A stretch of DNA of 64,000 bases, taken from contig CAMHTQ010000004.1 in assembly GCA_946188105.1 (NCBI GenBank), positions 41,890-105,889 on the forward strand. The letters are read 5' to 3'. The notes beneath the pieces were generated by a model. The model was not told where the DNA came from. It ran no database searches and was given only the letters and a program-made list of their open reading frames with translations. The DNA is from an uncultured Alphaproteobacteria bacterium. Its GTDB lineage: Bacteria > Pseudomonadota > Alphaproteobacteria > Rs-D84. The translations under genes and the position numbers were made by a program. This document shows, in pieces, positions 1 to 64,000 of the stretch (positions within the stretch are counted from its first letter, which is position 1; every line of letters begins with the position of its first letter).

Positions 1-1
1 C

Positions 2-1834
2 TCTATTGACGAGGCCGTCGCTGGTTTCGCCAAAAAAATCACTGTAAATTTAATAAATTCTAAAACAATTGAAATTACCGATGACGGTCGTGGAATTCCT
101 GTGGACGAACACCCAAAATATCCGGGTAAATCCGCACTAGAGGTTATTTTAACCACTCTGCACTCTGGCGGTAAATTTAATAATAATGTTTATAAAACAT
201 CTGGTGGTTTGCATGGTGTGGGTTCTGCGGTTGTGAACGCACTGTCATCTGAAATGATTGTAACTGTATCGCGTGACGGATATGAATGGCACCAAACATT
301 TTCACGTGGCAAGGTAACATCCCCAATCGAACGTGGTGTGGCTACAAAAAATCATGGGACAAAAATCCGTTTCACATTAGATGACGAAATTTTTGGTGAA
401 AATGCTGTATTCAAACCAATTAAAATTTATCGTATGGCACGTGCAAAATCATTTTTATCACGTGGCATAAAAATCGATTGGATTTGCAATCCTCAAATTT
501 TGACCGAGGATATGAACATCCCGGCACAAACAACATTCTATTATCCAAACGGTGTGTCTGATTTCTTGGCTGAAAAAACAGATTCCAAACCACGTATTTT
601 GCCACGCATGTTTTCTGGCTCTTTAGATTTCCCAGATGATTCTGGTCGTGTTGAATGGGCATTGACATTTTTAACTGATGAAAATGGTGCGGCATCTGAC
701 GATGGATTTTTCGCATCATATTGTAATACCATTGCAACCGTTGACGGTGGCACACATGAAAGTGGATTTAAATCTGCAATCACACGTGGAATCAAGGCAT
801 ATGGTGAAAAAACAAATAACAAAGCGGCCGCCACAATCGTCAGTGATGACGTTTTCGATTCGGTTGCCGCAATTGTTTCTGTATTTTACAAAACACCACA
901 ATTCTTGGGTCAGACCAAGGAAAAATTATCCAACCCTGAAATTGCACGTTATGTTGAAAATGTTTTACGCGACCCATGGGAAATGTTTTTGGCATCTGAT
1001 CCAAAAACATCAAATGCGTTATTGTCATTCATAATCAATTTGGCAAACGCACGTATTAAAACAAAACAGGTCAAAGATATCGCACGCAAAACACCTACGA
1101 AAAGAATTCGTATGCCTGCAAAATTGGCTGACTGTTCCAAGCATGGTGTCGAAGGAACCGAGTTATTTATTGTCGAGGGGGAATCTGCTGGTGGAACCGC
1201 AAAACAGGCACGCGATCGTGCAACCCAGGCAATTATGCCCTTGCGTGGTAAAGTGTTAAACGTGTTATCAAATTCAGATGAACGTTTCAGTGCGAATCGT
1301 GAATTAAATGATTTGATTGATATTATTGGTGCGGGCACTGCAAAAGATTGGAACGAAGACAAACTGCGTTATGAAAAAATTATTGTCATGACCGATGCTG
1401 ACGTCGACGGCAGTCATATCGCATCATTACTGATGGCATTTTTCTATCAGTATATGCCACAATTGATTTATGGCGGACATTTGTATTTATCATGCCCACC
1501 ATTGTATAAATTCACATGTGGCACAGAATCGTTCTATGTTGATTCTGATGAAGAATTAGAAGAATTAAAGAACGACAAATACAAAAATAAAAAAGTAGAA
1601 ATCTCACGATTCAAAGGTTTGGGTGAAATGATGCCGAATCAGTTAAAAGAAACTACGATGTCACCCAAGACACGTCGTTTAATCAGGATTGAATTACCAC
1701 CAAAAACAGACGAAGGTGCCGAGGATACAGAAAAAACACGCACAATCGTAACCGAATTGATGGGTAAAAAGCCCGAGTTCCGTTTCAAGTTTATTACCGA
1801 ACACGCCCAATTCGTAAAAGATTTATTTGTGTAA
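2..1834 (+). CDS. parE: DNA topoisomerase IV subunit B (ParE). GyrB is possible but the length favours ParE. 5' partial: the frame is open to the window start.
   Basis: The frame is open from nt 2 (..SIDEAVAGF..IEITDDGRGIPVDEHP..), which is the GyrB/ParE ATPase N-terminal motif. TOPRIM motifs EGDSAGG-like (EGESAGG) and a DxD..D-like stretch are present, and the protein ends near 640 aa. Confidence 0.85.
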   Translation, partial: SIDEAVAGFAKKITVNLINSKTIEITDDGRGIPVDEHPKYPGKSALEVILTTLHSGGKFNNNVYKTSGGLHGVGSAVVNALSSEMIVTVSRDGYEWHQTFSRGKVTSPIERGVATKNHGTKIRFTLDDEIFGENAVFKPIKIYRMARAKSFLSRGIKIDWICNPQILTEDMNIPAQTTFYYPNGVSDFLAEKTDSKPRILPRMFSGSLDFPDDSGRVEWALTFLTDENGAASDDGFFASYCNTIATVDGGTHESGFKSAITRGIKAYGEKTNNKAAATIVSDDVFDSVAAIVSVFYKTPQFLGQTKEKLSNPEIARYVENVLRDPWEMFLASDPKTSNALLSFIINLANARIKTKQVKDIARKTPTKRIRMPAKLADCSKHGVEGTELFIVEGESAGGTAKQARDRATQAIMPLRGKVLNVLSNSDERFSANRELNDLIDIIGAGTAKDWNEDKLRYEKIIVMTDADVDGSHIASLLMAFFYQYMPQLIYGGHLYLSCPPLYKFTCGTESFYVDSDEELEELKNDKYKNKKVEISRFKGLGEMMPNQLKETTMSPKTRRLIRIELPPKTDEGAEDTEKTRTIVTELMGKKPEFRFKFITEHAQFVKDLFV

Positions 1835-1851
1835 AAAATCTTTATAAAAAA

Positions 1852-1872
1852 ATGCCCATCGGGCATTTTTTT
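1852..1872. terminator. Rho-independent terminator, bidirectional between convergent parE and dnaA
   Basis: Hairpin atgcccatcgggcat followed by a T-run and preceded by an A-run. Confidence 0.6.
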
Positions 1873-1881
1873 CAACCTTGA

Positions 1882-3147
1882 TTATTTACATTCTGCAATC
1901 AATTGACTAATTTGTGCAGATAAAACCAAATCTGTTTCTTTTAATTTTTCAATTTGTTTAATTGAATACATAACTGTTGCATGATCACGATTGCCAACAT
2001 ATTGACCGATTTCTGACAAAGACAAACGTGTTGAATTTTTCAAAACAACCATAATGATTTGACGAGCCAACACCAATGCACGTGCACGACCACTGCCACA
2101 GATTGCATCGTATGCGACACCTAATTTTTCACAAATAGATTTTACCATTGCAATTGGTGTTTTGAATTTTTCCAATGTATCTGATAACAAATGTTCTGCT
2201 GTATCTAATGTGACATTGCAACCCATCAATTCTGTATATGTTTTGATTTTGTTTGCAACCCCAGCAACCATATGTCCATCACATGCAATACGATTCGCCA
2301 AAGCATCAGCAACATCAGATTTAACCCCAGCACGAATCAACATTGTACGTTTTACCATTGCATTTGGTGCTGTAATATCTGCGACCAAACCAGATGCCAA
2401 CAATGATTGAGCATGACGATCAAAACCTGTTAAATTATTTGGTGCCGCACTGGATGTCAAAACAATGTTTTTACCGGCATTACGTAATTCTATAACCAAC
2501 TGTAAAAATTCATCCATAACAACACGTTTACCTGCCAATGCCTGAACATCATCTAAAATAAATGTATCACAATTACGACAATAATCTTTGAAAGCGAAAA
2601 TGGTATGCTTTTGCAAATTACGAATCAATTCAGAAACAAATTGGCCACCTGTCATCATAACCACATTTTTCGATTCGGATTTAATGCAATTTGCCAACAA
2701 TGTTTTTCCACAACCCGCAGGACCATAGATAAACAATGGAGAAAAAGAAACGGCAGCCGAAGCAATCTTTTTCGCTGCCGATAAAACAAATGCATTTTCT
2801 TCAGATGGTATGAATGCATCAAATGCAACAGATTCACAAACATCATTTATTGCAGGTGCATATGATTGAACATTATTATCATTTGCAATAGATGTCACCG
2901 CATTACCACGAACTATTACTAATTCCAAACCGAATTCCGCAGCAACATCTTTTAACAATGTTCCATAAACACCAGAAATGTAATCCAAAGAAAATTGATT
3001 TTCAGCAGTTAATACTAATACTTTATCAGAAATTTCAAACTTTAATGGGGCAATCCAAGAAGTAAAGGCCGCACAATCCATCCGCTCTGCAATCATATCT
3101 TTGATTGTCGCGATGCTTGTGTTTTGTTTTACTGATACTGCCTGCAT
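1882..3147 (-). CDS. dnaA: Chromosomal replication initiator protein DnaA
   Basis: AAA+ Walker A GPAGCGKT, an ..FILDDVQ.. box, and a C-terminal DNA-binding domain (..LSEIGQYVGNRDHATVMYSIKQIE..) typical of DnaA. Confidence 0.85.
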   Translation of the reverse strand: MQAVSVKQNTSIATIKDMIAERMDCAAFTSWIAPLKFEISDKVLVLTAENQFSLDYISGVYGTLLKDVAAEFGLELVIVRGNAVTSIANDNNVQSYAPAINDVCESVAFDAFIPSEENAFVLSAAKKIASAAVSFSPLFIYGPAGCGKTLLANCIKSESKNVVMMTGGQFVSELIRNLQKHTIFAFKDYCRNCDTFILDDVQALAGKRVVMDEFLQLVIELRNAGKNIVLTSSAAPNNLTGFDRHAQSLLASGLVADITAPNAMVKRTMLIRAGVKSDVADALANRIACDGHMVAGVANKIKTYTELMGCNVTLDTAEHLLSDTLEKFKTPIAMVKSICEKLGVAYDAICGSGRARALVLARQIIMVVLKNSTRLSLSEIGQYVGNRDHATVMYSIKQIEKLKETDLVLSAQISQLIAECK

Positions 3148-3228
3148 GCCGTTTCTCCTTTCCTTCCTTCAAAAGAGTTTCCTGCCCGCCCGAGAGTATA
3201 AAAACCACCTGCATATACGCATTAAACA

Positions 3229-3237
3229 TTATCCACA
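3229..3237. promoter_or_regulatory. Perfect consensus DnaA box (TTATCCACA) 82 bp upstream of the dnaA start
   Basis: Exact 9-mer ttatccaca in the dnaA-dprA intergenic region. This position is typical of dnaA autoregulation. Confidence 0.6.
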
Positions 3238-3460
3238 TTTGCGAACAACATTTAACTTTTATGCCCACCTACTTTTTATATTTACTCTCTCGTCTTTGGT
3301 TTTTGTTTCTCTATCGTTTTTACACAACACAATTTAGAATATAAATTATGCTTTTCAACAAAATCTTAACAATTTTTTAATCTTTTATTTTTTGACAACG
3401 ATTCGGTTTTTACCCCAGATTTGTGCCTTGTGTATAGACACTGTATATACAAGATTTTAA

Positions 3461-4486
3461 TCACACACGCACATAACCATTATTTGTTTTTCGCACTAAA
3501 CCGCGTAATTCTAAAACAACCAAATCGCGTTTGATTTCCGAAATCGTTTTTTTGACAACCTGTGCCAATACAGATTCAGAAACCGGAACTGAACCCAATG
3601 CATCCAACAACAAATTTTCACTTTCAGTATTTTTATCTGTTGCCAATTTATTTTTTCCAGTGTTATCAACCACTTCAAAAAAATCCCCTGCCCCAGAACA
3701 TAATTTTGCAACACCTTTTGCGATTAAACTGTTTGGTCCAGCCGAACGTGCATCCGACGGATGACTGGGAATTGCCCACAATTCTCGGCTAAAATCCAAT
3801 GCAAATTGAGCCGTTCTCATACTGCCAGATTTTAAATCTGCCTCGCTTAAAATTATTTTTTGTGAAATTCCAGCAATCCAACGATTTCTTTGAACAAAAT
3901 TTGCAGCCCTGGGGATAAATCCGATTGGCATTTCGCTGACCACCGCACCACGTTCAATAATTTCCCAATATAACGATTCGTTTTCCACAGGCCATATATA
4001 ATCAACACCACCGCCCAACACCGCAATTGTTTGAACATTTCCATTTGCACGTAATGCACCTTTGTGTGCCGCAGTATCCGTTCCAATCGCCATTCCAGAT
4101 ACAACCGCCACAGAATGTTTTGCAAATGTTTCTGCGATATCACTGACTAATTTCATACCAACCGCGGTTGCATGACGCGTTCCAACAATTCCAACACAAG
4201 AATGTGATAACACATCTAAATTTCCACGAACAGATATAATTGGTGGATGCCCTTTGATATTTTTCAAACTGACTGGATATAAATCCGAATCATCACATAC
4301 AAAATGAATTCCTAATTTATTTGCCGTATCTATTTCACGCAACACAGAATCCATCAAAGAAACATCATGACGCAAACTATCTGCAGCAGATTCCACAGAA
4401 CCAAATTGCCGAATCAATTTTTCATAACCAACCGGCCCAACTCCAGGCGAACGCAAAATCAACAATTTATCAATCAATTCAGACAT
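3461..4486 (-). CDS. dprA: DNA processing protein DprA (Smf)
   Basis: Rossmann-like DprA core (..VGIVGTRHATAVG..VVSGMAIGTDTAAHKGAL..) and a C-terminal winged-helix region. Confidence 0.85.
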   Translation of the reverse strand: MSELIDKLLILRSPGVGPVGYEKLIRQFGSVESAADSLRHDVSLMDSVLREIDTANKLGIHFVCDDSDLYPVSLKNIKGHPPIISVRGNLDVLSHSCVGIVGTRHATAVGMKLVSDIAETFAKHSVAVVSGMAIGTDTAAHKGALRANGNVQTIAVLGGGVDYIWPVENESLYWEIIERGAVVSEMPIGFIPRAANFVQRNRWIAGISQKIILSEADLKSGSMRTAQFALDFSRELWAIPSHPSDARSAGPNSLIAKGVAKLCSGAGDFFEVVDNTGKNKLATDKNTESENLLLDALGSVPVSESVLAQVVKKTISEIKRDLVVLELRGLVRKTNNGYVRV

Positions 4487-4597
4487 CTTTTATCCATACT
4501 TTTATTTGCAAAATACAATACCTAAAAATTCTTTTCAACCATAAAAAAAGTCCCTAAAATTTAAGGGACTTTAAAAAACACATTTAACAAAATGCGA

Positions 4598-5407
4598 TTA
4601 AAATGCACTTATTAAATTTTTATATTTATCTTCGTTGCATTCTTGTGCATTTGTATTTTCACAAAACTTTTTCAAATCAGCAACATCCGCAACAAAAGCA
4701 TCATATTCTGTTTTATCTTTTTCTTTCAATTCGTTTCCTTTGGCTTGGTACCATTCAACAGAATATTCAGCATATTGTTTTTGTCCTTGCAAACCGCCCA
4801 AACCATCGATATTAGACAATGCCTTGTTACCAAACCATTCCATTGCACCAACACCAATTCCGGCACCACCAACCGCACCCGCTATTGTTCCTAATGTACG
4901 TGCAGTTTTTTTAGCCTCTAAAATACGTTTTTTCATTTTATCTTTATCAACCCAACTGCCACAAGTAATTGCCTGACCCCACTCAAAATATTGTTTTTGA
5001 ATATCAGACACATTTATACGATTATCATCAGAACGCATTTCAACCAACACAAAACAAACATTATTTTCAGGATGTTCGACATCTTCGATCATCGAAGCAT
5101 AATTTGATGTATTACTATCTTTGGCAGCCCAAACAAATGTATTATTCATACCAATATTATTACTTAAACAAGCTGTTTTTTCTTTATCACGATTTACCAA
5201 TGTCGCAGTATCAGGATTATCATCAACCACCGCAACTTTCGCAGCACCAGTTTTATTTACACCACCAACATTGCTTCTGGCCGACGTTGCACCAACATGT
5301 GTTGCAACGACACCGACTCTGGCAGCACCAGAATTTCCCATACGACCAGCACAAAAAGCAGGAAAAACAAATAAAGATACCACGAAAAAAATGAAAACTC
5401 TCTTCAT
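4598..5407 (-). CDS. Secreted hypothetical protein with a glycine-zipper segment
   Basis: N-terminal signal peptide (MKRVFIFFVVSLFVFPAFCA). Glycine-zipper GTIAGAVGGAGIGVGA. I recognise no family. Confidence 0.5.
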   Translation of the reverse strand: MKRVFIFFVVSLFVFPAFCAGRMGNSGAARVGVVATHVGATSARSNVGGVNKTGAAKVAVVDDNPDTATLVNRDKEKTACLSNNIGMNNTFVWAAKDSNTSNYASMIEDVEHPENNVCFVLVEMRSDDNRINVSDIQKQYFEWGQAITCGSWVDKDKMKKRILEAKKTARTLGTIAGAVGGAGIGVGAMEWFGNKALSNIDGLGGLQGQKQYAEYSVEWYQAKGNELKEKDKTEYDAFVADVADLKKFCENTNAQECNEDKYKNLISAF

Positions 5408-5495
5408 AATAACTCCACTATTTCATGCCTTGCATTATATCACAAAACGGGATAAAAACCAAGAGAATTCATACTCACCCATTAAAACAAACGGG

Positions 5496-6083
5496 CTATT
5501 TTTTCCATTTCCATTCGATTTTTGATTCTGTTCCATTTAATAAACGAACTATATTATCTTTGTGTCTGATGCAACATAATACAGATATTGCCAAAAATGC
5601 CAAACCAATATTCCACGACATAACGAACCCAAATATGGGCAGCAAACAAAATACAACAACCGCCCCCAAAGAAGATTTTCCAGATGTCAATGCAACAATT
5701 AACCATTCAATTCCACATACAACAAATAAAATAGGATTAACTGCTAATAAAACACCAAACAAAGATGAAATCCCTTTGCCCCCATGGAATTTTAACCATA
5801 CAGGGAAACAATGTCCCACAATCGCAAAAAATCCACACCAAGCACCAAATCCAATGCCAGCAATCCAACATCCCAGATACACCGCGATAATGGCCTTTAA
5901 CATATCCAATATCCAAACAATACCAGCCATACGCAATCCACCGACACGCATAACATTAGTCGCACCAATATTTCCACTGCCGACTTTACGCAAATCACCA
6001 CGTCCCATTAACTTGGTAAAAATCAATCCCATAGGGACACTTCCAAGCATATATGCAACCAAAACGATAAAAAAGTACAACAT
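5496..6083 (-). CDS. plsY: Glycerol-3-phosphate acyltransferase PlsY
   Basis: Multi-TM protein carrying the PlsY signature GSGNIGATNV and ..HCFPVWLKFHGGKG.. Confidence 0.9.
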   Translation of the reverse strand: MLYFFIVLVAYMLGSVPMGLIFTKLMGRGDLRKVGSGNIGATNVMRVGGLRMAGIVWILDMLKAIIAVYLGCWIAGIGFGAWCGFFAIVGHCFPVWLKFHGGKGISSLFGVLLAVNPILFVVCGIEWLIVALTSGKSSLGAVVVFCLLPIFGFVMSWNIGLAFLAISVLCCIRHKDNIVRLLNGTESKIEWKWKK

Positions 6084-6158
6084 TTTGAAATTTTCCTTGA
6101 TTTTCTATTTGTTTTATATAAAATAACATAAACACATAAAAAATAAAAGGAAAATAAA

Positions 6159-6419
6159 GTGGCAAATCATAAGTCATCTAAAAAAAGAATTTTGGTTACA
6201 ATCAAAAAGAATGCAATTAACACCGCTCGTCGCAGTGCTGTTAAAACAGAAACAAAAAAAGCATTGGCTGCTATCGCAACTGGTGACAAGGCCGTTGCAA
6301 CTGCTGCTGTACGTTCTGCTGAAAGCAAAATTATGAAAGCAGCTGGCAAAGTTATGCCAAAAAAACGTGCTGCCCGCAAGGTTTCACGTTTGGCAAAAAA
6401 AGCTGCCAAGATTGCTTAA
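6159..6419 (+). CDS. rpsT: 30S ribosomal protein S20
   Basis: MANHKSSKKR.. basic 86-aa protein, the classic S20 N-terminus. Confidence 0.9.
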   Translation: MANHKSSKKRILVTIKKNAINTARRSAVKTETKKALAAIATGDKAVATAAVRSAESKIMKAAGKVMPKKRAARKVSRLAKKAAKIA

Positions 6420-6440
6420 CCAAAACCAGATTAAAAAATT

Positions 6441-6469
6441 ACTCGCAATTTTTTGCGAGTATTTTTTTT
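6441..6469 (+). terminator. Rho-independent terminator after rpsT
   Basis: Hairpin actcgcaa-tttt-ttgcgagt followed by a T-run. Confidence 0.6.
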
Positions 6470-6530
6470 ATATATATACTCTTGAGGAATCCACCATTTT
6501 ATGCTATATAGATATCAAAGGATATAAACA

Positions 6531-7463
6531 ATGACGGATTTAGATGAAGAATTATTCTTTTGTGTTATAAAAAATCAACCAATCAAAATACTTCAAACAC
6601 TTTTAGACATGGGTGCAAATATTAATGCCCGCGATGAAAATAGTTGCACACCGCTATTTTATGCAGGATCTGCAAAAACCATAAAGTTTTTAATCGATAA
6701 TGGTGCTGATGCAAAAGTAAAAAACGAAGCAAACATGACACCATTATTCATAGCAAAATCCCCAGAATGTGCACAAATACTTATCGATAATGGTGCTGAT
6801 GTTAATGCTATTGCTAAAACTGGCGAATCCGCATTATTTTGGGCAACAAACACTGATGTTGCAAAAACACTGCTTGATAATGGTGCAAACATTAACATTA
6901 TCGATGAATATGGATCCACAGTATTACATAAAAAAGCAATACACGATGAAAATTACGATATTGTAAAATTACTGATTGAACATGGTGCAAATGTTAATGC
7001 CCAAGATACACCAGAAAGAAATACACCATTACATAACACAACATCACCCAGAATCGCCCAATTACTAATTGATAATGGTGCAAATGTTAATATAAAAAAT
7101 AAATTTAATGCAACACCATTATATTGGACATACAACCCCCAGGTTGCACAAATATTGATTAATAATGGTGCCAATGTAAATGAAAAAACAATTGGTGATG
7201 ACACACCATTACATCATGCCGATAAACAAATGGCAATGGTATTAATTAAAAATAAAGCTGATGTAAACGCAAAAAACAAACTAAAACAAACACCACTGCA
7301 TCATGCATGCATGGATGAAAATTTGGATGTTATAAAATTATTAGTAAAAAATGGTGCTGATATAAATGCCCAAGATAAAAATGGCATAACACCTTTTGGG
7401 TTTGCTAAAGAAACAGGAAACAAAAAAATAATTACATACCTGAAATCACTAGGTTCGAAATAA
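6531..7463 (+). CDS. Ankyrin-repeat protein, a candidate host-interaction effector
   Basis: At least eight tandem ~33-aa ANK repeats (..TPLH.A......V..LI.NGADVNA..). Confidence 0.85.
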   Translation: MTDLDEELFFCVIKNQPIKILQTLLDMGANINARDENSCTPLFYAGSAKTIKFLIDNGADAKVKNEANMTPLFIAKSPECAQILIDNGADVNAIAKTGESALFWATNTDVAKTLLDNGANINIIDEYGSTVLHKKAIHDENYDIVKLLIEHGANVNAQDTPERNTPLHNTTSPRIAQLLIDNGANVNIKNKFNATPLYWTYNPQVAQILINNGANVNEKTIGDDTPLHHADKQMAMVLIKNKADVNAKNKLKQTPLHHACMDENLDVIKLLVKNGADINAQDKNGITPFGFAKETGNKKIITYLKSLGSK

Positions 7464-7492
7464 AAAACTCGGGAACATTTCCCGAATTTTTT
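7462..7492. terminator. Bidirectional rho-independent terminator
   Basis: A-run, hairpin tcgggaa-cat-ttcccga, then T-run, lying between convergent genes. Confidence 0.55.
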
Positions 7493-7502
7493 ATTACTAC
7501 TT

Positions 7503-8081
7503 TTACTTACTTATACATTGTTGCTTATATTGTTTTATACAATTTTGACGCATTTCAACCTGAGCAAACAAATCTTGTCTGGATGCATGATTTAATCTGG
7601 ATACTTCACTTAAATCAGCTTCATTCAGGTTTGACATAAACAAACATTTACCTTCATCTACATTTTCAATATGAGCAACTGCAAATTTATTCAGTTTATG
7701 AAAATGCATATGATTTTGTGGGAACAATGTTAATACAGGTTCGCCAGTGGCTTTATCTAAATATTCAACGATTGTAGATCTTAACTTTTCACTCATAACT
7801 GGTTTCAATTTATCAAATGCATATACCATTTGTGTTGCCCCAGGATTAGGAAATGTTGTTCCACGCATCCAATCGCCCTCTTTTTGTTGTGGCGCACCAT
7901 TTAATGTTATAACAGATATCGGTGTACAAGGACACTCTGAAAACAAAGATAAATCTGCCATAATATTGTTTAACTTAACAACATATGTATTTTTCTTTTT
8001 ATGTGTTGGCCCAAATGTTCTTTTTGGTTGAACATTTTCAACAGCATTACCTTTAACATCTTTCTTAGCGAATAAACTCAT
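7503..8081 (-). CDS. Hypothetical protein with no signal peptide, encoded 121 bp downstream of the secretin gene
   Basis: 192-aa ORF on the same strand as the secretin. I recognise no family. Confidence 0.45.
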   Translation of the reverse strand: MSLFAKKDVKGNAVENVQPKRTFGPTHKKKNTYVVKLNNIMADLSLFSECPCTPISVITLNGAPQQKEGDWMRGTTFPNPGATQMVYAFDKLKPVMSEKLRSTIVEYLDKATGEPVLTLFPQNHMHFHKLNKFAVAHIENVDEGKCLFMSNLNEADLSEVSRLNHASRQDLFAQVEMRQNCIKQYKQQCISK

Positions 8082-8202
8082 ATCGGCCTCCTTGATTAAT
8101 TACACAATATATTATAGACAAATATTTTATATTGTCAATACTTATATTCCAATAAAAAAATCCGGGCATAACACCCGGATTCTCATTTTCCATAAAAACT
8201 GT

Positions 8203-9852
8203 TTAATTTAATGGAGCCCCCCAATTTTGTTGGATACTGCGTTCTGCATCCAATGGACTGATTAAAACTTGTGGTGTCAATATAACAACCAACACATCAC
8301 GTCCTGACGATGTTGAACGAGAACCTGACAATGCCATGAAATCAGGATCGCCTAAACCATAACGTGTGTCATTATTCTTTTGCTTTTCAAATCCAGACAC
8401 AACCAACATTTGACCAGATTCCATAATCACTTCTTGCATAAAGCTACGTTCTTCCACTTCGGGTAACTGTAATGTAACCTCGCCAATTGTCTGGGTTGAC
8501 ATCTTGATCAATTCACGAACAGACATTCTGAACAACAGCAAGATTTTGCCATTTTCCAAAACATTTGGTAACAACTGCATTGAAAAACCTGTCTGCAAAT
8601 CCGCCTGGTCAACGGTACTGGATTCCACAGTTGTAAAGTTACGTGATTCAAAACGTTTAATATATCCAGTTGATGTCATATTGCTAACTGGGGCAACACG
8701 ATTATTACGGGTTGTCACACCAACGTTTGTAACCAATGACACCTTACCCTGCTTTGCCAATGCCTCAATCAATCCAGCACTGCCAGCACCACGTGCCAAC
8801 GAGCCGTTCATAATTTGATCATTGGTATATGCACCATTAACCACACTGCCATTTTCTGTATGTGTCGCACCCGTTGTCGCAGACAATGCATTTGACAACA
8901 CCGCGATATTCATCGAACTGGCACCTGCCGCAGCCAAGTTATTCTTTGGATTTGCAACGATATTCAAACCCGATGTAGAATTAATAGCCGCAGCCAAATT
9001 CAAACCGAAAGCAGAATCATTAGATATAGAAACCTGCAACACCTTAACATCAATTGTTACCAATTGAGACAAACGTTTATTTTGCTTTTCTACATAATCA
9101 CTGATACGAGCCAACACAGATGGAGGTGCCGTTGCGGTAATTGTTCCCAAACTGCGAGAAACGGTAAATCCAGAATTTTCAGCCTTGCCTACGATTGCGG
9201 TCAATGCCTTTTCAACCTCGTCCCATTCCTTCATTGTGGATTCCAACACAACCTGGCCAGAGTTATCTGCCTGGACAGCTGTTTGATAAGAAATATCTGT
9301 TCCCAACGCATACAATGTAAATGTTCTTGTTTCTGTTTCATAGAACACAATGGCATTTTTATCATAATACCATAACAAATCTAAATCAGTCGCAACCTGA
9401 GACAACAAACCAGATAACTTGCCAGTATAGGCGACATTAATTGTTTTCTTTAACTTTTCACTATTAATTTGCTTATCAATTTTAACCGGAATTCTGGTTA
9501 CATTGTTTATGTTATTTGCCAAAACCTGCAAAGTTACAGGTTCATCCATTACAATTGTAATTCCAGTATCTGTTTCAAACTGGGCTGGCAAATTATTTTT
9601 ATGTTCCAAAGAGATTGATTTATTACCCAACCAAACACCCTCGGACATAGAAACCGTATCCCCACTTGCAACCTTGGCACGTGGATTTTTGGCCATTTCA
9701 AAAGCATCATATGCATTAACAAAATCCTGATCCACAGTCGATGCAACCTTTGCCGATTGTTCACGTGCACAGCCCGACACCAATGTACACAAACAGACAA
9801 TCATTAATATCTTTGTTAATAATCTCATATTCACTCTCCTAACTGTGGACAC
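8203..9852 (-). CDS. Lipoprotein secretin of the type IV pilus / type IVb family (PilN, TcpC, BfpB or MshL-like)
   Basis: Lipobox LVSGC after a signal peptide. The probable true start is the internal Met at 9828. The C-terminal secretin domain reads ..LQLPEVEERSF.QEV.MESGQMLVVSGF...GLGDPDFMALSG....RDVLVVILTPQVL. Confidence 0.75.
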   Translation of the reverse strand: MSTVRRVNMRLLTKILMIVCLCTLVSGCAREQSAKVASTVDQDFVNAYDAFEMAKNPRAKVASGDTVSMSEGVWLGNKSISLEHKNNLPAQFETDTGITIVMDEPVTLQVLANNINNVTRIPVKIDKQINSEKLKKTINVAYTGKLSGLLSQVATDLDLLWYYDKNAIVFYETETRTFTLYALGTDISYQTAVQADNSGQVVLESTMKEWDEVEKALTAIVGKAENSGFTVSRSLGTITATAPPSVLARISDYVEKQNKRLSQLVTIDVKVLQVSISNDSAFGLNLAAAINSTSGLNIVANPKNNLAAAGASSMNIAVLSNALSATTGATHTENGSVVNGAYTNDQIMNGSLARGAGSAGLIEALAKQGKVSLVTNVGVTTRNNRVAPVSNMTSTGYIKRFESRNFTTVESSTVDQADLQTGFSMQLLPNVLENGKILLLFRMSVRELIKMSTQTIGEVTLQLPEVEERSFMQEVIMESGQMLVVSGFEKQKNNDTRYGLGDPDFMALSGSRSTSSGRDVLVVILTPQVLISPLDAERSIQQNWGAPLN

Positions 9853-9859
9853 AGTTTAA

Positions 9860-10705
9860 TTATTCTTCATTAGTAGAAATCACCAAAACCAAATTTCCTT
9901 TATAGAACTTTGCATATGGCACAGGTGTTGCGCGTCCAAAATTACGAACCAGCGCAGATGCAACATCGGTAAAGCGACCTTTGAACACGGCACTTGCCTC
10001 GATTGGATATTCACGGGATGTTGCCCAAACCAAATCCCAACCTTCTTTATCACACCAACTTTGCAAAACCTCGCGCAGGGTTTGACCGTTTGCAACAACC
10101 CAAGAACGCACTTGATCTGTGGCGCCCTTTGGTGCCTCGGCATCAGAATCAGATTTCACAGCAATTTCAGCCATATCTTTTTCTGAATCCATTTCCATAA
10201 ATGCGGCATCCATGGCACCATTACGTTTTGTGCAATTTTTACGACCACTGCGAGAAACAGCCAAAACATTACCGCCATCATCTTCTAAAACCTCGCGACG
10301 TAACAAAGGCATTTCAGCACCATTTTCGCATTCATCATCAAATCCCATTGGAATTTGATTACCGTGCAACATATTGGCACCACCCGTCCATCCAGTTCCA
10401 TCAAAATCAAAACTGTTATCAACAATCATATCATCCCCGATTTTAGAAACGATACGGATTGAATCCCCGTTATTGACCTTGTCTTTGTCATCACATTTTA
10501 CGGTAACATCGGCATCAGAGCCCGCGATTGGCCACGCAGGAACATTAGCATAAGCCGCAGTTTCCACAGTAACCTGATCCTTGTTCTCTACCTGGGTTTG
10601 TTTAGTAAAAACCTCAGAAGTTGTAACCTGGGGTAAATATTCGCCGGCAAAACAATAGCCAGCAGCCGTTGCAAACATTGCAAAAATCAAAAACTTACGA
10701 AACAT
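9860..10705 (-). CDS. Secreted secretin-associated protein with a C-terminal TcpQ/STN-like domain (a PilL/TcpQ-like partner)
   Basis: Signal peptide. The C-terminal ..GQTLREVLQSWCDKEGWDLVW...YPIEASAVFKGRFTDVASALVRNF.. matches the secretin-associated STN/TcpQ pattern. It sits 8 bp upstream of the secretin gene. Confidence 0.5.
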   Translation of the reverse strand: MFRKFLIFAMFATAAGYCFAGEYLPQVTTSEVFTKQTQVENKDQVTVETAAYANVPAWPIAGSDADVTVKCDDKDKVNNGDSIRIVSKIGDDMIVDNSFDFDGTGWTGGANMLHGNQIPMGFDDECENGAEMPLLRREVLEDDGGNVLAVSRSGRKNCTKRNGAMDAAFMEMDSEKDMAEIAVKSDSDAEAPKGATDQVRSWVVANGQTLREVLQSWCDKEGWDLVWATSREYPIEASAVFKGRFTDVASALVRNFGRATPVPYAKFYKGNLVLVISTNEE

Positions 10706-10871
10706 TTAAATGTCCTTTCTTTCAATCTAGATACCTATATTATAACAATTTGACCGAATCTGTGCAAGACTAAAAAACACATATTTTATTGTTTTTATTT
10801 TCTTTCTATAAAAACATACGAATCGCAAAAATGTATGCTATACTTACATTGACAAACACAGGAGTTTTAAC

Positions 10872-11414
10872 ATGGAAACCATAATTATTTTATCTTTGAC
10901 CGCATTAATTTTCATAGTTGCCGTTGCAACATTTGTGATAATCCACAATCAAAACACAAAAATTGCAAATATCAGCAACACATTAACCTTTCAATACAAT
11001 ATGATTATGAAAATCCAATCTGTGTTAAAAAGTAAAGATGCCACAAACGCTGTTGCCGAACACGCAGAAATTGTCTATTCAGATTTATTGCAAAATTTGA
11101 TTCCAATTATGGCTGCGATTGACACTATGCCACGCAACACGACCGAGCATCCATTATGGCGTGCATTGGGTGGAATTATGGATGAATATGCCAAAAACCC
11201 ATTTACTTTGGAAAAACTCCGCCGCAGTATAAAACTGGATAACAACATTGCACAAAACGTCAATAATTACATCACACGTGCAAACAGATTATTACAGTAT
11301 TTAACAACCACAGAACCTGATGGAATATTGACATCGACATTTACAGACGGACTTTTGGGACAATCCTTAACATTTTTCAGTCAGGCACAACAATTAGCAG
11401 AAAACGGTGATTAA
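10872..11414 (+). CDS. Hypothetical membrane-anchored protein, translationally coupled to sufB
   Basis: One N-terminal TM helix. Its stop lies 2 nt before the sufB start. Confidence 0.45.
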   Translation: METIIILSLTALIFIVAVATFVIIHNQNTKIANISNTLTFQYNMIMKIQSVLKSKDATNAVAEHAEIVYSDLLQNLIPIMAAIDTMPRNTTEHPLWRALGGIMDEYAKNPFTLEKLRRSIKLDNNIAQNVNNYITRANRLLQYLTTTEPDGILTSTFTDGLLGQSLTFFSQAQQLAENGD

Positions 11415-11416
11415 AT

Positions 11417-12742
11417 TTGAAACTAAATCCCAAACTCATTCGTGAAATATCCGCCACCCGCCAAGAACCAAAATGGTTAACTGATTGGCGTCTGGCCGCA
11501 TTTAACGAATGGAAAAAAATGAAAGAACCACATTGGGCTGAAATAGATTATGAACCAATTGATTATGATTCTTTTGATTATTACGCATCTCAAAAAGAAA
11601 TTGATAATTCTGAACTGGCTGACACATACAAAAAAATGGGGTTGCCAGAACCCGAACAACGTGCACTGCTGGGCATGGCAACTGACACCGTCATAGACAG
11701 CAAATCTGTTCACACATCATATACTGACGAATTATCAAAACTGGGAATTATATTTTTACCATTTTCCCAGGCGGTTATCCAATATCCCGATTTGGTAAAA
11801 AAATATCTGGGAACGGTTGTACCAACAAACGACAACTTTTTCGCTGCATTAAATTCTGCGGTATTTTCAGACGGAACATTTGTGTATATTCCGAAAAACA
11901 CAAAATGTCCTATTGATTTGGCCAGCTATTTCAGAATAGAAACTGCAAAAATAGGACAATTTGAACGCACACTGATTATCGCAGATTGCGGTTCCGAATT
12001 ACAATATATGGAGGGATGCAGTGCACCCCGTCGTCCAAATCACCAATTACACAGTGGGGTTGTTGAAATTGTTGTATTGGATAATGCACATGTAAAATAT
12101 TCAACTGTGCAAAATTGGTATGCTGGGAAAACATCTGGTGACAAATCTGTGGGTGGCATTTTAAACTTTGTAACCAAACGTGGAAAATGTGAAAATAATG
12201 CGACACTTGATTGGACACAAATTGAAATTGGTTCTGCAAAAACATGGAAATACCCATCTACAATTTTAGCCGGAAACAATGCACATAGCGACTTTTACTC
12301 ATTAACAATAACACGTGGCGTTCAACAATCAGACACCGGTACAAAAATGATACACATTGGCAATAATACTGTATCAAATATTTTGTCATACGGTATTGCA
12401 TTGGGTAAATCAAATCAAACATTTCGCAGTATGGTAAATTTCACCGGTAAAAATTGTATTAACAATTCAAAGTGCGACACAACAATAATCGGCAAAACCG
12501 CATCGGCAAATACAATACCAACAATCATACATACAAACGATACAAACAAACAATCGCACGAGGCAAAAACAGGTGCCATAGATTCTGCCACCCTATTCTT
12601 TTTAGAACAATCTGGAATTGACACCGACCAAGCAATTGCATTAATCATCGGCGCAACAGCAAATCCAATTATATCTAGATTACCGATGGAATTCTTGGTA
12701 GAATCGAAACAACTGATTCAAATGGCAATAAACAAGGAATAA
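11417..12742 (+). CDS. sufB: Fe-S cluster assembly protein SufB
   Basis: ..RQEPKWLTDWRL.AFNEW..MKEPHW.. N-terminal region and the ..KYSTVQNWY.. motif of SufB. Confidence 0.85.
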   Translation: MKLNPKLIREISATRQEPKWLTDWRLAAFNEWKKMKEPHWAEIDYEPIDYDSFDYYASQKEIDNSELADTYKKMGLPEPEQRALLGMATDTVIDSKSVHTSYTDELSKLGIIFLPFSQAVIQYPDLVKKYLGTVVPTNDNFFAALNSAVFSDGTFVYIPKNTKCPIDLASYFRIETAKIGQFERTLIIADCGSELQYMEGCSAPRRPNHQLHSGVVEIVVLDNAHVKYSTVQNWYAGKTSGDKSVGGILNFVTKRGKCENNATLDWTQIEIGSAKTWKYPSTILAGNNAHSDFYSLTITRGVQQSDTGTKMIHIGNNTVSNILSYGIALGKSNQTFRSMVNFTGKNCINNSKCDTTIIGKTASANTIPTIIHTNDTNKQSHEAKTGAIDSATLFFLEQSGIDTDQAIALIIGATANPIISRLPMEFLVESKQLIQMAINKE

Positions 12743-12747
12743 TAAAA

Positions 12748-13422
12748 ATGCTGGAAATAAAAGATTTATCTGTATCAATCAATGACAAAATCTTGCTAGA
12801 CAATATCAGTTTATCTGTTAAACGCGGTGCGCGTCATTTATTATCAGGTCATAATGGTTCTGGCAAATCAACATTGGTTCAAACAATTGCAGGCAACCCA
12901 GAATACCAAGTAAAATCTGGTACAATTATTTTTGATAACAATGACATAACAAACGAATCCGTAACACGTCGTGCATTACTGGGAATATTTTTAGGTTCAC
13001 AAAATGTACCCGAAATTCCGGGTTTATCTGTTTTAAGTTTTTTGAAACATTCTATTGCTGCCCACACGCATTTTGATACAGGTCGTGAATTATCCATGGC
13101 AGAATTTTTAGAATCTTTAGAATCTGCACGAACAAATTTGAATATTCCAAAAGATTGGTTAAACCGCAGTATAAATGTCGGTTTTTCTGGTGGTGAACGC
13201 AAACGTTTAATGTTGTTGCAACTGGTTATGACTAAACCAAAACTTGCAATATTGGACGAACCAGATTCCGGTGCAGATGCACAAACACAACAACAAATTG
13301 CCGATACAATTAAACAGATGCGTGACACAACATTTATATTTATCAGCCACCAAAAAAAATTCACAGATTTGGTTAATCCAACATCTGTCACAACATTGGA
13401 TAAAGGTAAAATAACAGATTAA
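12748..13422 (+). CDS. sufC: Fe-S cluster assembly ATPase SufC
   Basis: ABC ATPase with Walker A GHNGSGKST, an LSGGERKR signature, and the SufC-like pattern. Confidence 0.85.
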   Translation: MLEIKDLSVSINDKILLDNISLSVKRGARHLLSGHNGSGKSTLVQTIAGNPEYQVKSGTIIFDNNDITNESVTRRALLGIFLGSQNVPEIPGLSVLSFLKHSIAAHTHFDTGRELSMAEFLESLESARTNLNIPKDWLNRSINVGFSGGERKRLMLLQLVMTKPKLAILDEPDSGADAQTQQQIADTIKQMRDTTFIFISHQKKFTDLVNPTSVTTLDKGKITD

Positions 13423-13469
13423 CAAAATCGTGCTATATGCATGAATACAAAGCACTAAGGAGAGAAACA

Positions 13470-14516
13470 ATGATGAACGGAATAATTGTTTTTACAGGAC
13501 TGGTCATACTGTTATGGTTTGGTCGTTCTATACTAATTCCATTATTAGTTGCAATATTTTTATGGTATTTAATAAATGCTATTGCTGCATATTTTCGTAA
13601 AATATTACCATTTAATTATTGTAAAAAAACATGCCCTGTATTTTGGCCTGGCTTTTTCAATGTAATATCTATATTACTTGCCACATCCAGTTTAACGTAT
13701 TTATTTTATGCATTTGCGACACAAATAAATCCTATGTTTTCAGAATTGGTTGGACGCATTCCAGAAATTCAAACCAAACTGATAAACATCAGTACCTATG
13801 CAATGCATCAACTAGGATTAACATTTGATATAAATATGTTCCCAGATTTGACCGACATTGTGAAAAAGGTTGGAACCTCCGCTGCTAACTTGGCAACGTC
13901 CCTGGGTATGATTTTGATATACATCTTATTCTTATTCGTAGAACAAAGTACATTCCATAAAAAGATGGATAATTTATTCGAGACAAAATCAAAAACTAAA
14001 AAATTCAAATTTATGTTGGACAGTTTCAACAAGAATATGAAAAAGTATCTGTTTGTTAAAACAGTTATCGCCGCTGCAACTGGAATCGGCGCATATATTT
14101 GGTTAAATATTATTGGATTAGAATTTGCTGGTGTATGGGCATTTTTGGTATTTATCATGAATTACATACCAACAATCGGTTCAATTGTCGCATGTGCATT
14201 ACCAATTCTATATGCATTGATTTCGGGTGATTCTTTGAATTTACCACTTTTGACAGCTGGCGGTTTAATTATTTTAGAAATCATATTTGGAAATATTTTA
14301 GATCCAAAATTAATGGGAAAAACATTAAACCTGTCAACATTAGCAATCTTAATAAACCTGGTATTCTGGGGATTATTGTGGGGAATCGCAGGTATGTTTT
14401 TCAGCGTACCAATTTTGGCGGCAATATTTATCATCACCGCACAATTTGATTCAACCCGTTGGATTGCAGTATTGCTTTCCGCTGATGGACAAATTCCAGA
14501 AAAAACCGAAGATTAA
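13470..14516 (+). CDS. AI-2E family transporter (PerM/UPF0118)
   Basis: Eight-TM profile ending in the ..FSVPILAAIFII.. C-terminal core. Start placed at the ATG after the GGAGAG RBS. The ORF track start at 13437 is the alternative. Confidence 0.7.
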   Translation: MMNGIIVFTGLVILLWFGRSILIPLLVAIFLWYLINAIAAYFRKILPFNYCKKTCPVFWPGFFNVISILLATSSLTYLFYAFATQINPMFSELVGRIPEIQTKLINISTYAMHQLGLTFDINMFPDLTDIVKKVGTSAANLATSLGMILIYILFLFVEQSTFHKKMDNLFETKSKTKKFKFMLDSFNKNMKKYLFVKTVIAAATGIGAYIWLNIIGLEFAGVWAFLVFIMNYIPTIGSIVACALPILYALISGDSLNLPLLTAGGLIILEIIFGNILDPKLMGKTLNLSTLAILINLVFWGLLWGIAGMFFSVPILAAIFIITAQFDSTRWIAVLLSADGQIPEKTED

Positions 14517-14535
14517 AAAATATTCTATATGCATT

Positions 14536-14563
14536 AAATCCGCCATTTTGGCGGATTTTTTAT
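14536..14563. terminator. Bidirectional rho-independent terminator
   Basis: Hairpin aaatccgcc-atttt-ggcggattt followed by a T-run, between convergent genes. Confidence 0.6.
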
Positions 14564-15006
14564 TGTCTTTTAATCATTGAAATTGCATTTTCTAAAATAA
14601 CACGTGCAGATTCAGAATCTAACTTTTGTTTAATATCATCCCTGCGAACACGTCCCATTGATTCTTGTGCAACAGTGGATGTTAAATATTCATCTAACAA
14701 ACAAACAGGAATATCAACAATATTTAATAATTCATCAACACAAGTTCTAACAAACGTTGCCGTCTCTGATTCTGTTCCATCACCATGCAATGGTATTCCA
14801 AACACCACCCCAACAACTTTTTCATTTTTAACCAAATCAGCAATTTGCTGAGGAATCGTTTTATTTTTCTCTGGATTTATAACCGGACGCACAAACACCA
14901 TTTGACGAGATTCATCAGTTATTGCAATTCCTGTACGTTTGGCACCCCAATCGACCCCTAAAACCCGTCCTTTTACGGGAAAATCCTTGAAATCAGGCAA
15001 AAGCAT
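14560..15006 (-). CDS. ruvX: Holliday-junction resolvase-like RNase RuvX (YqgF)
   Basis: ..GRVLGVDWGAKRTGIAI.. N-terminus, ~150 aa, RNase H-like YqgF. Confidence 0.85.
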   Translation of the reverse strand: MLLPDFKDFPVKGRVLGVDWGAKRTGIAITDESRQMVFVRPVINPEKNKTIPQQIADLVKNEKVVGVVFGIPLHGDGTESETATFVRTCVDELLNIVDIPVCLLDEYLTSTVAQESMGRVRRDDIKQKLDSESARVILENAISMIKRQ

Positions 15007-15075
15007 TGTATAATTCCTTTACTTTTTAAATGATATAATGCCAATTAACATTTAGCAAGTATAAAAGGACTAAAA

Positions 15076-15384
15076 ATGCAACACACAATCACACAACAAG
15101 TTTCAATTACGGCATGCAATACATGTATGGTTCCTGTGGATATTAACCACACATCCGAATACGTGGATTATCAAATAGAAATGTACCGTACAAGTAATGG
15201 CTTAGAGATTGGTGCATTAAATAAATACAATGGCAAATTTTCATATCAAATAGGAAGTTGTGTTAATATTATTCCCCACCTGGTTGCCGACCCCAGATAT
15301 ACAGCATCTCCTGTATTCAGAAATATCATCAATGATAAATTTTTACAAGAATATATTGCTCTGCAACGCAGACAACCCAGATAA
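15076..15384 (+). CDS. Hypothetical protein
   Basis: 102-aa ORF with a plausible RBS. I recognise no family. Confidence 0.4.
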   Translation: MQHTITQQVSITACNTCMVPVDINHTSEYVDYQIEMYRTSNGLEIGALNKYNGKFSYQIGSCVNIIPHLVADPRYTASPVFRNIINDKFLQEYIALQRRQPR

Positions 15385-15465
15385 AAGTTTTATTTTCAGG
15401 TAATTCCTTGAAATTAAACAAAATAATAGTATAATTCATCTGCTTGAAAAAACATAGGATTGAAA

Positions 15466-15762
15466 ATGGCATTTAGTAAACAACAATTACGAAAATTCGC
15501 AGATTTAATTAAAATTGAAATCTCTGACGAAAAACTGGAACAAATGAATATCGACTCTGTGGTTGATTGGTTGGACAAATTACAAAAAATTGATACCAAG
15601 GGTGTTGAACCATTATTAAATCCATCAGAACACGACTTACCAATGCGTGCCGATGTTGTAACAGATGGAAATATTCGTGATAAAATTTTAGCAAACTCAC
15701 CTGACAAGGCGGGTGTTTCACGTGGATACTTTGCGGTTCCCAAAGTTATGGATGGCGATTAA
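15466..15762 (+). CDS. gatC: Asp-tRNA(Asn)/Glu-tRNA(Gln) amidotransferase subunit C
   Basis: ~98 aa, ..DKLQKIDTKGVEPL.. GatC pattern. It precedes gatA and gatB. Confidence 0.85.
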   Translation: MAFSKQQLRKFADLIKIEISDEKLEQMNIDSVVDWLDKLQKIDTKGVEPLLNPSEHDLPMRADVVTDGNIRDKILANSPDKAGVSRGYFAVPKVMDGD

Positions 15763-15774
15763 AGGAACAACTCA

Positions 15775-16452
15775 ATGGTAAAGAAACACAAAATCCATGA
15801 TCCAATGAAGACAGTAAGTGATACTGTTATGTGTGGCGCTGTTACAAAAAAAAGAACACGCAAAGAAAAACGCACCAAACGTCTGTTGGATTTGAATACC
15901 AAATATTGCCAATTATCCGATAAAATGATTGCTGAATGGAATCAGATAAAACATGATTTTCCATCACGCAAAGACGGTGAACCTATATCGCCCGAGGAAG
16001 AAAAATTCAACAAGGAATTTCATCAGATATTTAATAAATATAAAAAGAAATTAAATGAATTGAATGCAGAATCCAACGCAATATTTTTGATTGAAAACAA
16101 TATTGCACGTCGTGGAAAACCTTTGCATGCTGATACTGCAATTAAAAAATTGGAAAAAATGCAAAAGCGTGGCAGTATAAAAGCCGCTGTGCTAAAATTC
16201 GAAATTGAACGCAGCGAATTTCAAGAAGATTTATCGTTTCCAGCACAGGCTGAACACAACCTGCACTATTATTTGTATATAAATTATGGTGTCACATTAT
16301 TGAATGCCAGCACATACAAATATTGCCAAAGCAAAATTACAACATACAAATCATTTGGTAAATATGGCAACCCAGAATTACGTCATTGGCAAAATTTTGC
16401 AAAGAAATTTCATGCTGCCATCATCAATGCTGCAAATGTAAAAGGAAAGTAA
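15775..16452 (+). CDS. Hypothetical basic protein inserted between gatC and gatA, with an NLS-like basic tract
   Basis: Starts 12 bp after gatC. N-terminal KKRTRKEKRTKR cluster and coiled-coil-like composition. I recognise no family. Confidence 0.5.
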   Translation: MVKKHKIHDPMKTVSDTVMCGAVTKKRTRKEKRTKRLLDLNTKYCQLSDKMIAEWNQIKHDFPSRKDGEPISPEEEKFNKEFHQIFNKYKKKLNELNAESNAIFLIENNIARRGKPLHADTAIKKLEKMQKRGSIKAAVLKFEIERSEFQEDLSFPAQAEHNLHYYLYINYGVTLLNASTYKYCQSKITTYKSFGKYGNPELRHWQNFAKKFHAAIINAANVKGK

Positions 16453-16453
16453 T

Positions 16454-16831
16454 ATGGCAAAAAAGTCGAATGTACACTTAAAAACAGTTGAACACATCTA
16501 TGGATTGTCTGGTGCGCAGCCATGTGGTCATTTATCTGCTGATGAAATGAATGATTTAATTGAACAAATCAAAAATGCAAAAATTCCATTTGAATCTTGC
16601 ATAATATCAATGTCTGTCGATTTGTCACAATATTTCTGCAATATGAAAATATTCAAACTGGCATCCAAATCAGAACATTTAACAATCAACCTTAACACAT
16701 GCAAAAAATGTGGGATACATAAACAAATACATTGTCCAAAACAAATTGCATCAGGTAAATGCCAAGAAGAAATTGTGATAGATTTAATTGGCAAAAAATT
16801 ATTCGCTGACAAATATAACCAAGGAAAATAG
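16454..16831 (+). CDS. Hypothetical Cys/His-rich small protein, possibly zinc-ribbon-like, inserted between gatC and gatA
   Basis: Starts 1 bp after the preceding ORF and ends 11 bp before gatA. Contains C..H, CKKC..HC..C motifs. Confidence 0.5.
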   Translation: MAKKSNVHLKTVEHIYGLSGAQPCGHLSADEMNDLIEQIKNAKIPFESCIISMSVDLSQYFCNMKIFKLASKSEHLTINLNTCKKCGIHKQIHCPKQIASGKCQEEIVIDLIGKKLFADKYNQGK

Positions 16832-16842
16832 GAAGAAAAAAA

Positions 16843-18312
16843 ATGATTGATTTAACAATAGTTGAAGCATTGAAAAAACTAAAAGCACGCGAAATATCCG
16901 CAACAGAATTGACACGTGCGCATCTTTCCCGTATTGAAAAATTCGGGTCTGAATTAAATTGCTATATTACAACAACACCTGAACGTGCATTATCCGATGC
17001 GGCGGCGGCGGATGCTCGTTATGCGTCTGGCGAAGCAAAAGTTTTAGACGGTATTCCAATTGCGATGAAGGATTTATTTGCGACATGTGGAATTCGCACA
17101 ACGGCTGCATCACGCATGCTGGAAAATTTTGTTCCAGAATATGAATCAACAATTTCACAAAAATATATTGATGCCGGAACAGTATTGTTGGGCAAGGCAA
17201 ACTTGGACGAATTTGCAATGGGCACGTTTTCTAAAACTTCCTATTTTGGTGCTCCTGTCAGTCCTTGGCAACGTGAACGTCGCTTGACCGCTGGTGGTTC
17301 ATCTGGCGGAACAACATCGGCTGTGGCGGGCGGTCTTGCAATGGGCGGAACCGGAACCGATACTGGTGGTTCGATTCGTTTTCCTGCATCCATTACTGGA
17401 TTAGTTGGTGTAAAACCAACATATGGTTTGTGTTCTCGTTGGGGTTGTGTTGCATTCGCATCCAGTTTAGATACCCCAGGTCCAATCGCACGTACTGTTG
17501 ATGATGCTGCATTGTTATTATCAATTATGGCGGGACATGATCCAAAAGATTCAACCAGCAGCCCAAATCAAAATTTCCACGTCGACGGCGAATTAGAACC
17601 AATTTTGGGTAATGGAAAAAAATTGCGTATTGGTATAATCAAAGAATTCAAAGATGTTGAAATCTCGGCTGATATGAAACGAATATTCGATGCACGTGTT
17701 AACGATTTAAAATCTGCTGGTGCTGAAATTGTTGAGGTTTCAATTCCAAATATCCTTGATGCATTGGCGGCATATTACATTATCGCTCCGGCCGAGGCAT
17801 CATCAAACCTGGCACGTTATGACGGTGTTCGTTATGGTTTGCGTGTCGAAGGCAACGATATTTATGACACATATAAAAAGACACGTGCAGCTGGCTTTGG
17901 CGAAGAAGTCCAACGTCGTATGATTATCGGAACCGCTGTGTTATCTTCATCCTCATACGATGTATATTTCATGCAGGCAGCACGCGTTCGTCGTTTAATC
18001 GCAGATGCATTCAACCAAGCATTCGAACAATGCGATTTGATTGTATGCCCTGCTGGTGCAGGAACCGCAATGCCATTAGATTCTGATCTGACGCCATTGG
18101 AATATTACGCATTGGATTTATTCACCGTTGCAATGAATTTGGCTGGTATCCCAGCGGTGAGTACCCCTGCAGGACTGGCTGAAAACAAATTACCATTGGG
18201 TATGCAAGTTGTAGGAAAACGTTTTGATGATTTACGTACATTACAACTGGCAAAACATATCCAACAATTCAGTGGTGTTGATAATCGTCCAACAATAATA
18301 ATGGGGAAATAA
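16843..18312 (+). CDS. gatA: Glutamyl-tRNA(Gln) amidotransferase subunit A
   Basis: Amidase signature ..GGSSGG..GTDTGGSIR... Confidence 0.9.
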   Translation: MIDLTIVEALKKLKAREISATELTRAHLSRIEKFGSELNCYITTTPERALSDAAAADARYASGEAKVLDGIPIAMKDLFATCGIRTTAASRMLENFVPEYESTISQKYIDAGTVLLGKANLDEFAMGTFSKTSYFGAPVSPWQRERRLTAGGSSGGTTSAVAGGLAMGGTGTDTGGSIRFPASITGLVGVKPTYGLCSRWGCVAFASSLDTPGPIARTVDDAALLLSIMAGHDPKDSTSSPNQNFHVDGELEPILGNGKKLRIGIIKEFKDVEISADMKRIFDARVNDLKSAGAEIVEVSIPNILDALAAYYIIAPAEASSNLARYDGVRYGLRVEGNDIYDTYKKTRAAGFGEEVQRRMIIGTAVLSSSSYDVYFMQAARVRRLIADAFNQAFEQCDLIVCPAGAGTAMPLDSDLTPLEYYALDLFTVAMNLAGIPAVSTPAGLAENKLPLGMQVVGKRFDDLRTLQLAKHIQQFSGVDNRPTIIMGK

Positions 18313-18326
18313 AGAGTATAAAAAAA

Positions 18327-18402
18327 TGGTGGCCAGAAGTGGAATCGAACCACTGACACAGGGATTTTCAGTCCCTTGCTCTACCAACTGAGCTATCTGG
18401 CC
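18327..18402 (-). tRNA. tRNA-Phe (GAA)
   Basis: 76-nt cloverleaf GGCCAGATAGCTCAGTTGGTAGAGCAAGGGACTGAAAATCCCTGTGTCAGTGGTTCGATTCCACTTCTGGCCACCA. Anticodon GAA, encoded CCA. Confidence 0.9.
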
Positions 18403-18515
18403 ATCCGTGAGAAGCATAATATAGTATAAAATTCTAAAAAGCAAGAAAAAATATATTTAATCTTGCAAAAGGTGTGTTAAAATAAGGTATAAACAAAAGT
18501 ATAAAGGGTAAAAAA

Positions 18516-20039
18516 ATGTACACGATAAAAGGCAAAACAGGTGATTGGGAAGTAGTGATTGGACTCGAAACGCATATCGAGGTTTTATCAAATAGCAAGA
18601 TTTTCAGCGGTGCATCTGCAAATTATAACCCATCGGTTGCCCCAAACACCCAGGTTTCCATGGTTGACGCGGCCATGCCTGGTATGTTACCTGTATTAAA
18701 TGAATACTGTGTTGACCAGGCAATTAAATTTGGTCTGGGTATCAATGCAGAAATTTCTCGTGTCAGTCGCTTTGCCCGTAAACAATATTTTTACCCTGAC
18801 CTGCCCCAAGGTTACCAAATTTCACAACCTGCCGAAGAACCACCTGTCGTTGGTCGCGGTTGGATTGAAATTTTAGGCGATGATGGCAACCCTAAAAAAA
18901 TTTTAATTGAACGCGCACACATGGAACAAGATGCTGCGAAAAACAAACACGATATGCACCCATCAAAATCTTTTGTTGATTTGAACCGTTCGGGTGTTAT
19001 GTTGCTGGAAATCGTAACATTTTTGGATACAAAAAATCCTGAAAACAATTCATACATCACATCTCCTGACGAGGCAGAAAGATACCTGCGTGCGATTCGT
19101 GAATTGGCACGTGCATTGGGTGTATCCAAGGCCAATATGGAGGAAGGTTCCATGCGCGCAGATGTCAATGTATCTGTGAAACGTGTTGGTTCAAATACAT
19201 TTGGCACACGTACAGAAACAAAAAACATGGTGTCTTTCAAATTCATTAAAACCGCTATTGAATACGAGGCACGTCGTCAAATAGAAATCTTGGAAAACGG
19301 TGGCACAGTATCCCAAGACACAATGCGTTATAACCAAGGTGATGGCACAACATCTGTATTGCGCAGCAAAGAAGATGCATTGGATTATCGTTATTTCCCA
19401 GATCCAGATTTATTACCATTGGTAATTACAGATGAACAAATTGAACGCGTTCGTCGTACTATGCCAGAATTACCTGCGGCCACACGTACACGTTATATCG
19501 AAAAATTTGGTTTACCAGAATACGATGCCGCTCGCTTAACTGAAACAGTTGATATTTCACGTTGGTTCGATACTGCGGTTGGAAACAAACCAGAACGTGC
19601 CAAGGCAATTGCAAACTGGATGATTTCTGAATTATTTGCACATCCTGAAAACTTTGATATCACAAACGAGGTACGTGAACGTCCTGCTGACGAACCACGT
19701 ATTATCACACCAGAAAACTTGGCTGAATTGGTTGATATGATATCTGCAAACGAAATCAACGGTAAACAAGCCAAAGAAATCTTTATCAAAATGTTGGATG
19801 GTGAAACCGGCACACCAAAAGAAATCGCTGATAAATTTGGTATGAAACAAATGACCGATGTGTCTGCAATTGAAAAGGTTATCGACGATGTTATCGCTGC
19901 AAATCCATCACAGGTTGAACAATATAAATCTGGCAAGGTTGGATTGTTTGGATTCTTTGTTGGTTCCGTGATGAAGGCAACCGGTGGCAAAGCAAACCCA
20001 GCTACAGTTAACGAGATATTGAAAAAGAAACTGGGTTAA
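18516..20039 (+). CDS. gatB: Aspartyl/glutamyl-tRNA amidotransferase subunit B
   Basis: ..WEVVIGLETHIEV.. N-terminus and a GatB/YqeY C-terminal domain. Confidence 0.9.
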   Translation: MYTIKGKTGDWEVVIGLETHIEVLSNSKIFSGASANYNPSVAPNTQVSMVDAAMPGMLPVLNEYCVDQAIKFGLGINAEISRVSRFARKQYFYPDLPQGYQISQPAEEPPVVGRGWIEILGDDGNPKKILIERAHMEQDAAKNKHDMHPSKSFVDLNRSGVMLLEIVTFLDTKNPENNSYITSPDEAERYLRAIRELARALGVSKANMEEGSMRADVNVSVKRVGSNTFGTRTETKNMVSFKFIKTAIEYEARRQIEILENGGTVSQDTMRYNQGDGTTSVLRSKEDALDYRYFPDPDLLPLVITDEQIERVRRTMPELPAATRTRYIEKFGLPEYDAARLTETVDISRWFDTAVGNKPERAKAIANWMISELFAHPENFDITNEVRERPADEPRIITPENLAELVDMISANEINGKQAKEIFIKMLDGETGTPKEIADKFGMKQMTDVSAIEKVIDDVIAANPSQVEQYKSGKVGLFGFFVGSVMKATGGKANPATVNEILKKKLG

Positions 20040-20042
20040 TTT

Positions 20043-20477
20043 ATGTCTGACATTATTGTTTTTATATCGCCAAAATTCAAAGATTGCGATTTACAAAAAA
20101 TCGCAGAATCAATGCGTATACACAAAATAACAACAACCGACGATATACGCAATGCAACCGTCGTTTTAGAACCTGTATTATACGACACACAATCAGAACC
20201 AAAAAATACGTCGATTATAATTGCCACAGAACCAAACAAACCAACCGCAACATTGGCTGATATCGCCGAAAAAATTGTGGATGAAACTCGGGGGCAAATT
20301 TTTAAATTAAAGGAAAATTTAATGTCTGATATACCAGAGGTCATTGCTGCATCAATGGTATTGCCAAAGAAATCTCATCACCGTAAAAATATGTATCCAA
20401 AACAATCGTTATACAATTTCAAAAGTATAAACAACATACGTAACAACAGAATTTTTAACAGAACAAACCATAAATAG
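20043..20477 (+). CDS. Hypothetical protein
   Basis: 144-aa ORF immediately after gatB. I recognise no family. Confidence 0.35.
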   Translation: MSDIIVFISPKFKDCDLQKIAESMRIHKITTTDDIRNATVVLEPVLYDTQSEPKNTSIIIATEPNKPTATLADIAEKIVDETRGQIFKLKENLMSDIPEVIAASMVLPKKSHHRKNMYPKQSLYNFKSINNIRNNRIFNRTNHK

Positions 20478-20493
20478 CTGAAAAGGAAAGGAA

Positions 20494-20664
20494 ATGAAAA
20501 TTGTTACTATTATCGAAAACAATCCAATAACTGGCGTTCGCTATGGAACCGTAGAAATTTCTGAATACAATAATAATATTCAAAGAAGATTAGATAGATA
20601 CTATAATGCTCGCAATAAAAGAAGATATCTTGCAGTTCGTGCACAAAATACAAAACACAAATAA
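20494..20664 (+). CDS. Small hypothetical protein of 56 aa
   Basis: Strong AGGAAAGGA RBS 5 nt upstream of the ATG. Below the ORF-track length cutoff. Confidence 0.3.
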   Translation: MKIVTIIENNPITGVRYGTVEISEYNNNIQRRLDRYYNARNKRRYLAVRAQNTKHK

Positions 20665-20673
20665 TAAATAAAA

Positions 20674-21969
20674 ATGAAAAAATTCTATATAAAAACTTTT
20701 GGTTGCCAAATGAATGTATATGATGGACAACGCATCGCTGCGATGCTGGAACATCATGGTTTTATACAAACAGATAATGTTGCCGATGCTGACATAATTC
20801 TGTTAAACACATGTGCAGTGCGTGCCAAGGCAACCGACAAAGTTTATTCTGCATTGGGACGTATTCGTCTTGCAAAAAAGCCCGATGCAATATATGGAAT
20901 TATTGGATGCGTTGCTCGTGAATCTGGCAGTGATGCATTTAGAAAAATCAAAGATTTAAATTTCGTACTGGGGCCACAAAGTTATCATAAATTACCAGAA
21001 ATATTATCAGATCCAGATAATAAATTATTAGATATAAATTTGGGCGGTATTGAAAAATTTGATGAATTACCACCTATATCAACATCGCCTTTGGTTGCAT
21101 ATATTCCTGTCCAAGAAGGTTGTAATCATTGTTGCACATATTGCATTGTTCCATATACACGTGGACCTGAAATATCACGTCCATTTTCTGATATAATGGC
21201 GGAAACAATGCATGCAGCCGACATTGGTGCAATTGAAATTTGTTTCCTGGGACAAAATGTAAATGGATATAAATTTACCGATGAATCTGGAAAAACATAT
21301 AAATTATCCGATGTAATCCAAGAAACCGCAAAAATTGATTCGGTAAAACGTATCAGATTTACATCCAGTTACCCAACCGAAATGACAGATGATTTAATCA
21401 ATTTATTTGGTCACGAGAAAAAATTATTGCCATTTTTGAATATGCCAATTCAAAGTGGTTCTGATAATATTTTAAAGAAAATGAATCGTCAATATAACAT
21501 TGATGAATATATGGCACTTATCAACAAATTCAAAACCGTTTGCCCAGACATTCAAATATCCAGTGATTTCATTGTTGGATTTCCTGGGGAATCAAACGAA
21601 GATTTTGAACAAACATGCGATATTGCAAAACGCGTTGGTTACATAAATTCATATTCATTTAAATATTCGCCACGTCCACATACGGCTGCGGCAATTATGC
21701 AAAATCAGATTCCAGAAAATATAAAAAGCGAACGTCTGATAAAACTGGATAGCATACTAAACGACAGACAACGTGAATTTAATTTATTTTGTGTGGATAA
21801 AACATTTGATTGTCTGTACGAAGGCCCCGATAAAACAGGCACCCATCAAATTTACCGTACTCCATATATGCAGCCATGTATTGTGACGTCCAACACCCCC
21901 AGTCCAATGGCACGTATCAAAATTACATCAGCAAACAAATCATGCTTGCACGGTAAAATTATTGATTAA
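20674..21969 (+). CDS. miaB: tRNA-2-methylthio-N6-dimethylallyladenosine synthase (MiaB family radical SAM methylthiotransferase)
   Basis: MTTase N-terminus (FGCQMN), radical-SAM CxxxCxxC (CTYCIVPYTRG) and a TRAM C-terminus. Confidence 0.85.
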   Translation: MKKFYIKTFGCQMNVYDGQRIAAMLEHHGFIQTDNVADADIILLNTCAVRAKATDKVYSALGRIRLAKKPDAIYGIIGCVARESGSDAFRKIKDLNFVLGPQSYHKLPEILSDPDNKLLDINLGGIEKFDELPPISTSPLVAYIPVQEGCNHCCTYCIVPYTRGPEISRPFSDIMAETMHAADIGAIEICFLGQNVNGYKFTDESGKTYKLSDVIQETAKIDSVKRIRFTSSYPTEMTDDLINLFGHEKKLLPFLNMPIQSGSDNILKKMNRQYNIDEYMALINKFKTVCPDIQISSDFIVGFPGESNEDFEQTCDIAKRVGYINSYSFKYSPRPHTAAAIMQNQIPENIKSERLIKLDSILNDRQREFNLFCVDKTFDCLYEGPDKTGTHQIYRTPYMQPCIVTSNTPSPMARIKITSANKSCLHGKIID

Positions 21970-23444
21970 AATCCCAACTTTATATTCGCAGAAACTTTAC
22001 CAGAAACGCCAAAATCTGTATTCAATATTCCAACAGATACCGTTCCACCTATTTTATCAGGAACCGCCCATGCACCCAATCCAATACTGGCATCAAAATC
22101 ACCATGTGAATTTATACCTGTATGCAAAACATAATTATATTTAACACCATCCATAAAATAACCGAATCCAACATCTGTTCCTAAATTCACAAAAGAATAA
22201 TTTTCATGTATATCAACAACAGATTCCGAATCGATTCCATACCCTATAAATGGTGATAAATATAATCCAGATTCAAATCCAAACCTGGCACCAAAATCTA
22301 ACTTGCCATATACACCAAACGCATCTGGGTCATTTTTTGTTGTATTACCTTTGACAACACCATCACATTCAATATCTGAAAAACTGAAACCACCAACACC
22401 ACGCACAAATAACAACTCATCCACATCATAATTAAACCGCAGATTTCCGCCATATACACCAGATTTAAAATTACTCACATCATTTTTGAATTCGGATTTA
22501 ATCATATATGCACTAACACCAACAGACAACCGTCCATCAATTTTAGTTCCAGAATTTAATTTTACACCTGTACCCTGCAAACCCTTAGCATTGTAATATT
22601 CTGGCACCACAGATACAAAAAATTCATCTGAAAATTCATAAAAATCTAATATTTCATGTCTGTTCACAATCATCATTGGCCGTAATAACATATCCGGATT
22701 TTTCTGCACAGAATATTTCAAAACCTTTTGTGCATGCAGTGCACTCTGGCGTGCAGCCAAATAAGAATCTGAATATCTTCTCTTTACGCAAACCCCTATT
22801 CCGTCCGAACAGGTTGCCCAATAATAATCATAATTACCAGATTCTGCTTCTTCACGAACATTAATTCCCATATAGTGTTCTATATTATCAAATCTTAATA
22901 TCTCATCAGAATTTATTGACACAGAATTCAAAAAATTATCTGTCAGTTTTATCTGGGTATTACTTTCCTTGATAATATGCCCTGTAAACCGACCATCAAA
23001 TCCCGTATCCGCAACCAATACTAAACCGGGGACAGAACCACCACCATACAGGTCAAAATTTATATCTATACTATTTGCATTTTGTGAAATCGTATCCAGA
23101 TCCGCCAACAAATAATCGCCACCATTATTTATCAAAATATCTAATGAAACATTTGTCCCAATCGGTATTAAATTCATTTGTGTTGGATTGCTGATTATTT
23201 GTAAAACTTTTGAACCAACGGCATTACCCGTAATATTATTTGATATGGTATTATTATTTGTGATTCTTAATGTACCACTATCAATTATTAAATTATCAGA
23301 TATAACACCATTATTTACCAAATAATCCCCATCATGAAACAAGAATCCACTTGGCAAACTTGTATCGGTATAATCTGTTGCAAAACAACATACCGGCCAC
23401 ACCAAGTTCAACATCAAACCAAAAGCTATCCTTGTTCTTTTCAT
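21966..23444 (-). CDS. Autotransporter outer-membrane protein
   Basis: Signal peptide from the internal Met (MKRTRIAFGLMLNLVWPVCCFA). The ORF track start at 23492 is the alternative. N/G/I-rich beta-helix-like passenger and a C-terminal beta-barrel ending ..IKLGF. Confidence 0.65.
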   Translation of the reverse strand: MKRTRIAFGLMLNLVWPVCCFATDYTDTSLPSGFLFHDGDYLVNNGVISDNLIIDSGTLRITNNNTISNNITGNAVGSKVLQIISNPTQMNLIPIGTNVSLDILINNGGDYLLADLDTISQNANSIDINFDLYGGGSVPGLVLVADTGFDGRFTGHIIKESNTQIKLTDNFLNSVSINSDEILRFDNIEHYMGINVREEAESGNYDYYWATCSDGIGVCVKRRYSDSYLAARQSALHAQKVLKYSVQKNPDMLLRPMMIVNRHEILDFYEFSDEFFVSVVPEYYNAKGLQGTGVKLNSGTKIDGRLSVGVSAYMIKSEFKNDVSNFKSGVYGGNLRFNYDVDELLFVRGVGGFSFSDIECDGVVKGNTTKNDPDAFGVYGKLDFGARFGFESGLYLSPFIGYGIDSESVVDIHENYSFVNLGTDVGFGYFMDGVKYNYVLHTGINSHGDFDASIGLGAWAVPDKIGGTVSVGILNTDFGVSGKVSANIKLGF

Positions 23445-23591
23445 ACCGAATATGGTAATAAACCGCACACAAAAATAAAAGAAAAAATTCACATTTTCCT
23501 AGGCATCCATACCTGTATAAAATCCGTCCCAGTTTTGATACCATATCAGTATCGGCACAAAGATAAACAAAAACTCAAAAAGGAGAAAAAA

Positions 23592-24200
23592 ATGAAAAAA
23601 CTTGCTATTTCTACACTTGCTGTATTAATTGCATGCCCTGCATTTGCAGGGAACCCTCGTGATGGCAGTTCCTGGCAAATTTGGGGATTGGATCCATACG
23701 TTGCATTACGTGGCGGTATTGCTTCATCAAACTTGAACTACAAGTTCCTGGGTCACAAAGAAACCATATCTGACGCAACACTCCAAGGTCGTGCAGCTAT
23801 GGGTTTACAAATGAACAAATGTTACCGTACTGAATTAGAATGGTCTATATACAGCAAGGCCAAAGATACATCCAGTTTCGGTTTAGCGAATGACATCAAA
23901 GTCGAAAGCAAAATGCAAACATTATTGATGAATGCATTTATGAACATCGGTTCATACAGCACGGTTCGTCCATTTTTGGGTGTTGGTGCCGGTGTCGGAT
24001 TCTCTGACGTTAAACGTTCCGGTGCAACAATTGAATCACATACCCAAAACAAAGCTGGATTTTCAGCCACAGGTATTATGGGTATGACATTCGATATGGA
24101 TCAATTTGCCGTCGATGTTGCAACCAGATACACCTATGTTGATGTTCATTCTGGAATGCATAACTTTGGTGCAGATGTTGGCATCAGATTTATGTTCTAA
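23592..24200 (+). CDS. Outer-membrane beta-barrel protein (OmpW/OMP_b-brl-like)
   Basis: AGGAG RBS, signal peptide, alternating amphipathic beta strands and a C-terminal aromatic (..GIRFMF). Confidence 0.65.
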   Translation: MKKLAISTLAVLIACPAFAGNPRDGSSWQIWGLDPYVALRGGIASSNLNYKFLGHKETISDATLQGRAAMGLQMNKCYRTELEWSIYSKAKDTSSFGLANDIKVESKMQTLLMNAFMNIGSYSTVRPFLGVGAGVGFSDVKRSGATIESHTQNKAGFSATGIMGMTFDMDQFAVDVATRYTYVDVHSGMHNFGADVGIRFMF

Positions 24201-24230
24201 ACATTACACATTAAACAAAAGCATACCACA

Positions 24231-24256
24231 AAAACCCCGTATAAACGGGGTTTTTA
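24231..24256 (+). terminator. Rho-independent terminator
   Basis: Hairpin ccccgt-ataa-acgggg followed by a T-run. Confidence 0.6.
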
Positions 24257-24274
24257 ATATTATGCGTTTCAATT

Positions 24275-24628
24275 TTATAATCTTGCTAATGCTAATTTAT
24301 TCAGTAACCCAGATTCAATATCGGTTAATAAAGATACCATACCTTGATTAACCTCTTCGTCTGCGACAACTCTTTCAATATATTCTATCAACTGCAAACA
24401 TTTTTTAACTATATCCAACTCAACAAATTTTGGATTTAAAATATTTGCCTTAAAAACACTTTTATCCCCTGTTGCCATAAAATGCCGTTCTGCAATTTTA
24501 TCAATCCAATCATCTATATCTTCCTCTAATCTATCAAACAGCAAATGACGAGAATAATCATCCGTAGACCAATGATTTATTTTACATGAATATTTTAAAG
24601 CAATTAAATGTTGTAATAATTCATACAT
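24275..24628 (-). CDS. Short ferritin-like / Dps-like protein
   Basis: ..KINHWSTDDYSRHLLFDRLEEDIDDWIDKIAERHF..G.. parallels the Dps helix A/B ferroxidase region (HW...H..F..EE...D.IAER). It is only 117 aa. Confidence 0.45.
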   Translation of the reverse strand: MYELLQHLIALKYSCKINHWSTDDYSRHLLFDRLEEDIDDWIDKIAERHFMATGDKSVFKANILNPKFVELDIVKKCLQLIEYIERVVADEEVNQGMVSLLTDIESGLLNKLALARL

Positions 24629-24811
24629 AATTTGACTCCTTTTGTTGTATGCATAAAAACAATAGTCGTTTCACACACACAAACCAACAAGATATTATTC
24701 TTTGTATATGCATAAAATCAGGCATTTTTTAGGCAATCATACTTAGCGAATTAAAAAATTTTTCATATACAATAAATATGCGTTTCATATAAAAACAAAA
24801 GGAGAAATAAT

Positions 24812-25324
24812 ATGAAAAACATCATTAAAATAATATCTGCATTGGCTGTCATTGCAACCGTATCAGGATGCACAACCACAACCGAATGTGACCAACACAA
24901 AAAATATCACGACAAAAATTACCAAGAAATGTCTCATAACAACCACAAAAAACACAGAAACAAATTACATTCTAAAATGTACACACGTAACAACCAAGGT
25001 AACGCCACAGAAATCGGTTATGTTAAATTTTATGATGTGGCCGACGGTGTAAAAATGGTTGTCAATGTTGATAAACTGCGTAACGATATAGATTACACAA
25101 CAAAAATTTATCAATGCACAGATGCCAAATGCATGAATCCTGATACATGTTGTATGGAAACAACAATGTCTTTGGAAATGCCTTTAACACGTAAAGATAA
25201 AAAGAATCCAATGTTGCAAGAAACATTCTTTATCCAAAACGTCAACACCAATCAATTACAAGGCGCGACCGTTTTCTTTGAACGTGGCAATGGATATCGT
25301 GCTGCATGGGGATTTTTGGATTAA
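24812..25324 (+). CDS. Lipoprotein, possibly a degenerate Cu,Zn-superoxide-dismutase-like domain protein
   Basis: Lipobox TVSGC and a His-rich stretch. ..KIYQCTDAKC.. and a C-terminal ..ERGNGYRAAWGFL resemble the SodC GFHIHENGSC and ..GGRLACGVI motifs, but most copper-ligand His are missing. Confidence 0.45.
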   Translation: MKNIIKIISALAVIATVSGCTTTTECDQHKKYHDKNYQEMSHNNHKKHRNKLHSKMYTRNNQGNATEIGYVKFYDVADGVKMVVNVDKLRNDIDYTTKIYQCTDAKCMNPDTCCMETTMSLEMPLTRKDKKNPMLQETFFIQNVNTNQLQGATVFFERGNGYRAAWGFLD

Positions 25325-25341
25325 AACAACCATCAAAAAAA

Positions 25342-25367
25342 CAGTCGCAAATTGCGACTGTTTTTTT
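25342..25367. terminator. Bidirectional rho-independent terminator
   Basis: A-run, hairpin cagtcgc-aaatt-gcgactg, then T7. Confidence 0.6.
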
Positions 25368-25369
25368 AT

Positions 25370-25669
25370 TTACGAATTCATATAAAACATAACATGTTTT
25401 CCCTTACTTTTTGCATATTCTAATTCCTCTCTGGTACTATCACCTATATAACCATCAATATTTGCAATAAACACAGCATCCGACATATCTATCCTTTTCA
25501 AATGTGCCCGTTTAAAATTTTCTATTGTATGCGCATCAACTCTTCTATTTGATACAGACCAAACAGGTGTTAAAACACACCACCCATCAACAGCTAAATT
25601 CTCTGCAATTTCCATCAGTTGTTTTTGATATTTTAAACTACCACACAATGTTATAATTTTCATTAGCAT
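25370..25669 (-). CDS. Nucleoside 2-deoxyribosyltransferase-like small Rossmann protein
   Basis: ..IITLCGSL.. start and ..SDAVFIANIDGYIGDSTREELEYAKSKGKHV.. match the NDT-like (PF05014-type) pattern. Confidence 0.4.
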   Translation of the reverse strand: MLMKIITLCGSLKYQKQLMEIAENLAVDGWCVLTPVWSVSNRRVDAHTIENFKRAHLKRIDMSDAVFIANIDGYIGDSTREELEYAKSKGKHVMFYMNS

Positions 25670-25672
25670 CCA

Positions 25673-28303
25673 TTACCTTGTAATCATCTTTCTTATCAAA
25701 TCAAGCGGTATGACTAAAAACGCCAACCCAAACAATACGCCCCATTGTTCATAAGACAATGGAACAACTTGGAACAAACTGCCACCAAAATTGACTATAC
25801 ATACCGTTCCTATAATAATTCCAAACGCAATCATCAAAAACATTGGATTTTTATCTATTTTGTACAATAACTTTAAATTATCCACACGCACATTAAATCC
25901 ATTAAATGCAGCAATCAGCATAATCAAAGCAAATCGAACAGTTAAATTAACCTCTGTACTGGTGCCAAATATATCCTTTACAGCCGGCACAAATAACAAC
26001 CCAAAAATAATTCCAAATTCGATACAGCCAGCAATTATTCTTGTCGACACACCGCCAGAAAACAATGATGCACCCTTTTTTTGTGGTGGAACTTGCATAT
26101 ATTCCTGATTTGCAGGTTCGCCACCAAAAGATAAAGAATTCAAACTATCCATCACTATATTAATAACCAAAATTTGAACGGCGACAAATGCAGGTACCGC
26201 AAAAGCAATCGGATAAAACAAACTGAACACAACCAACATTAAATTTATCGGCATTTGAAACATTAAAAATTTAGTTATGTTATGAGAAAACGTTCTGCCA
26301 AACAACACCGCATCCGCCAATGATACAAAGTTATCATCAGTAATAATTATATCGCCTACTTCTTTACAAACATCTGTACCACTGCCCATAGCAAACCCCA
26401 CATCCGCACGTTTTAATGCGGGTGCATCATTTGTTCCATCGCCACACATACCAATACATAAATTCATTTCTTGGGCGACCTTTACCAATCTTAATTTAGT
26501 TCTGGGAACTGCACGAGCAATCACCTTTATCTTGTACAATTTCTTTTTTATTTCTGCATCCGTCATCGCGTCTATTTCTTTGGCCGTCAAAATAATATCA
26601 TCCCTGTCCGAGATAATACCAGTTTCAACACCTATTGCGCGTGCCGTATCCATAATATCCCCTGTCATCATAATAACGTGAATACCGGCCTTTTTCATAC
26701 GTGCAACCGCCCCCGGCACTTCGCGTCTGATATCATCACGAATACTGACCAGTGACACCAATGTTAAATTATCTGGCATTTTGTTATTCAAAGTTTTTTG
26801 CACACCGTATGCCAAACCAACCAAACGTTTTGCCTGTTTTGCATTTTCACGTATAATTTCCATAATCTTAGATTTATTTATCTTGTGCGACACACCATTT
26901 ACATCAATATATTTGGTAATATGCTCTAACAAAACTTCAGGCGCCCCAGTATACAAAACGAATTGTTTTTCATCTGCCTTTCTGACCACACGCACCGCAG
27001 AAAATTTATTTGCACTATCAAATGGGATTTTATCCAAAACCTTTATTTCTCTGACCACACTGCGTACCAATTTGGATTTTGGATTCAATGCCGACAACAA
27101 CGCACGTTGTGTACTGGTTCCGCCTATAATCTTGCCAGATTCATCAAATGCCGCCCCCGTATTAAACAATATATCCGCAGCAATAAACCGCGCGACAGGT
27201 AAATCCGAATCAAATCCAACCTGACTGCCATCCCCCAAATAATTTGTAATAGGAATTAAATTTCCATATGTCAAAGTTCCCGTTTTATCAGTACATAAAA
27301 TTTGAATATTTCCCGCCTCGGGAATCTTGTGAGTATTTTTAGCCAACACATTATGCTTTATCATATTACGCGCATTCTGGGATATAATAATTGTAATGAT
27401 AAATGGCAAACCTTCGGGAACTGCTGCGACAACAATCGTCAAAGAAACAATCATTATCATCAAAATTTGATGTAATACATTACCTATGCCATTTGATAAA
27501 AACATATGTAATCCACCCGCATCCAACACAGCATTGGCAAGTAATACTATCGCAACAATGGTTCCACCGATATATCCAAACCAACCTATTTTGGTCGCCA
27601 GATTATCTAATTTCAGATCTAAATCAGTTTTAACCTCGTCTATATTTCTAACCGCCAACAAAGTTTTTGCACTTTCTGTGGTTACACCTATTTTTTCAAC
27701 CTTCATATAACATTCGCCACTTTGGACGGTGGTTCCACAAAACAACAAATTCTTACTTACATAATCTTCGCCAGTAAATTTCTTATCACGATTATATTTA
27801 AACCCCGATACAGGTTCTTTGACGCATTCCTCACTTTCGCCATTTAACACAGAATTATTTACGGTTATACGTCCATCCATAATATAACCATCCGCAGGTA
27901 CCGTTTCCCCAGATTGCAAGAAAATAACATCCCCGACAACAACATCTTGGGTTTTTATATGTTTAATTTTGTTATTACGCAGGACCATCACGAATCGAAT
28001 TGCGGTCCTGTTTTTCAAATCCATGGAATATTTTTGTGCTTTTAATTTAGTTACTGTTCCAATAGCCCCAACACACAGCAAAACCAGTCCTATACCGACC
28101 GCTTCGATATATCCACCAAAACCCAATATGGCCAGGACCAAGAAAAACACCAACATCAACAATAAAATCAGGTTAATTTTGTCCTGGAAAATTTCTAAAA
28201 AGAACTGCCATGCTGATTTCCGTTTAACCCCAGGAATAACATTTTTTCCAAATAATTTGATACTTTTCTTTACCTGCTGAGATGTCAAACCCACAATTTT
28301 CAT
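25673..28303 (-). CDS. P-type cation-transporting ATPase (P2-type, Ca2+/Mg2+-like)
   Basis: Phosphorylation motif CTDKTGTLT, hinge GDGTNDAPAL, TGES-like actuator, about ten TM helices, 876 aa. Confidence 0.85.
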   Translation of the reverse strand: MKIVGLTSQQVKKSIKLFGKNVIPGVKRKSAWQFFLEIFQDKINLILLLMLVFFLVLAILGFGGYIEAVGIGLVLLCVGAIGTVTKLKAQKYSMDLKNRTAIRFVMVLRNNKIKHIKTQDVVVGDVIFLQSGETVPADGYIMDGRITVNNSVLNGESEECVKEPVSGFKYNRDKKFTGEDYVSKNLLFCGTTVQSGECYMKVEKIGVTTESAKTLLAVRNIDEVKTDLDLKLDNLATKIGWFGYIGGTIVAIVLLANAVLDAGGLHMFLSNGIGNVLHQILMIMIVSLTIVVAAVPEGLPFIITIIISQNARNMIKHNVLAKNTHKIPEAGNIQILCTDKTGTLTYGNLIPITNYLGDGSQVGFDSDLPVARFIAADILFNTGAAFDESGKIIGGTSTQRALLSALNPKSKLVRSVVREIKVLDKIPFDSANKFSAVRVVRKADEKQFVLYTGAPEVLLEHITKYIDVNGVSHKINKSKIMEIIRENAKQAKRLVGLAYGVQKTLNNKMPDNLTLVSLVSIRDDIRREVPGAVARMKKAGIHVIMMTGDIMDTARAIGVETGIISDRDDIILTAKEIDAMTDAEIKKKLYKIKVIARAVPRTKLRLVKVAQEMNLCIGMCGDGTNDAPALKRADVGFAMGSGTDVCKEVGDIIITDDNFVSLADAVLFGRTFSHNITKFLMFQMPINLMLVVFSLFYPIAFAVPAFVAVQILVINIVMDSLNSLSFGGEPANQEYMQVPPQKKGASLFSGGVSTRIIAGCIEFGIIFGLLFVPAVKDIFGTSTEVNLTVRFALIMLIAAFNGFNVRVDNLKLLYKIDKNPMFLMIAFGIIIGTVCIVNFGGSLFQVVPLSYEQWGVLFGLAFLVIPLDLIRKMITR

Positions 28304-28440
28304 GATAAAACCCTTTATTTACAAACTATATTTTATCATAAAACACCGAAAAATTAAATCTAATCACAATAAAATTGTAAGAAAAAAGGCCGTAACAAAC
28401 ACGTTACGACCCATTATCTTTTCAAAACACAGGAACGACA

Positions 28441-28584
28441 TTAAATATCAGCACCAGTTAAATCAACCCCGCGAGAGCTGAATATTTCAACCAAATTAAC
28501 AGGTTGTTCTTCGGCACGTTTCATACGAACCCCCAAAGCACCCTGTGCAAACTTTAAATTCTTTTTATCAATACCATTTGTCAT
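28441..28584 (-). CDS. Small hypothetical protein of 47 aa
   Basis: ORF with an AAAGAGG RBS inside a 368-bp intergenic region. I recognise no family. Confidence 0.25.
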   Translation of the reverse strand: MTNGIDKKNLKFAQGALGVRMKRAEEQPVNLVEIFSSRGVDLTGADI

Positions 28585-28671
28585 ATCAATGCCTCTTTAA
28601 CATCTCTCTGGCAAACCCCAGTTTATACTAATAAATTCTTTTTGTCAAGTATTTATTATTCTGTCCCTGTT

Positions 28672-30249
28672 TTATTCTCCACACTCTAAACACTCTTCAT
28701 CCAAATCGTCAAAACCGGCGCCCTCTTCGGTTACCATGGCCACTGGAACCATTTTACCTGGTTCTGTATAATGTGTTTCTTTTACGACCCGAACACGACG
28801 ATTTTCGGCATTTGGCACACCATCAGCCGTTTTAACCTTTAAATCTTCCTCACCAGCAGAAACCGCAACGATTTGGCTTGCAGGGATACCATATTGTATC
28901 AACATTTTCTGCACTGCCTCGGCACGACGACCACCCAAAGCATAGTTATAACTGTTTGTGCCAGCTGTATCTGTATGACCAATCACAGAAACCTTGATAT
29001 TCTTGTTTTCCTGTGTTGCTGTTGCCAATTCACGAATTAAACCTGCATATTCTGGCTTAATAACCGCCTTGTTAAAGTCAAAGTGGACTTCGAATATTTC
29101 TTCCATAACATGCTGTGTTGGTTCCAAAGGAATCTGTTGAACCTTGATAACCGCCTTTTCTTCATTTGGTTTCAAAGCATCCAAACGGTCATTTATCGCC
29201 TTGATTTCGGCACGCATAGCCATCATCATATTGATAAATTCATCACGAGAAACCCCTTCTTCACCCAATGTTGGGATTTCTTCTTCACAAGGACATGCCT
29301 CTGGTTGATCTTGTCCTTCGACCTGAACCAACATTGGACGACCTGTTTGACAATCACATCTGGATCCGCCGCCATTTACAGCAACGGTATTTCCACTGTT
29401 TGAAACACTCTTGTCACCACCATAAATATTCTGATTGAAAATCATTGGTACAGGTTGTCCCATACGTGTTGTAACAAATCCTTGGGTTGTTGTAGTTTTA
29501 ACATCACCACCCTTTTCTTGTTGATATGCCTGTTCAACAGGGATTGTTTGAACCAAATTACCTGGAACACTCACGTTATTAACAATCACGATACCATCAC
29601 GTGGATATGATGTTCCGCCAACGGTTTTCAAAGAACGTGTATCTGGATAAAATCCGCCCGATTTTTCAATTTCAATAGATGCAGGTGCCGCAGATTTCTT
29701 TGCAACCTTGCAACCACCTTTTTTGCAATTACGCAACACATCCATAGCGGTTATGAAACGATCACGGCATTGCATTGCTGTTTCTTGTTGTCCCGTAGAT
29801 GTAGCAGACAACCAACAATCAAACTTTGCCTGTGCCTCGGCTGCAACATCAGGACGAGTTTCCGTAGCATCATTTTTGAATTCTTCGATCATATCAAAAT
29901 ATGCCATTTCCAGTTCGGCAGCCTCAGACTCATCATCCACAGCCCAATTACCAACGGTTTCTGGGAATGGTGTTTCACCAGAAAATGCGGTTACAGCCTT
30001 GCCTGCGAACAATTCACCCATTTCTGGGTATCCAGATGTTCTAGCATTATAAATTGCATAAGAACGATAATTCATTGCCAACTGATTCAAGAAAGAATCT
30101 TTATGTGGTGCAGAATAAACATCCAATTTTTCAACATAGTCAACTGTTGGTGTTGACATGTCCATATCACCACGATTTGAACCAGCGCAAGCCCCCAATG
30201 CAATCACCGAGGTTATCGCTAAAATATGTGAAAATAATCTGTTTTTCAT
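28672..30249 (-). CDS. OmpA-family peptidoglycan-binding lipoprotein
   Basis: Lipobox LGAC. C-terminal OmpA_C domain (..VIGHTDTAGTNSYNYALGGRRAEAV..). Confidence 0.75.
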   Translation of the reverse strand: MKNRLFSHILAITSVIALGACAGSNRGDMDMSTPTVDYVEKLDVYSAPHKDSFLNQLAMNYRSYAIYNARTSGYPEMGELFAGKAVTAFSGETPFPETVGNWAVDDESEAAELEMAYFDMIEEFKNDATETRPDVAAEAQAKFDCWLSATSTGQQETAMQCRDRFITAMDVLRNCKKGGCKVAKKSAAPASIEIEKSGGFYPDTRSLKTVGGTSYPRDGIVIVNNVSVPGNLVQTIPVEQAYQQEKGGDVKTTTTQGFVTTRMGQPVPMIFNQNIYGGDKSVSNSGNTVAVNGGGSRCDCQTGRPMLVQVEGQDQPEACPCEEEIPTLGEEGVSRDEFINMMMAMRAEIKAINDRLDALKPNEEKAVIKVQQIPLEPTQHVMEEIFEVHFDFNKAVIKPEYAGLIRELATATQENKNIKVSVIGHTDTAGTNSYNYALGGRRAEAVQKMLIQYGIPASQIVAVSAGEEDLKVKTADGVPNAENRRVRVVKETHYTEPGKMVPVAMVTEEGAGFDDLDEECLECGE

Positions 30250-30332
30250 TTATGTCGTCCTTTCTAAATAATTCTTTTTAATTATTATACTCTTTTTTTG
30301 TCTTTCAGTAAAGCGGAAAAAACAAGCACTTA

Positions 30333-31154
30333 TTACTGCAACAACTGTAATGCCGCACCACCAAAACTGCTTAATCCCTGGGCTCCACCACCTAATCCTT
30401 TGACAGCATCCATTATACCACCAACATTTGACTGCTGGCCACCCGGGGTAATCGATTGAGACAAACTGGATATTGTTCCTGTTACCAACGAAGAATATGC
30501 TTCTTTATTAGCCTTGGAAATATTTTCTGGCGAACACTTTTTTTGCTTTTCCAACAATTTAACATACATGCTTATTTCATCGGCTGTATAATCTGACTCG
30601 CTAAACTGAATTTTTCCAAAGATTTCATATATATTGGATACACTTTTCTTTTTCGCATCGGCACACAAATCGCCACCATCTGAACAATACTGTATCCACG
30701 CAGCCTTTGGATACCCCTGCCAAATTCTGCCATTATCCGTAGAACTGTTAAAGGTATCAACACATGGCTGTAAATTTGCCTCTAAACTGGCTGCGACATC
30801 GGCGGCATAACTGTTACCGGGACCACATGCATCCCATGATCCCATAAACTTTTCCACAGATTCAGGTCCAACCATAGCATATTCTTTAACCATTTTATTC
30901 ACCCAATCAATTTCAGACTGGGTTGGCTTACATTCGCCCTCTAACTGCTTTAACTGGTTTTTCATATTTGTAACATTGGATACTAATCCTATAACCCCAG
31001 GCAACAAAGAATTCGATGTAATCGCCTCTATGCCACTGGCCTGCTCTTGCTGTTTAACCGAAGATGCTTTTTTCACCACAGGCTTAGCAGCCATGGCAGC
31101 AAAACCGACCATGCAAACACAGGCACATAATAAAATTGCAAAATATTTCTTCAT
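30333..31154 (-). CDS. Secreted cysteine-rich hypothetical protein
   Basis: Signal peptide, about ten Cys, and a Gly-rich C-terminal tail. I recognise no family. Confidence 0.5.
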   Translation of the reverse strand: MKKYFAILLCACVCMVGFAAMAAKPVVKKASSVKQQEQASGIEAITSNSLLPGVIGLVSNVTNMKNQLKQLEGECKPTQSEIDWVNKMVKEYAMVGPESVEKFMGSWDACGPGNSYAADVAASLEANLQPCVDTFNSSTDNGRIWQGYPKAAWIQYCSDGGDLCADAKKKSVSNIYEIFGKIQFSESDYTADEISMYVKLLEKQKKCSPENISKANKEAYSSLVTGTISSLSQSITPGGQQSNVGGIMDAVKGLGGGAQGLSSFGGAALQLLQ

Positions 31155-31222
31155 CTCTCTGTGCTGACATTATATCATAAAAAACGCCACTAATAAATAT
31201 AAAAATTGCTTTTTGGTTTATC

Positions 31223-31720
31223 GTGTGCAAATATGGTTATATGTCATCGAACAACAGAAATTTTATTATTTTTCAAAAACACCGCCGTTTAACTCGGTTG
31301 TGGCAATTTTTATTTACTGGATGGGGATTGGTAATGGTTGCCGCATTGGTTGCTGGGGCCGTTTTTACCAAGCAGTTAATTTGGACACCAATATCTGCAA
31401 TAAATATGGTTGATGTTGCATCCAATCAGTTCAAGATGACAAACGCAAATTTTGCAGGCACAGACCGCCAAGGCGAACCTTTTTCTATTCATGCAAAAAT
31501 TGGTCGTCAAGAATACACAAATCCTGATATAATATATCTGGAAACTGTCCATGGGACCGTTGTTCGTAAAGAAAATGGCACAAAAATTACTGATGACATC
31601 CGTTCTAATACCGCAGAATTCAACCAAACAACCCGTATTTTGAAACTGCAAGGAAATGTACGTGTTGATTCCAGTAACGGTGACAAGGCAAGAACAAAAG
31701 AAATGGTGATAAAATTATGA
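31223..31720 (+). CDS. lptC: LptC-like LPS export protein
   Basis: N-terminal TM anchor followed by a beta-jellyroll-like periplasmic domain. Its stop overlaps the lptB start (ATGA). Confidence 0.55.
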   Translation: MCKYGYMSSNNRNFIIFQKHRRLTRLWQFLFTGWGLVMVAALVAGAVFTKQLIWTPISAINMVDVASNQFKMTNANFAGTDRQGEPFSIHAKIGRQEYTNPDIIYLETVHGTVVRKENGTKITDDIRSNTAEFNQTTRILKLQGNVRVDSSNGDKARTKEMVIKL

Positions 31721-32445
31721 AACAATCTGTATTACGCATAGAACATTTATCAAAAAATTATGGCAATCGCACAGTCATTCGTGATATTTCGATGATTGTC
31801 CGCCAGGGCGAATCGGTTGGATTGTTGGGACCAAATGGTGCTGGTAAAACAACTGCGTTTTATTGCATCACCGGTCAATTAAATGCCACATCGGGACAAA
31901 TTTTTCTTAATTCCCAAGATATAACTCATCTGCCATTTTATCAACGTGCCAGATTACACATCGGATATTTACCCCAAGAAAACAGTGTATTCCGCGGATT
32001 AACCGTTGAACAAAACATTATGGCAATCCTCGAGGTCGTAGAACCAGATAAAAAGAAAAGACAACAAAAATTAGAATCATTATTAGATGAATTTTCAATA
32101 ACCAGTTTACGCAACAGCCCAGCAACCGCATTATCTGGCGGTGAACGCAGACGTGTTGAAATTGCACGTGCATTGGCAAATGATCCAAAATTTATTTTAT
32201 TGGATGAACCATTTGCTGGAATTGACCCAATCGCAGTAAATGAAATTCGTTCATTGGTATCACAATTAAAAGATCGTGGATTGGGGGTTATTATCACAGA
32301 CCACAACGTCCGTGAAACACTGGGAATCACAGATCGCAGTTATGTTTTGCACGATGGGAAAATATTAAAAGAAGGTACCGCCAAAGAAATTACCGCCGAC
32401 AGTCGTGTTAAAAAAGTGTACCTGGGCGAAAATTTCAGTATGTAA
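31717..32445 (+). CDS. lptB: LPS export ABC transporter ATP-binding protein LptB
   Basis: Walker A GPNGAGKTT, LSGGERRR signature, LptB-type C-terminus. Confidence 0.85.
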   Translation: MKQSVLRIEHLSKNYGNRTVIRDISMIVRQGESVGLLGPNGAGKTTAFYCITGQLNATSGQIFLNSQDITHLPFYQRARLHIGYLPQENSVFRGLTVEQNIMAILEVVEPDKKKRQQKLESLLDEFSITSLRNSPATALSGGERRRVEIARALANDPKFILLDEPFAGIDPIAVNEIRSLVSQLKDRGLGVIITDHNVRETLGITDRSYVLHDGKILKEGTAKEITADSRVKKVYLGENFSM

Positions 32446-32451
32446 AAACAC

Positions 32452-33162
32452 TTAAATTAATTGGTTACAAAATTCATCTGGTATTTCTATTTTTGTTTGT
32501 TTATCTTGCCATAATACGAAATCAATTTTTTTAACATCAGAAATTTCTGCACAGAATTTATCATCAAATAGTTTTATAATTTTTTTACCATCTGGCGATT
32601 GCATATACCGATAAAAATTATCTATATATTTCAAATATAAATTCCACATCACATCTTTACGCATATTTAAATCACCCGTATTAATACGTTTAAATTTAAA
32701 ATGCTGGGTTGCAACAACACTATCCCAAATAGGAAAAGACGAATCCAAATGATGCAACATCTTTGATGCAAATGATATTTCGCAACGTCCTGTTATATCA
32801 CATATACCCAAAAACACACCTTTGGCTTTACAATTTTTATCATTTTTAAAACTTATATTTTCATGTTTGTTTTTTTCCATATTTTCGAAATATTTATCTT
32901 TATTCGAATCCGACAAGCCGCGACTCAGCCCATAAAACCCGATATATTTCTTTTTAAAAATCTCATTTTCCGTAATCGGTTTTGTATCACGATTATTCAA
33001 CAGATAGTTATAAATATTAACGCCATTTTTTAATTTTTTTTCTCTAATATTTGATTTACAACAAATTCCGAAATCATGACTACCCCCTTTTTGTTTTATA
33101 AACGAAGCATAAAAAATAAAATTCACAATACAACACAACCAAAGATGCGGCGCGATACTCAT
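32452..33162 (-). CDS. Hypothetical protein adjacent to tRNA-Lys
   Basis: 236-aa ORF. I recognise no family. Confidence 0.4.
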   Translation of the reverse strand: MSIAPHLWLCCIVNFIFYASFIKQKGGSHDFGICCKSNIREKKLKNGVNIYNYLLNNRDTKPITENEIFKKKYIGFYGLSRGLSDSNKDKYFENMEKNKHENISFKNDKNCKAKGVFLGICDITGRCEISFASKMLHHLDSSFPIWDSVVATQHFKFKRINTGDLNMRKDVMWNLYLKYIDNFYRYMQSPDGKKIIKLFDDKFCAEISDVKKIDFVLWQDKQTKIEIPDEFCNQLI

Positions 33163-33214
33163 TTTTTAAAACAAAAAATCGCCTACATAGCGATTTTTTA
33201 TTAACCAAAATTGG

Positions 33215-33290
33215 TGGTGGACGCGCAGGGACTCGAACCCTGGACCCACTGATTAAGAGTCAGTTGCTCTACCAACTGAGCTACGCATCC
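33215..33290 (-). tRNA. tRNA-Lys (CTT)
   Basis: 76-nt cloverleaf GGATGCGTAGCTCAGTTGGTAGAGCAACTGACTCTTAATCAGTGGGTCCAGGGTTCGAGTCCCTGCGCGTCCACCA. Anticodon CTT. Confidence 0.85.
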
Positions 33291-33342
33291 AAAACTAAAC
33301 AGCCCAAATTATATAATAAAATCTGATAAAATCAACCACAAT

Positions 33343-34947
33343 TTACTTTTTCAAATAATTTATTGGATTGTATGCTCGTGTACCCTTACGGATTTCAAAG
33401 TGCAACTGGGATTGATCCACCCTGCCCGATGAACCAACCGTTCCAATTTTTTGACCAACGACAACCGTGCTGCCACGTTTAACACACATAGAATCCATAT
33501 GGGCATACACCGTCATCCAACCGTCTGCATGTTGAATTATAACCAGATTACCCATTCCTTTTACTTCATTCCCTGCATATGCAACAATTCCATTTTCAGA
33601 TGCTGATACCACCGCACCCTTGGTTGTTTTTATGTTGATTCCGTCATTAAACAACCCATTTGGTTTTGAACCATACCCAGACAAAATCTTGCCACGCACC
33701 GGCCACGAGAATTTAGACGATGATCTGGCCGCCAATTGTTTAGCCGCACGTTTTTGTGGTGTTGCAGTTTTCTGCACAGATTTTTTAGTATCTTTTTTCT
33801 CTGTCTTTGGTTTTGTATCTGTCTTTTTCTGTTCAACTTTTTTCGCAGTATTTTGTTTTTGTTCCGCCTTTGGCTTTGCCTTAGGTTCTGTTTTTGCTTT
33901 TTGTTCAGCCTTTGGTTTGGTTGCTGATTTATCTGTCGCTTTTGGTTTTACCTGTGGTTTAGCATCGGTTTTTTTTGCATTCTTTACCGGCTCGACTTTT
34001 TTATTTTCAGCATTCGGTTTAACCTCGGCTTTCTTAACCTCTGGCTTTTTAGGTTCTGGTTTTACATCTTTTTTAACTTCTTTAACCTCGGCTTTTTTCT
34101 CAACCTTTTCTACCTTTGCAACCCCTTGTCTTTCAGATTTTTCTGCAACAGATTTTGCCTCTGCCACTTTTTCTATCTTTTTAGGTTCGGTTTTTACCGC
34201 GGCTCTGACCGTCGTATTTTGTGGCACAGATAAAACATCTGGGACTTTTAATTTCTGTCCAACCGCCAACGCAAATGGTGGTGTGATTTTATTCATCACC
34301 GCCAAATCATTAACTGGCACAGAATATTTACGCGACAAAGAATACAATGTATCGCCTTTTTCAACAGTTATTTCATTCAGCTGTGCACGCACTGGTTCTG
34401 GTGTTTTTTCGACTTTGGCTTCTGTTTTTTTAGGTTCTGTCGCTTTTTGTTTAACCTCGGCTGGTGCTTTTTCTACTTTATCTACAGCCTTTTCAACTGG
34501 CTTACCATTTACATAATCAGGAATTTTCAAATCATCCACAATCAAATCAGGTTCATTTTCTTGTTCCAAAGATTCTTCTTCATCCTCTTCTGCATTATCT
34601 TCTTCTGTTGTTTCTTCATCGACACTGGATTCTGTATTTTCTGTTGTATCAGACACATCTTCTTTTTCGTCTTGATCTGGCATTGTATAATCATCCGCAG
34701 GCGAATATAAAACATAATCTGCCTCTGTAATATCGCCATTACCATACACAGTTGGCGAAGCATATACACCATAATCCGCCACCGCGGTTTTATAAATCTC
34801 GCTATCTGGTTCTGCTAATAATGTTGGATATCGTTCAGAAATAAAATCACCCACACTATCGGGTATAGAAGAAATCTTGGGCTGTAAATCACATCCCCCA
34901 AACACGACAACAATACCCAAAACAAACACCCAAATAAAACTTCTCAT
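33343..34947 (-). CDS. nlpD: LysM-M23 murein hydrolase activator (NlpD-like lipoprotein) with a long Lys/Glu/Pro-rich low-complexity region
   Basis: Lipobox FGGC, LysM (..ITVEKGDTLYSLSRKYSV..), a KPKAEQK-type repeats region, and a C-terminal M23 (..NDGINIKT...HFEIR.). Confidence 0.8.
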   Translation of the reverse strand: MRSFIWVFVLGIVVVFGGCDLQPKISSIPDSVGDFISERYPTLLAEPDSEIYKTAVADYGVYASPTVYGNGDITEADYVLYSPADDYTMPDQDEKEDVSDTTENTESSVDEETTEEDNAEEDEEESLEQENEPDLIVDDLKIPDYVNGKPVEKAVDKVEKAPAEVKQKATEPKKTEAKVEKTPEPVRAQLNEITVEKGDTLYSLSRKYSVPVNDLAVMNKITPPFALAVGQKLKVPDVLSVPQNTTVRAAVKTEPKKIEKVAEAKSVAEKSERQGVAKVEKVEKKAEVKEVKKDVKPEPKKPEVKKAEVKPNAENKKVEPVKNAKKTDAKPQVKPKATDKSATKPKAEQKAKTEPKAKPKAEQKQNTAKKVEQKKTDTKPKTEKKDTKKSVQKTATPQKRAAKQLAARSSSKFSWPVRGKILSGYGSKPNGLFNDGINIKTTKGAVVSASENGIVAYAGNEVKGMGNLVIIQHADGWMTVYAHMDSMCVKRGSTVVVGQKIGTVGSSGRVDQSQLHFEIRKGTRAYNPINYLKK

Positions 34948-34996
34948 ACAAAAGATTATACCACATTTTTACCAACAAATAAATGGTTTGATTGGT

Positions 34997-35710
34997 TTAA
35001 TCGTCTTTACGCATAAATAAAACACTTAATTCAAACAATCCCCACATTGGCACAGCCAACAATAATTGGGACACCACATCAGGCGGTGTTAAAACCGCAG
35101 CAATAACAACAATGAAAACCAACGCATACCGCCTAAAACTAACAACCACAGAACGTTTTAACACACCTATTCTGTTCAAAAAAATCATGACAACGGGCAA
35201 TTGAAAAGCAATTCCAAAAACTTTTAACAACCTAATAGCAAATGTTAAATAATCACGCACAGCTGGTAAAATAACCGCTGGCACGGGGGATGCCTGATTT
35301 AACTCGATAAAAAATCCGAAAACAAACGGAAATAAAATATAAAAAGCAAACCCTGCACCAATCAAAAATAATACTGGTGACGCAATCAACATTGGCCAAA
35401 TAAAATTCTTTTCTTTTTGATGTAATCCTGGTGCAATAAATGCCCATATATGCCATAACACAACTGGCAAAGATATTAAAATCGCAACAGTAACCGCCAA
35501 AGACAACCGTATCATCAACCCATCTGTCAAACCATTATACAGCAAATGTCCGTGCCAAATTTTCAATAACGGTGCTGTTAAAAATTCCTGACACCATGGC
35601 GACACATACCATCCAAAAACAAATGCGCATAAAAATATAACAACGCACCACAAAAATCGCCTACGCAATTCAGCAAAATGTTCCATCAAAGTCATTTTTT
35701 TTGTCATCAT
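34997..35710 (-). CDS. tatC: Sec-independent protein translocase TatC
   Basis: ..LMEHFAELRRR.. N-terminus and six TM helices. Confidence 0.85.
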   Translation of the reverse strand: MMTKKMTLMEHFAELRRRFLWCVVIFLCAFVFGWYVSPWCQEFLTAPLLKIWHGHLLYNGLTDGLMIRLSLAVTVAILISLPVVLWHIWAFIAPGLHQKEKNFIWPMLIASPVLFLIGAGFAFYILFPFVFGFFIELNQASPVPAVILPAVRDYLTFAIRLLKVFGIAFQLPVVMIFLNRIGVLKRSVVVSFRRYALVFIVVIAAVLTPPDVVSQLLLAVPMWGLFELSVLFMRKDD

Positions 35711-35982
35711 TTTGCTTTACTCTTTTTGGATTTTTTTATTGGTTCAGAAAAATCATCTAACACATCATTGGTTGTTGTGCAAATAATATCATCAATTGGT
35801 TTTTCTAAATCTATTTGATCCTTTATTTTTTCAGATGCATCAGTAATTTTCCAAATCAATTTACGAATAAAATTCACAACACGTGCCAACCACCGTGCAA
35901 CATCAGGCCAATACTTAACCGGCACAACTAAAATTGCGACAATCAAAATTACTAAAAATTCAGCCCAACTAATACCAAACAT
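35707..35982 (-). CDS. tatB: Sec-independent translocase TatB/TatA-family subunit
   Basis: MFGISWAEFLVILIVAILVV.. N-terminal TM plus an amphipathic helix. Overlaps the tatC start. Confidence 0.75.
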   Translation of the reverse strand: MFGISWAEFLVILIVAILVVPVKYWPDVARWLARVVNFIRKLIWKITDASEKIKDQIDLEKPIDDIICTTTNDVLDDFSEPIKKSKKSKAK

Positions 35983-35984
35983 TT

Positions 35985-36599
35985 TTAATCATAGAAAGAA
36001 TCACCACTGGCATTGCTGACAGTTTTATGACGTTGAATCTGAAAGTAATTCTTATCAAAATCTGTTTTTGGTTTTAAATTACGAAAAACGACGTCTGTGC
36101 TGGTTCCTGTGGCATCCACAACCGTCCATGATTTTAATTTCACAGGATTTTTATCAAACACAACCGTCATGCGTCCCAACCCTTTGTTATCACGCATATA
36201 CATAGTCAAAGCAAACGTAGTTTTTGTATCAAAAGTATCCGACACAACAATATCTGCATTTTGCAAATCTATTTTTTTACGCACCAAAATTCCCGCAGGC
36301 GTACTGGATAATGGAACTGTTGTTATTTGATCCAATGATTTATCAAAGAAATACAAATCTTTACCATCAGAAATCAATTGAACCTTGGAATTTGTATAAT
36401 CCAATCTGACACGACCAGGACGCAACATTGCAAATAATCCTTTGGCCATTTTTCCATTAGATGTTTGAATAAAATCCCCAGCCAACCCAGTTACAGAATT
36501 CAAATATTTTTCAGCACTTTGAACATATTTTTTATCAACCTCGGCATTCGCAGAAACAGATATAAATACGGCCATTATTGCTATCAGAATTTTTTTCAT
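35985..36599 (-). CDS. lolA: Outer-membrane lipoprotein carrier protein LolA
   Basis: Signal peptide, ~200 aa, and the LolA-like ..GDFIQ...........RP..R..Y.. pattern. Confidence 0.65.
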   Translation of the reverse strand: MKKILIAIMAVFISVSANAEVDKKYVQSAEKYLNSVTGLAGDFIQTSNGKMAKGLFAMLRPGRVRLDYTNSKVQLISDGKDLYFFDKSLDQITTVPLSSTPAGILVRKKIDLQNADIVVSDTFDTKTTFALTMYMRDNKGLGRMTVVFDKNPVKLKSWTVVDATGTSTDVVFRNLKPKTDFDKNYFQIQRHKTVSNASGDSFYD

Positions 36600-36603
36600 C
36601 TCT

Positions 36604-37554
36604 TTATACCTCCTTGAAAATATCTATAATATTTTTCTTCACATTTTCCAAACTATCACGCACAACCGCCCCAGCAGCAAACATATGTCCGCCACCACCC
36701 AGTTGTTCAGCAATTTTATTAACAGGTAAATTCTTGCTGCGTAATGATACACCAATTTGATTTTTTTTCTGTTGTTTTAATAACGCAATATATTCAACAC
36801 CCTTGATCTGTCCCAATAAAGACAAGGCATTTTCACCACGACCATCCAAATTTTTATACGCATCAGAATCAACAATCGCAACCGCCAAACGATTTTTATA
36901 GAAAAATTCAGCATCGGCAACAACACGTGCCTCGGTTTGAATTGTTTTGCGTGGTTTGTTATTCAACAACTCTAACAACTTGTTTATTTCGATACCCTGC
37001 TCTACTAAATTTGCCATTATACGCAAAGGACGACCATCCCTGGCATATTTGAAATTACCCGTATCTGTCAGAATTCCCAATGCCAATACCTGTAAAACTT
37101 TGTCATCATATTTCCAACCGGCCTCGATCATTATGTCATACAACAAACAAGCCGTAGCAGATGCCGTATCATCATCCAAACACAAATGACCAATTTTGTT
37201 ATCATTTTTATGATGATCTATTTCAACCAAAAATTTCGCAGCATCCAATGCAGGACGTGTTCCACCAATATTATTTACAGTTCCGTAATCTAACAATATC
37301 GCCAAATCAAACGCATTTGATAAATCAACATGTTCAAAATAATGTGCGCGACCACGCAGAGCAACATAATGCAATGCCTCGGGCACATTACCATCATATA
37401 CACAAACACATTCTTTGCCATAATTCAAACAAATCAACTGATACAAAGCCAGCATTGTACACAATGCATCACCATCAGGATTTTTATGAACCGTTAACAA
37501 AATCGATTTTGCAGATTCAATTTTTTCTAAAAAAACTTTTATTTCTTGCTTCAT
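36604..37554 (-). CDS. nrnA: DHH/DHHA1 phosphoesterase (NrnA-like oligoribonuclease / pAp phosphatase)
   Basis: ..HKNPDGDALCT.. DHH motif and a GGGH DHHA1 motif. Confidence 0.75.
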   Translation of the reverse strand: MKQEIKVFLEKIESAKSILLTVHKNPDGDALCTMLALYQLICLNYGKECVCVYDGNVPEALHYVALRGRAHYFEHVDLSNAFDLAILLDYGTVNNIGGTRPALDAAKFLVEIDHHKNDNKIGHLCLDDDTASATACLLYDIMIEAGWKYDDKVLQVLALGILTDTGNFKYARDGRPLRIMANLVEQGIEINKLLELLNNKPRKTIQTEARVVADAEFFYKNRLAVAIVDSDAYKNLDGRGENALSLLGQIKGVEYIALLKQQKKNQIGVSLRSKNLPVNKIAEQLGGGGHMFAAGAVVRDSLENVKKNIIDIFKEV

Positions 37555-37556
37555 AT

Positions 37557-39320
37557 TTATCCAATTGCAATATCTTCGAGCATAAATTGAACACCCCTGT
37601 GTCCATTATACTCATTATCTTTTAACTTACCTAACATAGATATTGTAGTATTTGTATTAGCATCGTCCAGTAAAAAATCACCAACTGGTGTTCCGACCAA
37701 ATTAAACCCAACGAATTCGACCTGACCACCCAACGAAGTCATTATTCTGCCTTTTAAATGCGAACCATTACCCATTGTTACCGCATATTTCAACACAGCA
37801 CTATTTAACACTAATTCAGGTTCTGGATTCCCCTGTCCAAATGGGGCCAACACAGACAATTTATTTACTAAATTCATACTGGCACCACTGGCATCCATTT
37901 CGGCATCAACAATAATTTCTGGGACAATCGTGTTATTTCCCAACTGTTCTATCACAGACTTTTCAAGAAAATCTGCAAATTCTTGTTCTTTTTCTACTGG
38001 CAAAGAAAATCCTGCTGCCGCCGCATGTCCACCACCCTCGGACACGATACCTAATGATAACGCATTGTGAATTATTTTTCCTAAATCAACATTTGCCACA
38101 GATCGACCCGATCCATTTATAACACCGTCAATTTTAGTCGCAACACATGCGGGACGATTATATTTATCCTTTAACCGACCAGCAATAATTCCCATAACCC
38201 CGCCATGCCAATTATAGCCGCAAATAAACAAACTGCATTTACCATTTTTACAACACAGTTCCGCTTGCTCAGTCGCACCAAACATAATCGCATTTTGAAT
38301 ATCAATACGATCCTTGTTCATATCATTTAATTTTTCCGCCAATGCACGTGCAACCAATGGATTATCCGTCAACAACAAATCCAATGCTGGTTTTGCAGAA
38401 TCCAATCGCCCTGCAGCATTCAACCGTGGTCCCAACACAAATCCTTCAACATACACAGACGCGTGTTTAACCCCCGCGACATCCATTAACACACGCAATC
38501 CTAAATTTTTTCGTGAATCCAATACCTTTAATCCTGTTGTAACAAATGCACGATTCAGGCCCACCAATGGCATAGTATCACACACAGTTCCCAACGAAAC
38601 CAAATCTAAATAATCCATTAAATTTATTTTAGATTGTAATTCAGCCCTGTCCCCTTGCAAACATTGACGCAATTCCCTGTTCACAGCAACCAATGTCAAA
38701 AACGCAACACCAACACCGGCCAAATAATTCAACCCAGATTCATCATCACTGCGTTTTGGATTTACAACTGCATCCGCCTTGGGCAACACATTATCTGGGG
38801 AATGGTGATCAGTCACAACAACCGTCATACCATGCTGTTTAGCATACTCAACTTCTTTGACGCAACTGATACCACAATCAACGGTAATCAAAACTTGTGC
38901 ACCATTGGCCAAAATATCATCAATTGCCGCAATATTTAATCCATAACCTTCGCCATCACGTGTTGGAACATGCCACAAAACATCAACATTTAATGCCTGT
39001 AAATATTTTACCATCACAGCCGTAGATGTAATTCCATCCACATCATAATCGCCATACACAGCAATTTTTTTACCAGCACAAACCGCATCTGCAATAATTT
39101 TTGCAGCCACCTCCATATCCCGTAAAACGAACGGGTCAGGCATATATTCTTTGATTGTTGGGGATAAAAATTTATCTATATCTTGTTGTGTAACGAACCC
39201 GCGACCAGCCAAAATTTTTTTGACCAAATCATCACTAAAATCCGTTCCAGCACCAAAATCTATACTATCCGACAACACCCATGCTTGTCCAAGCAAGGAT
39301 TTTTCTACTAACCTTTTCAC
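37557..39320 (-). CDS. recJ: Single-stranded-DNA-specific exonuclease RecJ
   Basis: DHH motifs (..YGDYDVDGITS..DHH..), DHHA1 GGGHAAAAG and an OB-fold C-terminus. 587 aa. Confidence 0.85.
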   Translation of the reverse strand: MKRLVEKSLLGQAWVLSDSIDFGAGTDFSDDLVKKILAGRGFVTQQDIDKFLSPTIKEYMPDPFVLRDMEVAAKIIADAVCAGKKIAVYGDYDVDGITSTAVMVKYLQALNVDVLWHVPTRDGEGYGLNIAAIDDILANGAQVLITVDCGISCVKEVEYAKQHGMTVVVTDHHSPDNVLPKADAVVNPKRSDDESGLNYLAGVGVAFLTLVAVNRELRQCLQGDRAELQSKINLMDYLDLVSLGTVCDTMPLVGLNRAFVTTGLKVLDSRKNLGLRVLMDVAGVKHASVYVEGFVLGPRLNAAGRLDSAKPALDLLLTDNPLVARALAEKLNDMNKDRIDIQNAIMFGATEQAELCCKNGKCSLFICGYNWHGGVMGIIAGRLKDKYNRPACVATKIDGVINGSGRSVANVDLGKIIHNALSLGIVSEGGGHAAAAGFSLPVEKEQEFADFLEKSVIEQLGNNTIVPEIIVDAEMDASGASMNLVNKLSVLAPFGQGNPEPELVLNSAVLKYAVTMGNGSHLKGRIMTSLGGQVEFVGFNLVGTPVGDFLLDDANTNTTISMLGKLKDNEYNGHRGVQFMLEDIAIG

Positions 39321-39363
39321 ACTATACTCTTTTTTTTATTATCGAGTATATTATAACCGAAAT

Positions 39364-40998
39364 TTATTTAAATAGCAACGGAAGTATTCCATCAAGTATT
39401 TTTCTGGCTGTTGGCACAGAATTCAATGACGCAGTACGCCATCCATAAGATTCCGCAACAGCCTGGGGTTCGTCCAGATTTATCATAATGATATATTGTG
39501 GCGCTTCGGCTGGGAAAATTCCTACAAATGTTGTTACATTACGTTTTTTATCAATCATACCATGCACACGTTTTTCTGCGGTTCCGGTTTTACCACCAAT
39601 ACTTATTCCGTTAATTCTTGTCAATTTTCCACTGGTTTCTTCGACAACACGCACCATATTTTCACGCAACTTTGCAGAAATTTCTTCGCTTAACACACGT
39701 GTTCCCTGTATCCGACCTAAATCACGTTTTTTAATTGTTGGATTTATATAAATTCCACCATTTGTTACAGCATTAACACCCAATAACAAATGCATTGGTG
39801 TTACCGCAACCGTATGTCCAAAAGACACAGCCGCGACATCGGTTATTCCCCATTTTTTAGGGAATATAGGACTTTCTGTTTTTCCAAAATCCAAATCTAA
39901 TTTTTCATCCAAATGTAATTTATGGAAAAATTCTGGCTGGACCCCCGCAGGAAATTCCAAAGCGATTTGAACACTTCCGACATTACATGAATGCACCATA
40001 ATTTCATCAACATCCATCCATTGTTTTTCGAACTTGGTCACATCATGGAAAGTCGTAATATATTTTCCACTTCTGGTTCTTAACACATATGGTTTACCAA
40101 CAAAATATTTTTTATGAATATTATTTTCGTATGCCAGCGCAGTATTAAATATCTTGAATACCGATCCCATTTCCAACACATCACGTATCTGTTTGAATCT
40201 GCGATTTTCAACAGGATATGCAGACACATTTTCTGGATCATAATCAGGTAAAGATACCATCGCCACCATTTCACCAGTTCTGGAATTCATCAACATACCC
40301 ATCGCACTTTTTGCATGATATATCTGCATTGCTTCGGCCAATCTGTCATGGAATTGTTCTTGGATTCTGGTATCCAAAGACAAGCGTAACGGATCCGTAT
40401 TTTCACGCAAATACGAATCGAAAACTTTTTCTGCACCTTCTAATCCGACACCTTCTTTACCGACGAACCCAACCACATGTGCGAACAAATTATGTTTTGG
40501 ATAACGACGTCTTTGTTTCGGCACAATTTCCAATCCGCTTAATTCATCTTTATATTCTTTTTCCGCAGCCTTGATATTTTTAATTTCATCTTCGGTTGCA
40601 TCTTCCTTTAATACGAAATAAGAATGCTTTTTCATCAATTCGTGAACCTGATTCACAGAATATTTATATGGAAATACTTGGTGTATAACATTAGCAACCA
40701 AATCAGGATTTTTTACTGCCTTGGCTCTTAACTGTATTCTACCACTGGCAACATTTTGTGCTAACTTTACACCATTTCTATCTTCGATATCTGCACGAGT
40801 AACAACCCAATCTTTGTTATTCACACTTTTTCCAGATTGTCCTGTGCCCATAAAGCCGTAATATAAAGTTTTCAAGAAAAACACTAAAAACAGAACCAAG
40901 ATTATACCATGCACCCAGCGCAATCTGGATCTTTCCAAATCACGTTTTTTTGCAACTCTGCCACCTAATCTATAAATATCCTTTCCTATCTCGAACAT
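39364..40998 (-). CDS. ftsI: Peptidoglycan D,D-transpeptidase FtsI (PBP3)
   Basis: N-terminal TM. Transpeptidase motifs SxxK (SVFK), SxN and KTGT. Follows ftsL. Confidence 0.85.
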   Translation of the reverse strand: MFEIGKDIYRLGGRVAKKRDLERSRLRWVHGIILVLFLVFFLKTLYYGFMGTGQSGKSVNNKDWVVTRADIEDRNGVKLAQNVASGRIQLRAKAVKNPDLVANVIHQVFPYKYSVNQVHELMKKHSYFVLKEDATEDEIKNIKAAEKEYKDELSGLEIVPKQRRRYPKHNLFAHVVGFVGKEGVGLEGAEKVFDSYLRENTDPLRLSLDTRIQEQFHDRLAEAMQIYHAKSAMGMLMNSRTGEMVAMVSLPDYDPENVSAYPVENRRFKQIRDVLEMGSVFKIFNTALAYENNIHKKYFVGKPYVLRTRSGKYITTFHDVTKFEKQWMDVDEIMVHSCNVGSVQIALEFPAGVQPEFFHKLHLDEKLDLDFGKTESPIFPKKWGITDVAAVSFGHTVAVTPMHLLLGVNAVTNGGIYINPTIKKRDLGRIQGTRVLSEEISAKLRENMVRVVEETSGKLTRINGISIGGKTGTAEKRVHGMIDKKRNVTTFVGIFPAEAPQYIIMINLDEPQAVAESYGWRTASLNSVPTARKILDGILPLLFK

Positions 40999-41002
40999 AT
41001 AT

Positions 41003-41302
41003 TTATTTCCTTAATGGTAAATCTTCGATTGCTGTATATTTACGGAATCCGATAATTTCCACCTGGGGATTTATCATAGAAACTTTATCTCTTAAAAATT
41101 CAGAATTAGTCATGGATTCAAACTTGGCCTGTTCCACAGAATATTCTTTCTGGATTCTCACAATTTCTTCATGTGTCCATTTCAAAGATCTGCGTTGCAT
41201 TCTGTAACACACCTGTAATGTGACTACTAAAAACACAGTAATCCCCAACATCCACATGCTGATTCTAAACATCTTTTGTGCTTCATTCATATCCATCACC
41301 AT
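41003..41302 (-). CDS. ftsL: Cell division protein FtsL
   Basis: 99 aa, single TM plus a coiled coil, immediately upstream of ftsI. Confidence 0.65.
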   Translation of the reverse strand: MVMDMNEAQKMFRISMWMLGITVFLVVTLQVCYRMQRRSLKWTHEEIVRIQKEYSVEQAKFESMTNSEFLRDKVSMINPQVEIIGFRKYTAIEDLPLRK

Positions 41303-41324
41303 TATCTATCAAGATTATATTCTA

Positions 41325-41687
41325 TCATAAATTTTGTAAAAAACTAATCATAGAATTTAACCCAGATAATCTCCCTGCCCCTAATGCCAAATTCAAAGAA
41401 GCAAATTCCTTTCCTAAATCCATATTTTTTATCTGCTGTGGTGTTTTTCCATCAACCATAGCCAGCAATACCGCGACAATACCACGAACAATTCCAGAAT
41501 CTGCAACACCGTAAAATTTATTCCCAGATATACATATTTCAACATGCGACGCACACCCAGAAATTTCAGTGCATACAGCGTTTTCAGGAACCGGTGCCAA
41601 ATGTGCACCAAAATCCATCAGCATTTCTAATTTTTCAGCAGGATCATCAATCGCATTTAAAATATTTTTCATCTGTTCGTATTGCAT
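41325..41687 (-). CDS. sufE: Cysteine desulfuration protein SufE
   Basis: ..ISGCASHVEI.. is the SufE active-site Cys region. Confidence 0.75.
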   Translation of the reverse strand: MQYEQMKNILNAIDDPAEKLEMLMDFGAHLAPVPENAVCTEISGCASHVEICISGNKFYGVADSGIVRGIVAVLLAMVDGKTPQQIKNMDLGKEFASLNLALGAGRLSGLNSMISFLQNL

Positions 41688-41693
41688 AAAAAA

Positions 41694-42008
41694 CTACCAT
41701 CCCTGATTCGTTAAATCTAATTCTAATCTTGCAGCATCCGACATACGCGACAAATCCCATGCAGGTTCCCAAACTAATTTTACATCAACCGATTTAACAC
41801 CCTTGACTTTTGATACAACATCTTTAACTTGCTGTAACAATTCTTCCATCATGGGACACGTAGGACTGGTGAACGTCATTGTAATATCAACATGTTCACG
41901 CTTAATAACAATATCATAAATCAACCCCATATCCCAAATGTTTACTGGGATTTCAGGATCAAAAATTGTTTTTAATGCATTTATAATATCATCTTTGATT
42001 ATCGCCAT
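41694..42008 (-). CDS. sufT: Fe-S assembly protein SufT (DUF59/MIP18 family)
   Basis: ..DPEIPVNIWDMGLIYD...TSPTCP.. is the DUF59 signature. Confidence 0.75.
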   Translation of the reverse strand: MAIIKDDIINALKTIFDPEIPVNIWDMGLIYDIVIKREHVDITMTFTSPTCPMMEELLQQVKDVVSKVKGVKSVDVKLVWEPAWDLSRMSDAARLELDLTNQGW

Positions 42009-42009
42009 T

Positions 42010-43164
42010 TTATTTCACTATATTTTTTACCACAGATATAAATTGTTCAGCATCCAGCATACTATTCCATGGTCCCACAGATACCCTGATTGAACCATCA
42101 ATACCTAATAATTTATGAATCCACGATGCACACATATTTCCAACACGCAGACAAATTCCATTTGCCCCCGCCAACGTTCCAAAATCCAACACATGCATAC
42201 CATCAACAACAAACGATAATAATGCGGCATCACGCGATGTTAAAATTTTTATTTTTGGAATCTTGTTTAATTCATCATACATATATTTAACAAGATTCAA
42301 ATCAGGTCTATTTTTTTTCAACTCTTGAATTGCAATTCCAAAGCCACAAATTTGGGTCAATGGTAATGTCCCAGCCTCGAACTTTTCTGGTGCATTGTTC
42401 AACACCAAATCTGTATCTGAAACTTTCAATACCATACCACCACCAAATTTATCAGGCATATATTTTTCAGCATCACGAATATATAAAACACCAACACCCG
42501 TATCCGCACCAATTTTATGTCCAGAAAACACCATAAAATCGCAATCCCAAGATTTAACATCTATTTGTTCATGTACCACGTATTGCGATGCATCAACAAT
42601 AGTTATAACATCCGGATTTTTTTTGCGTGCCGCGGCAATTATTTTTTTTACATCCTGTGGCCGTCCAATAACATTAGACATCGCAGTTATTACCAAAACA
42701 TCTGTATTTGGAATCGAATCGATTTTGATATCAAAATTTTCATCCAATTCACATTTCAGCATTTCGCGAATTTTTCCAGCCTTTAATAATTCTTGCCATG
42801 GCAACCTTGCAGAATGATGTTCCAAATCAGACACAGCAAACGTTGACAAATTATTATACTGTGGTTGATTTATAATAATATTAACGATTCGATTTAATCC
42901 ATCCGTTGCCCCAGATGTAAAAACGACCTGGGAAACATCTGCATTTATAAAATCCGCCAACTGCACTCTGACCGCGTGAATCATGTCATCGACAGCCGTG
43001 GCACGACAACACACCCCACGCCCCGCATTAGCATAGCGATTAAGCAAAAAATCTGTTTCAGCATCAATTACGGACTGTGGTTTCAAAAAGCTTGCCGCCG
43101 CATCCATATATACGATTTCTTTCATATATAAAAACCCTTGCATTTCTTCTAGATTATAATACAC
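42010..43164 (-). CDS. sufS: Cysteine desulfurase (SufS-like class V aminotransferase)
   Basis: ..YMDAAASFLKPQSVIDA.. N-terminus. PLP lysine region ..FSGHKIGADTG... Alternative start at 43125. Confidence 0.8.
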   Translation of the reverse strand: MYYNLEEMQGFLYMKEIVYMDAAASFLKPQSVIDAETDFLLNRYANAGRGVCCRATAVDDMIHAVRVQLADFINADVSQVVFTSGATDGLNRIVNIIINQPQYNNLSTFAVSDLEHHSARLPWQELLKAGKIREMLKCELDENFDIKIDSIPNTDVLVITAMSNVIGRPQDVKKIIAAARKKNPDVITIVDASQYVVHEQIDVKSWDCDFMVFSGHKIGADTGVGVLYIRDAEKYMPDKFGGGMVLKVSDTDLVLNNAPEKFEAGTLPLTQICGFGIAIQELKKNRPDLNLVKYMYDELNKIPKIKILTSRDAALLSFVVDGMHVLDFGTLAGANGICLRVGNMCASWIHKLLGIDGSIRVSVGPWNSMLDAEQFISVVKNIVK

Positions 43165-43197
43165 TCAAACCAAATATCAACAATAAGGGAGAAAAAA

Positions 43198-43518
43198 ATG
43201 GCTTTACAACATGCAACAGATGACAACTTTCAAACTATGGTTCAGAATGGTTTAACCCTTGTAGATTTCTGGGCTGTATGGTGCGGACCATGTCGTATGT
43301 TCGGACCAATTTTTGAAACTGTATCTGAAAAGGTTCCTGACGTTAATTTTGTTAAATTCGAAATTGATGAAACAAATCGCGTAACGCCAACCAAATTTGG
43401 TATTCGCAGTATCCCCAGTGTTCTTGCATTTCGTGATGGCAATTTAATCGAGGCACGCACAGGACTGATGGACGAAGAAACCGTCATCGCATGGATTAAA
43501 GAATTACAATCCGCTTAA
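43198..43518 (+). CDS. trxA: Thioredoxin
   Basis: WCGPC active site, 106 aa. Confidence 0.9.
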   Translation: MALQHATDDNFQTMVQNGLTLVDFWAVWCGPCRMFGPIFETVSEKVPDVNFVKFEIDETNRVTPTKFGIRSIPSVLAFRDGNLIEARTGLMDEETVIAWIKELQSA

Positions 43519-43535
43519 ACCCTAAAGGAAAAGAC

Positions 43536-43967
43536 ATGGCAAAACAAAATTATAAAACTTTGGAATTACCAGCGAAATATGTTCCTAAAAAATCTGAACC
43601 ATATATGTGCATAGAACAAAAGGCATATTTCTATCAGATTTTAATGGCACAAAAACAAGAAATTACCCAGGGCAATTCAGATGTGTTGAAAACCGTTCGC
43701 AATGCGGATGCAAACGAAACAGCTGGTGTTGGTGATGATACAGACAACGCATCCCAAGAACAAGCTTTGACTTTGAATTTACGTATGTCTGAACGCGACA
43801 GCAATTTATTGAAAAAGGTTAATGCGGCATTGGAAAGATTAGAAAACGGCACATTTGGTTACAGTGTTATATCAAATGAAGAAATTGGCCTTTCACGCAT
43901 GTTGGCTCGTCCTTTGGCAACAATGACTGTCGAAGAACAAGAAGAATACGAGGCAAACAAGCAATAA
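43536..43967 (+). CDS. dksA: DksA/TraR-family RNA polymerase-binding transcription factor
   Basis: Coiled-coil N-terminus and ..ALERLENGTFGY.. DksA-like C-terminus. The Cys4 zinc finger appears absent. Confidence 0.6.
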   Translation: MAKQNYKTLELPAKYVPKKSEPYMCIEQKAYFYQILMAQKQEITQGNSDVLKTVRNADANETAGVGDDTDNASQEQALTLNLRMSERDSNLLKKVNAALERLENGTFGYSVISNEEIGLSRMLARPLATMTVEEQEEYEANKQ

Positions 43968-43984
43968 ATGAAAAACAAATAAAA

Positions 43985-44016
43985 AAACCGGGTTAAAAAA
44001 CCCGGTTTTTTTTAGA
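43985..44016. terminator. Bidirectional rho-independent terminator
   Basis: 10-bp perfect stem aaaccgggtt/aacccggttt flanked by an A-run and a T-run. Confidence 0.7.
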
Positions 44017-44022
44017 ATTTTT

Positions 44023-44355
44023 TTATTCAATCCATACATCCACCAATGTTGTTCCGTTTGCACCCCCAGAACGAACCTTGGATGTTCTGTTTGTATCAGC
44101 CCAACCAACCGTTGCAACCTCTTTATTAGTGCTTGCAGCAATTGCTGTTGTTGTAGGATTATTCTGCAAAGTAACGGTCTTATTAGTATCATTTCGAATT
44201 TCGACAGCACCATTGGTCTTTTTAATACTGCCATCAACATATGAAACAGATGCAATCGTTGTAGACTGCGTAGCAGCAGCAAAACACCCACTATTTACGA
44301 TAAAAAATGCACAAGAAACAAGCAAAAATCCAGAAATCCCTGCTCTCAATCTCAT
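44023..44355 (-). CDS. Small secreted Thr/Asn-rich hypothetical protein
   Basis: Signal peptide, 110 aa. I recognise no family. Confidence 0.4.
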   Translation of the reverse strand: MRLRAGISGFLLVSCAFFIVNSGCFAAATQSTTIASVSYVDGSIKKTNGAVEIRNDTNKTVTLQNNPTTTAIAASTNKEVATVGWADTNRTSKVRSGGANGTTLVDVWIE

Positions 44356-44421
44356 AATGTAACCTTCCTCTTTCCTATAATAGTACTAAATTTCCAAATT
44401 TAATGCAAGCACAATAAAGCA

Positions 44422-44667
44422 CTATTTCTTAACAACTTTTTTCTTTTTCTGACTTTTGCTGGTTTTCTTTACTTTTTTTGTTTCTGTTTTTTCTGCTTTA
44501 ACAGATTTTTCTTCTGATTCTTTGGATGATTTTTTCAGCTCACGTTTAAAAACGTTAACACCATTTGCCAAATTCTTCATCATTCCTGGGATTTTACTGT
44601 GACCAAACACGATCACCAACAAAATCAAAATGACCAGAATTTCAGTTGCACCCAATCTTCCAAACAT
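44422..44667 (-). CDS. tatA: Twin-arginine translocase subunit TatA
   Basis: MFGRLGATEILVILILLVIVFG..KIP.. TatA signature and a Lys-rich tail. Confidence 0.8.
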   Translation of the reverse strand: MFGRLGATEILVILILLVIVFGHSKIPGMMKNLANGVNVFKRELKKSSKESEEKSVKAEKTETKKVKKTSKSQKKKKVVKK

Positions 44668-44686
44668 TTCATACGCTCCTTACTTT

Positions 44687-45502
44687 TTATTTTGCGACAT
44701 AGCAATCTAAACCATCAGATTTTGCGTTACGACAAAAACCATTGGCATCATTCGAAGTGCTAAACGCAACACGCAATCTGTATGTTGTACGGCCATCTTT
44801 TAACACAGATGCCAAAACAACAAATTGTTTTCCTGCGAACAAACTACTGTGTTCTACACGCATCTTTTTACCAGCAGCATCTGCGGCATCTCTGGAACTA
44901 TATGAACCAAACTGAACATACCAACCTGCCCCAGATGTTGTTTGCACCTTTTTCACAGCAGGTTTTGCAGTCGCCTTTTGTGCTGTCTTTTTTGCTTCTG
45001 GCTTTGCTACAGGTTTAGATTCTGTTTTTGGTTTTGATTCTACTTTCATAACTGGCTGAGTTTCTTTAACAACCTTATTAGGATTAAACACAACCTCGCG
45101 TCTATCTTCTATGACACGAACATTATCGTTTTCAGTTGGCTGAGCCGCTGTTGTTGGTTGTGGTGCTGGCTGTTGTGGTTCAACCTTGACCTCGTTCACT
45201 GGAACCTGTAATGGCTGTGGATTTGCATCTGGCACCGGTTGAGGCATTGGTTGTGGAATTTCACCACCATCAACAACCACCTCTGGTTCAGCATCCAAAT
45301 CAATTTCTACTGACGAAGACGAATTACCGCCAACGGTCCGCACAATGATATATGTGGCCAACGCAATCACAATCAATGCGACACTCAACAACAACCAAGG
45401 TCTGCGTGGACGTGGGCTTGCAAAAGCGGCCTCTGGCAAAGAATCGGATGTATCATCATCCAAATCCAATAAATCCAAATTTGTATTGTCTTCTGTATTC
45501 AT
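44687..45502 (-). CDS. SPOR-domain cell-division/peptidoglycan-binding protein
   Basis: N-terminal TM, Pro/Gln-rich linker, and a C-terminal SPOR domain (..GWYVQFGSYSSRDAADAAGKKM...YRLRV..). Confidence 0.7.
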   Translation of the reverse strand: MNTEDNTNLDLLDLDDDTSDSLPEAAFASPRPRRPWLLLSVALIVIALATYIIVRTVGGNSSSSVEIDLDAEPEVVVDGGEIPQPMPQPVPDANPQPLQVPVNEVKVEPQQPAPQPTTAAQPTENDNVRVIEDRREVVFNPNKVVKETQPVMKVESKPKTESKPVAKPEAKKTAQKATAKPAVKKVQTTSGAGWYVQFGSYSSRDAADAAGKKMRVEHSSLFAGKQFVVLASVLKDGRTTYRLRVAFSTSNDANGFCRNAKSDGLDCYVAK

Positions 45503-45581
45503 AAGAAACTCCCTTAGATTTTCACTTATCTAGGGGATATTATATCATAAAAAAAGAACTAAAACAAATAAACCTTGATAT

Positions 45582-45720
45582 TATTTTGGCATTTGTCCGA
45601 AATGAGGTGGCACAATCAACTTTTGATTTTGTTCAACAATGGGTTCAACCTCGCAATTACAACAACCAGACAAACAACCCAATACAGCCACAAACAATCC
45701 GAATAAAACAAATTTCTTCA
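45582..45720 (-). CDS. Small lipoprotein of 46 aa
   Basis: MKKFVLFGLFVAVLGCLSGC.. signal with a lipobox. Below the ORF-track cutoff. Confidence 0.35.
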
Positions 45721-45776
45721 TCTTTTTTTCCTTTTAAACAAATTATGCCCCAATCAAACGACTGGGGCAAACAGTT

Positions 45777-47519
45777 TTATTTTGGCATTTTTACCGATTC
45801 TGTCATCTGGGCCAAAAATTCTGACAACGGCATAACATCTTGTTGTTCAACGCCTAAACGACGCAATGTAACCGTTTTATCAGCCTGTTCTTTTTCACCG
45901 ACGACTGCGATAATTGGTGTTTTTGCCAATGACAATTCACGAACCTTGTAATTCACTTTTTCATCACGCAAATCTGCACGAGCATAAACCCCATTGTCAC
46001 GCAAATCCGCAACAATGCTTTCCGCATATTCACGATATTTTTCAGACACAGGAACTACAACCACAGGTTCTGGTGATAACCACAATGGCAAATTACCACC
46101 CGTAGATTCTAATAACACACCAAAGAATCGTTCAATAGAACCCAATAATGCTCTGTGCAACATAATTGGACGATGTTTTTCACCATCTTCGCCAATATAA
46201 GACAAATCAAATCTTTCTGGCAAATTCATATCCAATTGCACTGTTCCACACTGCCATACGCGTCCCATAGAATCTTTCAGGTAATTATCAATCTTTGGGC
46301 CATAGAAAGCGGCATCATTTTCTGCAATTTCATATTCAATGCCATTGGCATCCAATGCATGCTTTAATGCACCTTCGGCCTTGTCCCAAACCTCATCTGA
46401 TCCGATACGGAATTCAGACAATGGACGAGTAGCCAATTTCATCATAATTTTGTCGAATCCGAATTTGTTGTAAATATCTTTGATGAAACGCAATACTTTT
46501 ACAACTTCTTCTTCTAACTGTTCTTCTGTGCAGAAAATGTGGGCATCGTCTTGGGTAAATTCACGCACACGCATCAACCCAGACAAACCACCTGCGGCCT
46601 CGTAACGACAAACCTTACCAAATTCAGCCAAATACATAGGCAAATCTTTATAAGATTTAATTCCTTGACCGAACACCAACATACCGCCCGGACAAGACAT
46701 TGGTTTTACACAGAACACTTTGCCATCTTGGGTTGTTCCAGAATAATTATGTGCACCATATTTTGCCCAGTGGCCACTGCGTTCCCACAAACATCTGTCC
46801 ATAATGGATGGTGTTGAAATTTCAAAATAACCAGCACGTTCTTGACGCATACGCAAATATTCAATCAAGCGACGATAAATTTTGAATCCCTTGTCATGCC
46901 AGAACACCGCACCTGGTGCATATTCAGGTTCAAAATGGAACAAATCCATCTCTTTGCCCAATTTACGATTATCGCGTTTTGCTGCTTCTTCTTGCATTTT
47001 CAAGAATTCATCCAATTCTTCTTTGCTGGCAAATGCATCAACATAGATACGTTGTAACATTTTGTTTTTGCTATCACCCTTCCAATATGCCCCAGCAACA
47101 GTTCTGATTTTAAAACCATCCCTTGGCAAATCTTTGGATGATTCAACGTGTGGGCCACGACACAAATCTGTGAAATCACGGAAAGAATAAATAGATAACT
47201 TTTCGCCTGCTGCATCGTATTCATTCAACCATTCCATTTTATATGGTTGATCAGCAAAGATTTGTTTTGCTTCTTCTAAACTAACAATTTTTTGTTCGAA
47301 TCGACCATTTGACTTAATCAGCTCGCGCATTTCTTTTTCTATCGCAGCAAAATCTTCCTCGGAAAATCTGTATTCTGTATCGAAATCGTAATAGAATCCA
47401 TTTTCAATAGCAGGACCACCTGCAAACTTTACATCAGGATGCAATTTCTTAACAGCTGCTGCCATAACATGTGCCAGCGAGTGACGAATCAATTCAATTG
47501 GATAAGACATAATAAACAC
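45777..47519 (-). CDS. thrS: Threonine--tRNA ligase lacking the N-terminal TGS domain
   Basis: Begins in the N2 editing domain (..IRHSLAHVMA..GPAIENGFYYDFD..). Class II motifs present, e.g. ..RDNRKLGKEMDLFHF... 580 aa. Confidence 0.9.
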   Translation of the reverse strand: MFIMSYPIELIRHSLAHVMAAAVKKLHPDVKFAGGPAIENGFYYDFDTEYRFSEEDFAAIEKEMRELIKSNGRFEQKIVSLEEAKQIFADQPYKMEWLNEYDAAGEKLSIYSFRDFTDLCRGPHVESSKDLPRDGFKIRTVAGAYWKGDSKNKMLQRIYVDAFASKEELDEFLKMQEEAAKRDNRKLGKEMDLFHFEPEYAPGAVFWHDKGFKIYRRLIEYLRMRQERAGYFEISTPSIMDRCLWERSGHWAKYGAHNYSGTTQDGKVFCVKPMSCPGGMLVFGQGIKSYKDLPMYLAEFGKVCRYEAAGGLSGLMRVREFTQDDAHIFCTEEQLEEEVVKVLRFIKDIYNKFGFDKIMMKLATRPLSEFRIGSDEVWDKAEGALKHALDANGIEYEIAENDAAFYGPKIDNYLKDSMGRVWQCGTVQLDMNLPERFDLSYIGEDGEKHRPIMLHRALLGSIERFFGVLLESTGGNLPLWLSPEPVVVVPVSEKYREYAESIVADLRDNGVYARADLRDEKVNYKVRELSLAKTPIIAVVGEKEQADKTVTLRRLGVEQQDVMPLSEFLAQMTESVKMPK

Positions 47520-47766
47520 CTTTATTTTTTATTCTTAAATTTAATTTGAAATTGTTTTGAATTATAATATGCACTTCATTTTTGTGCAAGCAATAAACAC
47601 CCTAGACCCCCGCGGGGGTTGTGCAAGTGGTAGTAGTAAAGATAAATTTCTTATAAAACATACTCTTATAATAAAACAATCCTGGGAAAAAGTCAAACCT
47701 TGAAATTTTTAATTTCAGAAATCCGCCAATATATGATAAAATATAGGGAATAAGAGAGGATGAAAA

Positions 47767-48804
47767 ATGAAAAAATTTCTGTTAATTATTCCTTTTATTT
47801 GCGGAATTGCCTTTATCAATACGGTTCGTGCCGATGATGTACAAATATGCACCGACCCAGAAACATGCATAACAACCCGTGATGACACAATGCCTTTATG
47901 CAAAGGTGACCTGGCACAAGTTAAATGCGACAGTAATTTTTTAGATCTTTGTAATGCAACCTGCGAACCTTACTATAAAAATTTTCAAAAATGTACTACC
48001 CATGGTTCAAAATCCAACTGTATAAATATAGGTAATTATTGCGATAACAATAAAGTATACATTTATGATACACAAACAAAAAAAACATACCTTATTCCCA
48101 AAGAAGGTGCATCTTGCACCACAACAGGAAGTGACGTTGCAGTTTGCCAATATAACACAACAAATAGTCATCCTGTCCTCAGCTGTACCGCAAAAAAATG
48201 CAAATCAAATTACCACATGTGGTTCTATGATAATAAAGGAACTGGCAAAAACTCTATGGGTGTATGTTATACAAAAACACAAGCAGAAAATTATTGCTTA
48301 AACTGGTGCACAGAAAAATACAAAGATAAAAAATGCACACCTGTATTGAATGGGAAACGCACCACCCAAAATAAATTTAACAACAAAACATACAATTTAA
48401 CTGATGCCTTTATCGGTTGTGAACACGAAACCAAGAAAGGTGAAACCGAAACACAACCTGATAAAACCCCTGAACAAAGTTCTTTCAATTCCGAGGTATT
48501 CTGCGATGCTGAATCCCACAAATGTTTCAGCTATTCTATTTTCGCAGATATAGATTTAAAACTGGATAAATATTTTGCCAAGGGTTCTTCCAGTGTATGG
48601 AAAAATGACGAGGGCAAATTCAATACCGCACGTTTGGCTTCCGACTCTATTGCTGGTGTGGTACTTGGAACTGTTGGCGGTGTTATCACCAGTAACATTA
48701 TTAAAAAGAACCAAATTGAAAATGGATTCGAAGATTTAAAATGCACTATTGGTGGCCAAACTGTCGCAACATTTGGTGATGAATTTAGTGTTGGTATCAG
48801 ATAA
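47767..48804 (+). CDS. Secreted cysteine-rich hypothetical protein
   Basis: Signal peptide and about 30 Cys in the first 230 aa. I recognise no family. Confidence 0.5.
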   Translation: MKKFLLIIPFICGIAFINTVRADDVQICTDPETCITTRDDTMPLCKGDLAQVKCDSNFLDLCNATCEPYYKNFQKCTTHGSKSNCINIGNYCDNNKVYIYDTQTKKTYLIPKEGASCTTTGSDVAVCQYNTTNSHPVLSCTAKKCKSNYHMWFYDNKGTGKNSMGVCYTKTQAENYCLNWCTEKYKDKKCTPVLNGKRTTQNKFNNKTYNLTDAFIGCEHETKKGETETQPDKTPEQSSFNSEVFCDAESHKCFSYSIFADIDLKLDKYFAKGSSSVWKNDEGKFNTARLASDSIAGVVLGTVGGVITSNIIKKNQIENGFEDLKCTIGGQTVATFGDEFSVGIR

Positions 48805-48835
48805 AAAAACGGGCATAATTGCCCGTTTTTTTTTA
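48803..48835 (+). terminator. Rho-independent terminator
   Basis: Hairpin acgggc-ataatt-gcccgt followed by T8. Confidence 0.65.
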
Positions 48836-49612
48836 TATCAAACATATCGGTTTTGGAAAATCGATTATACTGCCAAACAATACGGCAAAAAAGAAACATA
48901 CCGATCCACCAATCACAAATAAATGCCATAATGCATGTGAAAATTTCATGCGACGCCACAAATAAAATACCACACCAATTGAATATGACAATCCGCCAGC
49001 CAAAACAAACCACATTCCACGTGCAGAAATTGTTTCTATCATAGCGGGCAACACAAACAATAATGCCCAACCCATAATTAAATACAATGACACCACCCAT
49101 TTTGGTTGATTATGAGGATTCTTAAATTTCATTATTGCACCAAAAATAACAATCGCCCACATAATACCAAACATGGTCCACCCCAATCCCATATGATGAC
49201 AACGATTTAAATTCACCAGTAAAAATGGAGTGTATGTGCCGGCAATCAGGGCATATATGGCGATACTGTCCCACACTTCGAAAAAACATTCACTCTTTTC
49301 ACCAATCATTGCATGACACATTGTTGAACCAAAATATAAAAAGAACATTGTTGCGCCAAATATAGAACACGAAACAACAGCCCACACATTATGATATAAC
49401 ACTGCATACGCAACCAACATGGCCAATCCAGCAATCGCAAGTCCTATACCAATTCCATGTGTTAAAATGTTTAATACAGATTCCGAATGTGTAACTGGTC
49501 TTTCCCAACGAAAAAGTCCAGTTGCTTGTAACACGCGCAACAAACGTGATGCATGTTTATCTTGATGCACACGTTTTAATTTCGCACGAATTACGCGCTT
49601 TGATTTTGTCAT
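48833..49612 (-). CDS. Hemolysin III family (PAQR/YqfA) membrane protein
   Basis: Seven TM helices and conserved His positions typical of HlyIII. Confidence 0.65.
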   Translation of the reverse strand: MTKSKRVIRAKLKRVHQDKHASRLLRVLQATGLFRWERPVTHSESVLNILTHGIGIGLAIAGLAMLVAYAVLYHNVWAVVSCSIFGATMFFLYFGSTMCHAMIGEKSECFFEVWDSIAIYALIAGTYTPFLLVNLNRCHHMGLGWTMFGIMWAIVIFGAIMKFKNPHNQPKWVVSLYLIMGWALLFVLPAMIETISARGMWFVLAGGLSYSIGVVFYLWRRMKFSHALWHLFVIGGSVCFFFAVLFGSIIDFPKPICLI

Positions 49613-49626
49613 ACTACCCCCTACTC

Positions 49627-50319
49627 TTAATCTTTAAATTCACACAATTTTATCGGTTCTATTTTTATATCAGAAAAATCACCACGCATATTTTTAAACC
49701 GTGTTATATATTCGGGTTTACCCATCATATCTTCTAAAAACAACCGTTGAACTGTATAATGTCCAGAACCAAACATCACAAACACCGTATCATATTTGTT
49801 TAATGCTGTTGTAATATTTTCCACCATAAACTTATCACGTCTTAATTTCAAATATTCCCACATATCCCTGTATACACCGCCATTTGGATTAGGACCATTA
49901 CGCAAAGCTCTATGCACATCATCACTATCAATTTTTTTATCAGGAAACCCGCCCTGTACAATTTTAACCATTTCTTCTTCTGATAAATCAGCAAAAACAA
50001 TTGGAATATGTTTTTGTACTGCACGCACCGCAGCATATGCCAACGTATTTACCTGGAATCCACGTGCTCTGCATTTGTGTTCAAATCCAGCATTTTCCAT
50101 TTCTATTAAAAACACATCTGGCTTTATACCAAATTCATCACCCAAACAATGATCCAGCATATCAAATGATATATTTAAACCATGATCATCAGCCATATAA
50201 ACCAACGTTTTATTATTTGATTTAAACACAGCAACAAACGGAGAACTATCAACAAAATTCGCTATTTTTTCCGCTTTATCCCATGAACATAATAAATCAA
50301 AATTTGGTTTAAATTGCAT
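49627..50319 (-). CDS. Hypothetical protein, possibly TraB/GumN-like
   Basis: C-terminal ..VFVMFGSGHY.. resembles the TraB/GumN GxGH motif. The assignment is weak. Confidence 0.4.
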   Translation of the reverse strand: MQFKPNFDLLCSWDKAEKIANFVDSSPFVAVFKSNNKTLVYMADDHGLNISFDMLDHCLGDEFGIKPDVFLIEMENAGFEHKCRARGFQVNTLAYAAVRAVQKHIPIVFADLSEEEMVKIVQGGFPDKKIDSDDVHRALRNGPNPNGGVYRDMWEYLKLRRDKFMVENITTALNKYDTVFVMFGSGHYTVQRLFLEDMMGKPEYITRFKNMRGDFSDIKIEPIKLCEFKD

Positions 50320-51883
50320 TTTTAACTCTTTCTTTAACTCTTTGCTCCCCCATAACCTGCATTACAGAATATAAATCTGGGGTATTTGTACGACCGGTTA
50401 CCGCAACACGCAAATTCATTGCAACATCGCCATTTTTAATACCCAGTTTTGTTGCAACCGCAACAATTTTATTCCACCAAGTATCTTTATCATCGGCAAT
50501 ATCAAACGTTGCCAAGAATTCATTTAACGCATCTTTATTAAATTCAAATTCTTTATTTGGAACAAATAAATCATCCCAGAAATATGCAATCTCGGACAAG
50601 GTTTGTTTCCATGTAATAAAATCTTTTCTGATACGTTTTGGATTATCACGTTCAATAGACAATGCACCAGTCAAATAATCAATGTCACGGATTTGCTCTT
50701 TATGCACGGAATCCCCGTATTCATTCACCCAATCAACAATTTTTTGAACCAATTCAGATACAGGTAAAGTTGCGATATGTTCCTTGGCCCACCATTCCAA
50801 CTTTTTCATATCAAACAAGCCACCAGACATTGGAATCTTTTTAGGTTTCATTTCATATTCCCAAAAAGATTTAACCTGGCCTTTTAATTTTGCTTCTTCA
50901 TATCCAGATGCCAAAATATTTCCGATATATTCAATCAACGCAACCGTCGGCCACCCTGCTGCAAAGAAAAATTCAACGTTTAATTCTGGGTCTTTACGTT
51001 TAGACATCTTTCGCTGTTTTCCAGTTTCTTCATCAATTTTATCCAATGTAGCAGTATGGATATAAAGCGGCGGATTCCAGCCCATCATACGAAACAACTG
51101 ATAATGTAATGGTAACGAAGGCAACCATTCTTCACCACGAACAACGTGTGTAGTATGCATAAAATGGTCGTCACATAAATGTGCAAAATGATATGTTGGC
51201 AATCCATCATTTGATTTAATCAAAACCAAATCTTCATTATTTTCTGGAAAAGAAATTGAACCACGAACGGCGTCTTTACAGAAAATACGTTGTTCTGGAT
51301 TACAAGTTGAATACAAACGAATCGATGGAACCTCGCCATTATCCAAATGTTTAATTATTTCTTCTTCGCTAATATCACGATCACGTGCAAATTCACCATA
51401 AATACCTGTGGCAAAACCTGCTGCATTTTGTTTTGCACGGATTTCTTCCATCTCAGTCGCAGTTAAAAAGCAAGGATATGCCAAACCCTTGGCCAACAAA
51501 TCAGCCGCAACAGAACGATAAATATCTTTACGTTGCGATTGAAAATACGGGCCATATTTTTCATCATTATTATACTTAAAACCGAATCTGCGCATATTAT
51601 TCTTAACAATATCAACTGCACCTTCAACCTCGCGTTTAGTATCTGTATCTTCTATACGCAACATAAATACACCACCAGATTGAGAAGCCAATTTAAAATC
51701 AATCAATGCGCTATACAAATTACCAAGATGCATAAAGCCCGTTGGGCTTGGTGCGAATCGGGTAACATATGCACCCTCGGGCAAATTCCGTGCTGGGAAT
51801 TTTTCCTCTAATTCTGCAATCGTATATTTTGGTTTCGCGCCCAAGACGCGTTCAATCAAATCTGGCTTCAATCCATTACGCAT
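50309..51883 (-). CDS. gltX: Glutamate--tRNA ligase with an N-terminal extension
   Basis: HIGH-like ..SPTGFMHLGN.. and KMSKS (KMSKRK). Its 3' end overlaps the downstream ORF by 11 nt. Confidence 0.85.
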   Translation of the reverse strand: MRNGLKPDLIERVLGAKPKYTIAELEEKFPARNLPEGAYVTRFAPSPTGFMHLGNLYSALIDFKLASQSGGVFMLRIEDTDTKREVEGAVDIVKNNMRRFGFKYNNDEKYGPYFQSQRKDIYRSVAADLLAKGLAYPCFLTATEMEEIRAKQNAAGFATGIYGEFARDRDISEEEIIKHLDNGEVPSIRLYSTCNPEQRIFCKDAVRGSISFPENNEDLVLIKSNDGLPTYHFAHLCDDHFMHTTHVVRGEEWLPSLPLHYQLFRMMGWNPPLYIHTATLDKIDEETGKQRKMSKRKDPELNVEFFFAAGWPTVALIEYIGNILASGYEEAKLKGQVKSFWEYEMKPKKIPMSGGLFDMKKLEWWAKEHIATLPVSELVQKIVDWVNEYGDSVHKEQIRDIDYLTGALSIERDNPKRIRKDFITWKQTLSEIAYFWDDLFVPNKEFEFNKDALNEFLATFDIADDKDTWWNKIVAVATKLGIKNGDVAMNLRVAVTGRTNTPDLYSVMQVMGEQRVKERVKNAI

Positions 51884-51929
51884 TTTTGTTTTCCTTGTGT
51901 TTATAACTTTATGATTTTATACTAATTAT

Positions 51930-52568
51930 ATGGAAAAACAAGAAATAAGAACATTTGGTCGTCGTCATGGCAAAAAATTATCTGCCCGCAAACAATTTTT
52001 GTTGGACAATATTTTGCCGGCCTTTTTGCCAAAAAATATCAAAAACACCGGGAATTTAATTCTGGAAATTGGTTTTGGTAATGGTGAACATGTACGCGAT
52101 TTGGCAATACGTCACCCCGATTCGATAATTATCGGTGCAGAACCATTTATGAACGGTGTTGCCGCCTTACTTTCGGCTATAACAAGCGAATCGGATAATC
52201 AAATTTTACAAGAATACAAAAATATTCGTATTTGGCCGGACGATGTCCGTAAATTATTACACGATTCGGAATTAAAATTTTCTGAAATTTGGGTTCTGCA
52301 CCCTGACCCTTGGCCCAAGGCCAGACATGAAAAACGTCGGTTATTAAATTCTGATTTCTTGAAATTGCTGGGCACATTTCTGGATACAAACGGACAAATA
52401 ATTATCGGCACAGACCATTGGGAATATTTCGATTGGATTGTGAACGAGGTTAAAAAAACTTCTCTATATGCATCGTTTCCGCCACTTTCTGTTATTCACA
52501 CACGTTATGCTGAAAAAAATATGGCCGAAACGGACACCCCAAAATATTTGGTTTTAACCAATCAATAA
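51930..52568 (+). CDS. trmB: tRNA (guanine46-N7)-methyltransferase
   Basis: ..EIGFGNGEH...GAEP.. SAM-binding TrmB pattern. Confidence 0.8.
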   Translation: MEKQEIRTFGRRHGKKLSARKQFLLDNILPAFLPKNIKNTGNLILEIGFGNGEHVRDLAIRHPDSIIIGAEPFMNGVAALLSAITSESDNQILQEYKNIRIWPDDVRKLLHDSELKFSEIWVLHPDPWPKARHEKRRLLNSDFLKLLGTFLDTNGQIIIGTDHWEYFDWIVNEVKKTSLYASFPPLSVIHTRYAEKNMAETDTPKYLVLTNQ

Positions 52569-53230
52569 CTGACAAAACATTTTAGCTTTAAATCCGGACA
52601 CCCAGCACAAGCCAACCTGTACACCTGCTCTGCCCTAGTATAACTCTCATTTAACAAAACATGTAATTCCATATCTGGATTCGCATTCCATCCAGACAAT
52701 GCCGCATAAATGCGCCCAGTAAAATCAGATTTTTCTTTATCTTCATGGCTTAATATCAGTAACAATGCCGATGCCTGTATTTTCTTTAACGATTCGAAAA
52801 CCCGTTCCCAATCTAATGGCCAAACATCAAATATATCCAAACCTATACACAAATCTTTGTTAAAAAACAAATCCGCACGCACAGACACAAACGAATCGAC
52901 GAATCGTTCTAAATCAGACAATTTAACAATAATTTGTGCAGCATCAGCCCCATTTTTAAATGCTGTCTTTATATCAACCGCCAATTCCGACATAGTATGT
53001 TCATTGATATTTGCAACATTAAAACGGGTCATCAATTTTAAATTTAACTTTTCTAACCATGGCCAAACAACCTTTATCTCATTTGGTGCCACCGATACTG
53101 CAGGAATCTTCATATCGGTAATAAATTCGGCCGCCCCAGCCAAATCAGCCCCATCACTGCCATCTGGTACCCATAATGATATTGTTTTTACAACGTCCTC
53201 GTCATTAAAAATTTCTTTTATATCTATCAT
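52562..53230 (-). CDS. Hypothetical protein
   Basis: 222-aa ORF convergent with trmB, overlapping it by 7 nt. I recognise no family. Confidence 0.4.
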   Translation of the reverse strand: MIDIKEIFNDEDVVKTISLWVPDGSDGADLAGAAEFITDMKIPAVSVAPNEIKVVWPWLEKLNLKLMTRFNVANINEHTMSELAVDIKTAFKNGADAAQIIVKLSDLERFVDSFVSVRADLFFNKDLCIGLDIFDVWPLDWERVFESLKKIQASALLLILSHEDKEKSDFTGRIYAALSGWNANPDMELHVLLNESYTRAEQVYRLACAGCPDLKLKCFVSY

Positions 53231-53272
53231 AATACTTTCTAGTTTATCATAAATATGATATAATTAAAACAA

Positions 53273-54190
53273 ATGAAATTATCAGAACGTGTAAATCTTT
53301 TATTGCTTGGAACATTATGGACATTGGCCATAGTGCTGATATTGGATTTTTGGTTAAATACGGCATATAACTTTAACATTTTTTCCAGCGACCATTGGAA
53401 ATTCGTATCTAATTTACAGGCCACAAATCAACATATCGCTTCCGGATTTTATGTTGCAATTATATTGGCTGTGGTTGCTTGTATCACTGGTTTATATGTC
53501 CTATTTCGTCCTAAATTCAGGAAAATAGAATTAAACCAACCAACAAAACCAACATCTGTTCCACAACCAACACAACAACCAATTCAAAAACCGGAACCTG
53601 TTCAGCAACCAAATAACATTGCACCAGCACAACCGGTACAACCAAACATTCAAAAACCTGTGATGCAACGGCCACCACATTTACATATACAAATGCCACA
53701 AAACCCACCCAGACAACCGGTTACAAACACAAATCCACAACCATCTGTAACCACTAAACCAAAACACCCAGAATTGCTGTATGTGGATGAAATGCGGGCT
53801 GCATTTGACAAAAATGGGTACAAGGTATTATCACCCAAGATTATTTCTGGGACACCATTGTCTTTGATAGCATTGGGAACAAATGAAACATTATGGTTGG
53901 GGGCTGCAAATATTTCTCACGAACAAATGACAGATATCATTTTGTCATTTAAAAAGATTTTCCAAGAAACCCTAGAAGATATTGAAATTGATATAAATTC
54001 GTTTATTATAAACCCAACAGACACAGATTCTGTGGATGCAATTTTGGACCTTAAAACGATTGAAGAATTACCGTCTGCAATTGCAAATATTCCAAATGCC
54101 CCAGAGTCCGAGTTTGATAAAGAATCTGACAATATGAATGCTTTTGCTGGCTATATTGAAACAGTATTAACATATTTGGGAAATAAATAA
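53273..54190 (+). CDS. Hypothetical membrane protein with a Pro/Gln-rich linker and a C-terminal globular domain
   Basis: Two N-terminal TM helices, then a PQ-rich region, then ..NGYKVLSPKIISGTPLSLIALGTNETLWLG... First gene of a four-gene operon. Confidence 0.5.
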   Translation: MKLSERVNLLLLGTLWTLAIVLILDFWLNTAYNFNIFSSDHWKFVSNLQATNQHIASGFYVAIILAVVACITGLYVLFRPKFRKIELNQPTKPTSVPQPTQQPIQKPEPVQQPNNIAPAQPVQPNIQKPVMQRPPHLHIQMPQNPPRQPVTNTNPQPSVTTKPKHPELLYVDEMRAAFDKNGYKVLSPKIISGTPLSLIALGTNETLWLGAANISHEQMTDIILSFKKIFQETLEDIEIDINSFIINPTDTDSVDAILDLKTIEELPSAIANIPNAPESEFDKESDNMNAFAGYIETVLTYLGNK

Positions 54191-54693
54191 TGAAAATATC
54201 AGAAAGCACTGCAATCGCAAGAATATCTGATCTGGGTATGGATGATATGCCGGTGGTTGAATATACTCCAAAACCAACAAAACTGCCAGAAAATTGGTTC
54301 ACTAAATATCGTGAATTGTGCCATAAATTTATGGAATCTTTGACAGAATGTTCCACAGAAATCGCATTTATGAATTTATCACAAAATGAATTTATGGCGC
54401 TGATTACAGGTCGTGCCCTGCCACGCAACACATCAATCAGATGGCGGATTCCAATCACAATGGGTGGGGAAATGTCAATCGACAATATGTTTCTATGCCG
54501 CACTTTTCCACACTCACAAAATCTGGACAGATTTATTCTCGAACAGTCAGGCAACGAAACAATATGGTTACCCAATCCGGCCAAGGCAATATACGTTCCT
54601 TCACATACGGCCAGTGGCGGTGCCGGCGGTAACGCAACATCTGACCGTCTGTCACAAATGGCGGCACAATTATCTGGTAATACCCTGGAATAA
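54190..54693 (+). CDS. Hypothetical protein
   Basis: Start overlaps the upstream stop (TAATG). I recognise no family. Confidence 0.45.
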   Translation: MKISESTAIARISDLGMDDMPVVEYTPKPTKLPENWFTKYRELCHKFMESLTECSTEIAFMNLSQNEFMALITGRALPRNTSIRWRIPITMGGEMSIDNMFLCRTFPHSQNLDRFILEQSGNETIWLPNPAKAIYVPSHTASGGAGGNATSDRLSQMAAQLSGNTLE

Positions 54694-54712
54694 AAGCGAT
54701 AAAGGTGTACAA

Positions 54713-55147
54713 ATGAATTTGGATGAATTTTTATCTACTATAAAAACCAAAGGTGCACTTATTTGGGGGCCTTGCAATGTTCGTGCCATAGAATATGCAA
54801 ATTCACTGTTACAACAAAAGAAATGTGCAATGCTGCCAAAGTTTATGCTGGATTTATACACAAAAACGGCTGGCATCAACCTGGGTGTCGGTTATATTTT
54901 TGGACCATCTGAATTACCAAACGGGAAAAATTTTCCAATCCCAGATATTGTTAAAATAAACGATGAAATTCGTAATATTCCGTCCCTACACAATAAAACA
55001 TTATTTGCTAGAAACGATTTATTTTGGTTTGCATTTGATGTGTTTGGTAAATGTTATATGTTGAACAACACAACTGGTACAATATTACGTACATATGATG
55101 ATCCATACCGTGCATTGTACGATTGTTTAATGGGTGGAAAAATATAA
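54713..55147 (+). CDS. Hypothetical protein
   Basis: The ATG with a GGTG RBS, in-frame within the longer ORF-track ORF that begins at 54413. Confidence 0.4.
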   Translation: MNLDEFLSTIKTKGALIWGPCNVRAIEYANSLLQQKKCAMLPKFMLDLYTKTAGINLGVGYIFGPSELPNGKNFPIPDIVKINDEIRNIPSLHNKTLFARNDLFWFAFDVFGKCYMLNNTTGTILRTYDDPYRALYDCLMGGKI

Positions 55148-55148
55148 A

Positions 55149-55352
55149 ATGAAAAAAATATCTATATCTTTATCAGGACACCAAACCAGTATTTCACTGG
55201 AACCAGAATTTATCGCAGAATTACAACGCATAGCGCACGAAAACAAAAAATCTGTCGCATCCATTATTTCTGACATAGATTCATCACGCCCAGCACACTC
55301 TAACCTGTCATCCGCTATACGTGTATGGATATTGAATTCAGTTCGTAAATAA
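55149..55352 (+). CDS. Ribbon-helix-helix (RHH_4-like) small DNA-binding protein
   Basis: MKKISISLSGHQTSISLEPEF..LQRIA...SVASIIS.ID...NLSSAIRVWIL matches the alphaproteobacterial RHH family pattern. Confidence 0.55.
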   Translation: MKKISISLSGHQTSISLEPEFIAELQRIAHENKKSVASIISDIDSSRPAHSNLSSAIRVWILNSVRK

Positions 55353-55355
55353 AAA

Positions 55356-57299
55356 TTACTTCTTTTTTTCTATTCTATATGCAATAAATCCGCCAATTAC
55401 ACTAATCATCAAAATTATTAAAAACCATGCATCACGACCTAATAATCTGTATAATGTCATATGACTGCCACGAACTGTGCCATCTAAAATACCTGACTGC
55501 CCTATTGGTAAACTGGATATAATTTTACCATCCGCACCAATAAACGCACTAATACCAGAATAATTAGCCCTGATTACAGGCATTCCATATTCAATTGCCC
55601 CCCGACGTGCCATATCCATATGTTGATATGTTCCAGGTGTCGCACCAAACCAAGTATCATTTGACACATTTATAATTGCATCTGCAACCTCATCTTTAAT
55701 AACCGCATCTGAAAAAATAATTTCATAACATACAGCCGGTGCAAAAACGAATTTCTTGTCTTTATTTATCTGTAACGCAATTGTTCTGGCACCACCCCCA
55801 GATGTTAAATTAGCAGGTGTCGGCACAAACTTAATCGGGCCATATTCACCAAACGGAACCAAATGGGATTTACCATAAAATTCAATCATTTTTCCAGAAC
55901 TATCAGATATAGCCAATGCGTTATAAACCTTTCTGTCATAATCAACAACATTTGCACCAATTAAAACCGGTATTTTTAATTGCTTCGCAATCGGCATATA
56001 ATCATCAGGCATTAACGCAAATGGATAAGATGTTTCAGGATATAAAGCAACATCTACATTTGACACATCACCAGCCATTTTTACCAATTCTTCGACCCGA
56101 GCTTCTGCCCGATTTAATGCATCCGCACGCGATAAAGCAATCTTGGACTCTTGTGTTGTAACTGGTTGCACAATACGCACAACAATCGAATTTTCACCCA
56201 AATTTGATACAGATATATTGTTATACCCATATCCCATTCCAACACACAATAAAATAAAGAAAAATCCAAAAGAAACCCAATTTACTTTGTTTGCCCTGTT
56301 ATGTAAAATCTGTACAACCGACGCAATCATACCCATTATAACAAATGTCAGCCCCAATGCACCAAACAAAGACATAGAGTTAGAAATCACACCACTGGAC
56401 AATGTTATATTTGAAATTGGATTCCATGGAAATCCAGTTAAAAACCATTCACGCAACCATAAAACAAATGTACAACCAAATGCGAACACAAATGGCTTTA
56501 CGCCTGATTTAGTGTATATACATTGTGTAAATACATACGGAATAACAAAGAATATAATACCAAAAATTCCAATTCCGATTAACGCTGGCACGGTCCAAAC
56601 TGCAAATTGTTTTGTTATTTCTGGAACAACATAAATAGAATGCACAGTCCACCAAAACATAGAAATTGAATACATGGCACCAAACGGCATTGCCCGTAAC
56701 CAAGCCCGCCAAAAACCGATTTTTTCATTATCTAAACACAATAACCAATATGCACCTGCAATTGCTAAAACTGTTACCCACCACATATTAAATGGCGCAA
56801 ACCCTAATGACGCAACCCCACCAAACAATGCACATAAAAGATATTTCCACCATGCAAATTTTTTTGTATTTTCATCCATATATGGATTTTTTATTCTCAA
56901 TTTTTTCAATACAGCAATTTCTTTTGATTCCATCACTTTGGCCTGAGCATCCGTTAAATGATCATATCCCAACAAATGAAACATGCCATGCACAACCATA
57001 TGCGCAACATGATCTTCGACAGAAATTTTAGCATCTTTGGCCTCGTGAACAACAGTATCTAATGAAATATAAATATCACCCAACAATATATCATCACCTA
57101 ATTCAAAAGATAAAACATTCGTGGGCTTATCCATATCACGATACATTTTATTCAATGCATGAATTTCATCATCATCAACCAAAGTAATCGAAACTTCAGA
57201 TTTTTTATATTTTATTCCAACGACCGCATTTGCAATTTTTTCAAAATTGATATTATATTTTTTCCAACGCTTATCATTATAATTAACAAAAACCTTCAT
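55356..57299 (-). CDS. lnt: Apparent in-frame fusion of the rRNA maturation RNase YbeY (N-terminal ~140 aa) with apolipoprotein N-acyltransferase Lnt
   Basis: YbeY motif ..HMVVHGMFHLLGYDH.. in the first ~140 aa. From ..MDENTKKFAWWK.. onward there is the Lnt multi-TM region plus a CN-hydrolase domain. No stop separates them in the 647-aa ORF. Confidence 0.7.
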   Translation of the reverse strand: MKVFVNYNDKRWKKYNINFEKIANAVVGIKYKKSEVSITLVDDDEIHALNKMYRDMDKPTNVLSFELGDDILLGDIYISLDTVVHEAKDAKISVEDHVAHMVVHGMFHLLGYDHLTDAQAKVMESKEIAVLKKLRIKNPYMDENTKKFAWWKYLLCALFGGVASLGFAPFNMWWVTVLAIAGAYWLLCLDNEKIGFWRAWLRAMPFGAMYSISMFWWTVHSIYVVPEITKQFAVWTVPALIGIGIFGIIFFVIPYVFTQCIYTKSGVKPFVFAFGCTFVLWLREWFLTGFPWNPISNITLSSGVISNSMSLFGALGLTFVIMGMIASVVQILHNRANKVNWVSFGFFFILLCVGMGYGYNNISVSNLGENSIVVRIVQPVTTQESKIALSRADALNRAEARVEELVKMAGDVSNVDVALYPETSYPFALMPDDYMPIAKQLKIPVLIGANVVDYDRKVYNALAISDSSGKMIEFYGKSHLVPFGEYGPIKFVPTPANLTSGGGARTIALQINKDKKFVFAPAVCYEIIFSDAVIKDEVADAIINVSNDTWFGATPGTYQHMDMARRGAIEYGMPVIRANYSGISAFIGADGKIISSLPIGQSGILDGTVRGSHMTLYRLLGRDAWFLIILMISVIGGFIAYRIEKKK

Positions 57300-57334
57300 T
57301 CCGTCACCTCTATATGCATTGTTTCTGCGTTTTT

Positions 57335-57697
57335 TTATTTTTTACCCAGCCCTGTTTTTTTTGCAATTTTTGAACGTAACTTTGCATATCCAGGTGCAAC
57401 CACAGGATAATCATCTGGTAAATCCCATTTTGCTCGATATTGTTCTGGGGTCATATTATAACGTCTTTTTAAATATCTGCGTAACATAACATGCCAAGTT
57501 CCATCTTCCAGACATTGAATTTTATCATGCTGTACCGAATCGGCAATTTGTTGTGGTGTAACAGATGTTCCACGCAATGTGGCTCTGGCCGCATTTACCG
57601 CATCAGTCATAGACAAAGACGGATCGTGTGCCATAGCCGCAGCAGCCAAATTAGCAACAGCCAATGTAAACTCACTATTTTTTATATTATTTACCAT
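57335..57697 (-). CDS. mucR: MucR/Ros-family transcriptional regulator
   Basis: ..TPEQYRAKWDLPDDYPVVAPGYA..RS.IAKK.GLG is the Ros/MucR C-terminal signature. Confidence 0.75.
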   Translation of the reverse strand: MVNNIKNSEFTLAVANLAAAAMAHDPSLSMTDAVNAARATLRGTSVTPQQIADSVQHDKIQCLEDGTWHVMLRRYLKRRYNMTPEQYRAKWDLPDDYPVVAPGYAKLRSKIAKKTGLGKK

Positions 57698-57769
57698 TTG
57701 CCAAAAATCCTTTTATTTACTACAATTATACCACAAATAAACAACAAATAAACTGAAAGTCAAATTATA

Positions 57770-59050
57770 ATGGAAAAAGATACCAGACCACTTGCTGATT
57801 TAATGCGACCCTCGGACATTTCTGAAATTGTCGGCCAAACGAATTTACTGGGCGAAACTGGACTTATTCGTCGCATGGTAGAAAACCATAAATTATCAAA
57901 TTTGATACTATGGGGTCCCCCAGGATGTGGTAAAACAACAATCGCACGCGCTTTGGCACATACGGTTGATATGGACTTTGTTCCAATGTCTGCGGTATTT
58001 TCTGGCACCAGCGACATAAAAAAGGCAATGGATGCCGCACGAATGAATCGAGAAATTGGACGTAACACCCTTTTATTTATCGATGAAATTCATCGTTTTA
58101 ATAAAACACAGCAAGACACCTTGTTACCATATCTCGAAGATGGCACTGTGGTATTTATGGGTGCAACAACAGAAAACCCCAGTTTTAATTTAAATAACGC
58201 ATTATTATCACGTTGTCATATTGGTGTTTTAACATCACTGAGCACAGATGATTTAATGATTTTAATTGAACGCGCCGAGAAATTTTTAAATAAAAAATTA
58301 CCATTAACAATGGATGCAAAAATACACCTGGCCCAGATGGCTGATGGCGACGCAAGATTTTTATTAAACACCGTTGAATATTTAATCAATGCAAACTTTA
58401 AAAACGATTTAGATTCCGACGCATTGGATAATGCGATTCAAAAACGCGCACCGTTGAGTGATAAAGCCAGCGATGAACACTATAATTTAATATCTGCTGT
58501 TCATAAATCATTACGTGCCAGCGACACTGATGCCGCGTTATATTGGGTTGCCCGTATGATGACATCCGGCCAAGATGCACGTTATATATTCCGCAGATTA
58601 ACACGCTTTGCAATGGAAGATATCGGTCTGGCTGATCCAAACGCGGTACAAATGGCGATTGCCACATGGCAGGCATACGAAAGAATGGGCAGTCCCGAAG
58701 GCGACATCGCATTAACAGAATTGGTCGTATATTTGGGTACCGCACCAAAAAGTGCCGCATGCGAACGTGCATTACACGATTCATATAATACCGCAAAAAA
58801 AACTGGCAGCCTGCCCCCACCAAAAAACATTTTAAATGCACCAACAAAAATGATGAAAGACATGGGCTATGGCGCAGGATACATTTATGAACCCGATACC
58901 GCATCTGGCTTTTCTGGTCAAAATTGTTTCCCAGAAAAAATGTCCAGGACCAGATTATATACCCCAGTCGAACGCGGTTTTGAACGCGAGATAAAAAAAC
59001 GTATCGATTATTGGGACAATTTACGTGAAAAAATAAACGGAAAAAAATAA
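57770..59050 (+). CDS. rarA: Replication-associated recombination protein A (RarA/MgsA AAA+ ATPase)
   Basis: Walker A GPPGCGKTT, ..FIDEIHRFNK.., and a MgsA C-terminal domain. Confidence 0.85.
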   Translation: MEKDTRPLADLMRPSDISEIVGQTNLLGETGLIRRMVENHKLSNLILWGPPGCGKTTIARALAHTVDMDFVPMSAVFSGTSDIKKAMDAARMNREIGRNTLLFIDEIHRFNKTQQDTLLPYLEDGTVVFMGATTENPSFNLNNALLSRCHIGVLTSLSTDDLMILIERAEKFLNKKLPLTMDAKIHLAQMADGDARFLLNTVEYLINANFKNDLDSDALDNAIQKRAPLSDKASDEHYNLISAVHKSLRASDTDAALYWVARMMTSGQDARYIFRRLTRFAMEDIGLADPNAVQMAIATWQAYERMGSPEGDIALTELVVYLGTAPKSAACERALHDSYNTAKKTGSLPPPKNILNAPTKMMKDMGYGAGYIYEPDTASGFSGQNCFPEKMSRTRLYTPVERGFEREIKKRIDYWDNLREKINGKK

Positions 59051-59070
59051 TGCCAATTTGGCATTATTTT

Positions 59071-59799
59071 TTAGAATAAAATATTCACATACGCACCAAC
59101 CGCAGAATCTTCCCTTTCATATTCGTATGAATATACCGCGCCATATTGTGTTCTGCCAAATTGATGTATAACTTTTACCTTTAACCATTCTCTATCAAAT
59201 CCAGGATCTGTTGCAACACGGGCTGTTAAACCAAATCCCAAACGCCAACCATCAACCATACGGAAATATGCCTCAGGTATAAAATCCAAGAAAGCCATTC
59301 CATTTGCATTATCAAATATCCATGTTGACTTTACCGTTCCAGACAAAGACACACCCGCCCATTGACGTCCGAAACGCAATCCAGCAAAATATGTGGACTT
59401 TGCAAAGTCAGGCTCACGCACATTGCGATTTCCCGCAAACTTTGCACCAAATAAAACATCACTGGATACACCCGCAGAATTACTTTCCGCAGCCCCAGAA
59501 CGATAAACCCCAGACAATTCAATACTGGAAAACCCAGTTTCTTTACGGTCACGAACAAAGTCAAATTGATAATGAACATTGGCACCCATATTAAACCTGT
59601 CATTTGCACCATATGAAAATGCCTGGCCCAGACGCAAAATGTCATTACCATAATCAACAGATGTTGTTGATAACACATGTTCATTCGACAACATATACAA
59701 TGGATCAGACGTATCCACTGGTAACAATTCGTCATCCATTGAATACGCCGAGCCACATATAGCCAATATTCCTAAAAAACCGCAAATTAACTTTTTCAT
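59071..59799 (-). CDS. Outer-membrane beta-barrel protein
   Basis: Signal peptide, alternating beta strands, C-terminal ..YVNILF. Confidence 0.55.
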   Translation of the reverse strand: MKKLICGFLGILAICGSAYSMDDELLPVDTSDPLYMLSNEHVLSTTSVDYGNDILRLGQAFSYGANDRFNMGANVHYQFDFVRDRKETGFSSIELSGVYRSGAAESNSAGVSSDVLFGAKFAGNRNVREPDFAKSTYFAGLRFGRQWAGVSLSGTVKSTWIFDNANGMAFLDFIPEAYFRMVDGWRLGFGLTARVATDPGFDREWLKVKVIHQFGRTQYGAVYSYEYEREDSAVGAYVNILF

Positions 59800-59812
59800 A
59801 TTAATCGTTCTT

Positions 59813-61018
59813 CTAGAATTGGAACATTACTTGTAAACCAGCAGACCATTCTTGGTATTTAGACAGTTTTACTTCACCCATTAAACCACTGTTCCATGAT
59901 GCCTGTGTTAATGGCAAAGTTCCGCTGTGTACATACAATTTTTTGCCATTTGCTGTATCATACAAAGATGTTTTTACATACAAATTCAAAGCAAACAAAT
60001 CGTTTGGTTGCCAACCGAATGCACCCTTGATAGAGAATTGGTCATGCCAATCATACCAACCGTACATACCTTCGACATTCAATGTCCAATCTTCATCCAA
60101 TACGGTCCAAACACCAGCACCCAATTCTTTCATCAACAAAGAATTGCTGTTGTCACCATAAACCATCATACCCCATTCATTTGTATCATGATTTTCGATA
60201 TAATCACCGTACAAATCGCCTTCCATATTTATAATCCAACCACGTAACACACCATAGATTGTAGAGGTTGAAACCTTGTATCCGGCCTTGATATCAGCAA
60301 TATAATAATCGATACCATGTTTTTGGTGTTCATAATATCCAGATATTGTTGCAATCCATTCATTTGTATCAACAATACGACCTTGCAACCCGATACCATA
60401 AACATTCAAACCATCAGATTTATATTTATCTGTATCACCCAAAGAATTTTTCCATGTCAATTTATCATTATTATATTTTGCCATGGCCTGTACAGCGATA
60501 CGATCTGTAATACCGAAACTTAAATCTTCTTTGATTGATAATTCTGTTAATTTTCTTTTCACATCAACAAATTTATATGAACCTTCCATATATTCACCTG
60601 TTGTCACAGAACCAAATTGGAACTGCAAAGGTTGATAAAATGGATTTGCGATGAAATATTTACGTCTGGCTGTCTTTTTAGTATATGTTTCGCCATGTGT
60701 ATATGTACGTTTTGTTGCATATTCAGATTCTTGTGTAACAGATTGTTCCACAGGTTCCGCATTTTGTTGTACAGGTTCAACACGTTGATAACGATGTGTT
60801 GCCCCAGAATTTCTGCCCATATCACCATACATTCCAGAACGGCCCATACGATTACCATATTGACCCGCAGATATTCCGCGATTCACCCTAATCACATCAC
60901 CATTAGAGTTACGCATATCTATACTGGAATACATACTGCTGCGGCCTGTACCAGCACCAGCATCCATCATAGTAATACAGCCCAAAACAGCGGCCACACC
61001 TAACAATTTCATTTTCAT
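59813..61018 (-). CDS. Outer-membrane beta-barrel / porin-like protein
   Basis: Signal peptide, Gly/Tyr-rich beta strands, C-terminal ..LQVMFQF. Confidence 0.55.
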   Translation of the reverse strand: MKMKLLGVAAVLGCITMMDAGAGTGRSSMYSSIDMRNSNGDVIRVNRGISAGQYGNRMGRSGMYGDMGRNSGATHRYQRVEPVQQNAEPVEQSVTQESEYATKRTYTHGETYTKKTARRKYFIANPFYQPLQFQFGSVTTGEYMEGSYKFVDVKRKLTELSIKEDLSFGITDRIAVQAMAKYNNDKLTWKNSLGDTDKYKSDGLNVYGIGLQGRIVDTNEWIATISGYYEHQKHGIDYYIADIKAGYKVSTSTIYGVLRGWIINMEGDLYGDYIENHDTNEWGMMVYGDNSNSLLMKELGAGVWTVLDEDWTLNVEGMYGWYDWHDQFSIKGAFGWQPNDLFALNLYVKTSLYDTANGKKLYVHSGTLPLTQASWNSGLMGEVKLSKYQEWSAGLQVMFQF

Positions 61019-61077
61019 AATAAATTCTCCTTTCGTGGAAATTATATCACATTTTTTGCCTATAAAAAAGTTTTTAT

Positions 61078-63318
61078 TTATAATATGTGACGTTTATTAT
61101 TAGCGTCTGGCGGACTGACAATGCCCTCTTGTTCCATACGTTCCATAAAGCCGGCCGCCTTGTTATAACCGATACCTAACCTGCGTTGTAAATAAGAAAT
61201 CGTAGGTTTTTTATCTTTGATAACAATTTGTTTGGCACGTGTATACATATCGGCATCTTTGTCTTCCTTGGAACTAAATGTTTCACCAATCGAGAATCCA
61301 CCACTGGCATCATCACCACCGACTGCACCACCCTCGGCTACACCTTGGACATATTCAGGTTCGCCCTGTGAACGCAAGAAATCCCCAATCTTTTTTAATT
61401 CCTTGTCAGAAATGTATGCACCATGTATACGCACCAAATCATGTCCAGAATCACTGTACAACATATCACCACATGCCAATAATTGTTCTGCACCCTTTTC
61501 ACCCAAGGCAGTTATAGAGTCAACAATACTGCGTGCATGGAATGAAACACGGATTGGGAAATTCGATTTAATAACACCAGTAATAGTGTTCGTATCAGGA
61601 CGCTGGGTCGCCATAATCAAATGGATACCTGCTGCACGTGCCTTTTGTGCGATACGTTGTACACATGCCTCGACATCCTTGCGAGCCACCATCATCAAAT
61701 CGGCAACCTCGTCAATCACGATAACAATGTATGGCATATCAGACAAATCTACCTCTTGGGTTTCAAATATTAACTCACCAGTTTCTTCATCTGTTCCAAC
61801 TGCGACTTGCTTGGTTACAACCTCGCCTGCTTCACGTTTTGCAGAAACTATTTCGTTATAACTTTCTATATTTCTGGCATTAACAACTTGCAATCTTTTA
61901 TAACGATCTTCCATTTCACGCACAGCCCATTTTAATGCATTTACAGCCGGCACTGGATCCAATTTAACAATCGGGGTAATCAAATGTGGAATATCATCCC
62001 AGAATCCAAAATCAACCCCCTTGGGATCGATAATAATCAACTTACATTTATCAGGTGTAAAATGATAAACAATAGATGTAATAATTGACTGCACAAATAC
62101 AGATTTACCAGTTCCCGTATGTCCTGCAATCAACATATGTGGCATTTTTGCCAAATCGTAATACAATGGGTTACCACCAATATCCACACCCAATGCCAAC
62201 GGTATTTTAAATGGAGAATTCATAAACATATCATTTTCTATCAAACCACGAAACTTTACCATTTGTGGTTTTAAATTCGCCATTTCCACACCAATCAATT
62301 GTGTTGATGGAATTGGTGCAATACGCATATTTTTGGTTGCCATTGCACGAGTCATATCCTTGACCGTTTTGGTTACATCTGTCAATTTAGTTCCACTTTC
62401 TGGCAAGAAATCATACAACGTAACAATTGGTCCCGGATGAATTTCAGTAATATGTCCAAACACATTATATTCTGCAAAATGGGATTCCATTGCCTCTGCA
62501 TTTTTCTTTAATTCTGGTGTTACGACACCCTTACCAAATACAGACATTTCCAAAAACGCAGGATCTGGCAATTCGTATTCATATTCTTCGAGTTCTTCGG
62601 CCTCGACCTTTTTCTTGACGGTTCTTATTCTTTTTGGTTTTGGTTTTTCTTCTACTACTTCTTCAACTTCTTCTTCGGTCTCTTCTTCCTCTTCGTCCTC
62701 ATCCTCTATATCTTCACGCATTGGCAAAATACGGAATGCAGACAAAACCCAACGTATTGAATTCCAAACCAGATGAGCAACCTTGATAACATATTCTAAC
62801 TTTATATTTAATAAAACACCAGCCATCCAGAAAAAACCAACCAAAGATAAAATACCAACCAATATTTGCCAATTTCCCATAAACGAATAAAAATCAGATG
62901 ATGCAATAGCCCCCAGCATTCCACCAAACGATGCCCCCGGAATCAGCATACCAAATCCCATACAACCCAAACACAATGCAATAAAACCACGCAACACATT
63001 ATATTCTGGACTGGTTTCTTGTTCACGTCCACCAATCAAAGAAACCCCAGCACGCATTAAACATAAAAGCAAGAATATCATTGGAATAAATCCAAACACA
63101 TACCGCAAAAATCCAACAATATATCCGAATACACCATGACTGCCAAATGTACTGGAAACCGTCCAACCATCTAAATAAGAATTATGAAATATTGCCGCCA
63201 GTATAAATAAAGCACCCAGCACAAACATCACACCACCCAGCATCCGCCAGGCCAAACTCTTCAATGCCCCAGAAAGTTTTTCTGGTAAAAATCTAGATTT
63301 TCCTTCCATACCAGGCAT
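61078..63318 (-). CDS. ftsK: DNA translocase FtsK
   Basis: N-terminal multi-TM domain, acidic linker, motor domain (..GHTGTGKSV..), and a gamma winged-helix C-terminus. Confidence 0.9.
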   Translation of the reverse strand: MPGMEGKSRFLPEKLSGALKSLAWRMLGGVMFVLGALFILAAIFHNSYLDGWTVSSTFGSHGVFGYIVGFLRYVFGFIPMIFLLLCLMRAGVSLIGGREQETSPEYNVLRGFIALCLGCMGFGMLIPGASFGGMLGAIASSDFYSFMGNWQILVGILSLVGFFWMAGVLLNIKLEYVIKVAHLVWNSIRWVLSAFRILPMREDIEDEDEEEEETEEEVEEVVEEKPKPKRIRTVKKKVEAEELEEYEYELPDPAFLEMSVFGKGVVTPELKKNAEAMESHFAEYNVFGHITEIHPGPIVTLYDFLPESGTKLTDVTKTVKDMTRAMATKNMRIAPIPSTQLIGVEMANLKPQMVKFRGLIENDMFMNSPFKIPLALGVDIGGNPLYYDLAKMPHMLIAGHTGTGKSVFVQSIITSIVYHFTPDKCKLIIIDPKGVDFGFWDDIPHLITPIVKLDPVPAVNALKWAVREMEDRYKRLQVVNARNIESYNEIVSAKREAGEVVTKQVAVGTDEETGELIFETQEVDLSDMPYIVIVIDEVADLMMVARKDVEACVQRIAQKARAAGIHLIMATQRPDTNTITGVIKSNFPIRVSFHARSIVDSITALGEKGAEQLLACGDMLYSDSGHDLVRIHGAYISDKELKKIGDFLRSQGEPEYVQGVAEGGAVGGDDASGGFSIGETFSSKEDKDADMYTRAKQIVIKDKKPTISYLQRRLGIGYNKAAGFMERMEQEGIVSPPDANNKRHIL

Positions 63319-63363
63319 TATATCATAAAAAACGATCGATTAAAAGCCCATGGCATAAAAAAA

Positions 63364-63390
63364 CTGGGGCAGCCTGCCCCAATTTTTTTT
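63364..63390 (-). terminator. Rho-independent terminator between the PAP2 gene and ftsK
   Basis: Hairpin tggggcag/ctgcccca flanked by A/T runs. Confidence 0.5.
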
Positions 63391-64000
63391 ATTTTATCCG
63401 TCGAATTATTGCTAAAACAAAATCCGCGGACACCATACCAATAAACGCGCCCAGCAACACATCTGTTGGCCAATGCGCCCCAATAGCAACACGCGACACC
63501 GCAATAACAATCGCCAAACTCCATGTCAGCCATTTAAAACGTGGCATCAACATTCCTAACATGACCAATCCAGCAAACGACAATGCCGTATGTCCCGATG
63601 GCATAGAATTAAACCAATAATTTGTTGTAAATGGATAAAAACCATCCATACCCAACAAATCAAAAAATTTTGGACGCATACGACCAATAACGAATTTTAA
63701 TATCTCGACAATAACACCCGACATCACCAAAGAACATAAAACCAAAAATGCATTACTGTTTTTCAATTTAGCATATGCATCTTTGAACAAAAATTTAATA
63801 TTAAACCAATGCATTTGTGTTGTTGGGTCATTTCTTAATTCATATGTCTTTTTCAAATACATCAACACAGTCGCCAAAGCGAACACAACCACCCAAACTT
63901 TGCCATCAAAAATACGTGCAAACCAAGTCCATACTGGACAATTATATTTCTGTAAAAATTCATATACTGGGATATCGTATTTATAAACCCCAGCAAACAC
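63389..64000 (-). CDS. PAP2-family membrane phosphatase. The 5' end probably continues beyond the window.
   Basis: PAP2 motifs ..KFVIGRMRP.., ..PSGH.., ..SRVAIGAHWPTDV... Confidence 0.7.
   Translation of the reverse strand: MFAGVYKYDIPVYEFLQKYNCPVWTWFARIFDGKVWVVVFALATVLMYLKKTYELRNDPTTQMHWFNIKFLFKDAYAKLKNSNAFLVLCSLVMSGVIVEILKFVIGRMRPKFFDLLGMDGFYPFTTNYWFNSMPSGHTALSFAGLVMLGMLMPRFKWLTWSLAIVIAVSRVAIGAHWPTDVLLGAFIGMVSADFVLAIIRRIK

Follow-up and report, generated by a model that had tools for sequence, protein, structure and literature searches.

A secretin gene and the adjoining gene of a TcpQ-like periplasmic protein, found in a 64,000-nt (64-kb) stretch of DNA (hereafter the window) from Candidatus Enterousia, order Rs-D84, whose genomes measure about 0.75–1.0 Mb, very probably encode the outer-membrane half of a chromosomal pilus-like machine of the BFP/R64 (type IVb) kind that is core in Enterousia and related Rs-D84. 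Both proteins come from well-understood families, and the system is an ordinary type IVb-like one with an unusual split layout. The pair itself is conserved and syntenic among relatives, and it looks orphaned because these relatives keep the motor genes at a second genome locus.

The secretin gene lies on the minus strand and had been described in the first-pass annotation as encoding a 549-aa lipoprotein secretin 8 bp from its partner. That length corresponds to the longest reading (8203–9852), which begins at a GTG at 9852. Since the start at this GTG contains the ribosome-binding site AGGAGAGtgaatATG of an ATG at 9828, and since secretin homologues are 540–542 aa long, translation most likely starts at the ATG, giving a protein of 541 aa (8203..9828) and therefore an intergenic gap of 31 nt, not 8, to the upstream TcpQ-like gene. 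The remainder of that description held: the protein carries the lipobox LVSGC and matches secretin HMMs, with Pfam Secretin (PF00263) at aa 364–530 (E 7.9e-13, 48.8 bits vs. a cutoff of 27.5) and, as its best NCBIfam family, the PilN type IVB secretins (TIGR02520; E 5.5e-71). The latter score, 239.7 bits, stays under the equivalog cutoff of 287.65 bits, as does that of the homologue from a sister-lineage metagenome-assembled genome (MAG), L083 (237.3 bits). The cysteine predicted to be acylated, residue 20, hardly varies across the aligned family, and an N-terminal lipobox is a criterion for type IVb pilus secretins (PMC12531336).

We then compared the secretin with known systems, among which BfpB of the bundle-forming pilus of EPEC, solved in complex with BfpG (PDB 9u5s; PMC12531336), was the best match in both sequence and fold. 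When the window secretin alone was used as a phmmer query, BfpB (9u5s_A) was the sole match (E 6.3e-37), aligned over the full length, and the secretin family profile matched BfpB at E 2.6e-102, while the next-best GspD and PilQ reached no better than 1e-16. The AlphaFold2 (AF2) model of the secretin displayed a long beta-hairpin barrel, and Foldseek placed 9u5s_A at the top (E 4e-31, TM 0.56/0.64), compared to about 0.3 for other secretins. Like BfpB, the protein is a lipoprotein secretin consisting of an LG-like N-terminal stretch, N0, N3 and the secretin domain, without N1/N2; after the secretin domain the chain has only about 19 residues left, and there is no S domain. In BfpB, residues I46-Y47-I48 are essential for binding of BfpG (PMC12531336); their counterparts in the alignment with the mature window secretin are V46-W47-L48. 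The key partner-binding positions thus appear conserved at mature 46–48, as part of a putative partner-binding motif, W-L-G, each residue of which is at least 90% conserved across the secretin family. Unlike these close correspondences in architecture, overall identity to BfpB is only about 22–25%.

A second resemblance is to R64 PilL–PilN and to the chromosomal PilN clusters (Collimonas arenae, L168), for which TIGR02520 is the best model. In addition to falling short of the TIGR02520 cutoff, the window secretin differs from canonical PilN by lacking Secretin_N_2 (PF07655), which was not detected in it or in any Rs-D84-like homologue but was found in the PilN proteins of Collimonas, Rugamonas and Burkholderia. 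MshL, the secretin of the MSHA pilus, was the second-best NCBIfam match, restricted to the C-terminal half (E 3.1e-26); at 92 bits vs. a cutoff of 250, this match covers the generic secretin part only. MSHA systems are not known to have a TcpQ partner.

Directly upstream of the secretin gene, also on the minus strand, lies the gene of a TcpQ/BfpG-like periplasmic secretin partner of 281 aa (9860..10705). Its earlier description as a secreted protein with a TcpQ-like C-terminus was confirmed by a cleavable N-terminal signal peptide, MFRKFLIFAMFATAAGYCFA, and by a match to Pfam TcpQ (PF10671) at aa 200–277 (E 2.2e-17, 63.3 bits vs. a cutoff of 27). Because a Tyr precedes the Cys, there is no lipobox, and the protein differs in this respect from R64 PilL, which is a lipoprotein. 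Across 36 homologues, the signal peptide precedes a middle domain (aa ~55–160) that is conserved, contains Cys and belongs to no known family; a linker that varies then leads to the C-terminal TcpQ (N0-like) domain, which is almost invariant. The family profile had a single PDB match, the BfpG chain of the solved BfpB–BfpG complex (9u5s_R, E 1.1e-16); the AF2 model, built on the shallow 36-sequence alignment, reached a pLDDT of 37. The pair shares with BfpB–BfpG the encoding of an N0-like periplasmic partner directly upstream of the secretin, and it differs in that the window partner, at 281 aa, is larger than BfpG (about 114–133 aa) and carries the additional conserved Cys-containing domain. 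The combination of a TcpQ-family partner with a lipoprotein secretin also recalls TcpC–TcpQ of the toxin-coregulated pilus (TCP) of Vibrio cholerae, TcpC being likened here without direct sequence comparison; the TCP operon, unlike the window locus, is contiguous and includes pilin and peptidase. BfpG and TcpQ have been described as homologues. Together, these matches to PilN, BfpB and BfpG uphold the initial view of a type IVb-style lipoprotein secretin paired with a TcpQ-like protein.

We next assessed conservation among the 312 relatives detected, from which 80 species-level genomes were examined. The pair was intact and syntenic in all 80; in more than 80 species it lies between sufBC and rpsT-plsY-dprA-dnaA. 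The secretin gene adjoined the TcpQ-like gene at 78 of the 80 loci, the remaining 2 loci being incomplete. Median identity across the same loci was 81% for the secretin, 75% for SufB and 71% for SufC, a comparison somewhat biased toward the secretin, since the loci had been chosen by rank of secretin similarity.

Signals consistent with a two-gene operon bracket the pair. On the minus strand, about 34 nt upstream of the TcpQ-like gene, a consensus scan picked out a promoter-like site (10739..10766; TGCACA, 16 nt, TG-TATAAT; 10/12 plus an extended -10 TG); this putative promoter, a consensus match only, likely marks the start of the operon. At the other end, 22 nt past the secretin stop codon, a GC-rich palindromic, terminator-like hairpin, AATCCGGGCATAACACCCGGATT (8159..8181), likely forms the end of the operon and its boundary with orf192. 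The site immediately downstream of the secretin is hypervariable. The first-pass annotation had suggested comparing a 192-aa ORF on this flank with the PilM, PilO and CpaD families. The ORF exists, but its assignment to any of these can be ruled out: orf192 gave no family match in Pfam or NCBIfam searches, is not syntenic, being missing at the same position in the closest relatives, and has its own sigma-70 consensus promoter (12/12 match; 8138–8111) after the hairpin. Together with the ankyrin gene, it is a strain-specific insertion outside the module. On the other flank, the suf genes do not converge on the module as previously stated; transcription of orf180 and sufBC diverges from that of the pair. 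We also considered orf180 as a pilin and rejected it, as it lacks the Gly cleavage site and has Glu at position 2. Four genes from the pair lies dprA.

According to the first-pass annotation, the window is devoid of genes for a pilin, a prepilin peptidase, an ATPase or a platform protein, and this was corroborated in three ways. Pfam scans of the window's other large ORFs revealed none of the four; a tblastn search of the 64 kb gave no match to PilO, PilP, PilR or the ATPase of the sister lineages; and in scans of the window and all retrieved loci for prepilin motifs, the only matches were false positives, namely TatA and orf180-type proteins. Nor did the window or any retrieved locus yield a pilin, a prepilin peptidase, PilM, PilV or PilT.

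The initial interpretation allowed for an orphan channel whose machinery is encoded elsewhere, or for a remnant, and held that a full cluster adjoining the pair would make it an ordinary locus. Such a cluster was present in the sister lineages and not in the window's genome. In the MAGs L083 and L085, four genes come directly after the pair: those of PilO (PF06864), of a protein the size of PilP, of an ATPase (T2SSE) and of a platform protein (T2SSF). The L083 secretin is 63% identical to that of the window. This order, from TcpQ-domain protein through secretin, PilO, PilP and ATPase to platform, is the R64/BFP order and is identical to that of the canonical PilN cluster of Collimonas. Within Enterousia, the missing genes form a second locus. 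A metagenome scan yielded 161 PilO stretches, and every locus of sufficient length reads PilO, PilP, ATPase, PilR and then gyrB. The ATPases of Enterousia PilO loci are 69–77% identical to the L083 ATPase. At one such locus, L153, the proteins matched PF06864, TIGR03021, T2SSE and T2SSF, and the ATPase had BfpD as its best match (E 3.5e-76 vs. about 1e-47 for GspE and PilF). The two loci meet on a single Enterousia contig, L038, where a secretin 80% identical to that of the window and the start of pilO are about 9 kb apart, and where the upstream gene order is the one common to the PilO loci. L038 alone provides the same-contig evidence; among human-gut contigs, those retrieved for one secretin, P0020, differed from the PilO contigs. 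The contiguous arrangement of the sister lineages is ancestral, and in Enterousia the operon has been split, with pilOPQR beside gyrB. Within the lineage the pair is thus not an orphan, and of the earlier alternatives it is machinery elsewhere, rather than a remnant, that agrees with these results. Genus-wide conservation and the same-contig case suggest that the window's own strain would carry pilOPQR as well.

Three other explanations were weighed against a type IVb pilus-like machine encoded at two loci. That the secretin is a stand-alone channel, or the decaying remainder of a lost pilus system, would fit the 64-kb window without any partner gene and a published Rs-D84 genome survey that gives type IV pili for another lineage only. 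This explanation is already largely refuted and very improbable: the pair is not a remnant, because it is intact in 80/80 genomes with a secretin about 81% identical, conserved at least as much as SufB; the putative partner-binding motif is conserved; and the cognate pilOPQR occur throughout the genus and, in L038, on the secretin's own contig. Descent of the pair from a mobile element, as the R64- or PAPI-1-type conjugative thin pilus of a plasmid or ICE, is extremely improbable. The R64 PilN family is indeed the best NCBIfam model, and a hypervariable site begins right downstream of the secretin; against this, the pair sits in a core chromosomal context in more than 80 species, its GC content resembles that of the rest of the window, and its borders lack relaxase, T4SS gene, integrase and tRNA. 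Unlike in R64, no PilS, PilM, PilV/shufflon or SLT gene follows, neither shufflon nor PilV was seen, and the Enterousia operon is in two parts; unlike in the conjugative thin pili of R64 and the PAPI-1 ICE, there is no plasmid or ICE context and there are no transfer genes. The genes differ from those of BFP, too, in being chromosomal and core rather than carried by a virulence plasmid, with the remaining operon at another locus.

The third explanation accepts the split type IVb-like machine but dispenses with an adhesive pilus, and proposes a T2SS-like protein-secreting piston, e.g., for strain-specific effectors, or a device by which a metabolically dependent cell would take up DNA or nutrients. 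Protein secretion is known from some type IVb systems as well, an example being TcpF, which leaves through the TCP system. Near the two loci, no gene for a pilin or an adhesin was found. Rs-D84 lack standard transporters and many pathways, and dependence on a partner has been proposed for them (PMC12306168). The position of dprA might be read as a hint of DNA uptake, but the gene is near-universal and its proximity carries no weight. Since the recognisable parts all best match components of true type IVb assembly, BfpB, BfpG, BfpD and PilO, we regard secretion or uptake without an adhesive pilus as unlikely.

For the type IVb pilus-like machine, we propose the following mechanism. The secretin would be exported, acylated at Cys20 and brought to the outer membrane via the Lol pathway, where it would form a multimeric gated channel; LolA and Lnt are both encoded within the window. 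The TcpQ-like protein, as a soluble periplasmic N0-like protein, would bind the secretin between its lipid anchor and its N0 domain and hold the ring together like a hoop, as BfpB is held by BfpG. The inner-membrane half would consist of PilO and PilP, together with an assembly ATPase resembling BfpD and a platform of the GspF type, all supplied from the locus next to gyrB, and would assemble a filament or pseudopilus passing through the secretin channel. We infer both the physical interaction of the TcpQ-like protein with the secretin and the cooperation of the secretin-pair locus with the pilOPQR locus. The nature of the fibre and the biological role of the machine are put forward in the same conditional sense, its most likely use being to attach the bacterium to a partner or host cell.

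Enterousia and the wider Rs-D84 are common uncultured bacteria of the gut and rumen, with genomes of <1 Mb and without respiration or standard transporters (PMC12306168). They are genome-reduced gut Alphaproteobacteria that probably depend on a partner. A type IVb pilus-like machine kept under strong constraint offers a concrete candidate for how they make contact with a partner or host, and one that is absent from the reports of published surveys. Our tentative suggestion, which we consider possible rather than probable, is that this split machine, with neither a pilin nor a prepilin peptidase recognisable near either locus, represents a universally retained envelope-spanning apparatus of Rs-D84/Enterousia and their main device for partner or host attachment or for the uptake of material. 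General knowledge of secretins is unchanged by the window pair. For annotation, the lesson is that a seemingly orphan secretin may belong to an operon that has been divided in two, and that sister lineages with a still contiguous cluster lead to its partner genes. The attachment or uptake role suggested here for Rs-D84 would parallel the part that type IV pili are proposed to play in epibionts of the Patescibacteria.

The secretin open reading frame (ORF) in its longest form encodes 549 aa (8203-9852, minus strand), with a Pfam Secretin match at aa 364-530 (E 7.9e-13). Since an AGGAG is read in the DNA seven bases 5' of an ATG at 9828, and since homologues are 540-542 aa in length, the true gene most likely spans 8203-9828 and encodes 541 aa. 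The N-terminus of this shorter protein reads MRLLTKILMIVCLCTLVSGC; residue 20 is the Cys of its lipobox, and a GC-rich hairpin lies 3' of the stop codon. Among NCBIfam models, the 549-aa ORF scored best with that of the PilN family of type IVB pilus secretins, TIGR02520 (E 5.5e-71); its 239.7 bits lie below the equivalog cutoff of 287.65. A profile of the secretin family matched BfpB of the solved BfpB-BfpG complex (9u5s) across nearly its full length (E 2.6e-102), compared to 1e-16 at best for other secretins, while the window secretin alone matched BfpB only (E 6.3e-37). The AF2 model (pLDDT 65) comprised N0-like, N3-like and secretin domains, and Foldseek placed 9u5s_A first (E 4e-31, TM 0.56/0.64), well ahead of the others. 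Because the strict PilN equivalog threshold is missed and Secretin_N_2 is absent from the protein, the secretin and its TcpQ-like partner are most aptly placed in the type IVb secretin class, as a divergent alphaproteobacterial branch.

Just 5' of the partner gene (9860-10705, minus strand), a consensus scan picked out a promoter-like sequence whose -10 element is extended. The 281-aa product of this gene begins with a signal peptide, not a lipobox, and ends in a Pfam TcpQ domain (PF10671) formed by the final 80 residues (E 2.2e-17; 63.3 bits against a cutoff of 27). The sole match of the TcpQ-like family profile was BfpG, chain R of 9u5s (E 1.1e-16). Unlike BfpG, the TcpQ-like protein has a conserved domain in its middle (aa ~55-160), in which C71, C126 and C158 are invariant cysteines; no family matched this domain, and the low-confidence AF2 model of the protein gave no usable model of it.

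Type IVb secretins are lipoproteins that do not need a pilotin. In BfpB, an N-terminal LG domain spans from the lipid anchor to N0, and BfpG, which like TcpQ is an N0-like protein, is bound to the C-terminal part of this domain in a 17:17 ring around N3; binding requires I46, Y47 and I48 of BfpB (PMC12531336). By HMMER alignment, these three residues correspond to V65-W66-L67 of the 541-aa protein (V46-W47-L48 of the mature form), and the W, the L and the next G are conserved at at least 90% in the secretin family. AF2 confidence is low precisely at aa 46-76, as expected if this segment folds onto a partner. Both LolA and Lnt are encoded within the window. By analogy, the pair probably works like BfpB-BfpG, TcpC-TcpQ and PilN-PilL, which belong to the same superfamilies. 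The secretin would thus be a Lol-dependent lipoprotein hooped by the TcpQ-like protein, assembling in the manner of BfpB-BfpG, and the hooped secretin would serve as the outer-membrane conduit for the product of a PilO-PilP-ATPase-platform complex.

The first-pass annotation had read the pair as an orphan module, either a stand-alone channel used by machinery encoded elsewhere or a remnant. Close secretin homologues came from gut and rumen MAGs labeled Candidatus Enterousia or unclassified Alphaproteobacteria/"Rickettsiales". Enterousia belongs to order Rs-D84, has genomes of ~0.75-1.0 Mb without TCA cycle, respiration or standard transporters, and is thought to be partner-dependent; the only mention of type IV pili in the published survey concerns another lineage (PMC12306168). 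A genome scan returned 312 stretches encoding a secretin relative, and we compared the best 80 of these 312 loci. The secretin was uninterrupted in 80/80, and the TcpQ-like gene lay directly upstream in 78, the remaining two loci ending there. In the same best 80, the flanks were constant, with divergently transcribed orf180-sufB-sufC on one side and rpsT-plsY-orf269-dprA-dnaA on the other. Median identity among them was 81% for the secretin, 75% for SufB, 71% for SufC, 72% for PlsY and 62% for DprA, a comparison that somewhat favors the secretin since loci were ranked by secretin match. A pair kept intact, in synteny and at this level of secretin identity is no remnant.

A mobile-element location was likewise rejected, given a core chromosomal context in >80 species and no transfer genes. 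The pair keeps its near-dnaA position across the genus (dnaA here at 1882-3147, ~5 kb from the module). Cumulative GC skew drops monotonically over the window, save for a small reversal at ~16-20 kb, with no switch marking an origin inside it. The gene orf180 (10872-11414, plus strand), just upstream of sufB and divergent from the TcpQ-like gene, encodes an N-terminal transmembrane helix and matched no family; every Enterousia and Rs-D84-like locus has it at the same position, with 58-86% identity.

That the window holds no pilus partner genes, as initially noted, was borne out. Its other sizeable ORFs are housekeeping by Pfam (parE/gyrB-type topoisomerase, dnaA, dprA, plsY, rpsT, sufBC, gatCAB, P-type ATPase, OmpA, LptC, TatC, LolA, RecJ, PBP, SufE/S, ThrRS, GluRS, Lnt, MucR, FtsK and others); none was a pilin, prepilin peptidase, T2SSE ATPase or T2SSF platform. 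Neither did tblastn with sister-lineage PilO, PilP, ATPase and platform match the window, and a relaxed prepilin-motif scan returned TatA only.

In Enterousia, the partners were found at a second locus. An exhaustive search of cluster representatives gave a single Enterousia cluster with 81% identity; the next homologues were far lower, at 41-42% or less. A profile search with these outgroups led to proteins with readable genomic contexts. In two MAGs among them, L083 (GCA_031549365.1), with 63% identity between its secretin and that of the window, and L085 (GCA_016735395.1), the pair is immediately followed by genes for PilO (PF06864), a protein of PilP size, a T2SSE ATPase and a T2SSF platform. 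The canonical PilN cluster of Collimonas arenae has this gene order and continues with PilS, PilM, PilV and an SLT gene. Three Rs-D84-like contigs (L084, L086 and L087) had the Enterousia-type context, without pilOPQR (the PilO, PilP, ATPase and platform genes) there. L083 PilO matched one Enterousia locus, L038 (contig JAZRIB010000007.1), where pilO starts ~9 kb past the secretin, on the far side of dnaA, and is cut by the end of the retrieved sequence. When metagenomes were scanned with a PilO alignment, 161 stretches were returned. All sufficiently long loci carried PilO, PilP, ATPase and platform, then gyrB, with an ATPase 69-77% identical to that of L083. Upstream they shared the genes of L038 (a kdtA-like gene, lpxK, lpxC and one for a small lipoprotein). 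None of these loci had a TcpQ or secretin gene closer than 10 kb, and several contigs were 0.6-0.9 Mb, approximately a whole Enterousia genome. At one PilO locus, L153, proteins matched PF06864, T2SSE and T2SSF, PilP reached 31 bits with TIGR03021, just below cutoff, and the ATPase matched BfpD, which assembles a type IVb pilus, at E 3.5e-76 versus ~1e-47 for GspE, PilF and PilB.

Because the cluster is contiguous in L083 and L085 and pilOPQR lies separately beside gyrB in Enterousia, gene order indicates that the Enterousia system is split into two loci, the contiguous form surviving in sister lineages; the second locus is assumed for the window's own strain. The split operon explains the pair's apparent orphan state.

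The lipoprotein directly upstream of pilO (124-138 aa; L153:9454-9870 and 72/80 PilO loci) has a median identity of 77%, above LpxC (62%) and PilO (51%); it matched no Pfam or NCBIfam family and may be an unrecognized pilus-machine component. In L085, the outgroup MAG whose cluster is contiguous, two paralogous small ORFs (L085:8218-9153; 155 and 131 aa, ~39% mutual identity) with N-terminal hydrophobic segments lie directly upstream of the TcpQ gene; they matched no family and do not clearly resemble pilins.

Between secretin and rpsT lie an ankyrin-repeat gene (6531-7463, plus strand) and orf192 (7503-8081, minus strand; 192 aa). Both are missing here in the closest relatives (L001, L005, L006 and L081), where rpsT follows ~100 nt past the secretin, and among strains whose secretin proteins are identical, the unannotated genes just downstream differ (592, 434, 502 or 351 aa). 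The two genes form a strain-specific insertion in the region 6420-8200. Past the hairpin, orf192 has its own promoter, a perfect TTGACA-16-TATAAT (12/12 sigma-70 consensus); it matched no family, and relatives 29-43% identical occur at other positions in 18/80 loci. It is cargo at a variable hotspot rather than a pilus gene, and this hypervariable site may hold effector-like cargo.

Neither locus showed a pilin, prepilin peptidase, PilM, PilV or PilT in its vicinity, and the machine could serve for adhesion as a pilus, for secretion as a piston, or for uptake. Its interest lies mainly in the biology of an abundant, uncharacterized reduced-genome gut lineage. Elsewhere in the window, a 647-aa ORF (55356-57299, minus strand) reads in a single frame through a YbeY endoribonuclease domain (aa 15-134) and then through a complete Lnt apolipoprotein N-acyltransferase (aa 160-611); it is either a fused gene or a pair of genes that no stop codon separates. 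Two further ORFs overlap in part, one with an autotransporter beta-domain (21966-23492, minus strand) and one resembling Opacity-family porins (23334-24200, plus strand); these surface proteins may bear on host contact.

Follow-up and report, generated by a model that had tools for sequence, protein, structure and literature searches.

Two open reading frames, A and B, lie between gatC and gatA in the window, the 64,000-nt stretch of uncultured alphaproteobacterial DNA analysed here, and the locus raises the question of what these genes are and why they are found in a housekeeping gene cluster. A preliminary description had placed two unrecognised ORFs at this position; their coordinates were confirmed without a match to a known family (Table 1), and the intergenic distances it gave (12 nt for gatC/A, 1 nt for A/B, and 11 nt for B/gatA) were identical on recheck. 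Its placement of the ORFs between gatC and gatA holds; gatB is non-contiguous with gatA owing to an intervening tRNA-Phe(GAA) gene on the opposite strand, the sole Rfam match in the region around the slot. Each gene from gatC through gatA is preceded by a Shine-Dalgarno-like sequence (AGGA/AAGGAA), and no terminator-like site was seen on the plus strand from gatC to gatA. Judged by its consensus match, the promoter candidate upstream of gatC presumably drives all four genes from gatC to gatA. Co-transcription of these four genes is plausible, and the proposed co-expression with the gat genes would probably come about by read-through from this site.

Table 1. Features of the gatC-gatA region; positions are those of the window
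Feature	Position	Strand	Description
orf102	15076-15384	+	small accessory gene; own promoter-like site at 14987-15014
sigma-70-like promoter candidate	15408-15435	+	TTGAAA-16-TATAAT, 11/12 consensus matches; upstream of gatC
gatC	15466-15762	+	ATG start; Pfam GatC, E 1.7e-13; conserved left flank of slot
ORF A (cassette gene A, allele class A-alpha)	15775-16452	+	225 aa, pI 9.7; orphan family
basic tract KKRTRKEKRTKR (A residues 25-36)	15847-15882	+	second strand of predicted N-terminal beta-hairpin and start of helix 1
family-A signature FLI(A/E)NNIARRGKPLHxDTAIKKL (residues 104-126)	16084-16152	+	most conserved stretch of the family
ORF B (cassette gene B, allele class B1)	16454-16831	+	125 aa, pI 8.8, 7 Cys; orphan family
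B C-terminal module (residues 83-121: Cys motif and LIGKKLFADKY)	16700-16816	+	conserved part of B
gatA	16843-18312	+	Pfam Amidase, E 7.9e-134; conserved right flank of slot
tRNA-Phe(GAA)	18327-18402	-	between gatA and gatB
gatB	18516-20039	+	Pfam GatB_N, E 4.3e-100; GatB_Yqey, E 2.4e-44

Database relatives were retrieved for both ORFs (33 for A, 13 for B), and at all related loci, which stem from related rumen MAGs, the two ORFs were undamaged. For pairs of the same allele class, dN/dS was 0.28-0.54 for A and 0.14-0.19 for B, compared to 0.03-0.13 for the gat genes. Since relatives exist, the ORFs are intact across loci, and dN/dS is below 1, A and B are more than chance ORFs; they are real genes. 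None of A, B, orf102, orf144, and orf56 had a match in Pfam, NCBIfam, PHROGs, or PADLOC, profile searches against PDB sequences returned nothing below E 0.018, and a structure search with A against BFVD had no match below E 0.4. The remote homology search that had been suggested at the outset thus yielded neither a family nor a fold match for A or B, and the two appear to represent previously undescribed protein families without known relatives. No transmembrane or signal segment was detected in either protein. A phage, plasmid, or viral origin was rejected, as no relatives were present in IMG/VR, INPHARED, or PLSDB. Family A comprised 52 representatives among 1.84 billion proteins, from a narrow set of metagenomes and one clade. 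Rather than being widely conserved gat accessory genes, A and B are lineage-restricted and vary in copy number, and rather than being disrupted in relatives, they are intact in all of them. That they are decaying or functionless insertions is highly improbable: the dN/dS above that of the flanks and the lack of a known family would be compatible with it, but the intact frames, the dN/dS range of 0.14-0.54, the strong retention of motifs among members merely 20-30% identical, the confident AF2 model of A (pLDDT 86, pTM 0.78), and the ribosome-binding sites kept at every slot junction argue against it.

Comparison of synteny, likewise suggested earlier, identified the gatC|gatA junction as a variable slot between syntenic flanks. 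SufC, AI-2E, GatC, GatA, GatB, and MiaB were syntenic across the slot loci at amino acid identities to the window of 66-94% (GatA/GatB 81-94%). The 19 distinct loci, with GatC 79-94% and GatA 81-94% identical to the window, displayed 17 architectures of one to four genes each with reassorted allele classes, made up of eight A classes, at least 15 B classes, and cassettes of three rarer families termed X141, alpha-CTD, and orf102. At related loci, gatC was 92-94% identical at the amino acid level (dS 0.7-1.4) and gatA 92-93% (dS 0.6-0.8). In the window, the slot is in one of these states, with A-alpha first and B1 second, and looking up the exact GatC of the window as a within-species check returned the same arrangement only. 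A and B occurred together in 16 of the 17 in-clade architectures; slots with A only (L034, one contig) and with B only (L035/L036, two independent assemblies) were also found. Ratios of A to B genes per slot included 1:3, 2:2, and 1:2, the orders included BBBA, BBA, and AABB-type, and nearly identical A-alpha genes were accompanied by B1, B2, or B3/B4, four classes that are mutually 40-50% identical. The alpha-CTD cassette, a stand-alone protein resembling the alpha-CTD of RNA polymerase (PF03118, E 3.7e-16), was present in L015 and L018. Away from the gat genes, family A was encountered at four loci (L017, L027, L028, and L029), and at L028 a B-like gene lay two genes from the A gene. An association of L028 with a defence island was dismissed as not convincing, the PADLOC matches of neighbouring genes being weak and at the domain level (Schlafen/AlbA-type, methyltransferase). 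The loci used for comparison are metagenome contigs or MAGs throughout, with a residual possibility of assembly chimeras. The slot between gatC and gatA is hypervariable, and each family in it is individually dispensable. The earlier notion is upheld that the gat cluster here carries an insertion that is unrecognised and restricted to the lineage; no empty gatC-gatA junction was retrieved from a sister lineage, and the polarity of the insertion is putative.

Sequence comparisons indicate that alleles are exchanged between diverged genomes. A-alpha genes were 88-98% identical at the nucleotide level among genomes whose gatA genes were 83-87% identical, and similarity exceeded that of gatA in 15 of 15 A-alpha pairs and three of three B1 pairs. 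When the window was compared with five loci, A-alpha had a dS of 0.07-0.28 and B1 one of 0.12-0.23, as opposed to 0.6-1.4 for the flanks in the same comparison (gatC, gatA, gatB, miaB, sufC, and the AI-2E transporter gene). Nucleotide identity, ~80-88% ahead of A, rose to 95-99% where A begins and fell off again where A or B ends. The divergence of A-beta alleles roughly tracked that of gatA; hence, not all cassettes were recently exchanged. Two A genes were chimeric and joined at conserved motifs: P0011, the lone slot gene in L034, was 95-100% identical to A-alpha as far as residue ~160 and from there on 80-100% identical to A-beta, and P0033 was the second. In B, the last ~70 nt of the C-terminal module were conserved as DNA even among alleles merely 40% identical in protein, and this end likely serves as a recombination arm. 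Pfam lists of genes within +/-8 kb of the slot loci contained no recombinase, transposase, or integrase, and the repeat search at the slot returned chance-level matches only, with no inverted repeats or att-like sites, which led to the rejection of an integron or IS-like structure. The window encodes DprA, TcpQ and a secretin (type-IV-pilus / TCP-type), and RecJ. No 9-12-mer was over-represented within the window as a DNA uptake sequence would be, and a 12-mer with four copies there sits in unrelated coding regions.

The explanation preferred here, and considered moderately probable, is that this uncultured rumen lineage of Alphaproteobacteria maintains a fixed slot for interchangeable, promoterless whole-gene cassettes that are shuffled by recombination. 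The cassettes would probably be transcribed from the gatC promoter, each with its own ribosome-binding site, and would be gained, lost, reordered, and replaced through homologous recombination, with arms provided by the gat flanks and by the ends and motifs of the cassette genes, all of them conserved. Incoming DNA would probably be supplied by natural transformation, to which the gene content (dprA, secretin, recJ) points, and the shuffling would proceed without an integrase, a transposase, an attC-like site, or a flanking repeat.

Regarding function, family-A proteins are ~200-230 aa in length and very basic (pI of slot proteins ~9-9.7). Their predicted architecture, a beta-hairpin followed by a long helical hairpin and a helical globule, was modelled with confidence and appears to be novel. 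Across 35 diverse members, I110, A111, and L117 of the signature were invariant and H118 nearly so; conserved basic motifs were RRGKxLH...KKL and KKFH. Family-B proteins (~120-145 aa, 5-10 Cys) combine variable N-terminal two-thirds with a conserved Cys-rich C-terminal module, which in the B of the window has the spacing C83-x2-C86-x7-C94-x8-C103. This protein contains 7 Cys and 6 His, and five of its Cys (C24, C49, C86, C94, and C103) are invariant in the family.

In the preliminary description, the basic tract KKRTRKEKRTKR was called similar to a nuclear localisation signal (NLS), and a host-targeted effector with a partner was one of two interpretations. Spelled out, A would be a nucleomodulin and B its partner or chaperone, both exported into a eukaryote such as a rumen protist. 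Lineage restriction and fast turnover of the family, an ankyrin-repeat protein encoded at 6531-7463, and the mention of deep-branching Rickettsiales MAGs from the rumen (PMC10847448), which have no demonstrated tie to the window, would fit this idea. The tract, however, is no floppy tag but is predicted to be part of a conserved beta-hairpin that is modelled confidently (pLDDT 76-89 in this region, K30 and T34 invariant); it recurs as TRKEKRTKR in the hairpin-bearing A subfamilies and is lacking in many members of the family, entirely so in distant ones. Since A is basic throughout, its composition would lead one to expect a match resembling an NLS. Furthermore, neither protein has a eukaryote-like domain, the window lacks a secretion system known to deliver effectors to host cells (TcpQ with secretin and an autotransporter are present), and extensive inter-species recombination together with competence genes fits a lifestyle with access to free DNA. 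An NLS-bearing effector is thus unsupported and appears unlikely.

The other earlier suggestion, an addiction or toxin-antitoxin (TA)-like pair, which would stabilise itself by its position in an essential operon, is contradicted by the slot contents and is equally improbable. A and B are small, adjacent, co-directional genes, 1 nt apart, with patchy distribution, frequent horizontal exchange, and many paralogs; type II TA systems likewise consist of small adjacent genes that are mobile and have many paralogs. The usual co-occurrence of A and B, extending to the B-like gene near A at L028, would be expected of a pair. In contrast to such systems, there is no 1:1 cognate pairing, as the A-only and B-only slots, the unequal gene ratios, and the reassortment of near-identical A-alpha with dissimilar B alleles attest; each gene may stand alone, no toxin or antitoxin domain or fold was detected in A or B, and the 12-nt gap is too short for a dedicated, autoregulated promoter. 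An accessory or regulatory role in GatCAB, the transamidosome, or tRNA metabolism is very unlikely. It could draw on the invariable in-clade position at the gatC|gatA junction, on tRNA-Phe and miaB as neighbours, and on the possibility that such basic proteins bind RNA, yet copy number, order, and alleles vary while GatA, GatB, and GatC are 81-94% identical to the window, either family can be missing, family A also resides outside the gat cluster and in few metagenomes, and cassette dN/dS exceeds that of the gat genes by a factor of 3-8. A GatCAB accessory subunit was rejected for want of stable single-copy co-occurrence and of a housekeeping rate, and the fidelity to the site is accounted for by flank-guided homologous recombination.

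The selfish or accessory character that had been ascribed to the two ORFs is, by comparison, supported. Tentatively, A and B may be independent, soluble cytoplasmic accessory proteins of a conflict type, related to phages or competitors and subject to frequency-dependent selection, nucleic-acid-binding in the case of A and metal-binding in the case of B, rather than housekeeping partners of GatCAB. The lack of a PADLOC match for A or B was counted against the best explanation. Bacterial SSB ends in a C-terminal tip, …DDDIPF, a peptide onto which replication and repair enzymes dock. A PF-COOH ending was present in 30 of 80 full-length family-A proteins, mostly after an acidic residue (DNRPF, QEIPF, NEMPF, RDMPF), and resembles this tip, a resemblance only; the A-alpha of the window ends in …NVKGK instead. 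More speculatively still, A and B could be the founders of a novel class of conflict proteins, small in size and directed at nucleic acids (e.g., anti-phage or anti-competitor), cassette-shuffled in an essential operon, in which the [D/E]-x-P-F tip of many A proteins would mimic the SSB tail and hook replication or recombination enzymes, and the alpha-CTD cassette would be one more tool of this set. The position in an essential operon would then guarantee constitutive expression and make clean deletion costly.

A literature search for genes between gatC and gatA returned nothing relevant. The closest known analogue of the slot appears to be the minimal mobile elements (MMEs) of Neisseria, including the pheS/pheT site (Saunders & Snyder 2002; Snyder et al. 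2007; definition via PMC3082526), and the behaviour of the slot matches theirs by analogy. In both, conserved genes (here gatC and gatA, in 19 distinct loci) flank whole-gene cassettes that differ per genome (here in 17 architectures), and mobility genes or repeats are missing from the site. The proposed exchange at the slot, via homologous recombination in a probably transformable host, would be a further likeness. As with gatC and gatA, the two genes parted by the best-known Neisseria site encode subunits of one enzyme that is essential for translation. Unlike in MMEs, the slot cassettes are promoterless, packed in an operon with gaps of 0-32 nt, and drawn from few paralogous orphan families that would recombine mutually via conserved gene ends and motifs, so that arrays are reordered and chimeric genes arise; the window yielded no uptake sequence, and the cargo includes no recognisable restriction-modification or other known system. 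Integron arrays similarly consist of promoterless single-gene cassettes in variable number and order behind one upstream promoter, but the slot, with its short gaps, has no attC, IntI, or attI, and its breakpoints are located within coding sequence or in the flanks. The core defence hotspots described for Pseudomonas aeruginosa (bioRxiv 10.1101/2022.11.11.516204) share a fixed site between core genes, variable and horizontally exchanged cargo, and deep allelic diversity; the slot differs from that description in being PADLOC-negative without a known defence gene, and in holding tiny single genes within an operon instead of multi-gene islands.

If the cassette explanation is true, an essential translation operon would offer fast-shuffling accessory genes a stable place in which to land and be expressed, and this shuffling would run in an uncultured gut lineage without dedicated mobility machinery. 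The concept of minimal mobile elements would be widened past Neisseria-like pathogens, with cassettes recombining mutually through conserved gene ends as an added feature. The population genetics of A and B, with gene-specific sweeps across species and deep allelic classes, follow a pattern typical of conflict genes. Being orphan families, one of them with a novel predicted architecture, and having such conflict-like population genetics, A and B are reasonable candidates for experimental screens. For annotation, a location in a housekeeping operon need not mean a functional link to that operon.

The remaining cassettes were compared with A and B. No relation was found between the alpha-CTD cassette and A, nor between orf102 and B. 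X141 aligned to B in hhalign at E 0.056 with the match limited to the Cys-G-K-C…LF motif, which suggests a possible kinship. At the ruvX|gatC junction, orf102 was present or absent in relatives, and in L011 and L015 it was located inside the gatC|gatA slot.

The two genes between gatC and gatA, ORF A (a basic protein) and ORF B (a Cys-rich protein), were reproduced with the coordinates and intergenic gaps of the preliminary description. A Shine-Dalgarno-like sequence precedes every gene from gatC through gatA; with a strong sigma-70-like site before gatC and no terminator-like site found on the + strand within the gatC|gatA interval (hereafter the slot), co-transcription of gatC, A, B, and gatA is plausible. 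The previously assumed contiguity of gatA and gatB did not hold, as tRNA-Phe(GAA) separates them on the opposite strand, so that gatB is not simply part of one gatCAB transcript. The gatA-gatB interval with this tRNA is kept in relatives.

Features of the window and of related loci (L-numbers; window coordinates unless a locus is named)
Feature	Position	Strand	Remarks
gyrB	101-1834
dnaA	1882-3147
dprA	3461-4486
Ankyrin-repeat protein	6531-7463		310 aa
Secretin/TcpQ homologues	8203-10705		by synteny with L001
Promoter-like site	14987-15014		for orf102
orf102	15076-15384	+	small orphan gene between ruvX and gatC
Sigma-70-like site	15408-15435	+	11/12 match, upstream of gatC
gatC	15466-15762	+	Pfam GatC
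ORF A	15775-16452	+	225 aa; 12-nt gap after gatC
ORF B	16454-16831	+	125 aa; 1-nt gap after ORF A
gatA	16843-18312	+	Pfam Amidase; 11-nt gap after ORF B
tRNA-Phe(GAA)	18327-18402	-	between gatA and gatB
gatB	18516-20039	+	3' of the tRNA-Phe interval
orf144	20043-20477	+	144-aa orphan ORF between gatB and miaB
orf56	20494-20664	+	56-aa orphan ORF between gatB and miaB
Apparent ybeY-lnt fusion	55356-57299	-	single 647-aa ORF
αCTD cassette	L015 5596-6000; L018 1056-1460		134 aa; PF03118, E 3.7e-16 and 4.9e-09, then coiled coil
X141-like/B-like fusion	L030 6168-6992		274 aa
AI-2E transporter|ruvX junction gene	L034 2853-3197; L035 3569-3940
Family-A proteins with PF ends	L004 8001-8693; L014 6609-7208; L028 7001-7666

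The slot was reconstructed in related loci, all of them metagenome assemblies; families were assigned by HMM, and allele classes (Aα, Aβ, A3-A8, B1-B15) by single linkage at ≥75% amino acid identity, on which threshold the classes depend. Slot content is hypervariable: the pair seen in the window is not fixed, and the content changes from locus to locus. Flanks were syntenic throughout (sufBD, sufC, AI-2E transporter, ruvX, gatC, gatA, gatB, miaB), and GatA and GatB of the slot loci were 81-94% identical to those of the window. Among the rarer cassette families, αCTD is a stand-alone RNA polymerase alpha C-terminal-domain protein. The slot protein of L030 is an apparent fusion of an X141-like and a B-like half; a Cys…G.KLFP..Y-type motif closes each half, suggesting X141 to be a divergent member of family B.

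Slot contents by locus
Locus	Content
Window, L001	Aα-B1
L019	Aα-B1-Aβ-B11
L008	Aα-B2-Aβ
L025	Aα-B2
L022	B2-Aβ
L024	B3-Aα-B4
L011	B4-orf102-Aβ
L004	B5-Aβ
L020	B3-B12-A7-Aβ
L021	B3-B13-Aβ
L012	B6-B7-B8-A4
L014	X141-B9-A5-A3
L030	B15 (the fusion)-A3
L015	orf102-B10-αCTD-A6
L026	B14-X141-A8
L034	single Aα/Aβ chimera (A-only state resting on one contig)
L035/L036	single B

Synonymous divergence was computed between the window and five loci. For Aα, dS was 0.07-0.28 (dN/dS 0.28-0.54) and for B1 0.12-0.23 (dN/dS 0.14-0.19), against 0.6-1.4 (dN/dS 0.03-0.18) for sufC, the AI-2E transporter gene, gatC, gatA, gatB, and miaB. At the nucleotide level, Aα was 88-98% identical where gatA reached 83-87% (15 of 15 pairs), and B1 94-96%. 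In 100-nt windows, identity was ~80-88% ahead of the start codon of A and jumped there to 95-99%; it dropped at the end of A in L025 and L008, whose next gene is a B allele of 40% identity, and at the end of B in L019. The 12-nt gatC-A spacer moves together with A, and all B alleles share nucleotide-level conservation over their final ~70 nt. By these comparisons, diverged genomes exchange cassettes. Divergence of Aβ roughly tracked that of gatA, with some exceptions; recent arrival is thus not true of every cassette.

Paralogs of A also recombine with one another. Up to residue ~160, the family-A protein P0011 matches Aα at 95-100% identity; past the conserved NLHYYL motif, it matches Aβ at 80-100%. 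It is encoded by the sole gene in the L034 slot, as expected if recombination of tandem A genes deleted the intervening DNA. P0033 is a second chimera, with its junction at the FLIANNIARRGK motif.

No integrase or transposase was present within ±8 kb of the slot, no meaningful direct or inverted repeats and no DNA uptake sequence were found, and the intergenic gaps in the slot leave too little room for attC-like sites. DprA, a TcpQ/secretin pair, and RecJ are encoded in the window, consistent with natural transformation though not proof of it. The slot is best described as a minimal-mobile-element (MME)-type site, with the MME site at pheS/pheT of Neisseria as a close analogue; an addition to that pattern is that the cargo genes, drawn from a small set of orphan paralogs, undergo recombination among themselves as well. 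It is a known kind of locus in altered form, carrying two genuinely unknown protein families.

Both ORFs are real genes, each from an orphan family, and profile searches upheld the earlier impression that neither family was recognisable: A and B had no matches in Pfam, NCBIfam, PHROGs, PADLOC, or (by profile) PDB, and no relatives in viral, phage, or plasmid collections. Family A had 33 relatives in a 5.8-billion-protein database and only 52 matches, all ~200 aa, when 1.84 billion representatives were searched exhaustively by profile; family B had 13 relatives in the database search. All named sources were ruminant-gut MAGs of unclassified alphaproteobacteria or proteobacteria (RUG or RGIG). 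AlphaFold2 modelled A confidently (pLDDT 86, pTM 0.78) with residues 13-30 forming a beta-hairpin, 35-56/73-107 a long helical hairpin, and 119-222 a helical globule; the model of B was of mediocre confidence (pLDDT 69). All slot proteins have a pI of ~8-9.7 and are without hydrophobic segments. Given how basic A is, and given the Arg, Lys, and His residues in its conserved motifs (FLIANNIARRGKPLHxDTAIKKL, NLHYYL…YGVTLLD, NF.KKFH), it is probably nucleic-acid-binding. B combines a conserved C-terminal module with a variable N-terminal part and contains the reported Cys motif (C83-x2-C86-x7-C94-x8-C103); with five invariant Cys and a C-terminal LIGKKLFADKY, it probably binds metal through the invariant cysteines. 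A C-terminal Phe was present in 36 of the 80 full-length family-A proteins (alignment A4), 30 of these having PF as their last two residues, most often in the form [D/E]-x-[R/K/M/I]-P-F-COOH. Such ends resemble the C-terminal docking tip of SSB (…DDDIPF), which the window's A lacks.

The preliminary description had offered two interpretations. The reading of A and B as an addiction or toxin-antitoxin-like pair is contradicted by A-only and B-only slots, A:B ratios other than 1:1, and reassortment of alleles. The other interpretation, a host-targeted effector, found no positive support: the NLS-like basic tract of A (KKRTRKEKRTKR, residues 25-36) is part of a conserved, confidently modelled hairpin and absent from distant family-A members. 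Location in the gat cluster might point to a GatCAB accessory factor, but the variable slot content, the dispensability of either family, and the occurrence of A away from the cluster in more distant genomes (L017, L027, L028, L029) contradict it; L028 also has a B-like gene, two genes away from A. Flank-guided recombination accounts for site fidelity, and a functional link to GatCAB is not required. The deeply separated allele classes, the sweeps of individual genes across species, and the varying copy number seen here are typical of conflict-type genes, and a superinfection-immunity-family gene occupies a neighbouring variable junction in L035. Taken as a whole, a conflict-type function with a nucleic-acid-binding A and a metal-binding B is a tentative and somewhat doubtful reading.

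Three further junctions are variable. L001 and L025 lack orf102 between ruvX and gatC (clean ~400-nt gap); L007/L008, L019, and L021 have it, and L011 and L015 carry it within the slot, which makes ruvX|gatC a second variable site drawing on the same cassette pool. gatB|miaB is a third: orf144 (52-75%) and orf56 (62-71%) have amino acid identities far below those of the flanks in close relatives, falling to about 31-32% in L012 and L014, the most distant loci, and orf144 is absent from L007, L011, L025, and L015. The fourth is AI-2E transporter|ruvX, with a TM2/zinc-ribbon or superinfection-immunity-family (PF14373) protein in relatives; in the window, the two genes adjoin (14516/14560).

With dnaA and gyrB adjoining, the window probably lies near the replication origin. 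dprA and the TCP-type pilus secretin gene are close to the ankyrin-repeat gene. The apparent ybeY-lnt fusion comprises a YbeY endoribonuclease domain (residues 15-134) and LNT_N plus CN_hydrolase domains (apolipoprotein N-acyltransferase; 160-611).

Follow-up and report, generated by a model that had tools for sequence, protein, structure and literature searches.

The window analyzed here is a 64-kb stretch of DNA (64,000 nucleotides) from a Candidatus Enterousia-like alphaproteobacterium of the order Rs-D84, the genomes of which are <1 Mb in size. Members of this lineage are non-respiring gut bacteria that have shed most biosynthetic pathways and all respiration. Two divergent open reading frames lie near the center of our analysis: ORF A (24275–24628, minus strand), which encodes a protein of 117 amino acids, and ORF B (24812–25324, plus strand), which encodes a protein of 170 amino acids. 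The two genes are separated by a spacer of 183 bp (24629–24811). Both ORFs, the spacer, and the two copies of a short motif within it lie exactly where the original prediction for this DNA had placed them. On its other side, the ORF A gene converges with an OMP gene. The features of the locus are as follows.

24230–24255, no strand assigned: bidirectional terminator-like hairpin, AAAAACCCCG-TATAAA-CGGGGTTTTT, between the OMP and mini-Dps genes; read from the sequence and not listed by a simple terminator scan
24275–24628, minus strand: ORF A, mini-Dps gene; 117 amino acids, cytoplasmic, pI 5.0, Pfam family DUF5856 (PF19174)
24636–24639, minus strand: ribosome-binding site (RBS) GGAG of the mini-Dps gene; from the sequence
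24645–24658, plus strand: motif copy 1, TTGTATGCATAAAA; a tract of alternating pyrimidines and purines immediately 5′ of the mini-Dps RBS, within the leader or where it begins
24660–24692, minus strand: candidate core promoter of the mini-Dps gene; from conserved blocks, with the −10/−35 assignment made from spacing only
24702–24723, plus strand: motif copy 2 (24702–24717) together with the 20-mer GTATATGCATAAAATCAGGC (24704–24723); a genus-wide box that belongs to a dispersed family
24730–24745, plus strand: conserved upstream box TAGGCAATCATACTTA (consensus TAGGGAWTCAAACCTR), 23–24 nt upstream of a −10-like hexamer
24768–24773, plus strand: −10-like hexamer TACAAT of the candidate lipoprotein promoter; conserved block TAnAAT in the alignment
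24800–24804, plus strand: RBS AGGAG of the lipoprotein gene; from the sequence and the spacer alignment
24812–24871, plus strand: ORF B, signal peptide and lipobox V17-S18-G19-C20 (MKNIIKIISALAVIATVSG-C20); from the sequence
24872–24961, plus strand: ORF B, disordered Cys/His/Lys-rich tether, residues 21–50; AF2 pLDDT <50
24962–25324, plus strand: ORF B, SOD-fold β-barrel domain without metal ligands, residues 51–170 and stop codon; from AF2, fold search, and profiles
25334–25368, no strand assigned: terminator-like hairpin 3′ of the lipoprotein gene, with 16 pairs, a loop of 3, and T and A runs on both sides; from a terminator scan

The translation of ORF A, which contains KINHWSTDDYSRHLLFDRLEEDIDDWIDKIAERHF, matches PF19174 with 38.8 bits, above the Pfam gathering threshold of 34.6. 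The match extends over residues 19–106 and covers profile positions 1–85 of 94. PF19174 is present in all of the at least 120 ORF A homologues among the matches listed, and ORF A also matches PHROG 858 (phrog_858) with an E value of 1.8e-10. Searches with established Dps and ferritin models were less productive. The NCBIfam Dps model matched residues 5–51 weakly (E 6e-4; 19.8 bits vs a cut-off of 114), Pfam Ferritin (PF00210) gave no match to ORF A at E <= 1, and a PDB profile search with the first ORF A alignment was not significant (E 0.52). The AF2 model of ORF A has a pLDDT of 95.6 and a pTM of 0.89, and the best 40 matches to this model in a Foldseek search of the PDB are all Dps-family chains, with TMq values of 0.5–0.79 and E values of only 0.02–0.3. 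Together with the DUF5856 match above threshold, these fold matches bear out the Dps likeness that had been proposed for ORF A.

Six residues of ORF A (H19, W20, H28, D32, D43, and E47) are invariant across 43 homologues. These residues align with the HW...H...D...D...E pattern of Agrobacterium tumefaciens Dps and with H51, W52, H63, D67, D78, and E82 of Escherichia coli Dps, with retention of the 4/11/4 spacing. The original prediction had regarded the products of both genes as catalytically altered. This part of the claim fails for ORF A, in which the full ferroxidase set is invariant. Since the five ferroxidase ligands and the Trp are all retained, ORF A is compact, not degenerate; it is a separate compact family rather than a truncated Dps. 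The protein contains neither a signal peptide nor a basic, Lys-rich tail for DNA binding. We propose that gene A specifies a DUF5856 mini-ferritin of the Dps type, small and located in the cytoplasm, that folds as a four-helix bundle. An inter-subunit ferroxidase site would be built from His19, His28, and Asp32 together with Asp43 and Glu47 of a neighboring subunit, with Trp20 adjacent. ORF A most likely oxidizes Fe2+ with H2O2, which would limit Fenton chemistry. Because the helices of ORF A are shorter than those of Dps, neither a dodecameric shell nor the inter-subunit site is assured.

DUF5856 is widespread in phages, and a full-text literature search retrieved no paper that mentions the family. 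An alternative that was considered is that ORF A, instead of oxidizing iron, is a phage-derived small helical protein that binds DNA or has a regulatory role. Consistent with this possibility, the best-matching PHROG is labelled “starvation-inducible transcriptional regulator” and the closest viral structural matches are phage proteins of 115–130 amino acids, some of which are named DNA-binding protein. However, such labels come from the name Dps, not from experiments. Moreover, ORF A is acidic (pI 5.0), it has no basic tail, and its invariant residues are exactly the ferroxidase set. A tblastn search of ORF A against 50,697 phage records returned no match, and the gene resides in conserved chromosomal synteny rather than in a prophage. 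A phage origin was rejected on these last two grounds, and we consider a DNA-binding or regulatory role of this kind unlikely. If ORF A is, as we prefer, a compact Dps whose ferroxidase site is complete, DUF5856, for which no function has been published, would gain a specific role that can be tested, and the protein would set the minimal size of a mini-ferritin subunit.

ORF B encodes a lipoprotein. Its lipobox ([LVI][ASTVI][GAS]C) is retained in 80 of 80 orthologues, both as a motif and in its Cys residue. AF2 modeling of residues 51–170 yields eight strands with block mean pLDDT values of 75–94, mostly ~90. All 50 among the matches listed in a PDB fold search are CuZnSOD, SOD-like, or CCS chains, including the SOD-like protein YojM of Bacillus subtilis and domain 2 of CCS; the E value is <= 1e-3 for 27 matches, the best being 9e-5. 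The relationship is far less apparent in sequence searches. Sod_Cu (PF00080) gave no Pfam match to the single ORF B sequence at E <= 1, NCBIfam likewise yielded no Ferritin or Sod_Cu match for either single protein, and a PDB sequence search with the first ORF B alignment was not significant. A profile of the ORF B family matched CuZnSOD chains of the PDB weakly (7b4o, E 0.04), and 8 of 37 family members matched Sod_Cu at E <= 0.1. A profile library search with ORF B retrieved P0340, a Sod_Cu protein (63.5 bits), with an E value of 1.8e-5, and hhalign of the ORF B family against P0340 gave a probability of 96.8% and an E value of 2.5e-10. In view of the single-sequence Pfam search, which found no match, homology between ORF B and Sod_Cu is visible only through structure and through family profiles or intermediates. 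The predicted resemblance of ORF B to Cu,Zn-SOD is supported by the fold matches and this profile link. A lack of significant Dps or Sod_Cu profile matches had been named as a refutation of the original prediction. Formally, the single sequences do show this lack, and the homology emerges only from structure and family profiles. The lipoprotein family corresponds to no Pfam family and comprises only 59 clusters among 1.84 billion representatives.

The residues that make Cu,Zn-SOD an enzyme have been replaced in ORF B. Two motifs, KIYQCTDAKC (residues 98–107) and GNGYRAAWGFL (residues 159–169), fall within the barrel. K98 and Y100 occupy the two Cu-His positions in the FHIH motif of SOD, and F156 or E157 stands where the last Cu His would be. 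What is left of the Zn loop is short and contains Cys but no His; no His is conserved anywhere in the domain, in agreement with the prediction that the copper-ligand histidines are replaced. Invariant W166 stands at the position of the C-terminal disulfide Cys of SOD (GYRAAWG vs G.R.ACG). Both active-site loops (Zn and electrostatic), which build the active-site channel of SOD, are shortened. The replacement of the Cu ligands, the Zn ligands, and the C-terminal disulfide Cys, combined with the shortening of both loops, indicates that ORF B is not a dismutase; for this protein, the predicted catalytic alteration holds.

ORF B could conceivably be an active, unusual superoxide dismutase in which Cys, Met, Tyr, or Glu residues serve as alternative ligands. 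The SOD fold is present, and candidate residues (Cys102, 107, 113, and 114; Met82, 119, and 123; Glu157) are conserved within Enterousia. However, family members differ in their Cys loop, and some have no such loop. C107 and C113 disappear jointly in three homologues (L012, L024, and L074) and the entire loop is deleted in distant relatives, which argues for structural disulfides rather than ligands; indeed, the loop Cys residues appear to pair among themselves. Across the family as a whole, strict invariance is confined to G69, P124, and G167, structural residues are nearly invariant, and the loops that would form the active-site channel are truncated. A precedent also exists in YojM, which is inactive with only two Cu ligands missing (PMC10432803). 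An active enzyme is therefore highly improbable.

The tether that joins the lipobox to the barrel is rich in Cys and His. Measured from the lipobox Cys to the AKMYT motif, tethers of the nearest clade contain a mean of 4.4 His and 2.5 Cys. A Cys-Pro motif is found in 55 of 69 distal Enterousia sequences, and a His-His pair in 50 of 69. The tether Cys is missing in 18 of 20 relatives outside Enterousia; Cys/His richness is an Enterousia trait. As judged from composition, the tether may bind metal ions. The product of gene B would be an envelope lipoprotein with a globular domain descended from Cu,Zn superoxide dismutase, that is, a non-catalytic SOD-fold module (pseudoenzyme) on a flexible tether. 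A Cu,Zn-SOD barrel stripped of every ligand, both loops, and the disulfide, yet still conserved, would add to the short list of SOD-derived pseudoenzymes (YojM and CCS domain 2).

Of 80 Enterousia species loci, which all represent one genus-level clade (Candidatus Enterousia), 79 retain the divergent mini-Dps/lipoprotein pair. Lipoprotein identity falls to 28–37% among species that keep the pair. Other neighbors vary across the loci; an ATPase gene adjoins the pair in the nearest clade only. Pairing outside Enterousia was rejected, since no DUF5856 gene was found in the neighborhoods of four distant lipoprotein homologues. The retention of both genes by every species sampled from a reduced lineage suggests that they are important for life in the gut.

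Conserved blocks in an 80-sequence alignment of the spacer suggest where transcription may begin on each side. CTCCTTT is conserved at the mini-Dps RBS in all orthologous spacers. A −10-like element, CTATTG (the reverse complement of 24660–24665), and a −35-region block, TCTTGT or TCCTRT (the reverse complement of 24687–24692), mark the putative mini-Dps promoter; the alignment shows the conserved blocks ATATCA and AYAGGA here. On the lipoprotein side, the upstream box at 24730–24745 shows the strongest conservation in the whole spacer. The same type of box (AGGGAWTCAWACCT) is found with the same spacing upstream of the OMP gene, at 23498–23515 in the window and in 39 loci, and it is retained upstream of L086, a remote homologue of the lipoprotein gene without an adjacent Dps gene.

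These observations leave room for a reading without any functional connection between the two genes: the lipoprotein would form an envelope-protein set with the OMP under a shared upstream box, and the adjacency of mini-Dps would be frozen gene order. The box lies 23–24 nt upstream of a −10-like hexamer at lipoprotein and OMP genes alike and stays with the lipoprotein gene of L086; a single genus-level clade supplies all of the loci; and, because distant lipoprotein homologues lack a DUF5856 neighbor, any functional link may amount to inherited gene order. Against this reading stand the persistence of the pair in all but one species despite divergent lipoproteins and changing neighbors, and the conservation of several spacer blocks on both promoter sides. 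We regard the absence of a link as a serious possibility, though short of probable.

The two motif copies, TTGTATGCATAAAA at 24645–24658 and TTGTATATGCATAAAA at 24702–24717 (both plus strand), each contain the 8-bp palindrome TATGCATA. The gapped motif pattern occurs at these two sites only in 64 kb, compared with 0.01 expected from dinucleotide-preserving shuffles, so the duplication noted in the original prediction stands. The palindrome by itself is unremarkable (3 occurrences vs 2.3 expected in the window). Conservation of copy 1, in the form TAT(R)(Y)(R)(Y)AT-AAAA, is limited to the ~10 closest species (L001–L008, L014, and L026). Copy 2 corresponds to a genus-wide conserved box, GCTATACGCATnnAATCYGG, located about midway between the two putative promoters or transcription starts. 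The pattern of the 20-mer that overlaps copy 2 has 13 matches in the window vs 0.69 expected and belongs to a dispersed motif of 20–26 nt; 684 kb of Enterousia DNA contain 123 matches, 38 of them within the mini-Dps/lipoprotein spacer. Most dispersed copies lie inside or antisense to genes.

The motif had been proposed to act as a shared palindromic operator through which a metal or oxidative-stress regulator controls both genes. Dps genes are classically controlled by OxyR, PerR, or Fur, and an operator would suit two near-identical copies, one of them genus-wide and central between the putative promoters and the other at the putative start of the mini-Dps transcript. However, the palindrome is found in only ~5 orthologous spacers (10 strand-wise matches), and the orthologue consensus at its position, CTATACGCAT, is not palindromic. 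Copy 1 is specific to a small clade, copy 2 is dispersed and extends to coding regions, and the lipoprotein gene of L086 lacks the extended motif in its upstream region. Compared by eye, the motif does not fit the Fur, PerR, OxyR, Irr, RirA, or sigma-54 consensus. The operator model is thus unlikely. Because copy 2 belongs to a genome-wide motif, we view it as probably a site of general use, associated with promoters or bound by a global factor, and not as an operator private to this gene pair. This part of the locus matters less than the proteins do, and is better read as one instance of the dispersed motif.

Several other readings of the spacer were considered. A riboswitch or leader RNA was dismissed because an Rfam search of the spacer gave no match, either at gathering thresholds or at E <= 1, and RNAalifold on 79 leaders predicted no shared structure; compatible changes in these leaders are confined to a 4-bp dyad (TAGG/CCTR), which is too short for a hairpin call. 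The reverse complement of the 20-mer reads TGGC-N8-TGCA in three window copies, as in a sigma-54 promoter, but this reading was rejected because the essential GG is missing from most copies and from orthologous spacers. A housekeeping promoter at all motif copies would have to be reconciled with the location of most copies inside or antisense to genes. None of IHF, Fur, PerR, OxyR, Irr, RirA, and NsrR fits the motif convincingly when consensus sequences are compared by eye. Mini-ORFs that start from an ATG within the motif are not conserved, since orthologues read ACG at this position.

We favor an interpretation, with a probability of about 0.55, in which mini-Dps and the SOD pseudoenzyme are products of two independent, divergently transcribed genes that share one back-to-back promoter region of ~180 bp containing a general motif. 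This arrangement would have been retained throughout the genus-level clade Candidatus Enterousia. A bolder version, which we consider a long shot, envisions a minimal defense module of envelope and cytoplasm. In the cytoplasm it would employ what would be the smallest Dps-type ferroxidase known, 117 amino acids long with its site intact, and at the envelope a SOD-derived pseudoenzyme with a Cys/His tether that has taken over metal capture. A single central element would drive both genes; it would belong to a genome-wide 26-nt motif, not described before, to which a global factor binds.

ORF A resembles Dps and other mini-ferritins (Dps of E. coli, Listeria innocua, and A. tumefaciens; MrgA of B. 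subtilis) in its four-helix bundle, in the ferroxidase pattern HW...H...D...(11)...D...E on helices A and B, and in being acidic and cytoplasmic. It differs from them in its length (117 vs ~150–170 amino acids), the absence of N- or C-terminal tails, an A-B connection that is 3 residues shorter, shorter helices A, C, and D, and scores below the Ferritin and Dps family thresholds. The small Dps-like proteins of phages and bacteria in DUF5856/PHROG 858 are closer: ORF A exceeds the curated threshold and falls in the size class of the 115–130-amino-acid phage proteins. Unlike these relatives, it is encoded by a gene that is conserved in the chromosome of a gut alphaproteobacterium with a reduced genome and has a fixed divergent partner.

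Periplasmic SodC proteins of Haemophilus and Actinobacillus carry His-rich N-terminal extensions, and SodC of Mycobacterium tuberculosis is lipidated. ORF B resembles these proteins in its envelope location, SOD barrel, and His-rich N-terminal extension or lipid anchor, and chains 2APS, 1Z9P, and 1PZS are among its fold matches; these SodC proteins, in contrast, are active enzymes with intact copper sites. Domain 2 of CCS/Lys7 (PDB 1EJ8, 1QUP, and 1JK9) shares with ORF B a SOD fold without a catalytic copper site. In CCS this scaffold is combined with separate Cys-containing metal-binding segments; the Cys/His segment of ORF B is the N-terminal lipoprotein tether. CCS is a eukaryotic, cytosolic protein that docks onto SOD1, whereas ORF B is an envelope lipoprotein with no evidenced SodC partner. 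YojM of B. subtilis is lipid-anchored. It is a CuZnSOD-like protein (PDB 1S4I, 1XTL, and 1XTM) that has a disrupted copper site and is inactive (PMC10432803). Only two Cu ligands are missing from YojM, which Sod_Cu continues to recognize; ORF B, which is not recognized by Pfam, has gone further and lost every Cu and Zn ligand, along with both functional loops and the partner Cys of the canonical disulfide.

The gene for ORF A, a 117-aa mini-Dps protein, and the divergent gene for ORF B, a SOD-fold lipoprotein, were found together with their spacer and two motif copies exactly where the original prediction had placed them.

Features of the gene pair and its flanks
21966-23492, minus strand: autotransporter-like ORF flanking the pair, 508 aa
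23498-23515: box (C)CTAGGSAWYCAWACCTR upstream of the OMP gene
23592-24200, plus strand: porin/opacity-like OMP gene flanking the pair
24275-24628, minus strand: ORF A, 117 aa
24629-24811: spacer, 183 bp
24645-24658: motif copy 1, TTGTATGCATAAAA
24702-24717: motif copy 2, TTGTATATGCATAAAA
24730-24745: box (C)CTAGGSAWYCAWACCTR upstream of the lipoprotein gene
24812-25324, plus strand: ORF B, 170 aa, with signal peptide and lipobox VSGC
25370-25669, minus strand: 99-aa ORF between the lipoprotein and P-type ATPase genes
25673-28303, minus strand: P-type ATPase, 876 aa, with DKTGTLT and PEGLP motifs

The OMP ORF is listed from 23334, which lies too far upstream; its signal peptide begins at M87 (23592), behind AAGGAG, and the protein matches Pfam Opacity with 21.9 bits. 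The 99-aa ORF matches DUF4406 and nucleoside 2-deoxyribosyltransferase just below threshold. It has no counterpart in 80 related loci, and in the nearest clade the ATPase directly follows the lipoprotein; the ORF looks like a strain-specific insertion. By its motifs we take the ATPase to be P2-type (Ca2+/Mg2+-like) rather than a heavy-metal P1B pump, so a copper/zinc theme gains no support from it.

Comparison with the top 80 related loci from the GTDB species representatives, all in MAGs of gut or rumen Alphaproteobacteria and many named Candidatus Enterousia, revealed a conserved gene order. In 79 of the 80 loci the lipoprotein gene is the divergent upstream neighbour of the mini-Dps (DUF5856) gene, and the OMP gene is convergent and downstream of the latter in the same 79; the sole exception is a truncated contig. 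Across these species the mini-Dps is 56-94% identical and the lipoprotein merely 28-69%. The ATPase gene adjoins the lipoprotein gene in the nearest clade only. Members of the order Rs-D84 lineage have genomes smaller than about 1 Mb and are fermentative, lacking a respiratory chain and most biosynthetic pathways (PMC12306168). The G+C content of the window is ~37%, and its GC skew is negative nearly everywhere.

ORF A matches Pfam DUF5856 with 38.8 bits, above the gathering score of 34.6, and also matches PHROG 858. Sequence comparison gave no more than a weak tie to Dps (NCBIfam Dps, E 6e-4, far under the cut-off; PDB profile search, E 0.52; hhalign, E 0.1). Its proposed resemblance to Dps was borne out by a very confident AlphaFold model (43 homologues; pLDDT 95.6) with helices at residues 2-21, 25-51, 73-89, and 95-115, for which the best 40 PDB fold matches are all Dps (TMq up to 0.79). 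H19, W20, H28, D32, D43, and E47 are invariant among the 43 homologues, and in three of three weak alignments these residues fall on those of the Dps ferroxidase site, which in E. coli numbering are H51, W52, H63, D67, D78, and E82. The residues keep the 4/11/4 spacing of Dps, with an A-B connection shorter by three residues. We therefore regard ORF A as a compact Dps-type protein whose site is intact, rather than as the degenerate Dps that had been envisaged. It is acidic (pI 5.0) and lacks both a signal peptide and a basic tail. Its viral structural neighbours are phage proteins of 115-130 aa, some annotated as DpsA or DNA-binding; no close sequence emerged from a tblastn search of 50,697 phage records, and a full-text literature search found no paper naming DUF5856. 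C15 (helix A) and C77 (helix C) are also invariant in 43 of 43 aligned homologues, a feature not usual in Dps proteins; they might serve as a redox-sensitive pair or as an additional metal site.

No curated family (Pfam, NCBIfam) matches ORF B. Residues 1-46 are predicted to be disordered, and for residues 51-170 the AlphaFold model confidently shows a barrel of eight strands. All 50 listed PDB fold matches are chains of Cu,Zn-SOD, B. subtilis SOD-like protein, or CCS (domain 2 included), with a best E of 9e-5 and a TM of ~0.5 when normalised over the full length, disordered third included. Profiles built from orthologues extracted from the 80 loci weakly match CuZnSOD in the PDB (7b4o, E 0.04). 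When 1.84 billion representatives were searched exhaustively with an HMM, the family amounted to just 59 clusters. In the tail of these is P0340, which is itself a true Sod_Cu protein (63.5 bits) and aligns to the family profile at 96.8% probability; 8 of 37 members of the family reach Sod_Cu at E <= 0.1. Fold and profile link together uphold the predicted kinship with Cu,Zn-SOD. In another family representative, P0286, the SOD-fold domain occupies residues 304-412 of 412 and is thus fused to a large N-terminal part.

As had been predicted, the copper-ligand histidines are replaced: K98 and Y100 of ORF B align to the pair of copper His in the FHIH motif. C107 aligns to the SOD loop Cys, R163 lies at the active-site Arg position, invariant W166 replaces the C-terminal disulfide Cys, and the Zn and electrostatic loops are shortened to a few residues. 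No conserved His was found in the SOD-fold domain in the family alignments. We conclude that ORF B is a SOD-derived lipoprotein without a metal site; catalytic alteration, which had been supposed for both proteins, probably applies to ORF B and not to ORF A. The four cysteines may be read as two structural disulfides, C102-C114 and C107-C113, because C107 and C113 are lost together in three species and distant relatives lack the whole Cys loop. The Enterousia tether that follows the lipobox is rich in Cys, His, and Lys (means of 4.4 His and 2.5 Cys in the nearest clade), and distal sequences carry Cys-Pro (55 of 69) and His-His (50 of 69). In relatives outside the genus (n = 20) the tether is mostly Ser-rich, and 18 lack tether Cys.

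The spacer had been thought to hold a shared palindromic operator for a metal or oxidative-stress regulator. The gapped motif pattern does occur at just two sites in the 64 kb, copies 1 and 2, versus 0.01 expected. The palindrome TATGCATA alone is not enriched in the window (3 seen, 2.3 expected) and is present in just ~5 orthologous spacers; copy 1 is recognisable in only the ~10 closest species, its variation there consisting of transitions that preserve an alternating pyrimidine-purine tract; and copy 2 is a member of a dispersed, genome-wide motif. These distributions argue against the operator. Alignment of the 80 spacers shows a series of conserved blocks. In order, starting next to the mini-Dps gene and ending next to the lipoprotein gene, they are the RBS of the mini-Dps gene (block 1); ATATCA and AYAGGA, whose opposite strand reads as putative -10-like and -35-region elements of that gene (block 2); GCTATACGCATnnAATCYGG, the counterpart of copy 2 (block 3); TAGGGAWTCAAACCTR, followed after 23-24 nt by TAnAAT (block 4); and GTAACCA, then the lipoprotein RBS (block 5). 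The putative promoters have starts ~130 bp apart, with copy 2 between about -50 and -75 relative to either start and copy 1 at the beginning of the mini-Dps leader. No Rfam family matched the spacer, nor was a consensus RNA structure found in it.

Upstream of the OMP gene the TAGG...CCT box of block 4 appears again, spaced in the same way, both in the window and in 39 loci, and in locus L086 it is kept upstream of a lipoprotein gene whose upstream neighbour is a tRNA gene. It is therefore assigned to a lipoprotein/OMP promoter type, not to a shared Dps operator. This box, (C)CTAGGSAWYCAWACCTR, which also occurs in loci L010-L056 (~5100-5730, minus strand), stands 23-24 nt before a -10-like hexamer at the OMP gene and the lipoprotein gene alike, which suggests a common promoter type or an activator site for envelope proteins. 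The mini-Dps and lipoprotein genes may be co-regulated; nearly as likely, the lipoprotein shares its expression with the OMP gene, and the Dps gene is a mere neighbour. The order of all three genes is conserved, and the DUF5856 gene was not found in the neighbourhoods examined around four more distant lipoprotein homologues.

CTATAYGCATNRWWTCYGSS has 13 matches in the window at up to 3 mismatches, versus 0.69 expected, and CTATAYGCA has 7, all on the plus strand, versus 0.61.

Sites of the dispersed motif (20-26 nt, CTATAYGCAT-GAWWTC-YGGG/CGCC-ATTTTT)
Minus strand: 785-804, 12269-12288, 20102-20121, 21198-21217
Without a minus sign: 10450-10469, 14208-14227, 14525-14544, 24704-24723, 29639-29658, 50698-50717, 52464-52483, 55375-55394, 57310-57329

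Many of these sites lie inside or antisense to genes. A total of 123 matches occur in 684 kb of Enterousia DNA, 38 of them in the spacer between ORF A and ORF B; others are intergenic elsewhere (22), antisense to long ORFs (59, most of which fall at a single site, conserved across species, inside a MiaB-like gene), or, in just 6 cases, sense. This makes copy 2 one representative of a genome-wide element, for which a promoter or antisense promoter, a global-factor site, and an uptake-signal-like sequence are candidates. The site at 14525 runs into a terminator hairpin. The ORF listed from 13437 more likely starts at an ATG at ~13473, behind AAGGAGAG (region 13433-13480); apart from 24704, only the CTATATGCAT motif ~40 nt upstream stands in a classical promoter position.

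For the compact Dps-type protein, the most likely mechanism is an assembly in which two Fe2+ are bound by H19, H28, and D32 from one subunit together with D43 and E47 from a second, and are then oxidised by H2O2. Such an activity would be useful to an oxygen-sensitive fermenter facing host-derived oxidants. The lipoprotein would be a tethered SOD-fold scaffold unable to dismutate superoxide, and its Enterousia tether may bind metal. ORF A provides a testable assignment for DUF5856, and ORF B an extreme SOD pseudoenzyme. ORF A would work as Dps does, but it falls outside Dps in family score, size, and tail. ORF B, which Sod_Cu does not recognise, would work like the inactive SOD-like protein YojM (PMC10432803) and CCS domain 2, and it is more reduced than both.

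Follow-up and report, generated by a model that had tools for sequence, protein, structure and literature searches.

Within the stretch of DNA analysed here, a 64-kb window from the genome of an uncultured gut alphaproteobacterium of the order Rs-D84, four genes follow one another on the forward strand: gene 1 (53273–54190, 305 aa), gene 2 (54190–54693, 167 aa), gene 3 (54713–55147, 144 aa), and gene 4, which ends at 55352. An initial annotation of the same DNA described these four ORFs, and the gene calls agree with it, as does the sequence TAATG that is common to the end of gene 1 and the start of gene 2; gene 3 follows gene 2 after 19 nt. The initial annotation also had the last two genes overlapping, a feature that depends on the start codon of gene 4: there is an overlap only if the gene begins at GTG 55134 (72 aa), and none if it begins at ATG 55149 (55149–55352, 67 aa), one base past the gene 3 stop. 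The ATG is used by an independent gene call and by homologues (67–71 aa in relatives), and the Pfam match of gene 4 to RHH_4 begins at residue 7 of the 72-aa version. Most likely, ATG 55149 is the start, with gene 4 abutting gene 3 rather than overlapping it. Downstream, gene 4 is separated by 3 nt from the convergent gene lnt, a gap that leaves no room for a terminator, and Rfam finds no RNA elements at 50–58 kb of the window.

Is this arrangement a chance succession of ORFs, or is it an operon? The related genomes, those of the order Rs-D84 (the Candidatus Enterousia group), are ~1 Mb each, and our sample consisted of 80 species-level genomes fetched, from a total of 242 in which a gene 2 relative is encoded. 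The four-gene set is present in the same order and with the same flanks in 80/80 of the Rs-D84 species genomes fetched. Junctions are tight; among 79 loci, genes 1 and 2 overlap by 1 nt in 62, and the median gap is 11 nt between genes 2 and 3 and 2 nt between genes 3 and 4. Homologous sets extend well beyond local synteny, and genes 2 and 3 stay paired at every locus, with one locus (L089) consisting of these two alone. Purifying selection acts on all four genes, with dN/dS values of 0.084 for gene 2, 0.075 for gene 3, 0.21 for gene 1, and 0.16 for gene 4, compared to 0.12 for trmB. The initial annotation had read the four ORFs as a single operon and had tied that reading to their being conserved as a set in relatives, which they are: the operon is real, strongly conserved, and vertically inherited. 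Genomes of ~900 genes hold little that is dispensable, and here four 'unknowns' are kept in every species of the order. Because the operon is retained in tiny genomes and is as constrained as tRNA-modification genes, it should have a real function.

Upstream of gene 1 lies a conserved and divergently transcribed neighbour, g0 (52562–53230, reverse strand, 222 aa), which has no match in Pfam or NCBIfam. At every Rs-D84 locus, as at locus L090, this gene adjoins gene 1; it is 3 kb off in locus L093 and absent from what we call the class A loci, those of distant relatives in which the homologous genes accompany a type IV coupling protein (T4CP). Its conserved position does not in itself make g0 a member of the system; it may be co-regulated. 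The 42 bp between the two divergent genes (53231–53272) look like a promoter and/or operator. This assignment, which we consider likely, draws on several features of the region: a palindrome, TATCATAAATATGATA, at 53245–53260; an extended -10-like element, TGATATAAT, at 53256–53264; and near-invariance of the 42 bp among 59 distinct Rs-D84 sequences, even though the genes on either side have dS >1. Chance would predict 0.05 copies of the 22-nt motif in the window, which contains one. Since the -10 element ends only 8–10 nt upstream of the gene 1 ATG, the mRNA would be nearly leaderless.

A candidate for the protein that reads this region is encoded at the other end of the operon. Gene 4 matches RHH_4 (PF13467) at E=4.3e-20 and 72 bits (cut-off 25) over profile positions 2–66 of 67, in full agreement with the initial annotation, and we propose that it would recognise the conserved promoter palindrome and autoregulate the operon. 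The RHH_4 gene stands at the 3' end of every locus that has no T4CP; in L094, it is found upstream of the gene 1 homologue. A search of the literature on RHH_4 found nothing relevant. In type II toxin–antitoxin systems with an RHH antitoxin, the neutralising region is fused to the RHH domain and the gene sits beside the toxin gene, usually upstream of it, whereas gene 4 has the RHH_4 domain only, with no extra toxin-neutralising region, and gene 3 stands between genes 2 and 4.

For genes 2 and 3, in which the initial annotation saw no recognisable motifs, we arrive at a different result: gene 3 has a SUKH fold and gene 2 carries a degenerate HNH motif. The AF2 model of gene 3 (pLDDT 93) has as its top Foldseek matches 2ICG (probability 1.00, TM 0.67) and 2PAG (probability 0.99, TM 0.66–0.71), both of which are SUKH structures (PMC3113570). 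The window protein itself scores 22.2 bits (E=1e-4) against the NCBIfam YrhA family (NF038335, cut-off 55), and its homologue in L092, to which it is linked by phmmer at E=2.5e-10, scores above the cut-off at 66.6 bits (E=2e-18) and matches E. coli YrhA by BLASTP at E=7e-7. Additionally, 7/38 members of the gene 3 family have a weak match to Pfam SMI1_KNR4; PDB profile searches for the families of genes 1, 3, and 4 were without result. Judging by its modelled fold and these chained sequence matches, gene 3 is a SUKH-superfamily (SMI1/KNR4, YrhA-family) protein and a predicted immunity-type partner of gene 2.

Gene 2 is harder to place. Direct sequence searches of Pfam, NCBIfam, PADLOC, and the PDB returned nothing usable; its 515 close homologues, of ~168 aa, are without a Pfam domain; and a profile search with the family recovered only 79 clusters among 1.84 billion representatives (we discount one entry, the 1785-aa repeat protein P0277, as a spurious match of low complexity). 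Alignment A4, built from the family with the window protein included, nevertheless matches E. coli YhhZ over 132 columns (hhalign 98.6%, E=1.2e-15), and the class A subset of the family does so as well (98.7%, E ~5e-16). An alignment of Rs-D84 sequences only, although in register, gives 0.7%; the connection between gene 2 and YhhZ is thus transitive, passing through the class A relatives. YhhZ contains a T6SS_HCP domain and has weak C-terminal matches to HNH (E=0.005) and Col-Pyo_DNase. On these profile comparisons, gene 2 is a stand-alone homologue of the C-terminal HNH-type toxin domain of E. coli YhhZ. At 167 aa, the protein is that domain and nothing else, and no domain for trafficking or secretion precedes it; in class A, the relatives start with a conserved MWDWS sequence and carry an extension rich in Pro/Gln.

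The core motif of gene 2, a degenerate HNH, spans residues 78–117 (window 54421–54540). In the AF2 model (pLDDT 82.8), residues 81–117 form a beta-beta-alpha unit at the motif, with strands at 81–85 and 100–104 and a helix at 105–117. Foldseek searches with this model against the PDB and BFVD gave no significant match, and the weak top matches in both are dominated by HNH domains. Where most of the family has H/N/H/H, the window protein has R84/N99/S109/D113; among 48 family representatives, H84 is found in 32/48, N99 in 46/48, H109 in 28/48, and H113 in 29/48, and R84 and D113 are invariant in the window clade. Because the general-base and metal-binding histidines have been replaced (R84, S109, D113), we describe gene 2 as HNH-derived and do not file it as an active HNH nuclease. 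Charge has changed too: the pI of gene 2 has a median of 5.4 in the clade versus 8.5 in class A and 9.7 for YhhZ, and the pI of gene 3 is 7.8 in the clade versus 4.5–5.6 in class A, a charge inversion. Beyond the core, a predicted disordered tail, GGxGGNATxDRLSQMAAQ (residues 143–160, window 54616–54669), is conserved; its GGxGGNATxDR portion is invariant in the clade, conserved family-wide, and absent from YhhZ.

Could gene 2 be toxic all the same? One alternative is a still-toxic addiction or immunity module, in which gene 2 would act as a toxin through a non-canonical site or a non-nuclease mode (e.g. tight binding of a target), gene 3 would be the antitoxin or immunity protein, gene 4 the regulator of a three-part toxin–antitoxin-like system, and gene 1 an accessory. 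RHH proteins are typical regulators of toxin–antitoxin operons, so the identity of gene 4 fits such a module, as do the canonical toxin-then-immunity gene order with tiny spacers, the conservation of the promoter palindrome, and the invariance of the HNH scaffold residues N99, G92–G93, P88, and Q119. Against these points, the general-base His is an Arg clade-wide and two more His are lost, the acidic gene 2 product is unlike DNA-binding toxins, the RHH_4 gene comes last and has no extra antitoxin domain, and PADLOC offers no usable match (among the defence models of PADLOC-DB 2.0, the one match was to PD-T4-6, a low-complexity match at E=0.004 that comes from the linker of gene 1). Moreover, the operon occupies one fixed chromosomal position in 80/80 species fetched, whereas SUKH-linked toxin loci are described as varying greatly from strain to strain (PMC3113570). 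We regard a still-toxic module as unlikely, although gene 2 may have some residual unusual activity, given the invariant N99 and other motif residues.

Gene 1 has the membrane anchor and Pro/Gln-rich spacer that the initial annotation had ascribed to it. Hydropathy places hydrophobic segments at residues ~6–28 and 54–81, i.e. two predicted transmembrane helices, and these are followed by a linker (residues 85–165; 81 residues, 44% Pro+Gln) and an acidic C-terminal domain (residues 166–305, window 53768–54187, pI 4.1). Since there are two helices, and basic residues are found on each cytoplasmic side, we predict that the C-terminal domain is cytoplasmic; the periplasmic loop is predicted to be only ~25 residues long. 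A sub-threshold match of gene 1 to PepSY_TM (E=4e-4) arises from a hydrophobic segment and the low-complexity linker, and we set it aside.

This topology bears on an idea of the initial annotation, which had called gene 1 a membrane sensor and had suggested an envelope-signalling or regulatory module; gene 1 would sense and a signal would pass via genes 2 and 3 to the RHH protein. A membrane protein and a DNA-binding protein do share one tightly coupled operon with a conserved promoter palindrome, as this proposal would have it. Nothing, however, supports a sensor: the C-terminal domain faces the cytoplasm in the prediction, the predicted periplasmic loop is short, searches of Pfam, NCBIfam, and PADLOC with the four proteins turned up no domain of a signalling kind (sensor, kinase, anti-sigma, or other), and genes 2 and 3 trace back to a toxin–immunity pair. 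A signalling module is, in our estimation, highly improbable. The same initial annotation had also entertained a defence module, and this suggestion fares better, as a statement of conflict- or defence-type ancestry, in light of the YhhZ-type toxin domain of gene 2 and the SUKH/YrhA-type immunity protein of gene 3.

What, then, is the C-terminal domain of gene 1? Gene 1 homologues are present in every locus, and in class A loci they are the membrane proteins that precede the T4CP (phmmer; alignments A3 and A7); a search for homologues of the C-terminal domain returned only 3 fragments. Compared to its ancestral form, the domain of the window clade is missing two segments. A look for PDDEXK/NERD-like residues, as proposed in the initial annotation, gave a faint signal at best. 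On the one hand, 3/15 gene 1 homologues (L091, L090, and L092) align with nearly the whole NERD model (PF08378), all below threshold (best 19.9 bits versus a cut-off of 22.1). On the other hand, the window gene 1 has no match to NERD, hhalign with the pXO1 NERD protein falls short of significance (probability 0.1%), and alignments A3 and A7 show no invariant acidic or Lys columns at the strands where D...(D/E)xK would be expected. A NERD identity for gene 1 was not confirmed in three tests; the domain appears to be a truncated relative of a NERD-like domain, and it only weakly resembles NERD itself.

The class A loci, from distant uncultured Alphaproteobacteria, place these genes in a fuller context. 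There, the order is gene 1 homologue, T4CP, gene 2 homologue, gene 3 homologue, as seen in L091, L092, L094, L095/96, L098, L099, L100, and L101/102; the T4CPs match VirD4/TraG models at E 1e-38 to 1e-42, and phmmer shows homology for every part. Gene 2 of class A retains an H-N-H-xxx-H motif with colicin-DNase-like spacing, and across the loci sampled, the gene 2 histidines co-occur with T4CP adjacency, with no exception. No T4CP was found by tblastn with three T4CP queries in the 64-kb window or within +/-6 kb of the 80 loci. Was the coupling protein lost or gained? A uvrB neighbourhood is common to L100, which has the T4CP, and to L093 and L104, which do not; from this shared neighbourhood and the majority state, and not from a rooted tree, we infer a loss.

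If related genes accompany a coupling protein elsewhere, might the window operon serve a type IV secretion system (T4SS) that is still at work, with its T4CP and channel at another place in the genome? In that case, gene 1 would be a T4CP adaptor (compare the layout of DotM beside DotL), gene 2 a substrate or adaptor acting through its C-terminal tail, and gene 3 a chaperone. The bracketing of a VirD4-type T4CP by gene 1, 2, and 3 homologues in at least 8 loci is consistent with this proposal, as is a disordered gene 2 tail that is clade-invariant, family-conserved, and absent from YhhZ. Large membrane proteins, arranged in tandem and weakly similar to TrbL/VirB6, also adjoin the module in L092, L103, and L104, two of these being loci without a T4CP, but the TrbL matches are below threshold (E=0.007). 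(In L103 and L104, genes of 564 and 631 aa upstream of the gene 1 homologue were considered as degenerate T4CPs and rejected, there being no phmmer or Pfam match.) Running against a T4SS accessory, neither a T4CP nor a VirB6-like gene was detected in the 64-kb window or within +/-6 kb of the 80 loci, and the remaining ORFs of the window appear by eye to be housekeeping genes. A metabolic reconstruction of Rs-D84 makes no mention of a secretion system (PMC12306168), which counts as silence only. We find this explanation quite improbable.

The reading we favour, with confidence that is about evenly balanced, is that the operon descends by vertical inheritance from a T4CP-linked toxin–immunity cassette, having been decoupled from secretion and disarmed catalytically along the way. 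In the window bacterium, gene 2 would no longer cut DNA, and by analogy with toxin–immunity pairs, it would still form a complex with gene 3. Gene 1 would hold this complex at the cytoplasmic face of the inner membrane, perhaps with the invariant disordered tail of gene 2 as the point of attachment. In other words, we read the operon as having been put to a new use in the window clade.

How does such an operon compare to known systems? The closest parallel in E. coli is YhhZ–YrhA: YhhZ residues ~250–387 are the part to which the gene 2 family shows homology, the gene 3 family falls within the YrhA family, and in both cases the immunity gene comes straight after the toxin gene. In E. coli, yhhZ is annotated as a 'putative endonuclease' and yrhA is directly downstream with a 4-nt overlap. 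The differences are considerable, however; YhhZ has an N-terminal Hcp domain for T6SS delivery whereas gene 2 stands alone at 167 aa, gene 2 is without the motif histidines, is acidic, and has an extra conserved C-terminal tail, and the window operon also includes genes for a membrane protein and an RHH_4 protein and is fixed in the core genome. YhhZ is in the architecture class of the T6SS Hcp-ET1 HNH-DNase effectors, a likeness of class that does not imply that the two are identical (Hcp-ET1 data: review PMC6730261).

More broadly, SUKH systems pair an HNH-fold nuclease with a downstream SUKH immunity gene on the chromosome (Zhang, Iyer and Aravind 2011; PMC3113570), and the window operon has the same HNH-type/SUKH arrangement, also chromosomal. 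Unlike these polymorphic toxin systems, it has no trafficking domain, cassette arrays, or strain-to-strain variability, its toxin is catalytically degenerate yet under purifying selection, and its fuller relatives are tied to a type IV coupling protein. The terms 'type IV secretion' and 'VirD4' are absent from the accessible portion of the 2012 survey text (Zhang et al. 2012). Tox-REHH, a recently described divergent HNH toxin, is tied to the T5SS, T6SS, T7SS, and other systems.

Another comparison is with X-Tfe/X-Tfi of Xanthomonas, Stenotrophomonas, and Lysobacter, effector/immunity pairs in which the effector kills bacteria by way of type IV secretion. Class A relatives resemble them in having an antibacterial-type toxin gene and immunity gene directly after a VirD4-type T4CP, and they differ in belonging to another toxin family and to uncultured Alphaproteobacteria; no XVIPCD recognition domain was seen, and export of the class A toxin would be putative. 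The window operon differs further in having no coupling protein of its own. Lastly, for the re-use of a bacterial HNH toxin domain after catalysis has been lost, the inactive GHH-clade HNH domain of teneurins provides a precedent (PMC3482391). That case is eukaryotic and extracellular and involves another HNH clade, such that the parallel extends to re-use only.

Taken together, these results allow for a joint proposal, which we put forward tentatively and consider somewhat less than probable as a whole: that uncultured gut Alphaproteobacteria have an undescribed chromosomal module in which a VirD4-type T4CP sits between a NERD-like adaptor anchored in the membrane and a YhhZ-type HNH DNase accompanied by its YrhA-type immunity protein, and that this module was converted in Rs-D84 to a non-catalytic, membrane-tethered complex with an RHH partner. 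If true, the first part would mean a new toxin family delivered by type IV secretion outside of Xanthomonadales, and the second part would mean that the Rs-D84 complex serves an important housekeeping or regulatory function and that bacteria offer a case of a toxin–immunity pair fixed as core genes after disarmament. The assignment of gene 2 also provides a first family for >500 'hypothetical' proteins. A DNase toxin that appears to have been stripped of its histidines and its basic charge, and kept with its immunity partner, represents a system for the study of how conflict genes are re-used. Among its fuller relatives, the pairing of a type IV coupling protein with a YhhZ-type HNH toxin is a candidate new module of uncultured gut Alphaproteobacteria, and one that bears on how reduced gut bacteria deal with their neighbours.

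The four co-directional genes are tightly packed: gene 1 (53273-54190, +, 305 aa) ends and gene 2 (54190-54693, +, 167 aa) starts within a common TAATG, and gene 3 (54713-55147, +, 144 aa) follows after 19 nt. The operon described in the initial annotation is borne out with one correction, which concerns gene 4 (55134/55149-55352, +, 72 or 67 aa) and its supposed overlap with gene 3. An independent gene call on an identical contig gives 67 aa, homologues have 66-72 aa, and the Pfam match starts at residue 7 of the 72-aa version; gene 4 therefore most likely starts at ATG 55149, 1 base past the gene 3 stop, and the overlap is probably not real.

Housekeeping genes (gltX, trmB, a ybeY-lnt fusion, mucR and rarA) flank the operon. 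The fusion is one 647-aa gene (55356-57299, -; Pfam YbeY, LNT_N and CN_hydrolase), convergent with gene 4 with stop codons 3 nt apart, and every relative examined, even the distant locus L090, likewise joins the rRNA maturation endoribonuclease YbeY to the apolipoprotein N-acyltransferase Lnt. On the other side, g0 (52562-53230, -, 222 aa) diverges from gene 1, overlaps the trmB 3' end by 7 nt and has no match in Pfam or NCBIfam. Beyond these neighbours, a 230-aa ORF (49627-50319, -) shares 11 nt with the start of gltX, and a 185-aa acetyltransferase takes its place in comparison loci L003 and L004. Most long ORFs of the window are on the minus strand, among them a putative DprA, the DNA-processing protein for transformation (3461-4486, -), and a putative FtsK (61078-63318, -), both assigned by eye; GC is 32-44%, nearly all 1-kb bins of positions 1-64000 have a negative GC skew (cumulative -11.5), and the only two tRNA genes are Phe (18327-18402) and Lys (33215-33290).

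How widely is this arrangement kept? Close relatives of gene 2 number 515 proteins of 166-170 aa, all from uncultured Alphaproteobacteria of animal guts and none with a Pfam domain. A scan with one genome per species found 242 positive species, the best 80 of which are Candidatus Enterousia and allies, that is, the GTDB order Rs-D84, fermentative bacteria with genomes of ~0.75-1.0 Mb (PMC12306168). The four genes are conserved as a set, in identical order and with the divergent 222-aa g0 upstream, in 80/80 loci from these best 80 of 242 species. Among 79 loci, genes 1 and 2 overlap by 1 nt in 62, and the median gaps are 11 nt between genes 2 and 3 and 2 nt between genes 3 and 4. Median identities to the window proteins are 33%, 60%, 54% and 66% for genes 1 to 4, compared with 67% for TrmB and 52% for Lnt; gene 1 homologues are far more divergent than the other operon proteins. 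Against the closest relatives, dN/dS is 0.21, 0.084, 0.075 and 0.16 for genes 1 to 4 and 0.12 for trmB, figures that are approximate because dS is near saturation. All four are genuine genes, kept by purifying selection.

Between the start codons of g0 and gene 1 lie 42 bp (53231-53272; consensus CTTTtTAcTTTAtCAyAAATATGaTAyAAT) that are almost invariant across the order (59 distinct sequences), unlike the synonymous sites of neighbouring genes, which are saturated. Within this region, whose motif occurs once in the window, are a palindrome (TATCATAAATATGATA, 53245-53260) and, with its end 8-10 nt upstream of the gene 1 ATG, an extended -10-like element (TGATATAAT), so close that the gene 1 mRNA may be leaderless. 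The region could be a putative back-to-back promoter pair, an RHH operator, or both.

Gene 2 has no match in Pfam, NCBIfam, PADLOC or PDB sequences. Its clade alignment carries the motif P-x-N-x-S-x-R-x-R-x-P-xxx-G-G-x5-N-x-F-x-C-x-T-F-P-x5-D-x-F-xxx-Q, which, judged by its pattern, reads as an HNH motif minus its histidines. The AlphaFold2 model (pLDDT 82.8) places strands 81-85 and 100-104 and helix 105-117 exactly at the motif, with residues 142-152 and 161-167 disordered. Foldseek with this model found no significant neighbour in PDB or BFVD; in either library the weak top matches are HNH domains (for PDB, Cas8-HNH, Cas9 HNH and Gme; for BFVD, ~20 of the top 50 entries are named HNH endonucleases). 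Across 1.84 billion representative proteins, a profile search returned only 79 clusters, and the distant ones have 180-433 aa, many starting MWDWS followed by a Pro/Gln-rich stretch. Among 48 family representatives, the majority residues are His at positions 84 (32/48), 109 (28/48) and 113 (29/48) and Asn at position 99 (46/48), where the window protein has R84, S109, D113 and N99. The H-N-H-xxx-H spacing of the family resembles the one in the colicin E9 DNase.

The link to a known protein comes from E. coli K-12 (NC_000913: 3581863-3584309, locus L105), where yhhZ, annotated 'putative endonuclease', overlaps the next gene, yrhA, by 4 nt. YhhZ carries a T6SS Hcp domain at its N-terminus, while its C-terminal region gives weak HNH matches but no above-threshold Pfam model (HNH E=0.005). 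The family alignment, with the window protein as its first row, matches YhhZ residues 253-387 (hhalign probability 98.6%, E=1.2e-15), and the histidine-bearing subset does so at 98.7%. The Rs-D84-only alignment is in register, yet not significant alone; the placement of the window gene 2 in the YhhZ superfamily therefore rests on HMMER links to histidine-bearing relatives. By profile comparison, the YhhZ C-terminal domain is clearly homologous to the alphaproteobacterial family, and thus one HNH toxin family that has no Pfam model spans E. coli Hcp fusions and stand-alone alphaproteobacterial proteins. T6SS antibacterial effectors are known in which an Hcp protein bears an HNH-DNase domain at its C-terminus (PMC6730261).

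For gene 3, the window protein matches the NCBIfam YrhA family weakly (E=1e-4, below cut-off), Pfam SUKH models give only weak matches, and one NCBI record labels a homologue SMI1/KNR4; the homologue at L092, a locus with a coupling protein, passes the YrhA cut-off (66.6 bits, E=2e-18) and finds E. coli YrhA by BLASTP (E=7e-7). A confident AlphaFold2 model (38 homologues, pLDDT 93) matches 2ICG (probability 1.00, TM 0.67) and 2PAG (probability 0.99, TM 0.66-0.71) far ahead of all other structures. Both are SUKH structures according to the paper that defined the superfamily, which describes its members as immunity proteins encoded beside nuclease toxins, including HNH domains related to colicin/pyocin DNases (PMC3113570). 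Gene 4 is an RHH_4 protein (PF13467, E=4.3e-20), for which no relative of solved structure was found. The earlier reading is partly supported: a regulatory or defence module ending in an RHH regulator holds in type, but its specifics now differ and are more informative.

In gene 1, two hydrophobic stretches at about residues 6-28 and 54-81 are followed by an 81-residue linker (44% Pro+Gln) and a strongly acidic C-terminal domain (pI 4.1), predicted to be cytoplasmic because basic residues border both helices on the same side. Relatives outside the clade share a W-x-F-(D/N)-I...H-W...G-W pattern, conserved in their N-terminal membrane region, as well as a linker that is basic or rich in Pro and a longer C-terminal domain, two segments of which are lost in the window clade. 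The suggestion that this domain is NERD-like was not confirmed: 3/15 homologues match nearly the full Pfam model, all sub-threshold (best 19.9 bits vs 22.1), hhalign gave no significant match to the plasmid pXO1 NERD protein, and the nuclease residues lack conservation. We leave gene 1 outside NERD.

Two classes of gene neighbourhood surround the distant gene 2 relatives. Class A, from other uncultured Alphaproteobacteria (L091, L092, L094, L095/096, L098, L099, L100 and L101/102; GC 34%-54%; for example, L092:3145-9719 and L100:4145-8972), has, in this order, one or two copies of a gene 1 homologue, a 730-784 aa VirD4/TraG-type coupling protein, and homologues of genes 2 and 3, with an additional RHH_4 gene upstream in L094. 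The coupling protein (Pfam T4SS-DNA_transf, TrwB_AAD_bind and TraG-D_C; NCBIfam VirD4/TraG models, E 1e-38 to 1e-42) is highly conserved, at 57-79% identity between loci. Class B (the window clade, L090, L093, L103 and L104; GC 30%-56%) has gene 1, gene 2, gene 3 and RHH_4 in that order, and no coupling protein; L089 has the gene 2/gene 3 pair alone. Every part is homologous across classes by all-against-all phmmer. H84, N99, H106, H109 and H113 are present in every class A gene 2, whereas no class B gene 2 has H109 or H113, and R, K or W stands at position 84; in L089 that position is still H. The divergent g0 adjoins the operon in every Rs-D84 locus and L090, lies 3 kb off in L093 and is not present in class A loci. 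Class A loci lie among chromosomal housekeeping genes, and no further secretion genes could be recognised within 8 kb of them; in L100/L101, cysS is upstream of the module, and uvrB and uvrC are downstream (ORFs identified by eye), and class B L093 and L104 also adjoin asmA and uvrB. This common uvrB neighbourhood suggests a single ancestral locus, with or without the coupling protein.

Is a secretion system still involved? As the main alternative, the operon proteins may still work together with a type IV system whose genes lie in another part of the genome. No coupling protein or VirB6-like gene was detected in the 64-kb window or the 80 related loci; in other loci, arrays of 2-3 large polytopic membrane proteins, paralogous to one another and only weakly similar to TrbL/VirB6 (E=0.007), adjoin the module (L103:1-5396, -; L104:1-4619, -; L092:1-277, -), resembling the tandem VirB6 genes of Rickettsiales. 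L103, a low-GC alphaproteobacterial MAG, also has a type IV pilus-like TcpQ/secretin/PilO cluster (13031-16519) 4.5 kb downstream of its class B module. The present function of the operon in this bacterium we only infer.

Clade gene 2 proteins are acidic (pI median 5.4, range 4.7-6.75), whereas class A gene 2 domains are basic (median 8.5), as is the YhhZ domain (9.7); gene 3 has shifted the opposite way, to a median of 7.8 vs 4.5-5.6 in three class A examples. A DNA-cutting domain becoming acidic while its partner ceases to be acidic and DNA-mimicking would be expected if gene 2 had given up DNA binding and kept its mutual contact with gene 3. The 37 invariant columns of clade gene 2 include the tail GGxGGNATxDR(L)xQ, a stretch that the wider gene 2 family conserves and YhhZ lacks; disordered yet conserved, it suggests a candidate docking site. 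The ancestry of the operon is well supported: a toxin-immunity pair, HNH (YhhZ-type) plus SUKH (YrhA-type), accompanied by a membrane partner and RHH_4 and akin to the coupling-protein-linked cassette. The loss of three histidines, the charge shift and the invariant tail are signs that gene 2 in this clade is disarmed yet in use, and teneurins offer a precedent for a re-used, catalytically dead HNH toxin domain (PMC3482391).
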